A DNA stretch of 64,000 nt, taken from positions 14,880,001 to 14,944,000 of the forward strand of contig CM060733.1 of the NCBI GenBank assembly GCA_030704615.1, read 5' to 3'. Source of the stretch: Takakia lepidozioides. Taxonomy: Eukaryota; Plantae; Bryophyta. Below, piece by piece: positions 1 to 64,000 of the stretch (the first letter of the stretch is position 1; each line of letters begins with the position of its first letter). The notes beneath the pieces were generated by a model. The model worked only from the letters and a program-made list of their open reading frames with translations. It was not told the DNA's origin and made no database searches. The translations under genes were made by a program, and so were the position numbers.

Positions 1-3000
1 ATTAGACGCACCCGCAAAATTATGCTCGTTATTTTTAGTAAAATATTTTTTATTCAAAATTTATAACGTTAAAAAAAAACTCTTTTATGTATTTTAACTT
101 GAAAAAATTTCTGCAATTTCCAAATGCTGACGGTCGCACTAATTTTTCCTTAAAAAAATAGAAGCGACTGCCAAAATTTGGCCGTCACATCTACTTTTGT
201 TTTAATATTGATTTTAGAATTTACTTGTAATCGTTAATTTTTTGACGATTGCATATTTTTTATTTTTATTATTTACACCGCGTCGTAATTTCTGGCTGTC
301 GCAAGCGTCCGGTCCTACGCGACCTACCGTGACGTTCCTCACCTTGGATGCAGTATCTTAGTGCACTGCACCGTCCTGTTGATGCATTAAAGGTAGTGTA
401 TTGCACATTTCGTGGATGTTGTATATGAAGTGGAGAAAAGAGCCTAAGAGGATAAATTGTTTCAAGGTCACTGATTACTAACATGATACGATGTTGTTTT
501 TATTGCCGATAAAAAATTTACATCCTGGGATTGTCTGGAGGTTTCTGCACTGCCATTCAGTGGACCTGGACTGCCTAAAGGAGCATTAGTAAACTACCAA
601 ACTCCACCACACGGAAAGATAAGAGATTTCAATATGTTCTCACAGCCTCCGTCTACAAAGTGAGCAAGATGCATTCATTTACAGCCACGTATCGATGCAA
701 TCGTTGTGGAAACCCCAGTCCAGCTATTATTATCATCATCCTCTACCACCTGTGAACTCTTCCTCTTCGTTATCTTTGTATTTGTCGTCGTCCTCTTCTT
801 CCTCTTTGTTTTATATCAATGAACCCCCAATCGTCAAAGCGGATCCAACTCTCCAACTCTCCAACTCTCCAGGTCTAGCCAATTCCTTCCCTGTTGCATG
901 AGGGGAACATCCATCCTCGTCATCCTTATTGTTTGAATCAGAGTCTATGTCTATGAGTCAGGAACATCCCAACAGCCAAATGACATGGACATAGACTCTG
1001 ACTCAGGCGAGAAGGATGACGAAGAAGGATGTTTCCCTCAGGTCAACATGACGGAATTAGCCAGACCTGGAGGGTTGGCCAGCTTAGATCATTTGGTCAT
1101 GAGAAGTCAACTCAGACAGGATGCTTTTTTTTTTTTTTTTTTTGTGTCGAACGTCTCTATCAAGTTCAAGGTTGCAATGAGATTTGAGGAGTTGGGTGTT
1201 TGTTTTGTTAGCTTTTAGACTCAAGAAGATTTATGCAGATTTCCAAGAATTGTCAGCCCACATTTCCCATGCGGTCATCTTGCGTCTTCTTGAAAATGTT
1301 GCAACGGAAAGAAGAAGGGTAGGACAAAGTGGGGGTGTACAAAATCCAGCGAGGAGAGACAATTACAGTCGACATGGGCGACCTCAAGTATTTCTACACA
1401 ATGGATGAAGAGGAGCAATGAGCAGTGGTTTTGTGCCATATATTGTTAGGTTTCGTGTACAGGCTGGTGTTGAAGACCTGACACCACACAAGAAGCCGCT
1501 ATTAAGGGGAGGGTGTTGTGGATTGGGGTACCATGTAGATATGGGAGATGGATGGGTACAAAAGTTTCTGAAACTCATCCCAGAAAGTATGAGGGGGCAT
1601 AATAGTGGTAGACCCCTCTAAGGGGATTTTGGAGGATGAGGTCCGCATCTATGCAGATTGATGTGGGTTAGAGCTTTCAGACTTTCCTACTTTCAGTAAA
1701 GACCTGGTGTGATGAATTTCATGCACAGGGTCATAGTATTTCCCAGCCTCTCATTTTGTGCCTCCATATTGCGGATTGTGGATATATTTGTGAAAAAATT
1801 TAAAAGTAAAAAAAATGTCACTTTGGATGCCACGTCGTTTTACTTGGTTTTATTTTTAATGCAGGCGACTGCAATATCGGCGGCTCGACAAATTTTTTTT
1901 AATAACAAAGCGTGTTTGTTGACGACCTCCTGCACCTGTCACAACGACACAAATCTTTAGATATGACAGATGAATATAATCACTTTATTCGTAGAGGTGG
2001 TAGGGAGGGTGCCGCCGATAATTCATGGTATAAAGAATGAGGTCGTGTTTTTGGGACCTTCCCTATTGGAAGGTGATGCAACCTGGATATTGCATTTTGT
2101 TACCATCAATTCATTAGGATTTTTTCTGCTACTTATATATGTCCACATGTGTTGTTTGTTTGATTTTACATGAGAATGTATACATGTGTACTTGCAGGGC
2201 CTACCAATACGACATACATTGGCTCCTATGCATTGCGAAAATAACCTATGTGAGAATGTCATCAGAACTATTTTTGAAAATAACGACACCGGACAAAGTA
2301 CGAATCAAACCACATCTATGGCTTCAACACCGTCAAACACCCAGAGATCCTGAGAAGATGATAATGCCTCATGCATCATATGGGTTTTTTCGTGATGAAC
2401 TGAATACTTTCATATCGACATTGCGGACATTGAAAATACACATAAGATGCATTAGAGCTTAATGAAGTCCTGAACCCATTGCTTCTCCAATGAGATATGA
2501 TATCCCCAGTCCACAGACCCTTCGCCATCAAACCTTGATGACACGTGCTTGTATGTTCTGAGTATGATGCGATCCACAACTCCAAGGTAGATATGCCACA
2601 AAATAAACTGTCATCTGCTCGTCATCATCCATAGTGTAGGCATACTCCAAGCCACCCAGCTCAACGGTAATACAACGGGTCTGTCCTTAATATGATACTT
2701 CCACGCACGTCTTGCCCTTAGTAGGAGTCTATCTTCGACTGTGTGGTCAACTCTAGGAGCGACATTATGCGCCTCAGCCAATTTTCAGAAAAATATGTGC
2801 TAAGATGTAGGGACTTTCGGATCTCCCTAAATTGAGGGAAGGTGTGGTCACGATCTTGTGTATTTTGAGCAAAAAAATTTCTCCTTTTTTTTGATGTAAT
2901 GACTCACTTTGTCGTCCATTTAGTAGACGAGATAGATATGTGTAGGTCAGTAAATGCTAGATGGTGATACCCAATGAACTGATATTACATAAAAAACCTT

Positions 3001-4230
3001 AAGGACTATGTTCGTAACAAGACAAGACCCAAATGAGGTTGGACTTCCGAATACACCATAGACGAAACCTCGGGTTTTTGTACCGAGTCCATTATGCAAT
3101 ACCAACATACACATCGTCGTGTATGGGATCAAAATGAGGATAATAGCATTACTGGGGAGGTGTTGGAGGGCCATGCATCGAGAAAGCCTCTTTTCACTGT
3201 CATGGAAGATGCAGCCTACACATTTATACTTCATAATTTAGTTAAGATTGCTCTATATTTGCGGTACGTCGTTTCTTGGAGGTTTTGTTTGTGTGATATA
3301 AACATTTGCTGAGTGTGGTAGTGGCTGTGGAAACTTCTTGGTGGCTAAGATCCGATTTTGGGAATGACATGTTATAATGACAGAGAATATGAGATCGAGA
3401 GAGCCAGCATTACTTGCAAAGAGACAAGCATTTTTAGAAGACCATCATGGAGATAATCGGCGCGGTAGACATGTGAAGTATCCGTTGCACCCTTTATTAC
3501 CAATATCCTTTGAGGAGTGGTGTAGATTGCTAATAGTACATTTTTTATTATTATTTTCGATAGTTTTTTATCTGGAGGCAAGCGGTTTAAATCAATATTA
3601 ACGGTCGCAACATTTTATGAATGCATATTGGCGTTTGCATGTTTCATCTATTTTTTTTTTAAATTTATTTGTGTGATCGCCAATAATGACTTGTTTTTCT
3701 CTTTTTAAAAAATATTTGCGATCGCCAATAGACCACCAATATTGGCGGTCGTATGTTTTTTCATTATTTTTAAAATACGTACGATTTGACAAGCTTGAAA
3801 GTTACACGCATTAAAGAAAAAAAAAAAACAAACAAACGTGACTATCGTATATTTTTGTAAAAAAAATATCTGTGATTGTGGGCGTACGCATTAAGAAAGA
3901 AACACTTTAAGGTTTAGTTTTTTCGTTTTGGTTTGTTTTTGGTTAGTTTTTAATTAATTTTAGTTTTTATATTTTATTTTTTCTTATTTCCTTGTGATCG
4001 TCAATACTGGCGGTCGCATGCTTTTTCATTATTTAAAAACTCGTGCGACTGCCAATTTATTTTTTCTGTTTTTGTTTCCATCTAAAGTATGTCTGCTACC
4101 GCAAATATTGGCCGTCTTACGCTTTTTTATTTTTCTGAAAATGCGTGCGACCGCCAATATTTACAATTGCATGCATTAAAAAAATTGAAATTTACGGACC
4201 GTCAATATTGGCGGTCCCATATATATGTGT
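1..4230 (+). mobile_element. Degenerate CACTA (En/Spm) DNA transposon remnant: Tnp2/DUF4218-type transposase fragments plus subterminal palindromic repeats
   Basis: Manual translation on +: ~2210 RHTLAPMHCENNLCENVIRTIF; ~2300 RIKPHLWLQ...MPHASY; ~2890 FFDVMTHFVVHLVDEIDMCRSVNARW*YPM...LKDYVRNKTRP; 3094 QYQHTHRRVWDQNEDNSITGEVLEG. These match recalled CACTA transposase motifs (HxLDVMHCEKN, FFDIMTHLxVHLV..RWMYP..YVRN.ARPEG). Many stops and frameshifts. No intact CACTA terminus seen. Confidence 0.8.
3590..4220. repeat. Cluster of subterminal palindromic motifs (consensus GCGACCGCCAATATTGGCGGTCGC); similar copies at 1-250 and ~1865
   Basis: Examples: gaccaccaatattggcggtc (~3732), gatcgtcaatactggcggtcgc (~3997), gaccgtcaatattggcggtc (~4197), in AT-rich spacers. 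This resembles CACTA subterminal repeats. Confidence 0.7.
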
Positions 4231-4451
4231 TCTTAGTTTCAAAAAACAGTAAAAGTTTATCCACGTGGTCAGTCTACCTGGGGGGTCATCTCGGTATCCA
4301 GGATAAATAATCAAGATTAAAGATAAAAATAAAAAATTAATTACACATATGAGACTTATATGATGACATTACCAAAACATGCCTATAGTAAGCTAGGGGA
4401 GACCTTCATAGTTATACGTTCTCAAAATATCAGTAGTAGTTTATTACAAAC

Positions 4452-4951
4452 NNNNNNNNNNNNNNNNNNNNNNNNNNNNNNNNNNNNNNNNNNNNNNNNN
4501 NNNNNNNNNNNNNNNNNNNNNNNNNNNNNNNNNNNNNNNNNNNNNNNNNNNNNNNNNNNNNNNNNNNNNNNNNNNNNNNNNNNNNNNNNNNNNNNNNNNN
4601 NNNNNNNNNNNNNNNNNNNNNNNNNNNNNNNNNNNNNNNNNNNNNNNNNNNNNNNNNNNNNNNNNNNNNNNNNNNNNNNNNNNNNNNNNNNNNNNNNNNN
4701 NNNNNNNNNNNNNNNNNNNNNNNNNNNNNNNNNNNNNNNNNNNNNNNNNNNNNNNNNNNNNNNNNNNNNNNNNNNNNNNNNNNNNNNNNNNNNNNNNNNN
4801 NNNNNNNNNNNNNNNNNNNNNNNNNNNNNNNNNNNNNNNNNNNNNNNNNNNNNNNNNNNNNNNNNNNNNNNNNNNNNNNNNNNNNNNNNNNNNNNNNNNN
4901 NNNNNNNNNNNNNNNNNNNNNNNNNNNNNNNNNNNNNNNNNNNNNNNNNNN
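4452..4951. other. Assembly gap (500 N)
   Basis: Run of N. Confidence 1.
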
Positions 4952-5439
4952 CCGAATCAGAACCTTCCGTGGAGACACAGGAGGTGAAGGTGGCCTAAAC
5001 CGCACACCTCGGCTCGGTACCCACTAGGATCACTAGTGCTCGAAACCGGCACTGTCCCCAGCAACTAGGGCACCTCCTGTGACACTCAACCGGTCATGAA
5101 CATGTCCCTAACCCCTCTTCACAAGGTAACCGGGTCGAGAACCTGTTGCGGCTTATGGTGTGGATATTACAAAGTCCTAACATAGCCTACACCTGTACCT
5201 GCATCCACCACAAGCACTCCTATGGTTGGATGCGTCATCAACCCAACCTCACCACAGAGAAACAATGAGTCTGGCTGGTCATCACCCCAGTCTCACCATC
5301 GACATCATTGCTCTAGGACTGGCCGGTGATCAAATCCGGACCAATCACTATTAAAAACAAGCGCCCACACAACACTATCATGGCGCACAGTCAAGCATGC
5401 AGGTATGGAGGGATCCAAACACAAGAAATCAGATCGAAA

Positions 5440-8400
5440 AACTCCCCACACCAAAAACAACTCCACGTGTTGCTCCTGCAGGACACCCAGCCCAAACCCA
5501 GACTGACTATTGCTTCTTGTCTCCACCTACGGAAAGGTCTTGGCCTAATGAGAGGGTGGAAACTACGAGGAAGAGAAGCTAAAGCAATGCCTAACCCAGC
5601 ATGCTCTCATCCAACACTCTGGACTTCTCTCTATCCTCACTTGCATGACCATGGGAATATCATGAGATACTCCTCAAAACCGCCCTCCACGAGCTTCAAA
5701 ATTCGGCCTTCCAGACCACATGCCAGTCCTTAGGCAGTCCACCCGTGCCTGCACGCGTAAGCACAGGCCGTCCACAGGTCAACACGGGCCACCATAGACC
5801 AGCACAGGCCCACAACAGCTCACTGGTCACAGCCGTTCACAGTCCCACAGGCACTGGGCACAGCCTGTCGCAGCCCCTCCACAGCCTGTCACAGCCTCAA
5901 AGGCAAAGGCACGGCCTGTCACAGCACCTCACAGCCCTCACAGCCCCAAAGGCCCATGGGAACGCCTGTCACAGCCCCCACAGCCCGGTCACGCAAAGGC
6001 CTCAGGCACGGCCTGTCACAGCCCCCTCACAGCCCCACAGCCTCAAAGGCCTCAGGCCACGGCCTGTCCAGCCCTCACAGCCGTCACAGCCCCAAAGGCC
6101 ATGGGCACGGCCTGTCACAGCCCTCACAGCCGTCACAGCCCCAAAGGCCTCAGGCACGGCCTGTCACAGCCCCTCACAGCCAGTCACAGCCCTCACAGGG
6201 GCACGGGCACAGCCTGTCACAGCCAGCACAGCCCATCACAGCCTGTCACAGCTTGCCACAGCCCATCACAGCCAGTCACAGCCTCAAAGGCCTAGGGCAC
6301 GGCCTGTCACAGCCCCTCACACCCCTCACAGCCTCAAAGGCCTCAGGCACGGCCTGTCACAGCCCGTCACAGCCCGTCACAGCCCCAAAGGCCATGGGCA
6401 CGGCCTGTCACAGCCCGTCACAGCCCGTCACAGCCCCAAAGGCCCCAGGCACGGCCTGTCACAGCCCCTCACAGCCCGTCACAGCCCCAAAGGCCATGGG
6501 CACAGCCTGTCACAGCCTGACACAGCCGTCACAGCCCCAGGGCACAGGGCACAGCCTGTCACAGCCCATCACAGCCGTCACAGCTTGCCACAGCCTGTCA
6601 CAGCCCGTCAAAGCCCCACAGGCCAGGGGCACAGCCCGTCACAGCCCGTCACAGCTCGCCACAGCCTGACACAGCCCGTCACAGCCCCACAGGGCACAGG
6701 GCACAGCCATGTCACAGCCCCTCACAGCCCGTCACAGCCCCCAAGGCCTCAGGCACGGCCTGTCACAGCCCGTCACAGCCCCAAAGGCCACTGGGCACAG
6801 CCTGTCACAGCCTGACACAGCCCGTCACAGCCCCACAGGGCACAGGGCACAGCCTGTCACAGCCCATCACAGCCCATCACAGCCTGTCACAGCTTGCCAC
6901 AGCCTGTCACAGCCCGTCACAGCCCCCGAGGCCACTGGGCCACAGCCTGTCACAGCCCGTCACAGCCCCACAGGCCTCAGGGCACAGCCTGTCACAGCCC
7001 TGCACAGCCCGTCACAGCTCGCCACAGCCTGACACAGCCCGTCCACAGCCCACAGGGCACAGGGCACAGCCTGTCACAGCCCATCACAGCCCATCACAGC
7101 CTGTCACAGCCCGTCACAGCCCCAGAGGCCACTGGGCACAGCCTGTCACAGCCCGTCACAGCCCCAAAGGCCATGGGCACGGCCTGTCACAGCCCCTCAC
7201 AGCCCGTTCACAGCCCCAAAGGCCATGGGCACAGCCTGTCACAGCTCGCCACAGCCTGTCACAGCCCGTCACAGCCCCATAGGCCTCAGGGCACAGCCTG
7301 TCACAGCCCCGCACAGCCGCTCTGGCAGTTTAGCCATTTCTCCAAGGGGTTTAGCCACGCCAAGCTAGGGTTTGTGTCTCTTGGACTCTAGGCTTCTTTC
7401 CACCGAGCTATGGTGGCTGTGAGGAAATCAGCAAGGTATCCTTGCTCTTTCGGCTCCCACACACCACCATAGTAGCCCTAAGCCATGAGGTGGTTGCCAC
7501 AAACCAAGCCTTCTTTCTCACTTAGCCTCCCCAAACACGCCACTAAACTCAATGGCAAACAACCAAGCCCTGCTGGTTCCCAGCCCTTGTGAGCACTCAT
7601 TCAAGCACTCTCATTGGCCATAACATCTGTCTTAGAGCCCATTCCAGCCCTCTACACCTGTTGCTTCAAGAGTTGCGCTCCCTTCAAGCTTGAAGTTGAA
7701 ACCCCAACTCACATAGGCCCTACAAGTGCTTTTCTTTCACTCCAAGTGGAAACCAGCCCCTTCCTTCCTTCCTTGCACTCCCACACCTAAAAGTGCAAGC
7801 CTTCACCAGGCTGATAGCATGCTCCACACATACATTGCCCTCACATAAGGGAAGTCAGCCCTTCCCTCTTCCTTGCTTGCCCTCCAAGCTTGAAGATGGA
7901 AGCTTCAATGAGCTGAATACATGCTCCACACATGCAACCTCTTCACACAAGAGATATCAGCCCCCTATCTTGGCTCCTTGGCTCCTTGATGCTCTCTAAG
8001 ACAAGACTAAGCACTCCACAGCCTTTGCCAAGCTCCTGAAACCCTAAGGCTTACATTTCCAGCCACAAGACAATTCTCTTGTGGTGCAAGAGCTCTTCTT
8101 CCGAGCTCTGAAACCCTAGGTGCACATTCCATGGCCTTGCCGCACCTCTTAGCTCCTGTTCCAGCCCTGCTCTTGCCATGACAAGAGCCCTCTCAATGCT
8201 GAAGCTCGAGATTGAAACCCAATCTCACCATACTCCACAAAGTGCATTGATTTGCCCCAAGTCAAATCAGCCCTTTCGCTTGGTCTTGCAATCCTTCACA
8301 CAATGAAAGCTCGCATTCCCAAGTCCAGTTCTCAGCTTTGCCACCAAAGCCACTATAACCTGCTCTTGACTGGTCCTCTTCCCAATCGTGCTTGCTCATG

Positions 8401-10950
8401 CATGTACACAATCTGGAACCATCAAGGTGCTCTGGAATTACCTGCAGCATGGTGCTTTCATCTCTGAAGCTGAAGATCGAATGCCAAGGTCTACCACCTC
8501 GTAACCCACATCGCCTCCGCTTCTAACAACTAAGAGCTCCACGGTGCTCCTTGCATAACAACTTGGTTTCTCTCATTCTCAAGCAAAAACCACAAGTGCT
8601 ACAACTAACTCGTATCTGGCACTCACAGATACGAGCTAATCTTTCTCGAGTGATAAAGAAGGAGAATACAAGCACAAGCTCATGCGAGCTCACAAAGCTG
8701 AAGCATAAACTCATGCATATATAACCTCATCACTCAAATACAAGTCAAGCCAAGTGCACCCCACGCCATGGGGAATCCACACTATGGCACCATAGCTAGG
8801 CGCGGTGAGGCTCAACTCGAGAAAGATGAGCCTCCCGCGCTTGCCGTGAAGATAACCACTCCAGGGCCTAAATCTGCCTTGACCCCTGGATTGACACTTG
8901 GGCCAATCCCAAATGTCAATATGTAAAAGATAGCTATTTCCTAGCTAGTTTCACACTAGTGGTAAAATAACTTGACAAAGACAACAACTCCCCCACACCA
9001 AAAATACTCCATAGTGTCGCTCCTACAATGACACCCCAGCCCAAACCCATACTGACTCTTGCCTCCACCTACGGAAAGGTTTTGGCCTACAGAGAGGATG
9101 AAAGACTACAAAGAAGAGAGACTAAACCAACTCCTAATCCCAGCATGCTGTCATCCCACTACCCTATCTCCACACTATCTTGCTGGTCTCTCAAATAACT
9201 CTCCAGGAGCCCTCAAGATGTCTATCAAACAATCTCACTAAGGCTCCCAATCCTTGCACAATGGGACTCCAAAATAGTATACCAAGGCCCCAAGAGCCTG
9301 CCAAAACTTGGTCCTCGAGGACCCCAAATAGTCCTCCAAAGAACTCCAAATAGTCCTTACCCCAATGTGCAACCAAAAGTGGTCCAACTCAACTTGCAAG
9401 TCATTGTCCACCAAATCAATCCCCCTTCTAGTCCTTGGGATTTGATTGCAAACTACCATATCTCCATTGCCGAACAATCATGCATTTGTCTCCTCATCAC
9501 TTGACAATTGCTCCAAATCAACACAAATTATCTCAATGTGTAGGAGCAATGCTTGTCACTTACAATAATGATCCCAAACAATCCGCCTTGGATCCCACTC
9601 TCACGCCATATGCCTCATTTGGGGTCTTGCACCAATCCATCATCCATGTGCTCCCTTTGGTCATTTGAATGCATGTTCCATGACCTCTTAGCCTATGTGT
9701 TGCTCTCCTTCATCATAACATGAATCAACACCTCTCCACTTCACACACAAATGGATCTCAAGGCCTTCACCTCTTGCTAGTTCAAGAGCTTCCATTCTCA
9801 AACTTGAACTTACAAACTCAAGAAAGCATGCTCCATACATGAACCACTTGCTTGGTCAACTATCCACCACAAAGCTCGCACTACCAAGAGCATGAATAGC
9901 CAAGTATTGCCTCCCCCTCTTGTCACATTATATAGTTAGGGTGAAGCTATGCATACATTGAATGATGATTTCCCTTCAAGGATTTCCCACCATATGTTCT
10001 CCAAGCCCTTCCAATGGCGCCCTAAGCTTGGCTCCACACCACCATGATTGGAAGATTTCTTCACATGCTCCCTTTCAAAACATCTTGAGCTTCTTAGTGC
10101 TCTCCGAGTGCTTGCCTATGTTGTCTTCAAGCCCAAGCATATGTAGCTCCTTGACTTCTCTTCCACAACATCCACACTTTGAACTTGCTTAACTCTAGCT
10201 TGATAGTGAAATGAGCACTAATAAGCCTTTAGTCACTCTCCACAAGCCATGGCACACACCATTGACTCCATAATGCATACAAATGATTCTCAAACCCTAG
10301 AATCCATGCTTCCACACACACAAGACTTCATCCTTGCAATCTTTGCAAAATCTTGTGACTCAAGAGCTTTCTTCTCAAGCTCTCCAACTCCTTGGTGCAT
10401 GCAACACCCGAGTACCCTTCCTTGCAACCCCTTGCAACCCTTGTGATACAAGAGCTAAATTCTCCTAGCTTTCAACATCTTTAACGTACAAGTGCAAAAC
10501 TAATTCTTACACTTCGCACTCACAAGCATAAGGTGATCTTCTTGTAGTGATAAGAGATGAGAAATGAGGAAAGTGGAAAACAATGAAAGCTCTCAAGCAT
10601 GAAGCGATCACACTAAGAACAAGCCGTAATCATTCCAAGTGAAATCTACTCTATCACATAAACTAAGTCAAGCCAAGGGCACCTTTGCTTAAGGAATCCA
10701 CCCTACAAAAGCCCTCAACACACTCCCTCTCAATACCTAGAGCTATGGAGGTGGGAGATGCTCATGGAAGCTCAACTACAAGAAGATGAGCCCTCCTCAG
10801 CACTCACAAGGGGGAAACCCTTTTTTCATGTCCCAAGTGAGGCTTGACACCTCACTTGGCATATGAGACCAAATGAAATCCCAACACACAAAATACAAAT
10901 ATAAATATCCAAAATGTCCTAGTTAACTAGAAGTAAGTAATTCTAGTTAA
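5440..10950. repeat. Two diverged tandem units of an unclassified large repeat (~5440-8900 and ~8985-10900)
   Basis: Both units start ACTCCCCACACCAAAA...CCCAGCCCAAACCC...CTCCACCTACGGAAAGG (5441 vs ~8987). Both end AAGTCAAGCCAAG...GGAATCCAC...GCTCAACT...AAGATGAGCC (~8742-8833 vs ~10665-10792). Confidence 0.7.
5800..7320. repeat. Minisatellite of ~10-bp GTCACAGCC(C/T) units with higher-order ~40-50 bp periodicity (spacer like CCAAAGGCCATGGGCAC)
   Basis: Directly visible tandem array; strongly C/A-rich on +. Confidence 0.95.
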
Positions 10951-11020
10951 CCATGACTGAAACTATGACAAATCGAAGCCCAAGTGTAATTTCTTATGTA
11001 TCGAGGCCCATGTGCGACCT

Positions 11021-11547
11021 CTAGTGTAGCCTATGCCGTTGGCCCATGTGTGAAGAATTGAAATCTAAGCCCAAGTGCAATCTTCTATTCATGTATCCAA
11101 GTGCATCTCCCATGTGCAGGCCCAAGTGTCCAATGTCATTTAAGTCCAAGACAATCCCATTTGATCATTTAATTTTTCAGAGAGCCTACGACCAGATTTG
11201 AACCAGAGACCTTCCCTTGATATCTCTCCCGTCCAGGCTCCAACCATTGTCCAGGAATGCCCACTTTGCCATTTTTGCTATTTTTGTGAATTTCCAGCGA
11301 CCAAAAGTACTTGGAATTCCACATCTCCCACACCGCAGGTCCAAAAATCATGAGACCAAGCCCCTGCACCCCTCCTCATCGAGGGCTTTCCAAACAGACC
11401 AGGCACTAGGTCTAGGGCCTCGCGGTTTGGGACATCTCACCGCGACAAAACAAACAAACAAACAAATTAACATACATACATACAAACAAACAAATTAACA
11501 TACATACATACAAACAAACAAACAAATCGTCTTAATTCATATATTGA
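11021..11547 (-). mobile_element. Non-autonomous Helitron-like end (5' TC terminus plus TTTG/TATG microsatellite)
   Basis: The minus strand from 11547 reads TCAATATATGAATTAAGACGAT(TTGT)n(ATGT)n, the usual 5' architecture of non-autonomous Helitrons. A ...GGCATAGGCTACACTAG 3'-end-like motif ends at 11021. The 5' junction falls at an A|T of the adjacent SINE. Confidence 0.55.
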
Positions 11548-11762
11548 TAGTGCACTATGTCACCCAAATCACTCTAGGGTCAAATCCTACTACCATGACG
11601 GGTGTGATATGTTGTTCTCCTCCTTCCCTTGGGCGGTGTCCCATTCGGACGCCTTCATGGCGAGGTCATTGTGAAAGAGGTTATTCCTCTCACTATGAAG
11701 GGGCCTGATTTGTGAGCTGTCGCCCCAAATGTTCCCATAAAAAAAGAAAAAAAAAGAAAAAA
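11548..11762 (+). mobile_element. tRNA-derived SINE, copy 1 (A-box lost at the Helitron-like junction)
   Basis: Aligns with copies at 26418 and 51473: TAGTGCACT...GGGTCAAATCCT...GGGCGGTGTCCCAT...GTGAAAGAGGTTAT...TTTGTGAGCTGTCGC plus A-rich tail. Confidence 0.8.
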
Positions 11763-13378
11763 TTGAAACTTTGAGGTCGGGAGCATTTTTTTTGTTTTTC
11801 TCGAGAAAATGGATTCCATTAATGAGTAATTTTCAACCTAAGTAGATAGATACCCCTCTATTTTTTCATCCACTTTCATCCATGGAAGTTATTCTGTGGA
11901 TGAAATTGGCTGCGACCCTATTCAGGTGCGCCGGCCTTTAGGGGTTAAAAAGAAAAGTAAAAAAGAGAAATGTGGGAGTGGAAAAGTGAGAATAACCACC
12001 CACCGGTAATCAAGCCCCCTCTACTTATACTCATTCGTCCATCTGTTTATATCTACTAATAGACAACCAAATTGTAGCCGAGTGATAAAGGGCACATACC
12101 ACCTCGGAAGTGGTGGTGGGTTCAATTCAATCCACTGTTTGGTGTCACAAAGGAGTCCACTTTCGCCCTGGATGGCAGTAGCCCTTGGGGGTCTTGGCGT
12201 CGTTATCATTATTATTAATTCTCTATGAATAATATTGCATATATTCATCCAACTAGTAGTGTTTTTTTCACATTCATCCATCACCTTGGAAAGTTTCATA
12301 CGTAAGCTAATGATTGGATGAGTTGTCACCCTCTGTGGTGCCTCTGGTCATCCATCTACAGTAAGGACCAGCTCACCACTATCCTCAAAAGCAATCCCAT
12401 GGTCATGATTATATATTTCTTTTCAATATTGTTTTTTCTATCCAATCTTCCGTTTACTAATGGGACATTATTGATAAAGCAAAGAAGAGGTAACTTATCA
12501 TAATGCATCCGTTTTCTTTTTTCTTAAAAAGGGACTCAAGCCTCTGTTCCCTTTTCCAAAAACAACAAAAAAGAAAAGAAAAGAAGAGGTACAGAGAAGG
12601 GAATTGAGGTCCCTGGGCCCACCCCTCCACAACACAACAAAAGTAATAATAGCGTTGTGGGCCATTTTGTGGGTTGCATGGCAATGAGGCCTTTATGGGT
12701 GTCTGGAATCCCAGAAAGCAAAACAATATACAATTCAGGGAAGAAGAAGTGTGAGGAAAACCCAGTGGTGACTGAGGACGAGGGATTTGAACACGGGACC
12801 GTCGTAGAAATAACTATAAATATAGAAGGAAGCGCGTATTAAAAGATGGGCGCAGTCGTCTTCCTCGTCGCTGCGATGCGTTTGCGGGACACGCACGAGA
12901 CTGAAGTGGAGAGACGAGGAGAGGGTGCCCCTCCGTCTTTTCTGTCACCATCATGATTTGTGAGCGTTATGTAAGACGAGTAGATTGCTTCTGTTGCTCG
13001 TTTTCCTTTTCGTGTGAGTCTCGTGGTGATCTTTCAGTCTCGAATCCACACTTTGTTGGAGCGTCAATGGTGCTGGCATTCTCAGGAGCTCGGTTTTGAT
13101 GTGCAACTGTGACTCCTTCTCTCTCTTGGTATTTTCCAATCGGGTGCATTGGCGTGGAGCTCGTGGTACTTTAGTCGTCTGGTAGTGGTCACTCAGGCGG
13201 GCGGCACATTGGTGGTGCTGTTCCTTGTTTAGGTAGAGTTGATTGGCACAAGGTGCCAGTTTTGAGGAGCAAGTTTTGCGTACAAGGTCGCTGGCGATGG
13301 CTGAGAGGTTCTAGTTTTTTTTTGGCACCCCCCTCCGCGTCAGATGGATGACCGAGAGTGGGTCCCAGGAATCCGGTG

Positions 13379-15519
13379 ATGCAGAACGGCAAAGAGCCTA
13401 TGCATGTGTACGCCCGCCCACCAGCTGGACATGTTTCCTCTCCTGTCACATCACCAGGTTGCTCTCCGCGGCTCCGCAATGGGCGAACGAAATCTGGGAG
13501 GATTGTGTTTGTGGGTGGAACTCCGTCCCCGCGCACAGTCTCGCAGAGGTTATCGATTTTAATTCTTTCGATATTTCTGAGGAGGCATGGAGTTCTCCTT
13601 CTTGTACCTCTTATTTATATTTCTGGCATGGTGCTCTACATGGGATCTTCATCAATGGATATGCCGAGATTATCAAAGCGCGCACCTGCGGGATCGCTTT
13701 ATCGCAGTCCCGAAGTGTTCAGGCAGTTGTGGCCGGATATGGAGCGGGCCAATGCTGCGATATACGGGGTGCTTATTGCTCCCCATTGTTTGTCCAATTT
13801 GTTCGAATAACGCTTAGTAGTTTTGGACACCTCACATTTCACGTACATCTCAGTGGAATATTTGATTGATGCAATCGGATTCATCTCATAAGCTTGGTGT
13901 TGGGCGATGGCATCCTACCCATGTTCACCTCACCTTTTGTCGTTGTATATTCACGTATAATTAACACACGTCAGAGATCCAACTGCTTAGATTGAATGAT
14001 TAAAATTGAATGCTGAGGAAACTTGGGGTAGAGCAAGAGGAAGTTTTTACCTTCGAAGTTAGTAAATTTCTGGCTCCTGTGTCTTCATATCATTTTTATG
14101 TCTGGCTTCATGTGCAGTCAGTCTGTCTCTTCCTCCTCTCTCAGTCAGTCAGTCAGTCTGGCAGGTGAGACGAGGGGAAATAGCCATCACACTATCAATC
14201 CAAAATCTGGATGGTAACCATGGCTAGAGGAGACAGGCGGACCCTCCCAGAGCCAGCAGGCCTACAAAGTCATACAAGCAGACCAAGTTGCTCATGCACA
14301 TGCCTTCAAAATTGCATAGGACTTTCATGTTTCTATTCTGTTATATGTAGTCATGTAGTAATCTCAGCGTGGGTGATGTGTGTAGGTTGGATTGGGGAGG
14401 TTGGAGCCAGACTGCTCGGGTCATGGACGGCAGGTATTGGAAACCTGGGAGTATCCAAAGGAGGGTGGTGCCTGGAAGCCCTGCCTTCAACATGATTCTG
14501 TAGAAGGTGGAAAATTCTTCTCTTGTGATGAGGTGTGCAAAGGCTTTGTCTGTAGTGGGGTGCCACCAAGAAATAGTTAGAGTGGGCAGGGTGGTATGGA
14601 TTTGTGGTTCACTGTGCTGTATTTGCCAGAGTATTCTGAATTAGTAACTCATGTCAAGAGAGCAAAGTATTACTCCACAAACAAATTTTCTGAGGATCAG
14701 AGGCTACTCCATTCAAATACCTGTGGTTTAATAAACAGTTCCTTCATTTCTAGATAATTAAAATTGGCATTGTTTTCCTGCTTCAGTCGGTATCTACACG
14801 AACAGGAACTCATGCTTATGAAGCACCGTGATGTATAGATACAGACTGTACTCATCGACCATTCCCTCACCAGAAGATGAAATGCCTCATGCAGGTAGCT
14901 GCCAGGCACTTCTGGGGGCCATACAGAAATGTATGCTTGCTGGCTTGTGCTTTAGACACACCAGTTGGTAATAACGGTTGCTATGGTCCCAGGTTTTTCC
15001 AATAATGGCTACATACTAATAGAGGCTAATGGTGGACTCAACCAGCAGCGCTCCACAGTACGTCCGCTTCTTTACTCATACAACATCCTGGCTCTTACAG
15101 GTTGTTGAATTTTCAAGTTACACTGTTGCATATCCCTTTCTCCTCCATTTTTCTCTCTTCTGAGCCTCCCGTAGACATTATAAAGTTATTTCTTTTTCTT
15201 TGTCCCATTGGACCTTTTCGCATTTTGTGGAGTTAATAAGTCTCTTTCTCTCAATCCGACTGACAATCCCTTGATCAATAGTTGTTTTTGGGCTGGTTGT
15301 TGAGGGCCCCTCTGTCTTTCTTGTTTCATCTTTCTCTTAAGCATAAGCTCTTTCATCTTTCCACGGACACTATAAAGTATCATTTCATTTCTCTCTCTGT
15401 CTCTGTCTCTCTATCTCTCTCTTTCTCCCTGACATATATATCTGTGCCTTTGTGTTCTGCTCAAACTGGGCGTGGGGACAATGGCCACAAGGCTACGGCA
15501 AATCAATGTCTTATGAGTA

Positions 15520-15563
<44 letters not shown>

Positions 15564-18500
15564 GTTCACTTGGAAGTCAATGGCTGTGCAGGTTTGCAAT
15601 GCTGTAGCAGTGGCGCGCTTGCTGAACACAACCCTTGTTATCCCTCGGTTTCATCTCAACAGTGTTTGGAAAGACCCTAGGTGGGCAAACTTCTTGATTC
15701 TTTCACCCCTATTTTGGCAAGTCGAGACAACCTAACTCCTAATAGAAGGAATAGGCCTGAAGTTTAAAGGAGCTGGTTTTAGTCACACTGGCTTGGTTGG
15801 CATTGTTCTTCCTCTTGCCATAAGTCAATAGATTATGAACTAGTAGTTGGTTGTTTGCAGCAAGTTCGGTGAGATCTATGATGAAGAGCATTTCATCAAC
15901 ACACTCGCCTCCCAGGTGAGGGTGGTGAGGCAGCTGCCTGAGGAGATAATGGCAGGGTATGATAACACCAGCATGATCTTCAAGTTTAAATCCGTGAAGG
16001 CTTGGGCTAGGCCTACTTACTATCTCAATACTGTCCTTCCCAAGCTGAAGCAGTTAGGGTATGTTGAAGCCTCTGTCTCTCTCTCCCTGTTTGCTTTTAA
16101 TATTTTCTTGGATAATATTAATAGGGATACATCTTATTGTTCTACTTTTTTCCCTTGGGTTTCTCCTTCTTTATGTTCAACACTGGGATTTCATCTGGTC
16201 GTTGAGTTCTGTTGGCCTCCTGTGCACGTATTCTTCTTGGCCCTCCTGTGAATTTGACAGATTTCCTCTTCTCTCTGAGCACCATGTAGAGGACCCTATG
16301 TGAGTCTCAACTTGACCAAGGGGTTTCACAGTGGAAGGATATAATTAATCTCTTTCTTAGCATGCTGTTTGTGAATGAGGGGATGTTGACTAATAAGTGG
16401 GCTGTGCTGCATGATTCGGCACTCAGAGTGATTAGATTCTCCCCGTTTGCAAATCGGTTATCATTTGATGGGATTCCGAAACACATTCAAAAGCTAAGGT
16501 GTTTCACCAATTTTGAGGCCCTGCGGTTTGCACCACCCATCGCATCACTTGGAGAGATCCTGGTGAAGCGAATGATTGCAAAGAGTGCCAACAGTAAAGG
16601 CAACTACATTTCGGTTCATCTCCGGTTTGAAGAGGTTGCAGTGCTATCCTCCATTGAGTCTTTGGGCTTGAAGTTTGCACTGTGGTGTTTGTATGAACAT
16701 CTGTTTATGTCACTTTCATTGCAACAGCTTGAGGGCAACACAATATGTTGAACCCAGCTCTGAGCAAATGTGGCCTTGCACCTAGGGGCTTCTGAGTATC
16801 TAAGTCGGAGTTTGGCAGAATAGGCCTTAGTTGCATTTAAAGTGGCCCATTAAAGAGTTCCCATTTACTGTATGAGAGGCTAGAAGTGATGTTGTCAATA
16901 GTAAGTGAAAAAGTGTTAAAAGTTTACCTGGCATTGTGGTAACGGTAAATCACCATCACATGGTGAAGGTCACTTTTGTCAGATTTTAAAAGAAGTCCCT
17001 TAAATATTGGCCATGGTAGCAGGATATGGTAGCATTTTCATGCTGTGTATACGAGGGTGGCAAGGAAGAGAAACTTGAATTGGATGGCGCGCGGGAGAGT
17101 GCATGGAGGGGCAAGTTCAGCAAAACTGGTCGTGTCATCGACCCTGGAGCTATTAGGATGAATGGGAAATGCCCGTTGACACCATTAGAGGTCTGTCTCT
17201 GTCCCTCTCTCTTATGTGTTTTCTGCAGCAATGGCCTCCCTTTCATAATTCTGCTCTCTTGTTGGTCCACACTGGGCACATTGATTGTGGATATTTTTGG
17301 AATGCTTTAAGGAAATATTGAGCTGTCGTCAAGCCAATGAAACACAAACTTCCTCGTATTCTTGAACAGGGCAGCTGGAGACCTCTTGTGCTTCGATTGT
17401 ACTGTGACTTCAAGAAATGACCCTAGCTTGAGTACCCCCAAGAGAGGCATCTGTACGCTCAGTGCAGAGTAGTGGGCTTCCATCATGTGAGGCCATTAAA
17501 GTGCCCATTGGTGTGAGTGAGGCAATGTGTGTGGCTGGCTCTGGCATCATTCTCCTTCAGTATATAAGACTCCATTACACATTTTGCCACAAATCATTGT
17601 TTTCTCCAATTTTGAGGCTTTAGACCTGTCTTCTGGTTAGGAAGCTTGATCTAAGTTTCTGAAACTAGATTTGAATCTATGGCAGGTGGGCATGGTGCTG
17701 CGAGGCATGGGATTTGGGAACACAACCCCAATCTACCTAGCCGCTGGGAAAATCTACAAAGAGAAGGAGAGCATGGCACCCCTATGGAAAATGTTTCCAC
17801 TTTTGCAGACAAAAGAAACGCTACTCTCCACTGAAGAGTTGCTGCCATTTAAGGTTTTGCGAACACTTTATCCCTTGGCCGATCTTTCTCTTGTTCATCG
17901 TAAAGAGAGAGAAAAGGAAACTTTACTCATAAGCGACGTTTGCTGTAGCCTTGAAGTCAATGAGCCTGTGCCCAGTTTGGGCAGATTGTTCCGCTAAACT
18001 GGGCTCAGGATCTTGCCCACAAGGCTACAGCAAACAACCTCTTATGAGTACATTCTCTCCACCTTGTTCTGCACAAACTGGCCACAAGACTATGACAAAT
18101 GTTTTATGAGTACCTTCTCTTTCTTCGTCATAATTTCTTTCTTTCTTTCTTTCATTATTGGTATCATTTCATTTCATTTGTTCTCTTTATTGACATCCAC
18201 ACCATAATGTGGAAGTTACAAGTTACCCAATTCTTTCTGATGTGATGTTAATGTGATCCCTAATCCAACTGTCTATCAACTATGGTACTCTATCACTAGT
18301 GGAAAGACAGCCTGGCTTTCAGATCATAGTGGGTGACAACCCCATGACGTACTTCGGAAGGGTGAAAACCAAGAGGGCTATAGTTCATTGTAGCCAACAT
18401 GTACAGGAGATGCTCAACAAATACATCAACACATCTTCCTTTTAGATAACTAGGCTAGATATTGAAACACAAAGTTTGTGGGCCCTGGTGGCAGGATTAT

Positions 18501-19213
18501 TCGTCACGTATGGCAGCTTTAGATTACACAGTGTGTCTGCACAGTGAAGTGTTTGTGACAACACAGGGGGGAAACTTTCCCCAGATTTTAATTGGGCATC
18601 GCCGCTTTCTCAACAAGGGCCACTCTAAGACCATTCGTCCTGACAAGCGCAAACTCGTATTGCTATTGGACAATCCTGATATTGGGTTAGTGGAGTCTAA
18701 ACCCCTCTTTTGTTTGGTAGCATGGTATGTTATTGCACATCTTGAGTCTGATCTCCTTCTGTGAGCTGAGTGCTCTTAATGTGGGTATGGATCCATTTGA
18801 TGTTAAGGAAGACTATGTGCACCGAGATATCTGGAGTGCCTGGTTTAAATCATTGCCCCCATAACAGGGTTCAGAATCTAGTGAACCAGTATGTGCATTC
18901 ATGTAGTGGCACCCATTAGTTGCCTACAACTCAATGGGAGGTCCTATTTGTCAAGGGAAAGATAGAGTATCATGTCTAGGGCTGCTTATAAAGTGTTATG
19001 ACATGGTTCTGCATGAACAGATGGAAGAGGTTTTCTTACCACATGGAGGAGATGCGGAAGCACAGTGATGAGAAAGGCCATGAGTTGCGCAAGAAGGATG
19101 CGTCCATCTACACATACCCAGTGCCCGAGTGCATGTGCCCCGAAGATCCAACTCTTACCACACAAACTAAAAAATCATGGTTCCAAAAAGTGAGATTGAA
19201 GCCTATTCTTTGA
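13379..19213 (+). CDS. O-fucosyltransferase family protein (GT106/PF10250, RRT-like Golgi type II membrane glycosyltransferase), 10 exons
   Basis: GT-AG exons ~13379-13768, 14434-14506, 14993-15057, 15592-15680, 15861-16058, 16407-16634, 17023-17190, 17686-17853, 18495-18685, 19021-19213. Motifs: [84 protein letters not shown]-terminal TM segment. Confidence 0.93.
15441..15559 (+). mobile_element. 5'-truncated LINE 3' end with (CT)n tail (intronic)
   Basis: TCTGTGCCTTTGTGTTCTGCTCAAACTGGG...GGCCACAAGGCTACGGCAAA..GTCTTATGAGTACATT(CT)n; same sequence as the 3' end of the LINE fragment at 43503-44027. Confidence 0.75.
17905..18120. mobile_element. Three copies of the same LINE 3'-end motif (one on -, two on +) in one intron
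   Basis: 17905-17985 (-), 17988-18060 (+) and 18065-18120 (+) all contain AAACTGG...CAAG(G/A)CTA..(G/A)CAAA...TTATGAGTA..CTCT. Confidence 0.7.
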
Positions 19214-22200
19214 CTTGTGCATGCTTTTAGTCACAGCATTCACAGGATAGCTTGTAGCAGGTGTGTTGGAAGAGTTGTGTGTGGCAGTCCTGCAGGGTTA
19301 TCGCACATAGCATGTGCTCCCCTTTTATTGATGCCCTACTCATTGTAAATTTGTTCTTTTGTTATCTCAATTGCTTGAATTATTTCTGTAAGTAATACAA
19401 TGTCTATGGAATTGCCATAGGTTTGGCACTTCCAAAAGGTTTCTCCATCACTTCCTAAGCTCCAATGTGTACTGGCCTGATTTTCTGGAGTCCATGGAGT
19501 GAGGATGTACTCAGGAACCCCTGACACAGGTAGAGACCTCTTAAAATGGATGAGGGAGATCAAGGTATACTATGGATCGTGCTAAGTACGTCTAGCATTA
19601 GGTGGTGCAACTCTCCCCTCATGATTGGCAGGATGTAACTGGATGATTTCTCTGCTGTCTATTGGAACAATGCTCACCTCGTTTCCTGGGCAACTTGCAA
19701 TCCCCTCTAGTGACTACTGTGCATATGGCTACTTTGTTGCTGGCTAGTTCTGTGGTTGTTTGGCCTTCGCAGATTTGTAAGGGTCATTGTCTCACCCGCA
19801 GCAGCTGCCCTGTGCTTTATAGACGAGGTGCAGATTTTACCTCTTCTCTCTCTTTCATTTGAGCTGCTTTTTCTTGGCAAGTTCTTTGCTGAATCACTCT
19901 CCCCTGGTTGGTGTATGTATGCTCAGTTGTTCCTCTGTTGATTTGGACAGCGTCAGAATTCTTGGTTGGGGCCGGCCAAGGTAGTGGTTTTTGGTTTGTA
20001 AAGTTTAGGGTTTAGGGTTCCCGGCCTTGGAGCATAAGAGGCTCTGCACCCTCATTACATTTCAGAGGTTGAGCTCAGACTTTGCATTGTACTGTATAAA
20101 ATCAACACAATTGGACCAGGGGGTAGCTACCACAGGCTGTGGAGATTAGTTACTCTCACTCTCTATCTGCGCACTGAGCAAAAACCACAGTGCGTCAACA
20201 TCTGCCAGGACCATCACAATGCTTTGTTTAATTCAACAGTCAGTCTCCCTTGTCCGGACCAATTTGAAGGTTCAGTAACAATGTGATTGCACATGGAATA
20301 ACATCCAAGTCACCTTGCTTGGCCTCTTTGGACAACTTCTCATGAACAGATGCAAAGAGAACAATGATCCAGCCTGAGCTGGTATAAATAAGAGCTACTC
20401 CCTCATGCAGGTGTAGCACTCTGTCAAGGACATGGCTAAGGTCTGGTGGCTGTTCTGTGTTTAACATACTCAAGATGTTTTGAGCTATATGATCGAAATA
20501 TTGCGAGACTCCGATAATTTATGCATAGCAAAAGACTCGGTGGCCTTTAATGCACTGAAAGACCTGAGTCTGGGTCAGTGAGGATTTCAGAGAGTGGAAT
20601 GCCTCCCACTTCCCCATGTTGGGTTGTGCCTGTACTCGGTTTGCCATTACTTGCATGCACACCTAGTTAAGTTGTACATCATTGTCTGATCCCCTGCAAA
20701 AAATATGTACTCACAGTAGCCCTGACATACACAAGTACCCCATAATCTTCTTGGAATCACAATTGTCTTCAATGAGTCTATCAAGACATTAAGGATTGGT
20801 GGCAAAGAGTACAAAGAAGATGATCACAACCAGCAAGAGCTTGCTGGCAATGCAGGAGTGTGGTGGAAAGGTCAGGTTGAGTTCTATGTATTTTGCTCAG
20901 CTGCAACTCCACAACTGTGATTGTAGGAGAGTCACTGGGACCAGCCTGGAAAAGTCTTTGACAATGTAGGGAACAGTAAATGAGCACATCCTCATCTCTC
21001 CCTTTTTCTCCACTCTCCATTTCGTTAATTGGCAAGGAATAGAAACATCCCAAACCTCATCAATCAAAAACCCACACACAAACTTGGCAAGCCGAGTCTT
21101 GCCAACCCAGGAAGGCTGCCCTCAGAAAAGTACACCAGTGCTTGCTAACCTGGGGAAAGTGGTTTGAGTTGAAGGCAAAGCAACAGGAGTGGGAAAGCTG
21201 AAGCAATAAAACCCCCAGTCCCTAGTCTGCCAGACATGACTGTGAAGGGATTATGTCACAGCCCTTCATAACTCGAGGACTGCAAACTCAAGACCATACA
21301 TACACAGTGAGGAGATAGGCGCTGTCGATCTCATTCTCGCGAGAGGCATGAAGACTTAAAGTTCTTAGAAAGTTATCTGCACAACACTGTTTCTGGGTAG
21401 CAGAAACATACCAAAGCAACGGGTGTAAATCTTTTTCATCTCTGCTTTGAGCTTGAACCTCATTTGGAACTTCATTTTAGACCACAGGAATGCACCCTTT
21501 CAGTCTTGGCTTGAAAGCCAAAAGTAAACTTCTTTCTCTCGCTCCAGCCTTTTTTCCCATTAGTATGACTGCAGTCCTGTGGCCATTTTAAGATCTATTT
21601 CCAGCTAGAGCAGCAGACTTGAATCTCATGCTTTTCTAACCTGAACTCAGCATTCTAGCAAATACATAACCCTCATTTCAGATTCTCAGTTGTGCATAAG
21701 CACAGTGGACATTTCATTTCAGTTCAGGCTTCAGGATATAATACTCAGCAGGTTAAAAGGGTGCATCATTGCCCAAAATTGCCAGCGACCAAAATTTTCC
21801 TTAAGCATGGATTTCATACTCAGTAGTAAAAGATACATTCCAGCACTGGTGCTATAGCCTCCCTTCTGTTGTGTGACAACATGGCCAATCACCGTATCCC
21901 ATATGGAAAAAGGGGATAGCAGTAACTATATAGAACGACTCCGGTCTGACTCTCAGAATCAGTTGTGGTGGAGAAAAAGCTGATTCTGCACCCCGGCTAA
22001 GGTGAAAACACTCCTTGATAGAAAAACTTTATGTACAGCTGTGAAGATACCATGAGGTACATACAAGGCAGCCCTTCATTAAACGCATGAATGTTCTGCT
22101 CACTGGTCTGCACATGTTACTTACATGAGGAATACTACAGAATCTGCATTCTACATAGTATCCACTGGGCAATACCCAACCTATCAAGTGAGTATACTCA

Positions 22201-22444
22201 CCTGCCTGTTTCACTCTAATACTACACAAGAACACGCCGCCCTCTGTCTTAAAAACGAATCTTGGACTAGCACACGCCAAGCCAACTTCGCTCAGAGCAG
22301 TAGTACACCAACTGTCTCTGTCAGCAAATCTGAATCTGGAATATATTCCATCAACTCGTTCATTAGTGTGGCAACCCACTGACATCATAGCTCCCCAGCT
22401 AGTCAGTGAAAGCCATGCTGGAAAAAGTGAGAGCAAGAAGGCTC

Positions 22445-24418
22445 TTAATCACTCATGATGCCAACAGTCAAACCTGGGACAGCTCCCATATCTTCATCGC
22501 TCTTGACAACAAGCTTTGCAGATTCACTCTCATTGTTTTCACGCCTTTTGGCAGGGTTGGCCACCTTTGGGCGAATTAGCTTAGAAGCTTTGACAGCTCC
22601 ATCCTTTGCATTCTCATTCATACTCCCTGCCGACACCCTGCTGCTCTTGACCTTCCCTCCCTCCCCAGACCCGCCCTTGGGGTACTCACTTCCAGAAGAG
22701 GAACCATTGGATGCAGCCCTGATAGGCTTGGCACCAAGCCCACCATCAGATTCTGATACAAGCCCACCGTCTTTCTTCATGTCCTCTCTCTCATTGCCCT
22801 CTGTAACCAATTTGCTAGGCACCAACTCATCATCACTGGGACTGACCACAGCACGGGGAGCGATTTTGGCAAGCCCCACACTCTCATCTTTTTCACTGCC
22901 ATTAGGCTTAGCTCGCACACTGGTTTTCTCACTAGGCATCTTTCTGATGGTTGGTTTTCTAATCACTGTTTTCTTGGCATTGTCTTCGGAGGCATCACTG
23001 GACTTATGTTGCACACCAACCCCAATTTTGTGGTCATGTTTAAATCGCCCTACTGGAGATGATGATCCCCTATTTTCTATTCCTGCACTGCTGCTACGCC
23101 TCGAAGTTGCCAGCTTAGGGGACTTGGCGCGTGTTAGTGGAATCTTCTTCATTTCCACCTTTGGTACTGGAGTTTCTTGATAGAAGTTAGGCATTGGCGT
23201 AGCTTTGAATGTCAGACTCTTCCGCAATTGTCTCATCTCCGCCTCCATGTCTTCCTGGGTCTTCGCTTGTATTTGGGTCTTCTCTGCCTCCTTTGCCCTG
23301 AGCCTTTCTTCCAGCTTTGAATAATACTCCCTTCGTTTCTCAGCCCTCTCATCACATTTAAAACTGAAGCTACTTGCACCGCCGGGAGGCTGGTTGACCT
23401 TGATCTTCAGTGCAGGATACAACAACTCATCCTCATCCTCCAGCTTTACCTCGCCATCCTCATAAATATCTCCATCTTGCTTTTCTGATGGCAAGGCTTT
23501 TATACCAGGCAATGGCTTTGCTGACTTCCCTGGGGTTTGAGGTTTCTTTAAGGCTGTGCGCACTGCACCCCCACCATTCCGGAGCAACCTGGATCCATCA
23601 CCCTCTGCTGGACGACCCCCAAGTGAGGCTCTCTTTTCTGTTGCTAGAGCAAATGGCTGTGGGACAGTCAGCTTTGCACGAGATGCTCCTGCACCAGCTA
23701 GGCGAGGAACAGCAAAGGATCCGGGCTGGGAGGCACCCTCCATAGAATCAGATGTATCTTCTCCAGCAAGTCTTTTGGTTCTTGGAAATTTTTCTGTGTC
23801 CACCTTTGAGTGAACCTTCACCCCAGCAGCTGGAGCTGTAGATGGCCGCACCTTAGATACTTGTTGAGAACCAACATTTGCATATTTCTTAGTCGCCTTA
23901 ACTGGCTTCCCCATCTTCACCTCAGCAGGTGTGCCATTTGCCTTAAGTTCCAAATCATTAGCAGCTTCATGGGGTTGGTGTGAATCTCCATTGGCTTCAT
24001 GAGTCTTGGCTGCATCTAGTTCTTCCCCACTCATTTCTCCCTCTTCAGCCTCAAATTCCTCAGCCAAACGAAGGAGAGTTTGAAGCTCATCGGGCTTGGT
24101 CTCCACAGCATCACCGTGCTCTCCAAACTCCATTGTCCCTGCTTCTTCAGCAACGTGCATTCCTGTTTCTTCACCCAGTCCTTCAGTTAAATGAGCAACC
24201 GGTCTTGCCAATTGATCAGTAATTGGCTCTTCCACATGTGGGGGCACCTGGCTCCCCACTACCTCACCCAGTGCATCAGGTAAGGCTCCTGTTGCTCCTT
24301 CAACTTCGAGAGGCGAACCTTCATCCACTGGGGTCTCCCCATCGGTTGTAGAGAAGTCTAATGTTCGTGCTACAGACATAGCCTCATCTGGAAATAGAAT
24401 CCCCCCTGCGTCACTCAT
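22445..24418 (-). CDS. WVD2-like/TPX2 C-terminal domain microtubule-associated protein (WDL family), single coding exon, ~657 aa
   Basis: Uninterrupted ORF with first ATG at 24418. Contains TVPQPFALATEKRAS and FSFKCDERAEKRREYYSKLEER...LRKSLTFKATPMPNFYQE...LTRAKSPKL (KLEEK/TPX2 domain). Confidence 0.9.
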   Translation of the reverse strand: MSDAGGILFPDEAMSVARTLDFSTTDGETPVDEGSPLEVEGATGALPDALGEVVGSQVPPHVEEPITDQLARPVAHLTEGLGEETGMHVAEEAGTMEFGEHGDAVETKPDELQTLLRLAEEFEAEEGEMSGEELDAAKTHEANGDSHQPHEAANDLELKANGTPAEVKMGKPVKATKKYANVGSQQVSKVRPSTAPAAGVKVHSKVDTEKFPRTKRLAGEDTSDSMEGASQPGSFAVPRLAGAGASRAKLTVPQPFALATEKRASLGGRPAEGDGSRLLRNGGGAVRTALKKPQTPGKSAKPLPGIKALPSEKQDGDIYEDGEVKLEDEDELLYPALKIKVNQPPGGASSFSFKCDERAEKRREYYSKLEERLRAKEAEKTQIQAKTQEDMEAEMRQLRKSLTFKATPMPNFYQETPVPKVEMKKIPLTRAKSPKLATSRRSSSAGIENRGSSSPVGRFKHDHKIGVGVQHKSSDASEDNAKKTVIRKPTIRKMPSEKTSVRAKPNGSEKDESVGLAKIAPRAVVSPSDDELVPSKLVTEGNEREDMKKDGGLVSESDGGLGAKPIRAASNGSSSGSEYPKGGSGEGGKVKSSRVSAGSMNENAKDGAVKASKLIRPKVANPAKRRENNESESAKLVVKSDEDMGAVPGLTVGIMSD

Positions 24419-25864
24419 CTTTGAGCAGGCTACTCCAGTTGTCACTACTCCTTATGTGGGTCAGCACAAGTTCTCCCGTGGAACAAAATCTTTAATATAG
24501 TTCCTGGACTGAGCGTTGATCTTGCACCGTTCTGCAGACATACCAACTTCTTGACTTGAGTCAGGCTCCCCTGCAAGCTACTAAAATCTATTTATAATCC
24601 TCTTAAAAGCAACAAGAACAATTCCCTTACACGATCTCTTTTCCCCTATTTCTCCGAAATGCTAGTTGTGGTCCAAAGCCATCTCCATTGGTCATGAAAT
24701 CTTTCCATCACTTCACTAAACGTCCGCTGTCTGCAGGTTTTTCCTCGCTCTTCCCTGATTGCACGCATCTAAATCTGAGTAAAAGAAATCCTCAGCATTC
24801 CCTACTGTCTTCATACTCTATCGCTGGAACCTGCTTCCACTTTCGAATGCAACATCAAGCAAAATGAATCGCAATCAGTGCTATTCGCTTCGGATCTCTC
24901 TCTCCCTCACTTCACCCTGCTCCCAAAATGATCTGCGACGCTACGATGAACCGCTAGGCGATGCTAAAAGTGATCCAAAACTGTTTTCACTAGTTGGCTG
25001 CAAACATCTCGACCACATTACCCTGCTTCCACATCTCTGGCGTGCTACTTGGGCCGCAGCGATTCCTACCGCCACTTATCATCCTCAGACCTCGCAAGGT
25101 ATGACCGCTAATCAATACATTGCCGATTACAAGTTCACAAATCCCAATCATCCTCCTTCCACCTCTTTCTCTCAAAATGCCAGGTCTGAGCTGATCTCTG
25201 CTTCACGTCTCTAATCCTAACCGAATCCCCTCCGCACATGCTATCGCCGTCACATATCTTTGTCACCTCACCCTGCTACCACTTCTTATTCAAACGCTTA
25301 CCCCTGCTTACCCTAACCTTCCGTGACCTTACCCCCTTCTCCCCGGGCGCTAGGCAGGCACTGAAGCGATCTCCATCAGCACTATCCAACGACCTCCGAT
25401 CCGTTGATCCCTTCCTCCTGCATCCAACTATTCACAGCAATGTCCTGCCTCAGACTTCTTCAAGAGAAAAAAAATCTGCCCCCCGTAACTTCTTTTCTTG
25501 TTGAGCTTACCTCTGCTTCCAAGATTCCGGGAACGATCTCCGTGAATACTCCACCAAAACTTCCGATCTGTTCAACACCCAGTCCTCCGCGCATCCACTC
25601 CTTCTCAGATGCACAGCGCCACACTTCTTGACCGCATCACCTCCACCGAGCACGCCAATCCCGCACCCTCCCTCTCTTTCCTTCTCCTTCCTTCCTCACC
25701 ACCGTCTTCTCGCCTATCTCTCTTGCACCCTGAGAGAGAGACGGCCCCTCCCTCCTGACCCGACACTGGTTCGAACTACGCCTCGGGTCCGAAAATAACC
25801 CGATTTTATTATTTAAATTTAATTTCCAGAATATTTATGCATTTATCTGGACATATCTCAGTTG

Positions 25865-26097
25865 CACGTGTGGTCTGACAGGCTGTGTCCCTTTAATTAT
25901 TCATTTTTTGGATTTATTTTATTTACCTTTTCGGCATCCTGTGCTGCTCTGTCACTCCGCCACGTGGAAACCTCATTCTCATATTTGGATAGTACATAGT
26001 ATATACTACGCAATTACAGAAAACAATAAGAATAAAAAACTATGTTATTAGATTGAGCTAGTAATTGGGAGAAGGTGCCGTCTTGACTGCCACGTGT
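25865..26097. promoter_or_regulatory. Three G-box/ABRE-type CACGTG elements upstream of the WDL gene
   Basis: CACGTG at 25865, 25961 (GCCACGTGG) and 26091 (GCCACGTGT), just beyond the CT-rich presumed 5'UTR start (~25740). Confidence 0.4.
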
Positions 26098-26417
26098 AAT
26101 ATCTCCACATATTTGCATCTCGGCCGCTCTAAGTAAAATGTTAATTGGGCTTCCTCCCCTTTTTAAAAAAAAACCAATGTTAATTCAATGCTGTAGCTTC
26201 TATACAATAGGACCGAAAATAATGAATTTAAAATAAAAAATAGTTCCATAAAATAACAGAGGATGAGGTTTATGTCACTGGCATGGTACAGCGTATACTT
26301 CCAGTGATATACTAAATATGTACGTTAATTACGGTGATGTACCATATATAAATGTGAATAAAATCGATGGTCTAAGTTAGTAATTCCTCCAGACAATCGC
26401 AAAGGGCAAGTTCGAGA

Positions 26418-26644
26418 CAGCTCAGTTGGAAAGTGCACTTAGTGCCACCCAGGTGGTTCGGGGGTCAAATCTTGCTACCTTGATGGCTGTGGTGTATTGT
26501 ATATTCTGGGCGGTGTCCCATGCGTAAGCCTTCACGGCGAGGTTACTGTGAAAGAGGTTATTTTTCCTCTCACTATAAACTAAGGGGCCTGATTTGTGAG
26601 CTGTCGCTCCCAGGTGTTTCCGTGTAAGAAAAAGAAAAAAAAAG
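26418..26644 (+). mobile_element. tRNA-derived SINE, copy 2
   Basis: A-box-like CAGCTCAGTTGG, B-box-like GGTCAAATC, shared body with copies 1 and 3, A-rich tail. Confidence 0.82.
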
Positions 26645-29600
26645 ACAGAGAAAACCGTTTTTATTTATTTTTTCCTTTGCGAGGTCTGGAGTACGGTGTC
26701 GAGCAGGTGATTCGAGGGTCAAATCCTGAAAGAGTTCAATGCCGCACCTGATGGTGATCATGAAATAAAGGACGGTCAGAGAATTTATTAAGTTCTTATG
26801 GGGTCTTGTGTGGTGCATTTATGATGGTGGGCACTGGGGATAGGGGATATGGCGATACTTATGACTTGTGACCATCCGCCTTCTTCGTATGTTCTCATCC
26901 ACATCGGGATGGATGATGATGGATGTCCGAATGGATGAACTGTAATTTGGAATAGAGAGAGACAGAAAGAGAGCGGGAGACAGGTGAGAGGAGTGGTGAG
27001 GGATGGAGGTGAAATGCTCGGCTCTCGCACTGGAATTCTGCAGAATGCTGGAGAAGGAGTAGGATGTACAGTGAATATTTCCATTTTCGATTCACGGGTT
27101 TCAGGTCGCACTGGAAGATTGGACGCTGACGCTGTAAGCGCTCTTAAATCTCCACCATTTCTTGTGGTCTGATCTGAATTGCATGTCCATAATTATATGA
27201 AGGAACTTGCTCAGAAGACTCACGGTGACAAACGCGGAACTTAAATATGAAATATTGTACAAATGCAAGAGTAGAAGCAGGGAAGAAGGAAGGAGAGGCT
27301 GATCTCGGGTGCAAGCAAATGACATTAGTGCTGCTTCAATCAGGAGGCTCACTGATGAAACTGTATGGATCACCTTCATGACCCCAGGCTGTATGAATCA
27401 AGCGTATGAGCGTCGACCGCAACTGCGCTCATCGTACTCCGGCCGGGCAAAGAGATGGAGAGGTTCTTTATATGGAAGAACGTGGGGTTCAAATGGAAAA
27501 GAAAAGGAGTTCTCCAGGAGGGCACTCCTTGTAGTGTACTTATATATGGCTGTGCTACTGCCTCCTCAAACAGGAAAGAGGGAAAGAGAAATCTTGAAGG
27601 GAGCTGGTAATAAGATTGATCATGACACACTCAAAGGCAGCAACTACATAGAGGCCTTCGGCCTTCATTCCCCTACTGGAGCTCCTGACGATGCACATCT
27701 GCATGTACCATGGAGGTCGCAGCACGGTTAGTGCCCTCGGAGCACCTCCCTCCAAAATAAATTCATGGAAAGCAACGAACTACAGGGAACACACTAGCCA
27801 ACTCTTTCATGATAAATGACATAAGAAAGTGTGCGTTATATGAAATGTCACCAGACCTGGCCGAAGATTTTTAGCATTAGGGACTTCGCTATAGGCCAGC
27901 AATCCGAAAGTTCGTGCTGCAGTCGACTTCTGCAGCAAACCATTGTTCTCTTGAACAATAATACTGTCACGTTATCTTTCAACGCTTCGTAAATTCATCT
28001 TTCACCTTGCAGGCAACTCGGATATGGCGAGTTCCAGTAGGTATATACGAAAAAGAGCGCTTTCAGAGGGCCTTACCTGTGAGGTTTCGAAGACGAAGGA
28101 GCTCAATCAAGTCAGTGGTAATGTTGCCTGCGTCCTTCCCGCAAAGCCAGTAATTCGTCACGGGCTATCTGCAATGTGGTTGCAAGACTGCATACTTCGT
28201 CACCGTGCGGTCTTCACAGCAGCCCTCTGTTTGACGCCTCGAAGGCTGGTCCATCCGCCCTGACACGCTGGTTTATTAGTTGTAGGCCGTGCAGAGGCGG
28301 ACCCTTTCATCCCCCCTTTTCGTTTGGGAACCCGCCAGCACATGCGGGCAGCGGCTGATGCCGCTTCATGAATTGTGGGCTTTGAGTTGCCATGTATCTT
28401 TGACAATCGCTAGAACATTAATTGTGGTTTCTGGATTTGTTCCTCTCTCATGTTTTCTTCCATTTTGTCCCATAAGCTCTACGAGCTTTCCGCGGACGTT
28501 ATAAAGCACCATTTCATTTCATTTCCCTGTTGGCCAATGAAGTTCCGGCAGGAGGCCCTGGAAAGCTCTCATCAATCTGGACTACAATCTTTCTGTTGGC
28601 GGCTCTTCAATCGAAGCCGGCTTCCGAAAGTTATGCCTAAGAGTTCAGGTTTTGCAAGCGCTAATGGACGAGTGGGCTATTGTAGGCTGCATTGGATTCA
28701 CGGAAGAGGATCCCCTTTATCACTCATATGCAGGCTACAGTGTTACCTATTGTTTAATGCAATAGAGGTTTGCAATGCATGCATTTGTGAACTCCGCCTA
28801 AACAGTACCAGAGCAGTGTGGATTTGATAGAGATTTGGACTACTGCTCTGGTTTTCAGGGTGTCAGGGCTGGCGAGAAGATGAGCTCAACCACATGCAGG
28901 AGGGTTCCCAATGTTCTTTGCAAGTAGATTGTCATTTATATCTCAATGAGTTGCTTGCAACTGTGACAAATTTGCAGTCTCCTATCGTTCTGGACTGCTT
29001 CTCTTGTCATGAACAAACCGATTGGTAGGCATAGTGTAGACGTGATTTTCATCCCCGAGGGCTCGAGGCAGTCCGGTCAGGGTCATCTCATCGTCAGTGG
29101 GGCGGCAAGGTTATGCAGAAGCGGCATCAAGTCCTACTAGTCATCACGCACGGCATATCACCACAGTGCAGATCGTTGCCAGCAGTTGGAACAAGGATAA
29201 TTTTCGTTCAGTACACACAATCTAACTTGATGCCAGATGGGTCATGTGCTGTTTAGTATGATTGCAGGAGCTTGGTGAACAGGATCTACCCTTTACAACG
29301 AAGAGCCCTATCTCAGTCCTGTATTCCCTCTTTTTCCCAGATTTTTAGAAGGGGAACACGTGGTGGCTGTTTTTTCAAGGAGGTAAGTAGTAAGTTCTTA
29401 CTGCAGAGGAATTTGGCTAGCAGAAGTCTGCAGGCCAACGAACATTATCCACCTTACTGGCATTCCTCTGCATTAGGAATGTTGAATGTTGCAACTGTAC
29501 TCCTTTGAAGTAAGTTGAAGTTGCGCACATGTATCAAGGATGTTGTATCCTAATGGTCTGGAGGTTATCCCTTCTGAGGTCGGTCTGTAGCTGATGACAG

Positions 29601-30332
29601 TAGTGATGCAGCCCACATAACCTGGAGCTTCTTTGCAGGCAAGCAAAGCCTCAGAGACATCTCCCACTCCCAGGAATGCACATAGCTGAAGAATTTGTTG
29701 AAGTGAGGATGGGGAGGATTTCACATTGAAAAGCAAGTTTGATTAGAGTTGAAACTTGAAACCTGCCCTCTTTTAGAATATGTAAGAAATAGGTGAGCTC
29801 AATTTATTTTAATTTCAGCAAGATTCCTCTTTATCACTCCAGACAAAACAGAATTCACAACACTACCAATATAAACTGTTGGCTTGTGCTTCGCGGCAAG
29901 TGCATCTCAGTTCGTTTTTGCTTTGGTTCTTCAAAAGAGTCTACATCGAGATATCACCATCTCAGACAAAGTACAAAAACTAGGAACAATTCCATTCATC
30001 AACCGATGATAACCAAGAGTGCTGGAAGAGGGGGGCTGCAAAATCAATGATATGGCAACAGCTTTCTCACTTATTTCATTAGGGAATTCCCACGGATGAC
30101 CATTCCTGTCAACCTGTAGGATTCAAGAAGTTCCTGATATTGCTTCACATTTCCTCAGTAGGAGAGTAAGAGTACACTAGCATATCCTGTACTCCTACCA
30201 GCTGCCTGGGTCCTAAAGGACTGAATGCTTGCAAAGAGTCAGTACTTGAATGCTATTTGAAGGTACAAAGCCGACCCAGGTAAGAAGGACACTCTTACTT
30301 TATAGACACGATGGGACTCAATGACAACCCAG

Positions 30333-33067
30333 TCAGGTGGGCACGCGGTAGTTGGGGTCATCCATGACCAACACAAACAAGTTGCCCTTGTCTCCTCGTG
30401 ACACTCTATTGTGCACCCACAAAACAAGAAACAACCTTCAGCCACATAATCCTGCAATTGTTGGTTGCCATCCCCTAAATTTCACCCATGAAACGGAAAA
30501 ATGATTTTAACAATGTGATAACTATAACTTCATCAATTTGAATCATTCCCTTATCGCCGTCATGGCATGACAGTCCATTTCCAGTTTGTCTGGTTAGATG
30601 AAGCTGTAGGGATGAAGACAATGGTTTATCTAATTCAAAAGGTTCAGAAAGAAGAGGGACATGAGAAATGGTAGCATAAAACATGTGAAAAATCTCACCG
30701 GAGTTCATCATCAAGGTAAGTGATTTCCAGCTCACCCCGGGCACGCCCTGGTGCTTTCACACTAATCTGAACAATAGTCAAAATCAGGAATTGAATGTCA
30801 GCCCTTCAGTTTTTGTGTATCAGTGCTGATACATCCACATAGAATTAGTTTGGAAACACCTTGAAGTCCAAATACAGGTCGTAAAAAAAATTCTTGGAGC
30901 ATCAAATCAAGGTTGACAAATATTGTCAGTCTTCAATGTACTGCGGGACTTTCACTACATCCTGTCTTGTGGAGTATGCTCGACTTTTCTGAGGCTCCAA
31001 ACAATTCTTGATCTATTTGCAGGCCAAATGGAAAGACACTTTGGGTTCAACATGAGGGATCATAGAAGAAGGAACGTACCAGACCACCTAACTTGAAGAA
31101 GTCAAAATTCACCACCACCTTTTTTGAATTAACAGGATTCAAGTTTGCAGTAACCTGCACAGTGGCGATTCAGCTCATCAAACCTTGTCTAAAAATGATT
31201 GGATAAAAGGAGCAACAGATGCAATTGAATGGGCTACTCACAATTACAGGTACAAAGGATGTATATGGAGGGAAGCCTGTAAGGTAGGACCACAGGCACT
31301 CCTCTGAGGGCAAGACACCCAGCCACATGATAAGAAAGGGCAAATTATTCACATGAGTGAGGAGTGAGTGTGAGAGAGAAAGAAGGCAAGCAAGCAGGAA
31401 AGAAAACTTTATAACGTCCACAGGGGGCCGTGAGATATAGCAGAACAATAACAAGAGACAGCAAGAGTAAGACTCAAGAGATGATGCAATTCGGCTAGTG
31501 GACTTGACCATACACCCAGGCACCCACCCACATACTTGGTTGAAGAAGGGCCAAGTCTCCAAGTTTTGTGCTCTAAGAGTGTCAGTGTTGATGGCCTGAA
31601 ATATGGCGCCATTAGGTCTCAACAGTTTGGGCCTCTGCAGACACAATATAAATAAATGAGTCCTCTCTTGTACCACCAATACAACTACCACAGCTTCACA
31701 ATCAACTGTAAGCTTTGGGAGGACACTTAAAGGCTATAAATGTTAAGAACCAAAGCATGAAGTGCCATGGCACTTAATCAAACTAGGTAAAGACAGTATG
31801 GTTACTTGTAACAAGTCAAAACAAAAGCTTTTCAGAGTCTTGAGATCAAAACAAAAGCTCTGCTACCTACACGGCATATGAGCCCCCATAAGTTTTGAGC
31901 ATACCTTTTTCTTAAGAATTGTCTCTGAGGTGGTATACACAAGCTTCCACTTTCCATTCAGAAGTGGAGACTTCAAGGGCTCTTTGGTCGGATTCAGTAA
32001 TTCTAGTTCTTGGGCTATCTGCCAAACAGAAACACCATTGCACAAAACCTTATGTGGAAGGTAGAAATTTACTTCACACTCCTCTTAAACGGGCCATTGT
32101 CCCCAACCCAAAACCTGAGCTCAGAAAGGGAATCGTAGACCCTGACTTTCTTGACCTTCCAACCCCAGGGTGACGAGTTCAACTCTAGCACAAAACCCAC
32201 ATCCAATTTGAGCCGGGCGAGCTCAAGGATCGACCATCGGGCAACAACGACTTGGTAATCTAGTAAAGAGCTGCAGATGACCGGTGTCTGGCTCACTTCC
32301 AGATTCGATTATTATGTCTCATAGCATATGAAAACGAAAACAGTGATTCCCTTCCGAAATCTGCCTGTGGAGCTTCAAGACACTGCGTGTGTGTTCACAG
32401 GGATCTCATCCTTCTACAGGCTAGATGGCATTAACGACATCATGCATTCGAAAAAGTATAAATAAACATGCATCTGAATTTTGAACTTCACCGTTCGACC
32501 TGGAATTGAAGTTGTTTGACCATTTTTCGACACGTACTATAATCTAGTTGATCAGTTTCAAAACTAGTCGAGTTGTACAAAGGGTATTGTTTGGAATACA
32601 CAGATTAGCGAGTCATAAAGCGAGTGATGAATACCTGAAAGGTGAGTGACGATCGAAAGCAAATAGAATCGTACCTTTTCAATGCGAGCTAAATCATCAG
32701 GGGAAGCCTCAGCACCTCGATCAAGAGGGACAATGGCATCCAGCAATTCTCGCTTCACTTTCTCCTTGTCTTTCTTTCTCAAAAATGGAAAAAGAGCGGC
32801 ATTCACCCCTCCGCCAGTCGCTTTTAACTCCGACACCTTCCCTGATCTGAATCCTCTCAAACTTTCTACAGGTGGAACAAAACTGGATTTACTGGAGCTC
32901 GGATGCAGGAACTGGAGCTTATAACCACGAGTGTCCACAATCGAACCCAAACAAGGCAAAGACGAGGCACGCGAAGTAAAGAAAGAAACATTTCCGCAAA
33001 AAGCGGCTGCAATTACAGGTGATCTAGACCTGCCCACATGGGCATTGAGTGTGAGCGGGGCGGCCAT
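30333..33067 (-). CDS. Plastid-lipid-associated protein/fibrillin (FBN3-like), 6 exons
   Basis: Exons ~33067-32675, 32018-31905, 31634-31536, 31154-31080, 30766-30699, 30405-30333. Transit-peptide-like N-terminus. Motifs: [74 protein letters not shown]. Confidence 0.92.
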
Positions 33068-33692
33068 GGCTGTGACTCGTGAGAGAGAAGAGTAGATAGA
33101 GTGTTGGCTCCCTGGAAGCAGCTGACGATGAAATCGGCTTACATCACGGAAACAATCCCACGCAGCAATTGAATACTAGAGAACTTTATACGTTCTGGCT
33201 TCTGGCCTGTTATCAAACTCGGCTGGGCGACTGGGACTTCTAGCCTTTCCGGCTATGTTGGTAACTGTTTGCTCCTGCTTTGAGGAGGTTTGGCCACATA
33301 CAAACACTCGATACTCTAGAGGCAAAAGGAGCTCAGGTTTCGCATGCAGGATGGATGCATAGCCTCACTCGTAAACCAGAGCTGGGCAACAAGATTGTGT
33401 GAACAGATGACACATTTAGGGTTGCCCATCAGAGTTTTGATGCCATTGCTGGTGGTCATCTCTCCTCCTGATAGACTACTTGATTTTTCTTTGTGCACTC
33501 ACTACGAATCTGATCGTCCCTGTGTTCTTAGCATATGCAGGATCTCCTTTCAGGTTTAGCACTGCAAATTGTGCCGTGTTGGTGGCACCACGAGAGCCAT
33601 GAGAGTGAAATGGGGACAATTTGAGTCACCATGCATTGGACATGAAAAGGGAGCAGAGGTAAAAATGTGATAATATTACAATTAGACTAACA

Positions 33693-36600
33693 TCACCAAA
33701 ACCAGTCGTTCCGTGCATCAACAGCCTTCACTTGGCTAGCTACAAGGGGCATATACCCGAATAGAGAAACGAAGTGGTTCACACACCACGTCCGATGCTT
33801 CCTGTGCCCATTGAGACTACTGATACCCGTCGACCCAATCTCAAAAAGTCTCCCTGCACCACATCCACAGGCAAAATAACCAAGTAGCTTCAGATGCTTT
33901 CAGTGAGGACTTGAACCTGCATTTACATTCATAAGGTATCTTTCCATATACTGCTGGAAGTGCAACCCACAGAAAATACAGAGCAAGCTGGCCTTTCTAC
34001 ACCATCTCTGGTTGGATTGAGAAACGACTCTTGCAGGGGTGCTCCTCCAATCCAAGGGAAACCGCAAAAGTAGGCCTAATTTTCAACTACATGTCAACTA
34101 CACCCTACTGGACTAATTAGTCTATGCTTTTGCCTCCAAATGTTTGCTGAGCTGTAGGGGGGTGAGGAGCTTCAAATCCATGATTGAACTTCTTTCTAGT
34201 GCAAATTTTGGAGGTTTAAAATAGCTTCTCTTTACCCTACATATACAGATATTTGGTCAGCCAGGTTTAACTCGCATGCTTCAGGGTCTGATGTGGACTC
34301 TACAGAAACACAAGTCACTAGAAAAGCGGCCAAGAAAGCTAAGAGTTTCAGCAAGTCAGATTGCAGGACTGTATCTTGATTTCTTTTGATGCCGTAACCA
34401 AATGTAAAAATAGACGAGTAAAACCTATACCCTTCGGCATGTTGAGGAAGAGAGGTCCAGACAGATGGGTCAAAACAGCAATTCTACACTAGAGCCTCTT
34501 TCTCTTCCTTTTTCCACTCTCTGCAGTCTATCTTTGGGTGCATCCATGGATGTGAAACTGCAGGCAGGCTAGTCTACTGAATACTTTCTCTCTCTCAGCA
34601 GCATGCATAACATTAAAGAGGCTAACCTTTGACCCAAATGGGAGGAGCACCGGTTGCATTTGCAATCAGGAAAGACATTGCAATATCCTCGCAGTTCCTG
34701 CACTCTCCACCAAAATCTCAATTATGTCATTGTTGAGTTGATATACAATTCAATGTTGATCCTATTCAGACGTCAAAATTTGAATCATCACATAGCTGTT
34801 CTCTCTGGACAAATCGGGAAAGACAAACGATGACTTGGAAGTTAGTCAATTGGAAGTGTACCAAAAGCACCCACATCACAGCCTGGAAAATTGAACGGGT
34901 TGAGCTTGAGTATCAGGGAACGACCTTGTATCTTTCACATAGGTTCGGATAGATGCCGGCATCTGCTTAGTATAGAGCTCAAAGTACTTGTGGTGGATGA
35001 AGGCAGCCTTGGAGAGCACCATGCTGTAGGTGCCCATCCACCATACTGACCACCACCCCCCATATGTGTACTCCGGTGGCTCTCCTGGACGCTTCTGCTT
35101 TGTTCCAGACCACCTCAAACAATTCATCAGTGCATGCAACAGTTCAGACCTGATGAAACAGAGTGGGCTCACTTGACAAAATTCAGGGATAAGCAGCCCT
35201 AACATAAAACAAGAAGGTGGGCAAGGCATCATCAACCATGAAGCTTGTGCAAGACCAGGATTACATGAGAGTTTCTGACAGACATTTGCTGGCAACTGGT
35301 TGGAAAGATCCCAGATTTTGTGTTCAAAGTTTGATAATTGAGTGCTTTTCAAGCATTCCAAAGCATGTACATAAGCACATAGCAGACCCTCCAGTTACAG
35401 GGGTTTTATGTGGTTATTTATGTGCTGGCCTCAAAAGCCAGCAACATAATCCCTGTATCACTACTCGAGACTGCTCACTGAAAGCAGGTGTAACATATCT
35501 GCCTATCACATCATTAAAGAAAAAGGGCAGAGAGGAACAGAAATATGCCTATTAACCCTAGACCTACCTGCTTGGAACAGAAAGGCCATCACACATGCTA
35601 CAGCAAAGAGAGAGCATGGAGGGGGATTGTAACGGCAGAATACACACCGCAGAATTCAGCCAGTGCATTCGCGGGACAAAGCCAACCATGCTGTTTGGAG
35701 CACTGAGCCATACACTGAAGGCAGATTCCACTGAAGTACAAGGAACCACCACATCATCATCAATCGAAAAAATCGCCTCAGTGCGAAGGCCCTCAATGGG
35801 TTTAAATCGGTTGTTCAAATTGTCTTCCTGGTTTGTGTTGAACCGGAAGTCTAGTCTTTGGGACATCTCCCGTGAGCTGGCAGCCACTGACTGAATCAGA
35901 GAGAACTGCAAGGCTTCAGAGGGGGGTTCATGCTCACTCCACACTACCTGGATTGCATCCACATTCCTGCATGCTGCATAGTGGCCTACTGTCTGCTTGA
36001 GCAAATCGTACCGTTTCCAAGTGTTGATAAGCACTGTATATCGATGCCTGGCCCACAGCAGACAAATAATCAGAACTATGGATGGCAACTCTCTCTCTCT
36101 CTCTCTAGCAACTAGGCTACGGCAAACAATGTCTTATGAGTACGATCTCTCTAGCAACTAGGAATCAGCACTTCAATAGCTTGCCAATTTCTGAGCGAAA
36201 ATAATCACTCTCCGTACTCCAAGTCACTTCAATTACAAAACAGCATAGGGTGTAACAGACTAATTACACGTTCCTATATGTAGCAGATATTCCCTAGAGA
36301 TCTGCTGTACCCTTTACACCCTTTGATTTGCTATGCCAACATAAAGCAGAGCTTTGGGAAAGGCTCCTGCAGACCAAGCAAGAGTGGAGTTTACCCAAGG
36401 AAGAGGATTAGAAGCCCTGGTCTAATTCAGTAACCTGTTTCCCCAGCAATTTTGAGGCTAACATGCGGAGTGCCATTGTTCCAAAAATAAATTCCATTTT
36501 GTGACCAGAGTCTAAAACCCCTCCACTGGTTAAACCCTGCCAGAAATCTGCAAGAGCAGATTCCCCCAGCTTCATCATTGAAAAACAAGTGAGTGATTTC

Positions 36601-37513
36601 AGTGTTCTCAAAGTAGATTGTCTGAAGAACAGCCAACATCCCCTGTCTCTCTCACTAGGGGGTGTGCCTGGTTTGACCAAGCTACTAAAAATGTCCGGTC
36701 GGTGGACATGATAGCAAGGAAGGCCAGCATTTCAGTACTAGGCACTCTTGTCAAGAGACTAGTTTTGAAACCATCAAAAAGACATCATTGCACCTCTTTG
36801 CGCCAATTTCAGGTTCATGAAGGCAAATGGCAAAAGCTGTGGCCCTCTTTGGGCCTGAATTCCCTGTGAGAATAAGTCTATCTTCGAGTGTCTTCTTGAG
36901 AAAATCTGGATAAGCTCAAGTCCCAGCATCGCTCCAATCCTGACCCCGGGAGAATGAGCACAAGGCTGCGGCACCCAGAGTCTAATGATTACCTCTCTCT
37001 GACTTACAGATTTCACAGAAAATTTGAACAAGGTCAGGAAATCCATGAGTAGGGCATCAGCACAGGAAGCAATGCCAAAGTTTCATCCATGTTCTCGTAA
37101 TGTTTACACGCATTATGAAAGGAGCGGGTTCCTGAGAATCCCATCAACAGAAGCTTGACCATTTCCAGTGGTAGTCAACATGCCAGGCTTGATACCTGAA
37201 CAAAAACCTAAGTCTTGACTCAAATTCCACGAGGTTGATCCTAGTATGAGATGCCCAACTGTGGGAAAGGCGTCCATGGTTAATGGATAAGCATCATTGC
37301 AGTTGAATCTGAGTAGTAAGAATTTAATTACCTTCCAAGCGATCGCGGAGTTTGATGATGGTGACGCCATCCGAAAATAGAATCCGCGCGGCTCGTCAAC
37401 AAAAACGCCCCGAAGACGAGGCATAAACCCACTAAAAGCTTAATTCTATAAGACCCATTGTTACTGAGGAGGATTCGCAAGCGAAGCAACGATCTGTCTC
37501 GCTGTCCCTTCAT
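33693..37513 (-). CDS. Glycosyltransferase family 64 protein (EPC1/EXTL2-like), 5 exons
   Basis: Exons ~37513-37332, 36047-35648, 35095-34925, 34697-34627, 33853-33693. Motifs: YTVLINTWKRYDLL, DNLNNRFKP, IFSIDDD (DxD), VGFVPRMHW, YSMVLSKAAF, RNCEDIAMSFL, ends NDWFW*. An alternative in-frame start exists at ~37578. Confidence 0.92.
36100..36162 (+). mobile_element. Very short LINE 3'-end insertion with ~17-bp target-site duplication
   Basis: TCTCTCTAGCAACTAGG (36100-36116) [CTACGGCAAACAATGTCTTATGAGTACGA] TCTCTCTAGCAACTAGG (36146-36162). Confidence 0.75.
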
Positions 37514-38828
37514 CCCAGGCTTCTCCTTTAATGTCACAGAAGAGAAGAGGCAGTGAGCATGCCTCAGTGTAGAATACATGCCAGGTGTGTACCGTTCACC
37601 CTTAAGTCCTTCATAGCCGAACGCCCCCCCCTGCTGCGCAAGCGCCCACAGGAGGGGGCGACCCAGTAGGATAAGCCGTAGGAGAAGTAATCCCAGGGGA
37701 ATCAGAAGCCAGATGGTGAATGATTCCACTGAAAACGTCCACCCAATTTTTTCAAGTTTGAGCCGGCAGGGTTCGCAGCTTGCTAACTACAGGGTGGGCC
37801 GGATAGCGCTAAGTCCTCCGGGGCACAAAACAGATTCCTCCTCCGAGGGAGTTGCCAAACCAGTGTGTCTGATGGCTGCACACAACTCTCCGATTGCCAG
37901 TTTGAAGAACAGTGCAACACTAGGAGTAGTCCCTCTCCCTCTCTCTCCTTCACATCTCTCCCCCCCTCACCGCCTCATTCAGCACCCCCGTCTGCCTATT
38001 CAATCTCCGTCTTGTCTATCCTCTCTCACTCTGCACCTCTCTCCCCCCGAGCTACCTACATTACGATGCAGTTCATACTCATACCCCTCACATAACAGCA
38101 TCACGAAACCGGCAAACTACAAACTACCCACCTCCCTCCCTCTCACGGTTTAAACGGTTACGACGAAGCCGAGTCGTCCAGCCAACCCGAACCCACCTCC
38201 TCCCCCCCTCTCCCCCTCCTTCACGAAAGAACTCACAACCTCCGTCCCTCCATCTCTCTTGTCTGTCACCGCACCATCCAGCACCCCAGTAACGCATGTC
38301 AGGCTGTGCATTCCTCGCTTTAAAAAGCCTCACAGCGCCACCCTGTCTGTTCCCCTTACTCTACCAAGTTACTACTTAGCAACCCAGGCCCCACCCCTCC
38401 ACCATCCACTCCCTCTTCCTTTCCATTCACTCACCCTCCTCCCTCCCTCCATTCCCTCAACTGCATTCCCAAAGCAGCCACAATCTACGTATCTCTGATC
38501 GCCCTCCCCGAATCCCTTGCAATCCAGCAATCTCCCTTTGTCAGGATTCCCGGCCACTGTTCTCCACTCCCTTCCCGAGGGAGATTATTCCATATTTCAA
38601 GTTCAAGATCACCGGCTGTACCGGCTACAGCCGGTAGATCCCAACCCATCTGGTTGAACTAACCAATATTTGTACCTCAATATTTGTGTGGTGGGTTGGT
38701 GGGTCTTGTTCTCCGCACTCAGGCCCACACCTACCCTTTCTCTCTCAATTTCTGGTGAGAGATCCATCCGTCCCCATTATACGGAAATCCGTTCGTTTTT
38801 TTTAAAAGTCTTTCTCATGGAGTTCTCA

Positions 38829-39092
38829 TGTTCTAAGATGTTCCACATATCCATGGGAGACAAGACTTTGGTCTATAAAAGCCGGCGTAACCAAGAGCCA
38901 CTCGAGAGATGGGGGTACTATGCAAATATCAAGCCACAAACCTCAGTATAACTGGATCTCATGAGGTCGAAAGACCACCCCACGCCATAGGGAATCCACA
39001 CTACGGCGCCATAGCTAGGCGCGGTGAGGCTCAACTCGAGAAAGATGAGCCTCCCGCGCTTGCCGTGAAGATAACCACTCCAAGGCCTGACA
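38829..39092. mobile_element. Solo-LTR-like dispersed repeat sharing ~115 bp with 8757-8870
   Basis: CACCCCACGCCAT.GGGAATCCACACTA.GGC.CCATAGCTAGGCGCGGTGAGGCTCAACTCGAGAAAGATGAGCCTCCCGCGCTTGCCGTGAAGATAACCACTCCA is near-identical at both sites. Candidate TG...CA ends and a TATAAAA, but no clean TSD. Confidence 0.5.
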
Positions 39093-41572
39093 TTGCAAGG
39101 ATGTGAGCCCAGGACGCATATTGATGTCGACCTACATATACCCCATGCAAGTATAACGGGGGAGAAGGGTTTGAGCCGACGACGCATTTGGAGGTAGACC
39201 CACATGTAACTTACTCCATGCAGCTGGGGATCTCAGGGGGATTTCTATTCTATTCTTTTCTTTTTCAAGCAAAACAAGTGACAACTAAGTTAACTCTTGT
39301 TCCGACCGGTTTACACTCTGTTCCGGAGTGATGTGATTGATTCAGCGTTGATTGATCCGGATATTTGATTCTCCTGCATTGTGGCTGAGGGTCAGGAAAT
39401 TTGCAATTTTTGATTACCGGAAGTTGCCAACTTATATCCAGAACAATATAATAAATAAAATAAAATAAATAAAATCTCAAAATTGGGGATCATGAGGGGA
39501 GCGGAGTATATGATGCCCAGCCCAGGCTGACCGGATGTGACCGGCGACTGCTGGTGGGGTGGCGGCAGCAGTAGGGCCGGTCATTAGCTTTTCGTTGCGA
39601 ACGGGACAGCAGGCGCCCCCTCATTGCCTTGCCGGCGTATCGCTACCGGAACCGGAAACTGCACACAATGGCGGGCCATGCTGGATGTTAAACTACCATT
39701 TACTCCAAACCTTGTGCGCGGAAGGATGAGAAACTGCAAGCTTCTGAGAACTCGCGTAGTGTCTGCAAAGTCCACTGCGCATGTGCGCTCCTGTTACTCA
39801 ACGCAAATGGACAGCGATTTGGACGGATCTGCATCATACGCCAGACATTCATCCATCAACGCGAGCAGGACCAAAGGAACGGGATTTGCGGGTGGGGGAC
39901 GGTGGCGTATGGGGCAGGCCGCAGCGTGTCTTGTCCAACTCTCTACTCTTTCCATTATATATACATCTTATTATATATATACATGGGTCACACTAGACGT
40001 AACGAACTTTCAGATTTTTTCCCCACTCGGCTACCGCTGGTGGTGGGGCTCATTTCGGTAATCCGCTAAACTCGGAGGCTTACCCTACACATCCTATATC
40101 TATGTAACCATATATATATAGGTCAGGGGTGATATCCCCACTGTAAGCCTTCACGGCCCCAAGGTGGTTATTTTTTTACTTCTTCTAAATTTTTTTCCAG
40201 GGCCTCTGTCCCCTGTTCTAAAATATAGATATAAGAGCCTGGGTGGGGAAGTTTCCCCCTGCAAGTAAACTTCCGCATCCTCGCAGTAGTTTGTTTTTCA
40301 CCTTTTTCGTTCATTTTCAGGGTTCCCCTTTTTACAGACCACTCAGAAAAAGCCTCTTCCCCTCTCTTTATATTATATATATAAAAGAGGGAGGAGAAGA
40401 GAGAGAGAGAGAGAGAGGATGAATATAATGATCATTGATTGTGGCCTGCTATCAAAACTGTATCCAGGTTTGGCTGTGTATAGTAGTTTTGATGCAAGAG
40501 TTATGTTGCCAGAGTGTACAATCCAGTTTACCGTAAAAAATCTCGGCAATTCGTGTAGGGGTGATGGCCTAATTAAGCCAGCGACAGCTGGTACGCTACC
40601 ACCATTCATCCGTCTTCTTCCATCGTTCAATATTTGGTGTGACCCAGGCTGCATAAGAGAAGCTACAGGGAGGACAAATATGGGGTACATACAAACCTTT
40701 GAGATACTCAACCATACAACAACATTGGTACTACCAAGGTGATGCATTGCATGGTAGTTTGTTACAGGAACTGAACAACCTAAAAGGCAACTCGAACATA
40801 GAAATGGTATTTACTTTGCACTAGTGGTCGTACCTGGCTGGCTCGAAAGAGCTAGAGACCAGAGTCCACTAAAGAAAGTTGAGCTAGAGTTTGCAAGAGA
40901 AAGAGAGATCTGGTGGGTCAACAATTAGCCACTGCTGCTTCCGTGACGGACGCCTACAAGAGACCACGCCTCCCAGAAGAGTACAAGAAGATGGTTGGTC
41001 CTCCCTCAAGAGATGACCTGACCCCAATACAACTATTAGTGCCTACACCGAAGAGACCTCTTATCTAGCCTTATTGGCCACTTTGATGTGTACACCCCAA
41101 TATCAATGACCACTATGATCTTTTGAATCAAATGAAGCACTGCTTCTACAGTTTTCACAAGCTACTCAAAAGACTCTGGCTTGATGACCACGAGTCAAAA
41201 CTTTCCAAACCCCTTCACATCATCCAACCCCGCAGTGGCTTATGGGGCCTTCCTTGCTACTACTTTGCTGCACCCTTGATTCTCCAACGAATGCAACTCA
41301 AGGACCAACAATACATATGACTGACTCTGAGCACCGAACCTTCTTCACCAGAGGAACACCGGAGCTTCCTCAGCCATACCTCCAACCCTCCCAAAAGGAG
41401 GAAAAACAGAAAGAAAAGAAACCGCCTCTCTTTGCAAAGCTTTTGGCCTGTAGGAAATAATCCTGTTGTAGTTTCAGAAGATTGAACCAATGCGTTGCCT
41501 ACCATGCACCCCAGTCCTGCCTGACTCTCTTGGATACAACCAAACTTTCCAAGGTTCATTGGCGAAATAGCC

Positions 41573-44158
41573 CTATACAACTTGGTAACTCTTGACCACC
41601 AATTCTGTTCGTTTTGCGAATTTGACAGGACTTCCCGCTTGTGGCCCTTGTGCCTGTGTTACGCTTGCCACCTGAAATCACACATGAATCCCAAACACAT
41701 GACCCTTGGTGTTTCTATTCACAACCATACAGGTGGAACAGTGCTGAGCCAAAAATGACAAATGGTAGTGCGCCACGTGTTACACATCATGCCATGGAAC
41801 ACAGAGGAGAGGAGCATAAACAAATAAAAAAGAGTGAGGGAAACTACGCCCCCACCTCTAATGTAGAACACACAAATCAGGGCTTCATCAAAAAAGTGCT
41901 GCAAGGAGTCACAAACAACGGTTGAACAGAATATACCTTCACATCACAGAAGGTTTTTGTTGCACTGAACTTCACATCGATTGGGAAAAATGCACCCGGA
42001 TCTGCCGCGGGCACAACAAACTCCATGGATCCACTGAAGAAGGCAAAACCCAAGAAACAAGATTTAGAGAGAATGTAGTACAAAAACGTCCTGGGGAAGA
42101 CCTGATTTTGTCGAGCATCGCAATGAAGAACAGCTACAGATCTGACTCTTGAAAAAACACAGGTGAAAATTTTGAATAGAACACGCCACTTACTTGAGGT
42201 TACTGTTGTCAATCAACACATTGGACCACTCCAAGATTGACCTCCGAGAGTCATACCTGCAACCGCAATCATGCCCCGCAGTTGCATCAATCATTCTGAT
42301 GTACAGAAGTGATGAATCAAGAGAACTGTTTACTATCCACCTACAGGAAGGCAATTACGTCAAGATCTACGGGGACTCACCTCCACTCTCCATCTACTTG
42401 GTTCACTGTCGGGGGATCACGAAGGGCCGGCAACGGGATTTGAATCACAACGTTTTGAAGCTCAAATGTCCTAGACGCTTCATACTCGATGTTGATGTAT
42501 GATTCTCCACCTGACACTGAGGGCCAGCAGTTGACTGGATTCCAACCCGCATCACAGATCTCCCCAGATGAGTTAAAGAAACAACAACCCCCAAGAATGA
42601 TACAACGGATTGGCCTGTCCATGGGAATGCATTTCAGCATCCCACTCATACCAATTGAGGATTCTCGAGACAGTTTCAGACTTCCAGAAGCCACAGGCAT
42701 GGGGATACTGTAAGGCACACCATCCCTGGCAACAACCTTCAAGTAACTGTATTGCATAACCCAAAGCCAACATCACCGAGAACTAAATCTGCTATGGATT
42801 GCCTTGGTCATCAACCTATATTTTGCAGTAGAGAACACTGCAAAACATCCAACCCTGGAGCCAAAGGGAAGATCTGAGTAGCTACAGGGTATAAAAATGA
42901 GCATCTGAGTGGGAGATCCTTCTTGCTAATATCTTCTCATCAAGCCAAATTTCTCAAGAGGCCAACGTGGCTGAAGTAAAAGGGCTACCACTCTAAAAGG
43001 CAGAGGCAAACTTAGGCTCAACAGTGATGTCAGAGAAAAGGCAGGTGCCATCAAGAAAATTGACTTCTCAGACATGCACAAAAACCTTCCCATGCGTCTT
43101 CCTACTACTCAAACATATGCATACTTACTGTTGAGGGGCACCAGAGATTCTTGCTTGCTTTGCATGCGCCACTTCAAAACACCCAGAGCAGTGCCTGTGG
43201 GAAATGGTTTACTGGGATCCTTGAGGCCCAGAATGTTGTTATTAGAGTACAGTTTTTTATCCATATTCGGGTGTGACGTAAAGTGGAAACCTTTGTTGGC
43301 ACCAGACTCCACCTGCAGAGAGGAGCAGCAGAATCAGAACAGCTCCAGGGATGGCGAAAATCCAGAATTCTTGCCACTGACAGACCTCAGGTACAACATT
43401 TGTCCATATCGAAGATCCAAAACTATACAACCAAAGAGAGTGGAGAAAGAAAAAGAAACATGTTACATCCACAGGAGCCGAAGGACCCAAGCCACACCAG
43501 TGGAGAGAGAGAATGTACTCATAGGACGTTGTTTGCCAGAGCCTTGTGGCATTGACCCCGTGCCCAGTTTGAGCAGAACACAAAGGGACAGAACCTACCT
43601 TGGTCAGGGGCTGACGCCGGTAGTAAGACCTACTCTGGAATAAACAATTGAACCGGGTTTTCCAGATATCCTATAGAGATCCCTTTACACAAGCATCAAC
43701 CTGCTGTGTGTGGTTCAAAGTTGGTAAACAACGGTACAGGCACAATTCCCTTGATAGATTTGGAGAGAGCGTCTCTCTGGTGAGCGAACCCCAGACAATG
43801 AATCAGAAAATGAATATTGTCTTCAGGTTGCCCACACAACCGGCGATTGCACTCTCCCTCTCCTCTCGGCTTCTGTCTGCTGTTCAAAGGTAGGCTTCCC
43901 GCCCTGAGTTTAAATTTCAGTCTAGTGCCGAGAGTGAGTAGACCCTTGAGGTCATCCATGATGTCCTCCCCCATGTCACAGACTGGAAACACGTTCAAGG
44001 AAGTTTTCTGCCTAACTTCATCACTCGAGAGAATGTACTCATAAGACGTTGTTTGCCGTAGCCTTGTGGCCATTGACCCCGCGCCCAGTTTGAGCGGACC
44101 CATTACTTGAGAGAGATTGTACTCATAAGACGTTGTTTGCCCTCCATTACTTGAGAGA

Positions 44159-44194
<36 letters not shown>

Positions 44195-47100
44195 CCAGTA
44201 GCTGCCACTCAGATAGTTCACCAACATCATCCCATATGTACCTGAACTTGAATGTAGGCATCCTTTTCCTCTTGCACAATAAGCGACATGGTGCCCTGGA
44301 CTTCCAAATTCTCAAGACCTCCATCCTTCTTCAACACAACAACAAGCTTTTCTTCCAAGCCAATCATGATGGGGTCGGTCATTACAGAGGCAGCTGATTT
44401 CAATGGGCCAGAAAGCATTGGTGACGCATCTTCTATGATGACCTCCCCCTCTGCCTTCAATGATTCTAGAAACTGGTTTGTCTTTTGGGACTTGCCCAGT
44501 TTCATGCCGGAACCTTTGGAAGGAGCTGCCGCTGTAGTTGCACCCCGGGCTGTGATGCAGAACATGAACCTATCAGAGCTCAAAAAAGGTTCCAAATAAA
44601 AGTTTCCAAGAATTGGATCATTAATCAAGCCGATGGATAAACCCCCAATTAAAAGTTCGTGACCCAAAACCGGCAGGTAACTCACAAAGAGAAATTACCT
44701 ATCCTCATTCATTAAACTGCAACGCTCACCTAAAAAGAGTCATAAATCCTTCAAGTCAGTATAAGACTCTGCAGAAGCAGGCTATCACATCTATTACTGC
44801 TACCACCCAGAAAACCAGTGAAGTGGCTATCTAGCAGAAGACTCGCAAAGTGGCCCTCCTTGTTTCATAACTGCTTGTACCGAGAAAGATGTGCAGAAAA
44901 CCTAAACTTTCAACAAAATCTGCAAGAGCAGAGAGGTAAGCAAACGGTGAACCCGGACTGTTCTTTTTTTACGTACACTCTTGAAGAATATGTATGTGGA
45001 CAATGACATACAGGAAGCAAATTGTATTTTAAAAACACACCTAAGAATTGTGCCATTATAGTGCCCGACCCTAAAGAACTGCAATAATGTGCAGGTAGGA
45101 TTCAAACAAACCTTTGGGCTTGAAAGCATCCGAATCTAAACCTGGCGCGAAGGACGATGAGTTGCTCCCAAAGCCACCACCCCCTGAGGAAGATATTTCG
45201 CTAAACCCATTGTCAAATCTGATAGGCCCTGTAGATGGCATGGAGGTGTAGCCTCCCTTCTCAGACCTCTGCTTGTCAATCTGCACCATGTGAACAATGA
45301 CCGCCATTGTAAAATTAGATTTCTTTCGCCTGACAATGATGTTACGTTTGCAAACAAGGATACACCTAATTAAATCGCTGGAAACTGAAGACTTCTCCCT
45401 CACCCTCACCAATACAGAACTGCCCCATAGGAATAATGTGACTCACAGCACAACAATTGCTTCCATGCTCCTATGAGTTACTGTAGCAGGGCACACTCAA
45501 CTACTCCCTCGTCAAGCTGTGCGTGCCCTACTCTGTCTGAGACTATTACTCCTCAAAAAATGGCAGGCCATACGTTTATAAGGGCTGTCATACGACACAA
45601 GTAACTATCACGATAGTCTAGTCCACATCTTAGTGCAGGCCGTAGCTATGACATCTATCTACATTTTCATGTCCCCAATCATTCGCACCACCACAACATT
45701 ACTTACCTTACTCTTATCTATCTCATTTGCCTTGCGCTTCATCACATCTTTCGTGTCGTTGATCTTGCTTTCCATGATAAGATTGTGCATTCTTTCTTCA
45801 TGACTTTCCATCTCCACATACTGCTTGACTTGAGCAATAGTGACATTCTCCTTATGCCCCAGAGAGATCACCTGATCGAATGCAAAAATGATCTCAAACG
45901 CCATTTTGCAGATACCTTCTTCATCAATTGCAGGAACATACTCAGGTACCTGAAGTAAGTTAAGGATGAACAATGTACCCCAAAAAGGGAAATACACGGC
46001 AATGAATTACATTCTATCCAAATCTGATTCATCTGAGTGTATTATTCACAAAGAACCAGGAAATTTGACTTCCCTGGGGGAATTGATATCCTTGAAAGGT
46101 GTGGAGAAAGTGTTTTGCAAAATGATACAAAGGAAACAAGTAGACATGAACAAACTCCTGAATGTGAGGATACAATTTTTGATAGCATGCGTAATGTCTC
46201 GAGATCGTCAAGGATGTTGCTCTGCTTGTTTGTAACAAGAAGAAGATAGAGTGTCTCCATCGGCTGGTACACATATCGAACATTCTGTGTCTCCACATAA
46301 GTATGCTGCTTGCCACTGCCAACAAGCTTTGGAAATGCTGCAAGTAACCCCTCGATTCGTATTCTAGACATGTCCACAAACTGCCGGGAAACCAAAGCTG
46401 CATCAAATCCAAAGTCACCATAAACAACTTCAACGTGATTGCCTCACACAATTACTCACAGTCAAGGGGGAAAATAGTGGTGCAGTTGTCTCCAAGGGCT
46501 AACATCACCTTTGTGTGTTCAGAAGAACACTCTTAAGTCCACCTATGAGATGCCACCAGATAAGTAGGGCCTGGCATTGGTCAGAGTAGACTTGCACAGA
46601 TCTCCAATTCTCACACCAGATTCATATTTACCCTTGGTATCAACACAATCTAAACAGGCTCACTCATTCAGCTCTCTAACTGAAAGTCGATTGCAGTGTG
46701 TGAATCAGGGTGATCTGGTTTCAGTACAACAGATGTGGACATTTCCAATCTGCTCCCATGGATCTAAAAAAGATACTGGCACATAACCAACGAAACCCCG
46801 AGGGTACCAATCTGGATGAACCTCCAGATGCATCAGTTCTACTATATCCGAATCTGGTGTAAACCCTAAGATCTCCACTTGATAAGAGGGACTCTTTGCG
46901 AAGAACCTCCAACAAGAAGAACCGTTAAAAACCATATACACATTGTATCTGATATTACTTCAATCACACAGTAGAAGGTCTTGGCGAGACAAGGTATAGG
47001 CAGACAAACAAACGAAGACATTTCTCACCTTTCCCGGTCTTGCTGATGATGGAAGCCGCCAGCACCACCTGGCATGCACATCAGGAGCTCAAGTACGTGA

Positions 47101-47223
47101 AACAGAAGGATCTTGAGGCTCAGAACAGCGAGAACAAGAAAGAAAAACGTGACACAAACCTCAACCGAAGTTGAAACCTCACAGAAGAGACAATTAGGGA
47201 AGGTAAGAGGATGCACATACCAT
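41573..47223 (-). CDS. Coatomer subunit delta (delta-COP/ARCN1 orthologue), ~11 coding exons
   Basis: ATG-only first coding exon (47223-47221, ATG|GT), then [97 protein letters not shown], ending ...SYQVV* at 41573. Confidence 0.95.
43503..44027 (-). mobile_element. 5'-truncated LINE fragment (C-terminal CCHC-like region, 3'UTR and (CT)n tail) in a delta-COP intron
   Basis: [17 protein letters not shown]...[22 protein letters not shown]...R resembles the C-terminal CCHC region of APE-type LINE ORF2 (RTEX/L2-like). It is followed by the shared 3' motif ending TATGAGTACATTCTCTCTCTC. Confidence 0.7.
44028..44192 (-). mobile_element. Two further stacked LINE 3' ends plus a (CT)n tract
   Basis: Copies at 44028-44100 and 44110-44145. 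CCATTACTTGAGAGAGA is duplicated at 44100-44116 and 44144-44160. Confidence 0.75.
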
Positions 47224-49006
47224 GATGCCAGGCTTCAATGTCCCCCCCAATCAAACACCCGGTGGGGGCACTGCCGATCTATAATGTGCCCCTGCCTCCT
47301 GGCTATCTATGTTGCCGCATTTCGCCACTTCCTCTCCAACAATCTCCAGACTCCTCAGTCACCTCCACAGTATCTCAAAAGAGCGGCTTCCTTCACAAAG
47401 ATAGCTTCTTCTCTTTCATTTGTTGTTGATCTTTGCACCACATCAGAAAGGAGCTCAGATCATAAGTATGAATAGGAGAAGACGACGATCTGCCGCGAGG
47501 CACGCACAACACAAGCGCACTCCAGCGATGGCCTCCCGAGTCTGCTTCTGCTACTGACGATGAGCGTCCTTAGGGTCTCGCGGGGTGGACCCCGCCCTCC
47601 TATGGCTTCACCCGGTACAATATCGGGTCTCTATTAATAAAGATAAAATAAAAATAGATCAGTGATCCGAAAATATTCGGATGTAACTACTAATAGCCAG
47701 TCGCCACGCGGAAGACTACCGGCATCGTCCCTGTGGCGCCACCTGCTACAGCCGGTTATGTAAAAAGAAAAAAAACCTATGGGTGAAAAATAGGTAGGTT
47801 TATCATCCAGTTGGCATATTTCATCCGTGCGGGTGGGTCGTCTCTCTCCACTGTTATAGTTCATCAGAGAGTGGAGAGGTTTACTTCGGTGACAGTCTAT
47901 CTGTGGGTTTCGAAGACTGGCGAGGTCATGCAAGAGAAACCACTCTTGACATGGTGGGCCCTGACACCTCAAAAAGGCGTTTCACCAGTACTTTGGTTGC
48001 CAACTTGTGGCTCCAAACTGGATGAAGCCAGTGCATCAGCGAGGCAACCTGAAACCAGAACAGTGCCTCCTCGCTGAAAATGGTTGCTACTGGTACTAGG
48101 TCATCTTGCGCTTACAATGTATGTTACTAATTATGTTGCTTCACACATCTTGGATTTGTTGTATGATCTGTCAGGCCATGATTTCCAGTAGCAATACAAT
48201 GTCTGAGCAATCGATCTTCTTTATTAGTCCCTCCTTCAAAACCATGTCCCCCCTTCTTTCCATTTTTATGTTTGATTTCCTTCTCCTCGCAGTTCCTCAG
48301 TTATGAAGACAGTTTTGCTCTTTCAGGTCATACACTTGAAAGTTTCCAAAGTTGTTCGGGGGCTCACAACGAGTCTCCACTGTTGTGGTCACAGTCTCTA
48401 CCTAGTAGTCATACCCGCATGTAAAGGTGAGGATGGGGAGACAATCTGGATAAAGAAGTGGTGCAGCCTGCTTGTGGGTGCAATTGTTTCCAAATTTCAT
48501 TTTTGTTACTTGGCCAGCTGCACAGGAGGTCAATCTAACAAACTTGCTCACTTGAAAGATTGATAACTGGGTTGGACAAAACAAATGGGTGCTAGCACCA
48601 GTTTGATGTATACACCCTCTCGGACACCAACCTAAGTCATTTGTAATCTACTACTGACAGTTATGGCACACTTGGAGGGAGAGTCGGAATCTCCCATCAT
48701 ATAGGATAACTTGGTGAAGTCCAACAAGCTGTGTCATCACAACTGGAATTGAGAAGTTGACTTTGCACTCACTCTGTTTGAAGCTTACCTCAAAGTATTT
48801 CCCACATAAAAGTTATATCAGAAAAAATAGAGACTGAAAACATATCATATAGTTACAAAGCTTAAAACTGGAAGTATGCAGGGCATGAGAAGTGCCCCAG
48901 CGAAGAGATCAGTTTTATTTAAATTAAAGGTTGACCTTCTACCCCACCCAGAAAGGGTGCAAACCTAGCAAGGCAAAAAGATCCACAAAAATGGGTGAAG
49001 GATTAG

Positions 49007-51226
49007 TTATGGGTCCTTTGCATCAGTTGTGTCATCAATAGCCGGTTTCTTTCCAAACCAGCCTGCAACAATGGGAGTAAGAGCCACAGTTGGGGGAAAT
49101 CGGATTGGAGACGCTGCCTTGTGAGCAGCATAAGCCAAGGCAAATGTTCCCACTTTTCCCCCTGTCTCACCCGTGTGAATCCCCACCTGTTTGAACACAC
49201 AAGCATCCAATTCAGTAAAGATTTTGCCTTCGTTGACTACCAGCCATGACCGGCAGCTTCTTCATCTCCTGTTAACATATGGCCTTTATGCGCCCCAGCA
49301 AGCAGTTGCCTATTATTTCCTCTAGTAACCTCTTTACTTGGGGAAGACGTATAGCAAACATCTCCTAAACATGACAGCTACAGTGGGGTTGAAATGAGCT
49401 TCAGAGAAGGAGAGGGCTACCTTCTCAAGCACAGAAGGAACATCGACCCCAGATTGGACTAGGACATAGCAAAGAGCGAATGAGACCAGGGACAGAGCGA
49501 TAGATGTTGCCAAATAAGCACCACCATAGCGAGCCAGAAGCTCTTTTGCTTGATTCGTCTTCTTTTCCTTTGATCCATCTTCAACATCATCTTTTGAAGT
49601 GAAAATCTGCAAATCAATGAACCATAACTTTCTGAAGAGCTGGGTGAAATTCCATTCCAAATATCCCTGACGTAATTGTAAATGACAGTACATACAAAGA
49701 ACATATCAACATTTTCACAGAATGAATCGTGGTGCCGACCAAGGCCTAAGAGTGTTCCAGGCAATGACTCTCCGGCACGCCCCAGGGGCATATTTGGAGC
49801 TGGTCTCTCTTTGTCCCTTGTGCATATTGCAAGCCTGCTCCCTGCTTGAAGCTCTACATTTTTTCCTCTGATCAAATTCCACCACAGAACATTGTTGGTG
49901 GCACCTACATGACCACTTCCTGAACTCCAGTTTGGACACATCAAATAATATAAGGGAACCTTCCATGGATTTAGTGTGCATCCATCTGCCCAGAAGGGTT
50001 CCCGGTTTCCACCAGTAATGGCTATATCACAGGCAAAAAAGACTTCCACTTCCTAGCAAGCCGAACGACCTTGCTCCCTAAGGGGGGTGCTTTGCAAACG
50101 AACTTTTAGCCCAAGGCCATGTGCAGAGGAAGCCTTGGCACCCCCCCTTTAATTTTGTAAGTCTGTTATGGCAAACCAGGGGAAGAAGTATGGGGGGTTG
50201 CAAGACCTCTCTACATCACCTTTTGCCCCCTGAAGAGTCTGTCCAATCAGTTAGTACAACAAGAAGTGGGGATGAAGGGGGAAGTATGTTCTATCATATG
50301 ACTAGTCAATCAACCTCTATTTGCCAGAAATTCATAGGTTAGCGATGGACTAAACCTGTGCCTGCCAGCAATCAGCATGACACTCTCAGACCTGTCTTCG
50401 TGATGACGACACAATATAGGCATTTCCCATTCAATCAGTACGTATTACTACTTTCTCAAACACATTTCCTCTCAGATCAGCACTCATTTGGTTTGCAGAT
50501 TGTTCGGCAAGGACGGAAAGGAAGGTCCACCACTAGATGCGATCGACCTTACATCTCCATGCTTACCCAGACCTGCAATTAAAAGACGGATCTTCAAGTT
50601 GGATGACAGGACTCCGTCAAAACTCAATACCCTGTAAGCAGATTATCCTGGGTTATCTGCAAGGCTATGGACACTGAATTTGACACGCTAGCGACTTAAA
50701 ACCACATGAATGGCTCTGAGCAGAGCCTTTCAGTATCCCCTCGATGCGTACCTTCTCTCTTCCTCCTCCTCTGTCTCTGCAGCTTTCTATCATGCAAACT
50801 TTTTAGCGATCTCAGAGCACTAGTAATTTCAAGTAATAGAATATCCAGGTCCAGTGTGTCGAATCTCATATGCACGAGCACAGGGTTTTATGGAAAATAG
50901 AGAGAGAGGGATAAGGTTGAAGCGCCTACCTTCCAAAGGCCAGCCTCCAATCCAAATTTGAGAGTAACGGTTTCCACATCTGCATCCTTCTCTCTCTCCG
51001 TCTTCAACTCCTTCTCTTCTGTTGCAGCACATCTAATTTTTCTGCTATGCAACCGCCCGGAACGCAGCCCTCTACCTGGCCTGGCGAGGTTTCCACTGGA
51101 AGAACAAAAGAAATCAGCAGCAGTGTGAGCACGTCCAGAGAATGCCGCTGGTGGCGAGGAGCGCTTGTCACTCATACACATCCCGCACACGCTGCTGCCA
51201 CTCAATAACCACACAGCCTGGGCCAT
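49007..51226 (-). CDS. DUF1279/FAM210-family protein, probably plastid-targeted, 3 exons
   Basis: Exons ~51226-50930, 49606-49421, 49186-49007. Motifs: KFGLEAGLWKIF, AKELLARYGGAYLATSIALS, GEKVGTFALAYAAHKAASPIRFPPTVALTP (third read as GGKVG here). Confidence 0.9.
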
Positions 51227-51472
51227 AGCTGCAGCTCAATCCAACTCCTCTTTCTCTCTCTCTCGTCACATTCCCTAAAAATACGGATTTCCAGGTACAT
51301 CTCCCACTCTGCCGCCTGTGTGAATTCCCTGAAACTATCCCTGATCTCTGTGTATCGTTGCGTGTGTGTACAAAGCTGGTGTTGTGCGTTTGAAGGCTCC
51401 TACACACGCCACGTCCACGGGACTAAACCCGGATGAGGGTTTATCCGCTCTACATTCCTGTTACTAGTTTGA

Positions 51473-51695
51473 TTTTTTTTTCTTAATAAAGGGAAACACA
51501 TGGGAGCGACAGCTCACAAATCATAGTGAGAGGAGAAAATAACCTCGTTCACAGTAACCGTGCCATGGAAGCTGAGAAATGGGACACCGCCCAGGGAAAG
51601 GGGAGAAGAGTATATCGCACCTGGCAAGTAGCAGGATTTGACCCCAGAATCATCTGGGTGGCACTCAGTGCACTATCCAACTGAGCTACAGTGGT
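51473..51695 (-). mobile_element. tRNA-derived SINE, copy 3 (most complete head)
   Basis: Minus strand reads ACCACTGTAGCTCAGTTGGATAGTGCACT...GGGGTCAAATCCTGCTAC, then the shared body and an A tail. Confidence 0.82.
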
Positions 51696-51729
51696 TTTTC
51701 TCTATGGAATTGTTTTTTCTCTAATTTGT

Positions 51730-54261
51730 TTTTTTAAGGAAAGCTTGGGTCGTCGAGTGGTTGTGCCGAGGCCTGTCGGTCGCCCAAATCATGATGGAGC
51801 ATAAAGAGCACGTGATGAACAACACCGGCTTGGGCGATGCATGGACCCGCGATGATTTCTTGTTGGAGCAAGATGTTCGCAACCTTGCCGAGAAACGTGC
51901 GTGGCAAACCTTCAAAAAGCACGCCGATGATGCGGAGAGTGTGCGCATGTGGAGAGACCAGAATCATGGGTCCGTTTTTTTCTATCAAGAGGAGAAATTA
52001 GAGCCAACATTCGAGCATTTTGATGGAGATTTGACATTCACTATTGGCATACGGACTCTGTGGCAGAAACGACGAATGCTGAAATTAGGACATGACCGTA
52101 TCGTTGCATGTGATGCAACCTTTGGGACAAATCATGACAATGTACTATTCGAACGATTCCATGGACTTGTACGAGCATGATAGCATAGTACCATGCAACA
52201 TTCACATAAAATTTGGTGTGCTGACCTTTTCTGTATGTTTTCATGTGTACGTTGCGGAAGACCGAGGGGCAGACCCATTGTGAACCGCTGCAGACCTCAT
52301 CACTCTTATGAAGTCTTCTCGTGCAGAACTGAGCGGAATTTGCATGCTCTGACCATCTTACATTGTGCATTCCAACAGTTCCCATTGTACACGTTGATGG
52401 TCTTCAACGAGTGGTTGAACGGTATATCAGTTGCCTATATCCTATCCGCGAGGAATCGGACAAGAGACCTGGTTCCGTGGATGAGAGCCTTGCGCGATTC
52501 ACTCCTCGCAGATTTGCCGAGCTGGCAACCCAATGCTTTCATTGTGGACGATGCCGAAGCAGAAATCAACGCTATTCGGTAAGTCTGTTGGTCCACAGCA
52601 CCGGTCCATTGTCGAGGTCCACTACAGCAGTTCATTGCTACAGTCCACTGGCAGACTCCTGTGGCGAAACCCGATGGCAGTTCGCTAGGCAAATCCACTG
52701 ATAGTCCGTTGTCAAGTCCGCTCATCAGTCCCCTGGCAAGTCCGTTGGCAGTCCCCAGCAAGTCCATTCGGTAGTCCGCTGGCAAGTCCGCTGGCAAGTC
52801 CACTCAGCAGTCCCTGGGTCGGCCGTCCGCTGCCAAGTCCACTCGGTAGTCCCTGGCAAGTCCGCTCGGCAGTCCGCTGTGGCAGTCTAATGGGGCAGTC
52901 CGCTGCCCCAGTCCTAGCTAGGGGAAGTCCAATGGGGAAGTCCACTGGGTAGTCCAATGGGGTTATTCCAGCACATCAACGTCATGGCATTGTACTGTCC
53001 ACTAGGCGAGTCCAGTGGCTCTGCCCGCTGATACAGGTCGTTGTTACAGTCCACTCCGGCAGTCCACCATTGCAGTCCGATCCCAAGACTCTAATGTGTA
53101 CCATGTGTGTTGTGCAGAATTGTTTTTGAATGAGTATTCATTTTCATCTGCCTTTGGCATGTCCGCAAGGCATGGGTGAAGCAATCATGCAAGAAAACGA
53201 AGGATCCGGTGACCGCTGTAAACTTGTTGAAGGATATGGGAGACCTCATGTACTGTAGAGGGGGACCACGCAACGAGAAAAGAGCTCTTCGGTGGGTTGC
53301 AAGGAGAATCCGTCGTATGAGGTCAAAATACCCAAAAGGACATGAATTTCTTGACTATATCGAACAGTACTCGAAGCCCAAAATAGCAATGTGGTGTACA
53401 GCAGTCCGCCATGTCCCTCATGCGAGCTAAGACACAAACGCAAGCATTGAGGCATACCATGGAAATCTGAAGGCAAGACTTGCCATGGGGAAAGGCAAGA
53501 TGAGTGGTCGTAGAGTGGACTGGCTTATATAGGAACTCACTGGCCGTGTGCTAACACACTAATGGTACGCAATCCATTTGAAGACCCATGGGTTCATAGG
53601 AAATGACAAATACGAAAAATACATATCCAATTCTATACTTGCGGCACGAGACATTCCTTCTGAGAGTGTTACTCTTCCCTTGGGTCCTGGTGAACCAGCC
53701 TACGTTCTCAGCAGCAACCACCCCGGCACAACATACATTGTTTACAATCCTGATTGCGATTGGGGTTGTTGCACGTGCCCATGGGCAATGAAGGGAAACT
53801 TAGGCAAGCATCAGGTCCGTGTCCTGAAGATGCTTCACCCTGACCTGCAGGATGGCCTCCTTGTGCGCGCTTGTGGCACGGTGCTTGGAACCATTTATGG
53901 AGGATTACCTAACTTGCTCTTGGGCAATGGTGCCGGCGGCAACGACGAATCCAATCAGTTCATGGAAAGACATCCTCCGGACGACTTCCCCTACGACGAG
54001 GCACCTCTGGAGGTCTCAGCCTCAATGGAACAAGAATTCGCGGACATACTTCGCATTGTAGGTGATGACAAATACCTGGAGGCACATGCCCGATCTGCTC
54101 TTCATATGTGCAGAGGGCAGCTCGTTGATATCCTGGCGAAAAGTGCGGCTGGAATGTTGCACCCTGCGGCAGCGAAGGCTTTCCGTCCTCTGAACGACAA
54201 AAAACAACATGTCTCTGAAAAGGAGACGAGATTTCATGGAGGCCTGGAAAACCCGGCCTAG
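51730..54261 (+). pseudogene. MULE (Mutator-like) transposase with SWIM zinc finger; intron-containing, disrupted by stops
   Basis: Motifs ACDATFGTN, FPLYTLMVF, WQPNAFIVDDAEAEINAIR, FICLWHVRKAW, DTNASIEAYHGNLK, SWIM CTCPWAMKGNLGKH. In-frame stops at ~53428, ~53530 and ~53560. Confidence 0.85.
52600..53080. repeat. Degenerate ~12-bp tandem repeat (GTCCGCTGGCAA) in the MULE intron
   Basis: Visible units such as agtccgctggcaagtccgctggcaagtcc. Confidence 0.8.
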
Positions 54262-54869
54262 GGTTTTGCGGAGAACCAGCAAGAGGGTGTCTGCACCTGC
54301 ACCTGTAGCACATATATACTCGAAAATTCGCAAGGTTTCAGGTCGTGTAGATGTCACGAAGAAGACAATATAAGTCTGCAATGCCTCGAAAAGAGACAAG
54401 GTTTCACGTCGTGTAGTGTCACGAAGAAGACAATATAAGTCTGCAATTCCTCTGGTAGCATTGTCCATTTCTGAAATACAAGTCCGCAATGGACTAATGT
54501 CTCAGTCTCCCAACGGACTCCTCCAGTCTCCCAACTGACTCCCACACAGTCTCCCAAGCATAGTCTCCCAACGGACTCACGCACAGTCTCCACAGTCAAC
54601 AGACTACGAGCGCCAGTAAGCCAGTCTGCTGGTCAGTCTATTGCCCACTCCAAAAGTCTGCTCTCCACACTTCCACCTCATCCCTGCAACTCTTCCAGCA
54701 GACTGTGACTAAGTCTCAAGCAGACTCATCCACAACAGCAGACTCAAAATGGACAGGCTCCAGTGGACTACCTCCCTAACGACTCATGCCAATCCAGCGT
54801 CCCAGCGGACTCATGGACATGGTGCCTACCAGACTAGGTACCAGACCCACCAGTCCTAGCCTCGGCAGC

Positions 54870-56230
54870 GTACTGCTCACACATTCAAGCTCAGCAGACT
54901 CGGGTGCACAGTGCATGGAAAAATTAACACCATTGTGTCCATTGAGTTTAGTGACAACATTACAAAACATGCCAGACCACAGTACACAAAAGTGTCATCA
55001 CCACTGGAATAGTAAGCGAAAAGATTCGCATTTTTTATTTCGTACATAGACTTCACATGACAAGTACATCATACTCATGAGAGCAGTTTCTGACATTGTC
55101 CACCCCTGCACGATATACTGGGCACACTGCATTCGCTGCCAAAGTGCAAACTTGAAAGTAAACCAGTCCTTCGTGAAAGGTGTTCCTCTCTCTGGCTTTG
55201 CAGTCTTGGAGACATTTGCTCTTACTTTTACCAACTCATAAACACTTGCGTGAATGACATGACGTACAAGCCACAATCCAGCTAAATGGTTGCTGGGGCC
55301 ATCAGGCGCGTGGAATTGAAATGCTTGGACAATCTCATGCCACTCGGTGAGCCATCGAATACCCTAAGCACTCAGCATGAGCTTCCGAATGCCACCTAGC
55401 GGACATTTAGGCGACACCTGATAGGACAAAGATGCTATGACGAGTTCATGCCATGCTAATCAGACTCACGGTGAGTGGTAACAGCCCTTAAGGCGATGCT
55501 ACAATGACACTTCCTCCTTGCCCCCTGCAAATCAAACATGACAGGGTTTAATCGTGACTTGCCTGATGACTCAGATCTCAGACTGAATCTTGAAATGCCC
55601 CAGTCCACCGCACTGAGACATGGTGAGTGTAACAGCCCTTGCGGAGGTCGATGATACAAACCTCCAGTGCCCAGCAATGGTATCAAACAACATGACGTCA
55701 TTGACAATCATGGTGGGCAGACTCAGCAGCTCAATCTTCAAACCCAGTCCACTGCACAAATACGGAGGTCAACTTAATCGCTCAGAGTCAGACGACACTG
55801 CGCAACCGACTATGATCAGAGACAGTCTCACAGACTCGGAGAGTTCTCGTCCCCAATTGGCACCAAAATGAAATCGCACTCTTTCAAGTCCTTGCCCAGT
55901 CGTTCAGTGCTGAGGCAACCTTTCAAGACCTCCAGAAGGCTTTCACATTGCCCCACCCCCAATGACTTCAACACCGTCCACGTCGACGTTGGAAGAACAG
56001 CAATAGTGTTGGTGAACGCAGCCTCAACCGACTTCTCATAGAATCGACACCACAGCTCCAGGAGTCTATCTGTGCACTCCGACTCAACCTTCTAGAGCGC
56101 CTTTATGTCATCCGGCGACAGTCCGCATTCAAACCGTGGGTCCCCTTCAAAAAACATCAGCATGGAATTACCCGCCTTGACGTGCAGAGCATGTGCTTTG
56201 CCAAAACGAGCACCCATCCTACACAGAGCA
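54870..56230 (-). pseudogene. Ulp1-like (peptidase C48) gene remnant associated with the MULE
   Basis: Minus strand: ...LGKDLKECDFILVPI (~55850-55900) and a frameshifted PQQ..../DCGLYVMSF (~55255-55300). These resemble the Ulp1 'ILVPI..H' and 'QQ..DCG' motifs. The catalytic His/Asp segment was not confidently located. Confidence 0.55.
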
Positions 56231-57639
56231 GACCATCCTTCGGGAAGCCTCATGTACTAAACAGACTGACATCAACATGGTACCAAACACTCTACAGGCT
56301 GAACAGTTCATCAGACTGATTCAACATTCTTTCCCATAAGCTTGTAGAGTTGTTCTTCTCATATTTCGGAACAGCTTCAATGAATTGATATTTTTAATGT
56401 TTGAGAATGGTTAAGTTTCAAAAGATTCTCTCTTGAGATTGTTCTTATCAACTTTGCATCATTTTATTTTACAACTGTATCTTGTTACAGATGTGGTGGC
56501 AGCTGAAAAAGTCAGTCTTGAAAACCAAAGTGTTGGAATGTATATTTTGAAGTTTTTTAATGATGGTGTTGCATGTATTGTTTGGCAAGTTTTCTTCAAC
56601 ATTCTTTAAAAAAATTGGCGGTTGCATAAATAGGCGTTTTGGGATCATGCAATTGAATATTGATAGTCATTTCAAAGTTAGTTGCTTGTTCTTTATTCTC
56701 CAATAGAAATGCACACTCCCGCTTTTTGACAACGTGTCTCATTCAATGATTGCATTGTTGCTAGAGAGCATTATGGTTCTTTTGTTATGATATATTTGTT
56801 TGCACAAGAGTCCAATTCTTGGTATTCAATTTTTCCACTTGCTCATCTTGTGCTAATTCATCTTGTGCCACCACAAGCTTCCATTTGCGTTCTAACATGC
56901 AAACCTTTTGGCCTTTCCATCTTTCAAAAAATAATAACAAAAAATGTACAGGGATCAGAGGCCCTTGAGAATTTTATTTGGAATTATGTGGGGGAAAAGA
57001 AAACCCCCCAGCCCACCATAAAGCGCAGACACCATAGTCAGTGAAAGGATGAACCAACCCTCAAAGAAGAGCAGTGAAACACCAAGGAAGTGACCCCCCA
57101 ATAGTGGAACCAACTCCTACTGTTTCAAGGATCATCTATTTGGGAAGTAGTAATTACGTTGCTTCAAACAAATTCTACGGAAATAGCAAATAACCGAGCT
57201 GCAGCCCAAGCAGAAAAAGACAAGAAAGCTGCAGAGAGAAGCGCTCGAGAAAGCTGACAAGAGAAAGCTGATAAAGTTGTTGCTGAAAGGGCTGCAAAAG
57301 CTGAACGTTCTGAAGAGAATAAGAAAAGAACAGCTGGTGCGGGAGGGGGAAAGAAGGGGTGATCATCTTGAAATTACAGCAATCTTAGTTAAGGCATCAA
57401 GTCTAGTGACCAAGAACACAATTTTGAACACTGGATTTTCCAGTATATATATTGCACATTGCACTTCCCCAAAGTTCAACTCTTAGATGATCTAGATCCT
57501 GGCATGGGTTTCACGCAAAAGCCCCAGGTTGTGTGATTTAAATCAAGTATCCTGAAAGGGAAGCTGTACAGGTGGTGCTTACTGTCAATAACATCACCAA
57601 TTTTCATTTGGGCGTTGATTGAATCCATCAATGGATCCA

Positions 57640-60600
57640 TTGATCCCCTCTGGTTTCTCCAAATCAGGTCCCTTACTGATGTAGTATGTGGGCTTTTTGT
57701 CCATTCCTTAGATGCAGGGACAATGCGTCTCCAGAACCAGTGCTGGCGCCACACATGAATCATCTCTTCGATTGGCACGTTCTTGGTCTCAGGGAGGAAG
57801 AAGTAAATGAATATGGTCATACTCACAACCCATCCAACGAAAAATAAGAAAATTCCGTATCGAAAATAGCACAGGATGGTCAAAAAGGCCTGAGTGACGA
57901 CAAAAGTGAAGAGTAGGTTCACTGATACAATTATGCTCTGACCAGCGGAGCGTGTTTCCAAGGGGAAATCTCACTAGGCACCAGCCACCCTAGTGGACCC
58001 CAAGACCATGCAAAAGTTGAGACATAGATGCAAATGAGCACTACCACCGCATAAGCATCAGGCTTTGCTAGCGCCTTGTCAGCTCCAAATTTCAGTCGCA
58101 GAATGATCGCAATAATGTCACAGTTCCTAAAATCCCATAGACTTAACAAGACAAGACAATGACAACATGAGAGAGATAGAACGCTTTCATAGAGCATAAC
58201 ATTAAGATATGATCACAATACAAGCAGGAATATCTGCCTTGATGCCAACTGACATCTGAAACCCGTGTACCAACCAACGTAACAGATAACTACTTAGAAC
58301 TGACTAGTAACTGCTACTCAACGTTCAGGTACCATAGGGTGTGACGCTTCATATCATTAACATGGTTCAAGATTTCAATATTGATTGCTCAGTTGGAACC
58401 TCTTTTTGCGAAGAATGCATATTTGGCAAACAACATAGGCATTTCTTTCCTAAATGAGGAACATCATAAAGTATTTTGCTCCTCCAATTGATATTGTTTG
58501 CATGGGGCCGCAAACGTCTGAATGTACCAACTCCAACAACTCCACGGCACGACTTCCTCCTCCTTTAGGAAATAAATGCCTATGTTGTTTGCTGGAAAAT
58601 TGGGATGACTACTGCCATCACCAATTGAGAGCGGTTTTTCCTCTTTAAAATGTTGCGGAATGGGTGCTTCACCTGTAGGTAGGAAAGTACCAATGGGTTA
58701 GACAAAGCTTCGCGTTGGTATGTACAACCCTTATTTTTGTAATTGGCAAAGTCTGCAAGACTTTGAATCACTAACAGTCCAAAGCATCTCATCAGCCCCA
58801 CTTTCTATCTCCTTACTATGCTTAAAAATGAGGCTCAATTTCTGGTAGTACAGCCTTGAAGGCTGTAAAGAGCACAATCGCAACGGTAAATGTGGTCACC
58901 AATAAGCGACAACTCGAGTCCAACCCCTCTGCGGCATTTGTGGATCCTGTTTTGTAGGTTGTGACTGTGCCTGTGTATTTATCGGAGATGGCCCCTGCGA
59001 AGCTGCAATGGGCGCTAAATGTCATGTTCCAGCTTGCCACCACCATTGGCATTCTCTGTGCAAACATCATAAATTATGGTACATCCAAGGCTGAATGGGG
59101 TTGGCGTCTCTCTCTTGGATTAGCCGCTGTTCCGGGCCTTTGTCTCACTGAAGGAGGGCTCTTCTGCCCAGAGACCCCTAACAGCCTTATCGAACGAGGC
59201 CACCTGGTCCAAGGACGTGCCACGCTAGAGAAAATTTGTGGATGCAGAAATGTCAATGCGGAGTATGACGATCTGGTAGAGGCGAGCGAAATCGCAAACA
59301 AGGTGAGGTTTTATCCACTCCAAGGTGTTTTTGCAATCTAGTTTCAAACGTCTAATTACATGGCTGTTAGTTTGATGGCTTTGAGCAAGCTACTAGTCGG
59401 GAAAGAAGGGTTTAGGGTACATAGTTTGCAAAGTACCTCAATTCCACAGGTCTGGGTAATCTGATCGAGAACTGGGAATAACTCAAACATAAAGATCATG
59501 ATTCATAAATCATCATGAACTGAACTTGTCCTAGTGCTAGGAAGACTAAGGTTCCGAGTCCTCAATAAGCAATGGTAATTTTCAGCTAGAGCTCAAGAAT
59601 CTTTGAGCTAGAGCTACGCAAGATAAGTGGGATAAATGATCATGATTATTGCTGTCCACAGTGGAACTTCACTTGCAGTACACCCCTTCCAAAATGAAAA
59701 TGAAAATTTGCTCTGGAGGGCCTCGTGCATTTACATACCTAGTGATCAGAAGACCAACACAACTAGTTGCAAGGAAGATACATCATTTTGTTTACAATTT
59801 TCTCAATGTTGATTGAGACACAATGAGTCCACTGCTCGAATCGAAGGTAATAACTACTCAACAGCTTGAACCACGATTCACTTTACAGGTCCTGGAATTG
59901 AATGACTAGTGAGGTGGATGGCTTTAAAGCATTTGTGGAATAGGGGGATAGGGATTTAAAGATTGTCGTGTAACGCGTTTATACTGACGATATGAATCCC
60001 ACTTCTAGTACCTGCTGTGATAATTGATAGGGGGCCGGTGCGCCACCCACGCTAGCGGATGGCGAGGATGAGGGGGGCATATTTTTGTCGTTTCTCTATA
60101 ATGGAGGGGGCTGGGTATCGGTCATTACAGTATGTGAATTCAACGAAGTGAATGGTTAATTCTGGGGAGAGGGAAGTAGGTAGGGGGGCAATGATGGGTA
60201 AGCCTTGGACAAGTAGGAAATCCGGGCAGAGCCGAGAGGGGCAGGTACAGGGTGAATGATGACAAGTACACGGAAGCATAATGGGCAGTTAGGGGATGGG
60301 AATAGGCGTGGCCAAAAGATGTGCTTGCATTGGTGTCCCATGTATTGGGCGTAACGAAATCTGAGTGTTTGTCAGATTTGCGCGTCAGTGACAGTCTTGG
60401 TGTGCCAGAAGTAGTTTGACAATTTGTGGTGAAGAACTGTAGATTGTGTCCATTTTTGGATATGGGCTTTGATATGGCTGGTAGAGGCTGAGGCTTGTTT
60501 GTGTGCTTCGCGTGTCAAAGTGGATTCTAGGTTACGTATAGGCTTGGTAGTAGGGGGTCCTGGTACTGGACATAGAACTATCTAAGAGAAGTCCCAACAA

Positions 60601-61633
60601 GAAGAATTTAAAGGATCATGAAGTCTTGGGACTGACCTGATTGCCAAATCCCACACCGGCACCGAGCATGATTCGACCAATGATAAGCATAGCAAAGTTC
60701 TGAGCAGCTGCGTTCAGGATGGCGCCTGCAAGGAAGCTGAGACCCCCAAAAAACATAGTGTTCTTCCGGCCAAGCCGACGAGTGGTGTACGATGCGCCAT
60801 ATGTGGCCACCAAGCCTGCCAGGTAGAGAAAAAATGTAAATGCTTGCAGGCCTTGGCTGTCGTACTTGCAGTAGTCACTTTCACTGGCAGTATGTTTGTT
60901 GATGTATACATTCATAAAGAATTTCAGGAGGAAGCCATCCATGGACGTCACACCCCCTGTGAGTGTGCAACAAAGCAAACAGAAACATTGCAATGAGATG
61001 AAAAGAGCACTTGATATGTATCTGCGACAACTTCATACAGGGTGCAACTCGTTGGATTGGGCGATCTATGAAAGGCTCGTGCTCTTCCCTTTGTCAGAAT
61101 TAGGCCATACAACAAATTACATCTCTCTCTAGTCTCTCTCTTTCTCGCGCTCTCTTCCCCCCAACATAGCTCGGAGAACAGTGTCCGTGGATCCTCTGGA
61201 CCTCGAGCGGACAGCGGATGTACATGTACACCATTTGATATTCTTTTGGTGCTGGGCTCTTCATATGTGAAGAGGAGATCTACGATCTGCATGATTTCTA
61301 TATGGTTTCTAGTAGAGCTCTACAATATCAGCAGCAGATCATATGATCATTAAACCTGGCATCTGCTCAATCTTAATCTGAGTGTTTACATTGCATGCAA
61401 TGACCCGCTCCAATTGCAACGAATTACAATGGTAGTTATAGCACTAGTTACAAGATACTTGAAGAGTGGAGACTGCAAGAATGAGCAAGCCGATTCCGCA
61501 CCTGAGATACCAATATTATACCCAAATATGAGACCCCCACTAGCGACCACAATGCATGCCAGGACCACCTCCATAGTAACACAGCCTTCATACTGTCGTC
61601 TCGCTCCCACTGAATACCATTAGCACCAGCCAT
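57640..61633 (-). pseudogene. Sugar transport protein (STP/MST, MFS) pseudogene with one inverted exon, a deletion and frameshifts
   Basis: Exon1 ~61633-61502 (frameshift after ATG; GLIFGYNIGISG). Exon2 ~60957-60638 (GVTSMDGFLLKFF...GFGNQ). Exon3 on the + strand 58959-59301 (VPVYLSEMAP...PETPNSL). Exon4 stub ~58672-58583. Last part ~58120-57640 ([14 protein letters not shown]/frameshift/LETRSAGQ...[11 protein letters not shown]). Confidence 0.88.
59890..60570 (-). mobile_element. LINE fragment with zinc knuckle and restriction-like endonuclease region (Dualen/RandI-like)
   Basis: SNYFW...LRFRYAQYMG...NCPLC, then PDFL...IHFVEFTYCNDRY...KRQKYAPLI..I..GW...IITAG.R: a PD..E..K RLE pattern of non-LTR elements. 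Stops and frameshifts present. Confidence 0.65.
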
Positions 61634-62949
61634 CGCAATCTACCAAGAAAACGAAGTACAACTCCAGTGTTGTTCAGCCGTCCTCCGTGGATAGCATCTA
61701 CACCTTCTACCCTCTCTGGAATATGTGCAGACTCCTAATAAATCTGATGCTCAGGCTTCAGGACAATGACAAGAATCTCGGCAGTGTGGACAACGACACT
61801 GCAGGTGACATTTTATGCCCAACCCAACTCCAATTCTCTCACAAATTGAGGTGTAAGCTTGCAACCTTTACCGAAGAAAACCAACATAACACAAGCAATC
61901 TCTCTGCCCGAGAGAGTCCGTCGCCAGGATAGGAGTTCCCTTGAAGAGAATGGCTGCGCAGACTGGCCCTCACACGGAGATATCCATGGCTAGCATCCCA
62001 AACTTGTACACAAGTATGGATAGAGACGATCTTGCACAATTCTATCTGGCAGGCCAAGGTGGGTTGTGGAGGTGTTGTGGCAGTGCCACATTGCTACCAA
62101 GTCTCGATCCGCCCCAGTATTGTGCGCTTTATATAGCCCACCCCATTTTCATATTTTCTTTCTTGGGTCGTCAACAAGTATGTTCTATTCTTGGCTCTAC
62201 TGCCAAATTCTGCCTGATTGTGTGAAGATGAGAGACTGGGGATCTCTGTTTGATGATTCATAGCACAAGTGTGAGAGAATGAGAGGAATCTTGTTGTCCA
62301 TTTACAGCTTATGGTCTCTTGCTTGACCTTGCCCAAGTTGCTTCAAGTACAATGACTACAACCCATTTCTATTACTGCTGTTTGATCAAAAGATCTATAA
62401 AAAACTAAAAAGCAGTTTCTGGGTGGTCGAGTTGAGGATATCAAATTCCCCTTTAGTCCAGGCGATAACTAAGGAAACAAATTCTCGACACTTAGTCTGT
62501 GGTGCACATAAACTAAAAAGTGGTCAGAGACCATTCTTCTAGCGAATCCTTCTACATGAACAAAATTCAAGCTCCATCTCAGTGAGGCTTCCAACAAATA
62601 GACCAGCCATTCGCCATTTGACCACGCCATAGGTTCACATTTGCAACCAATCAATTGCCATCTCAATCAGCCAAGACTCGTTTTGTATGTTTGTGACTGC
62701 GCTAAATGGTCCCTACAGAGATGGGGTGGGCCTTGCCTTCGCACAAGAGGCTACACAGACGCAGTAGCCTTGATGGATCAACCAGCCAAGACCACACACA
62801 AAGAGTTACCATGGTCAGAGTAAAGCTATGGTTTATTTGTGCCTTTCTCCTGTGTAAAAAAAAGTAGTGCAGCAAGCTCCACACCTAGGCTTGGGTATGG
62901 CACTTGGAAAACCCACTCAATGCATACGTGCTTCTTCAAGCATTTCTAA

Positions 62950-64000
62950 AGTGGTAGACACATAGTGACTTGGGAGTGGAAAGTGAGGACGCAGTCAAAG
63001 AATGTCTGGATACATGGTCTTGTGTTGGAAACTTTTGACAAGGCCAATGGCAAGTGGTTAGTTGTAGACATGGGGGAGAGGGGTGTTTTGGAGATGCCAA
63101 CAAATGTTTATGAGGACTGGTCTGAACCACACCAGTTCCCTACATACGACTTTGCAGACACTCTTCACGACGATGATCATTTGGATAATGTGAATAATGC
63201 ATATGAGGATGATAGTGTCAATGACGAGGACTGGAAACTGTTGATATGGAACTAGAGGATGTGCCATAAGAGGACGGTGTGTCATTTGAGGAGTCGTCTG
63301 CTGCATCACAATGGGTGTGCAATGAGACTACTTTTTTAGGGGACAAATAAACATTTCAAGGGCTAGAGCCATGGCCGGCCAACAGTGGCTGGCATGAGAG
63401 GAGCCAGTATCCTGTCATTATTTAATTTGTTTTGGAGGCCAGTTATGGTGCAACGAAACTTGTAGGGAGACGAATCATTATGGCCCTGCTGAAGAAGTGG
63501 GCCTAGATGGGTGGCTCTGACAGTCCCTGATCTTCAAGCTTTGGGTGGGTATTTGTCTCTTCATGGGCATGAAGATGTTGCCGAATACTCGCTACTATTG
63601 GCAGTCCAACAATTGCCAATCCAGCAAAGTATTCTTTGCTTGCCTAGTCATTAGGAAGGTCAGGAGCATGGACAGACTTGAGGCCATACTCTGTTGATTG
63701 CATCTTGTCGATATTTCTCTGCCGGTTTCTGATCATAGTAGCCCTTTGTAAGACAAACTTGGAAAGGTACTGTGGACCTGCGATGAAATAGTCAGTAGGT
63801 GCAAGTTGCACTGGAATTTAGGGAAGATGTTGACACTGGTGGATGAGGCAATGATTCGCTACAAAGTCTACAAGTACTGTGCAATTCAACAGTACATGCC
63901 AAAGAAACTAGTGAAGAGCGGCATAAAAATTTGGGCATTGGCGGATGCTAAGTCAAGTCATGTGTATGATTTTGATGTGTAATGTGGAAAAATGGAGGCT
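62950..64000 (+). mobile_element. piggyBac-family transposase remnant (DDE_Tnp_1_7), runs off the window
   Basis: ~63835-63990 reads TLVDEAMIRYK...IQQYMPKKLVKSGIKIWALADAKSSHVYDFDV, matching piggyBac VDE.M..Y.P.KP.K.G.K.W. Upstream are LTVPDLQALGGYL/MGMKMLPNTRYYW and an acidic N-terminal stretch. Confidence 0.8.

What the first reader, a model, noticed from the sequence alone, without database searches (positions are those of the whole stretch)
43503..44192. A (CT)n-tailed LINE family that inserts at CT microsatellites and stacks on its own tails in introns
Seen: one 3'-terminal motif (TGCTCAAACTGGGC.GGGGTCAATGGCCACAAGGCTACGGCAAACAACGTCTTATGAGTACA-TTCTCTC) occurs 8 times. The copies are at 15441+, 17905-, 17988+, 18065+, 36116+, 43503-, 44028- and 44110-, all intronic (OFUT, GT64, delta-COP). 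They share the 3' end and differ at the 5' end (~30 to ~520 bp). The longest copy carries a LINE-type CCHC C-terminus. Here three 3' ends are stacked head-to-tail. Known: variable 5' truncation plus TSDs is the signature of target-primed reverse transcription, and microsatellite-specific non-LTR elements are known in animals (e.g. Waldo, Dong). Inference: this is a CT-repeat-targeting retroelement whose tail creates the next landing site, generating and expanding intronic microsatellites.
Basis: partly seen in the sequence, partly recalled or inferred. Interest (0 to 1): 0.8.

Follow-up and report, generated by a model that had tools for sequence, protein, structure and literature searches.

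The report
TC-run-seeking LINE tails in plant introns
Nine front-truncated copies of one jumping gene (a LINE) sit in the introns of a bryophyte-like plant; they landed at TC repeats and piled up there, a behaviour known from fish and insect LINEs that this scan has already seen many times in this genome.

Summary
All eight listed copies exist, and there is a ninth at 36935-36997. They share one 3' end and differ in 5' end, from 25 to 514 nt.

Four copies have target-site duplications of 13-17 bp that begin with TCTCTC. Three of five independent loci lie within 20 nt downstream of a TC run; 0.5% of window positions do.

The anatomy needs correcting. The shared "3'-terminal motif" is the coding end of the LINE's ORF. 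The stop codon is the TGA in TTATGAGTACA, and only six bases separate it from the TC run.

- **Tail or target:** in three of the four duplicated copies the TC run is fully explained as duplicated target, so a (CT)n tail is not shown.
- **Order in the stack:** by CpG decay, the 514-nt copy F is older than G and H, which lie on its microsatellite side. I infer that new copies reuse the TC run kept upstream, not old tails.
- **Link to a reverse transcriptase:** it rests on homology only. The C-terminal zinc-knuckle domain matches endonuclease-plus-RT ORFs from other organisms.
- **Clade:** unresolved. The layout resembles RTE.

Earlier agents of this scan reported the same behaviour on other DNA of this genome. 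I rate it a new member of a known kind, of modest interest.

The parts
15427..15522 (+). Copy A, 96 nt: the last codons of the ORF, the stop and a 6-nt UTR. A 13-nt duplication (TCTCTCTCTTTCT) lies at 15414-15426 and 15551-15563, and a 41-nt TC run at 15523-15563 follows the element.
   Evidence: blastn, nhmmer, flank comparison, sequence
17917..17985 (-). Copy B, 69 nt, about 25% diverged, all CpGs lost. It is followed on its own strand by TC-rich sequence down to about 17900 and sits head to head with C.
17987..18053 (+). Copy C, 67 nt, about 16% diverged, followed by TCTCTC at 18054-18059. No duplication was found.
18060..18114 (+). Copy D, about 55 nt with an internal deletion, about 34% diverged. 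It is the oldest of the B/C/D group and lies 3' of the younger C.
36116..36145 (+). Copy E, 30 nt, with a perfect 16-17 bp duplication (TCTCTCTAGCAACTAG) at 36100-36115 and 36146-36161. An 18-nt TC run at 36089-36106 runs into the left duplicate.
36935..36992 (+). It has no TC run on its 5' side.
43513..44026 (-). Copy F, 514 nt: about the last 170 codons of the ORF with the decayed zinc-knuckle domain. It carries a deletion or frameshift near 43715, an in-frame stop near 43671 and a 1-nt deletion near 43550. TC run at 43503-43512.
44033..44098 (-). Copy G, 66 nt, all CpGs kept. A 16-bp duplication with two transitions lies at 44099-44114 and 44017-44032; the right copy runs into F's 5' end.
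44117..44141 (-). Copy H, 25 nt, with a perfect 17-bp duplication (TCTCTCTCAAGTAATGG) at 44144-44160 and 44100-44116, plus 2 filler bases at the 5' junction.
44153..44193 (-). (CT)20 microsatellite on the 5' side of the F/G/H stack, about 40 nt inside the delta-COP intron. I take it to be the reused landing site.

Best explanation
These are dead, front-truncated copies of one endonuclease-type LINE in a bryophyte-like land plant.

**Anatomy.** The element's RNA ends six bases after the ORF's stop codon (TGA-GTACAT), with no poly(A).

**Insertion, shown.** The target-site duplications of 13-17 bp always begin with TCTCTC, directly after the six-base end.

**Insertion, inferred.**
- The endonuclease nicks the bottom strand at or in a TC/GA run.
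- The freed GA-rich 3' end primes reverse transcription. It probably pairs with a few U/C bases at the very end of the RNA; these could be a short tail or read-through of the source copy's own target.
- Reverse transcription usually aborts after 25-100 nt.
- The second nick falls about 16-17 bp downstream.

**Stacking.** Because the duplication starts in the TC run, the run survives on the 5' side and can be hit again. This gives head-to-tail piles. Here the decayed long copy F lies farthest from the run, and G and H sit between it and the run.

**Cis-signal, weakly supported.** The last 55 nt or so of coding sequence probably also serve as the RNA signal the reverse transcriptase recognises: a small hairpin followed by AUGAGUACAU.

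**Introns, inferred.** Introns are hit often, and mostly in the sense direction, probably because their pyrimidine tracts offer TC runs.
For: **Copies and ends**
- Nine copies share one 3' end; their 5' ends range from 25 to 514 nt.
- Duplications abut the six-base end exactly: E 16-17 bp perfect, H 17 bp perfect, G 16 bp with two transitions, A 13 bp perfect.
- All nine copies are followed by a TC run.

**TC-run association**
- Three of five independent loci start within 20 nt downstream of a TC run of at least 8 nt. Only 0.49% of oriented window positions do, so the binomial chance is about 1e-6.
- Three of the four TC runs of 16 nt or more in the window touch a copy.

**Coding 3' end**
- G reads through to ...[13 protein letters not shown]-stop.
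- F continues the ORF in another frame and matches relatives there.
- Relatives P0010 and P0005 end with the same GVNG/GVHG motif a few residues before their stops.

**Link to RT**
- The 109-aa peptide matches C-terminal domains of P0013 (endonuclease, RVT_1), P0016 (RT end), P0022 (Exo_endo_phos, RVT_1) and the L007 ORFs (RVT_1 730 aa followed by P0005).

**RNA signal**
- GCGGGGTC...ATGAGTACAT is kept at DNA level in L007, although the proteins are about 33% identical.
- The consensus hairpin has one compensatory pair, C-G / U-G / U-A.

**Chronology**
- CpG retention is G 5/5, H 1/1 and F 2/5. Divergence in the other group is D 34% against C 16%.
- In both stacks the younger copy lies on the 5' side of the older one.
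Against: - No RT-bearing copy of this family is in the window, so the link to an RT is by homology of a 109-aa decayed peptide. E-values run from 1e-13 to 7e-4 in the exhaustive search, and from 2e-18 to 8e-6 by tblastn against the window.
- B, C and the ninth copy have no TC run or duplication on their 5' side. B and C sit head to head, which the model does not explain.
- The sample is nine copies at five loci in one window.
- Single-sequence folds of the 3' end are no better than shuffles (z -0.1 to -1.5). The hairpin rests on five sequences, two of them from this family.
- Eight of nine copies are under 100 nt and several 5' ends cluster. That could instead mean a short non-autonomous derivative.
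- Tail versus target is unresolved: copy A has 41 nt of TC on its 3' side against 13 nt on its 5' side.
Confidence: 0.8

Rival explanations
1. The RNA carries a true (UC)n tail. New copies land in the tails of older copies, and the family itself creates and lengthens the intronic TC microsatellites.
For: - Every copy is followed by TC.
- Copy A has 28 nt of TC beyond its duplication.
- Three of the four long TC runs in the window touch a copy.
- Relatives are followed by other simple repeats, TA-rich or CA-rich, which could be lineage-specific tails.
Against: - In E, G and H the TC on the 3' side is 6-8 nt and no longer than the TC on the 5' side, so the duplication explains it.
- The (CT)20 run lies on the 5' side of the stack and next to an exon, with no copy upstream of it.
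- In both stacks the younger copy lies on the 5' side of the older one, not downstream of the older copy's 3' end.
Confidence: 0.3
2. The short units of about 55-96 nt are a separate, non-autonomous mini-element (SINE-like or a tail-only parasite) that borrows the LINE's 3' signal. On this reading they are not random truncations of the LINE.
For: Five of nine copies start within about 30 nt of each other in element coordinates. Eight of nine are under 100 nt.
Against: - The short copies have no promoter-like head (no tRNA, 5S or 7SL part).
- Their 5' ends are not identical: element lengths are 25, 30, 55, 58, 66, 67, 69 and 96 nt.
- They are collinear with the coding end of the long copy F.
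Confidence: 0.1
3. The motif belongs to one of the nuclease-less Penelope-like elements of this genome. Earlier scan notes say these are guided by pyrimidine microsatellites.
For: Earlier notes report such elements anchored in GA/TC repeats in the same genome. I did not test those notes.
Against: - The ORF end is homologous to C-terminal domains of ORFs with an AP-type endonuclease and RVT_1.
- Clear 16-17 bp duplications indicate staggered endonuclease nicks.
- There are no pseudo-LTRs.
Confidence: 0.03

Closest known systems
Kibi (TC-microsatellite-specific LINEs of fish: KibiDr1/2, KibiFr1, KibiTn1; Kojima and Fujiwara 2004, as summarised in PMC3812793)
   Same: Both are endonuclease-type non-LTR elements found at TC repeats.
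   Different: - Kibi is described as sequence-specific for TC microsatellites. Here the association is strong but not exclusive (three of five loci).
- From my own knowledge, Kibi belongs to the Tx1 group of the L1 clade. The clade of this element is unresolved, and its compact, UTR-less layout looks more like RTE.
- The host here is a land plant.
RTE-clade LINEs of Lepidoptera that seed microsatellite families (PMC2887409)
   Same: - A single ORF with endonuclease and RT.
- An extremely short 3' UTR next to simple repeats.
- Most genomic copies are 3' fragments: the C-terminal coding end plus the UTR beside a microsatellite. That is exactly what is seen here.
   Different: - The SSR units there are part of the 3' UTR and are explained by slippage. 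Here most of the TC is duplicated target.
- This family has a C-terminal zinc-knuckle domain.
- I could not test the RT phylogeny. Earlier scan notes call TC-seeking LINEs of this genome RTE-X.
Stringent-type LINEs with a 3' hairpin and a short repeat (UnaL2 with TGTAA repeats, I element with TAA; reviewed in PMC3747384), and CR1 (own knowledge)
   Same: A conserved 3'-terminal RNA signal with a small stem-loop, no poly(A), and priming helped by pairing with simple sequence at the nick.
   Different: - Here the signal lies inside the coding sequence and the UTR is only 6 nt.
- The hairpin is supported by a single compensatory pair.
Dong, Waldo and Mino (microsatellite-targeting LINEs of insects and snails, PMC3812793)
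   Same: They insert into microsatellites (TAA, ACAY, AC).
   Different: They use other repeat motifs, belong to other clades (R4 and R1, from my own knowledge), and have animal hosts.

Membership tests
Non-LTR retrotransposon (AP-endonuclease-type LINE) | ORF with an AP-type endonuclease and a reverse transcriptase | tested here: inconclusive
   No RT or endonuclease of this family lies in the window (tblastn). The 109-aa ORF end is homologous to the C-terminal domain of ORFs that carry both: P0013, P0022 and L007/P0005, plus P0016 with the RT end.
Non-LTR retrotransposon (AP-endonuclease-type LINE) | Common 3' end with variable 5' truncation | tested here: met
   Nine copies of 25-514 nt all end at the same six bases after the stop codon.
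Non-LTR retrotransposon (AP-endonuclease-type LINE) | Target-site duplications flanking individual copies | tested here: met
   E 16-17 bp and H 17 bp are perfect, A 13 bp is perfect, and G is 16 bp with two transitions.
Kibi (TC-repeat-specific, Tx1 group) | Insertion specific to (TC)n microsatellites | tested here: not met
   Three of five loci are at TC runs, against 0.5% expected. B, C and the ninth copy lack a TC run on the 5' side, so this is a preference and not strict specificity. The sample is small.
Kibi (TC-repeat-specific, Tx1 group) | RT groups with Tx1/L1-clade elements | not testable with these tools
   No clade-labelled reference set (Repbase/RTclass1) was on hand. The PDB holds only L1 and R2 RTs; the relative P0013 scores 2e-20 against L1 and 4e-14 against R2, which does not decide the question.
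RTE / RTE-X | Extremely short 3' UTR, no poly(A), simple sequence at the 3' end | tested here: met
   The stop TGA is followed by 6 nt and then the TC run in all well-preserved copies.
RTE / RTE-X | Compact element with one long endonuclease-RT ORF | tested here: inconclusive
   This is seen only in a distant relative: L009 is a 4.1-kb scaffold with one 1222-aa ORF and 51 nt after its stop. It was not seen for this family.
RTE / RTE-X | RT groups with RTE/RTE-X in a phylogeny | not testable with these tools
   No labelled references were available. The RTE-X label comes from earlier scan notes, which I did not test.
Stringent-type LINE 3' signal | Conserved 3' stem-loop with covariation | tested here: inconclusive
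   The consensus hairpin has 8 pairs, with one compensatory and one one-sided change across five sequences. Single-sequence folds are not better than shuffles.

The most novel reading that the evidence does not exclude
This would be an old, compact LINE lineage shared by a bryophyte and unrelated eukaryotes, including marine plankton, that has fused its RT-recognition RNA signal into the last 55 nt or so of its own coding sequence.

In the plant it would use intron pyrimidine tracts as landing sites. Its 16-17 bp duplication would rebuild the tract next to the splice site, as at copy A. That would be a 'splice-safe' way of colonising genes, and it would explain the intronic, sense-biased distribution.
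Probability: 0.2. Interest if true: 0.55.

Novelty: new member of a known kind. Interest (0 to 1): 0.35.

Why it matters
Microsatellite-seeking LINEs have been described mainly in animals. In the papers I could search I found no land-plant example.

A very abundant family that favours TC runs would help explain three things in this plant:
- where intronic TC microsatellites and short repeats come from;
- why LINE debris sits in introns in the sense direction;
- how repeat annotation should treat 25-100 nt fragments that look like coding ends.

It is not a new mechanism, and other agents of this scan have already reported the same behaviour at many other loci of this genome.

Tried and rejected
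**Searches that found nothing**
- Pfam on the 109-aa ORF end: no family.
- Word-based protein search with the peptide: nothing.
- Earlier-findings look-up by sequence: blank.

**Searches that did not help**
- Contigs of the closest relatives (P0001, P0014, P0015, P0007) hold only truncated or decayed tails with no RT upstream.
- ESM Atlas on P0016 and on a GT64 exon gave neither a clade nor host taxonomy.
- Literature searches on RTEX gave no description of its 3' ends or of plant members.

**Ideas I dropped**
- A strong RNA fold of the 70-nt motif: z-scores are only -0.1 to -1.5.
- The motif as a 3' UTR: rejected once the reading frame and the relatives' C-termini were compared.

No contig looked human.

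Full report

Yes. Searching the window for parts of the motif with up to three mismatches finds the listed sites and none in shuffled sequence. The repeat finder links the same places.

A blastn with the long copy and an nhmmer profile built from the copies give nine hits with E-values from 2e-24 to 9e-6. These are the eight listed copies plus one diverged copy at 36935-36997.

In element orientation the copies are:
- A 15427-15522 (+)
- B 17917-17985 (-)
- C 17987-18053 (+)
- D 18060-18114 (+)
- E 36116-36145 (+)
- the ninth copy 36935-36992 (+)
- F 43513-44026 (-)
- G 44033-44098 (-)
- H 44117-44141 (-)

A TC run at 40398-40417 (-) is preceded by sequence that may be a tenth, very decayed copy. 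The profile does not detect it.

Pfam confirms the host genes: O-FucT, GT64, a delta-COP-like adaptor mu-homology protein and a TPX2 protein. The nearest named homologues of the TPX2 ORF are liverworts at 40-44% identity, then Sphagnum and a lycophyte. The host is therefore a bryophyte-grade land plant without a close relative in the database.

Reading the sequence places the copies as follows:
- B, C and D lie in an O-FucT intron.
- F, G and H lie in a delta-COP intron.
- A lies 15-30 nt upstream of an O-FucT exon acceptor.
- For E and the ninth copy I could not show an intron.

**2. What the shared motif is**

The long copy F encodes a zinc-knuckle region. An exhaustive profile-free search of 1.84 billion proteins found 13 relatives. 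Among them or their cluster mates:
- P0013 has an endonuclease-like N-terminus, RVT_1 and this C-terminal domain.
- P0016 has the end of the RT followed by the same domain. It is collinear with P0013 at E 1e-21.
- P0005 sits directly after a 730-aa RVT_1 ORF on contig L007.
- A full-length 1222-aa endonuclease-RT ORF from a marine scaffold (P0022, L009) also matches the peptide.

So the family is tied to an RT-encoding LINE by homology. It is not tied by a full-length copy of its own.

Relatives also matched F downstream of its apparent stop, in another frame. Followed through, the ORF continues to the very end of the element. In the well-preserved copy G the frame reads ...[13 protein letters not shown] and stops at the TGA inside TTATGAGTACA. 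Relatives P0010 and P0005 end with the same GVNG/GVHG motif a few residues before their stops.

The 3' UTR is six bases: GTACAT, GTACAA or GTACGA.

F itself is broken in three places: a deletion or frameshift near 43715, an in-frame stop near 43671 and a 1-nt deletion near 43550.

At the DNA level, the stretch from GCGGGGTC through ATGAGTACAT is kept in L007 even though the proteins are only about 33% identical. A consensus fold of five 3' ends gives a small hairpin with one compensatory pair, C-G, U-G and U-A. This suggests the coding end doubles as the RNA signal for the reverse transcriptase.

That support is thin. Single-sequence folds are no better than shuffles.

**3. How the copies were inserted**

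I compared the flanks of each copy.
- E has a perfect 16-17 bp duplication.
- H has a perfect 17 bp duplication.
- G has a 16 bp duplication with two transitions.
- A has a perfect 13 bp duplication that abuts its true 5' end.

Every duplication starts with TCTCTC, directly after the six-base UTR. In E and H the 5' junction shows 1-3 nt of microhomology or filler.

This is the signature of target-primed reverse transcription with staggered nicks about 16-17 bp apart, the first nick lying in a TC run.

| Measure | Result |
|---|---|
| Independent loci starting within 20 nt downstream of a TC run of at least 8 nt | 3 of 5 |
| Oriented window positions that do so | 0.49% |
| Binomial chance of 3 of 5 | about 1e-6 |
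| TC runs of 16 nt or more that touch a copy | 3 of 4 |

B, C and the ninth copy have no TC run on their 5' side, so this is a preference rather than a strict rule.

**4. Tail or target?**

In E, G and H the TC after the element is 6-8 nt and no longer than the TC on the 5' side. The duplication alone accounts for it. Only A has more TC on its 3' side (41 nt) than on its 5' side (13 nt).

A true (CT)n tail is thus not demonstrated. The RNA may simply end at GUACAU. It may instead carry a few U/C bases read through from the source copy's own target, which would make tail and target equivalent.

Relatives keep the terminal ATGAGNACA(T) but are followed by TA-rich, T-rich or CA-rich simple sequence. 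The same question is open for them.

**5. The stack**

| Copy | CpG sites kept | Divergence from consensus |
|---|---|---|
| G | 5 of 5 | 4% |
| H | 1 of 1 | not meaningful (32 nt compared) |
| F | 2 of 5 | 9% |
| C | 1 of 5 | 16% |
| D | 0 of 4 | 34% |

In both stacks the younger copy lies on the 5' side of the older one. G's duplication includes the first 10 bases of F, and H's duplication overlaps G's left duplicate.

The simplest history is F first, then G, then H. The order of G and H rests on the duplications, not on decay. Each new copy used the TC run retained on the 5' side, here the (CT)20 run at 44153-44193, which has only unique intron sequence and an exon upstream of it.

Geometrically the 3' TC plus duplicate is also a possible site. 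Even so, this stack does not show copies landing in old tails.

**6. What remains unexplained**

- Eight of nine copies are under 100 nt, and several 5' ends cluster.
- B and C lie head to head, 1 nt apart.
- In E, G and H the first nick lies only 6-8 nt from the 3' edge of much longer runs.

**7. Comparison with what is known**

- TC-microsatellite-specific LINEs (Kibi) are known in fish, and other microsatellite-targeting LINEs (Dong, Waldo, Mino) in insects and snails (PMC3812793).
- Lepidopteran RTE elements have one endonuclease-RT ORF and an extremely short, SSR-bearing 3' UTR. They are mostly found as 3' fragments, the coding end plus the UTR, next to microsatellites (PMC2887409). That is very close to what is seen here.
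- Microsatellite bias is also reported for Penelope-like elements of the green lineage (PMC8557442). The endonuclease-RT relatives and the clear duplications argue against that class here.
- I could not place the RT in a clade. No labelled references were available, and the PDB comparison is uninformative.

**8. Earlier notes of this scan**

Earlier notes describe, at many other loci of the same genome, TC-seeking LINEs. They include:
- a "tail-less LINE with a 6-nt 3' UTR" called RTE-X-like;
- polarised, chronologically ordered stacks at TC runs.

My own analysis of this window reproduces the six-base UTR, the TC-led duplications and the polarity. I did not test the RTE-X label.

**9. Verdict**

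This is a real and well-behaved LINE family and a tidy land-plant example of a known behaviour. The scan has already seen the phenomenon repeatedly in this genome. I found no paper describing it in a land plant, within a limited literature search.

Noticed in passing
window 26419-26640 (+), 11558-11685 (+), 51473-51687 (-), 40127-40157: A SINE-like family of about 230 nt with a tRNA-like head (box A/B-like GCTCAGTTGG ... GGTTCGGGGGTCAAATC) and an A-rich tail. ARAGORN calls no tRNA. Its tail differs from that of the LINE studied here.
   Followed up: partly
window 5833-7348: A long GC-rich minisatellite built from 10-nt (CACAGCCCGT-like) and about 51-nt units. It creates long spurious ORFs.
   Followed up: no
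window 15523-15590: Copy A's TC run and right-hand duplication form the pyrimidine tract directly upstream of an O-FucT exon acceptor (AG at about 15577 or 15590). The insertion hit the 3' splice-site region and appears to have rebuilt the tract.
   Followed up: partly
window 8752-8869 and 38971-39088: A 118-nt repeat in two copies, 95% identical and 30 kb apart. Its nature is unknown.
   Followed up: no
window 3623-4240: A cluster of repeats of about 100 nt (CAATATTGGCGGTCG...), including an inverted pair at 3738-3784 and 4115-4161.
   Followed up: no
L006 594-680: In a relative from an ENA metagenome, the terminal GGACAT unit occurs twice, 14 nt apart, inside a TA repeat. This may be a mini-stack or slippage product analogous to the plant stacks.
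   Followed up: no
L001 4788-6030, L002, L003, L004, L005: The closest protein relatives of the ORF end (P0001, P0002, P0007) lie in contigs from several samples. Each has the same small downstream gene (75-88 aa) and no RT upstream. This looks like an old fragment kept in a conserved neighbourhood, or a shared 3' region of another family.
   Followed up: partly
window 36089-36106: On the GT64 sense strand, the (GA)9 complement of E's TC run directly abuts the ORF that begins with the protein's hydrophobic anchor (LPSIVLIICLLW). An in-frame TAG lies in E's duplication, so E sits at or very near an exon boundary.
   Followed up: partly
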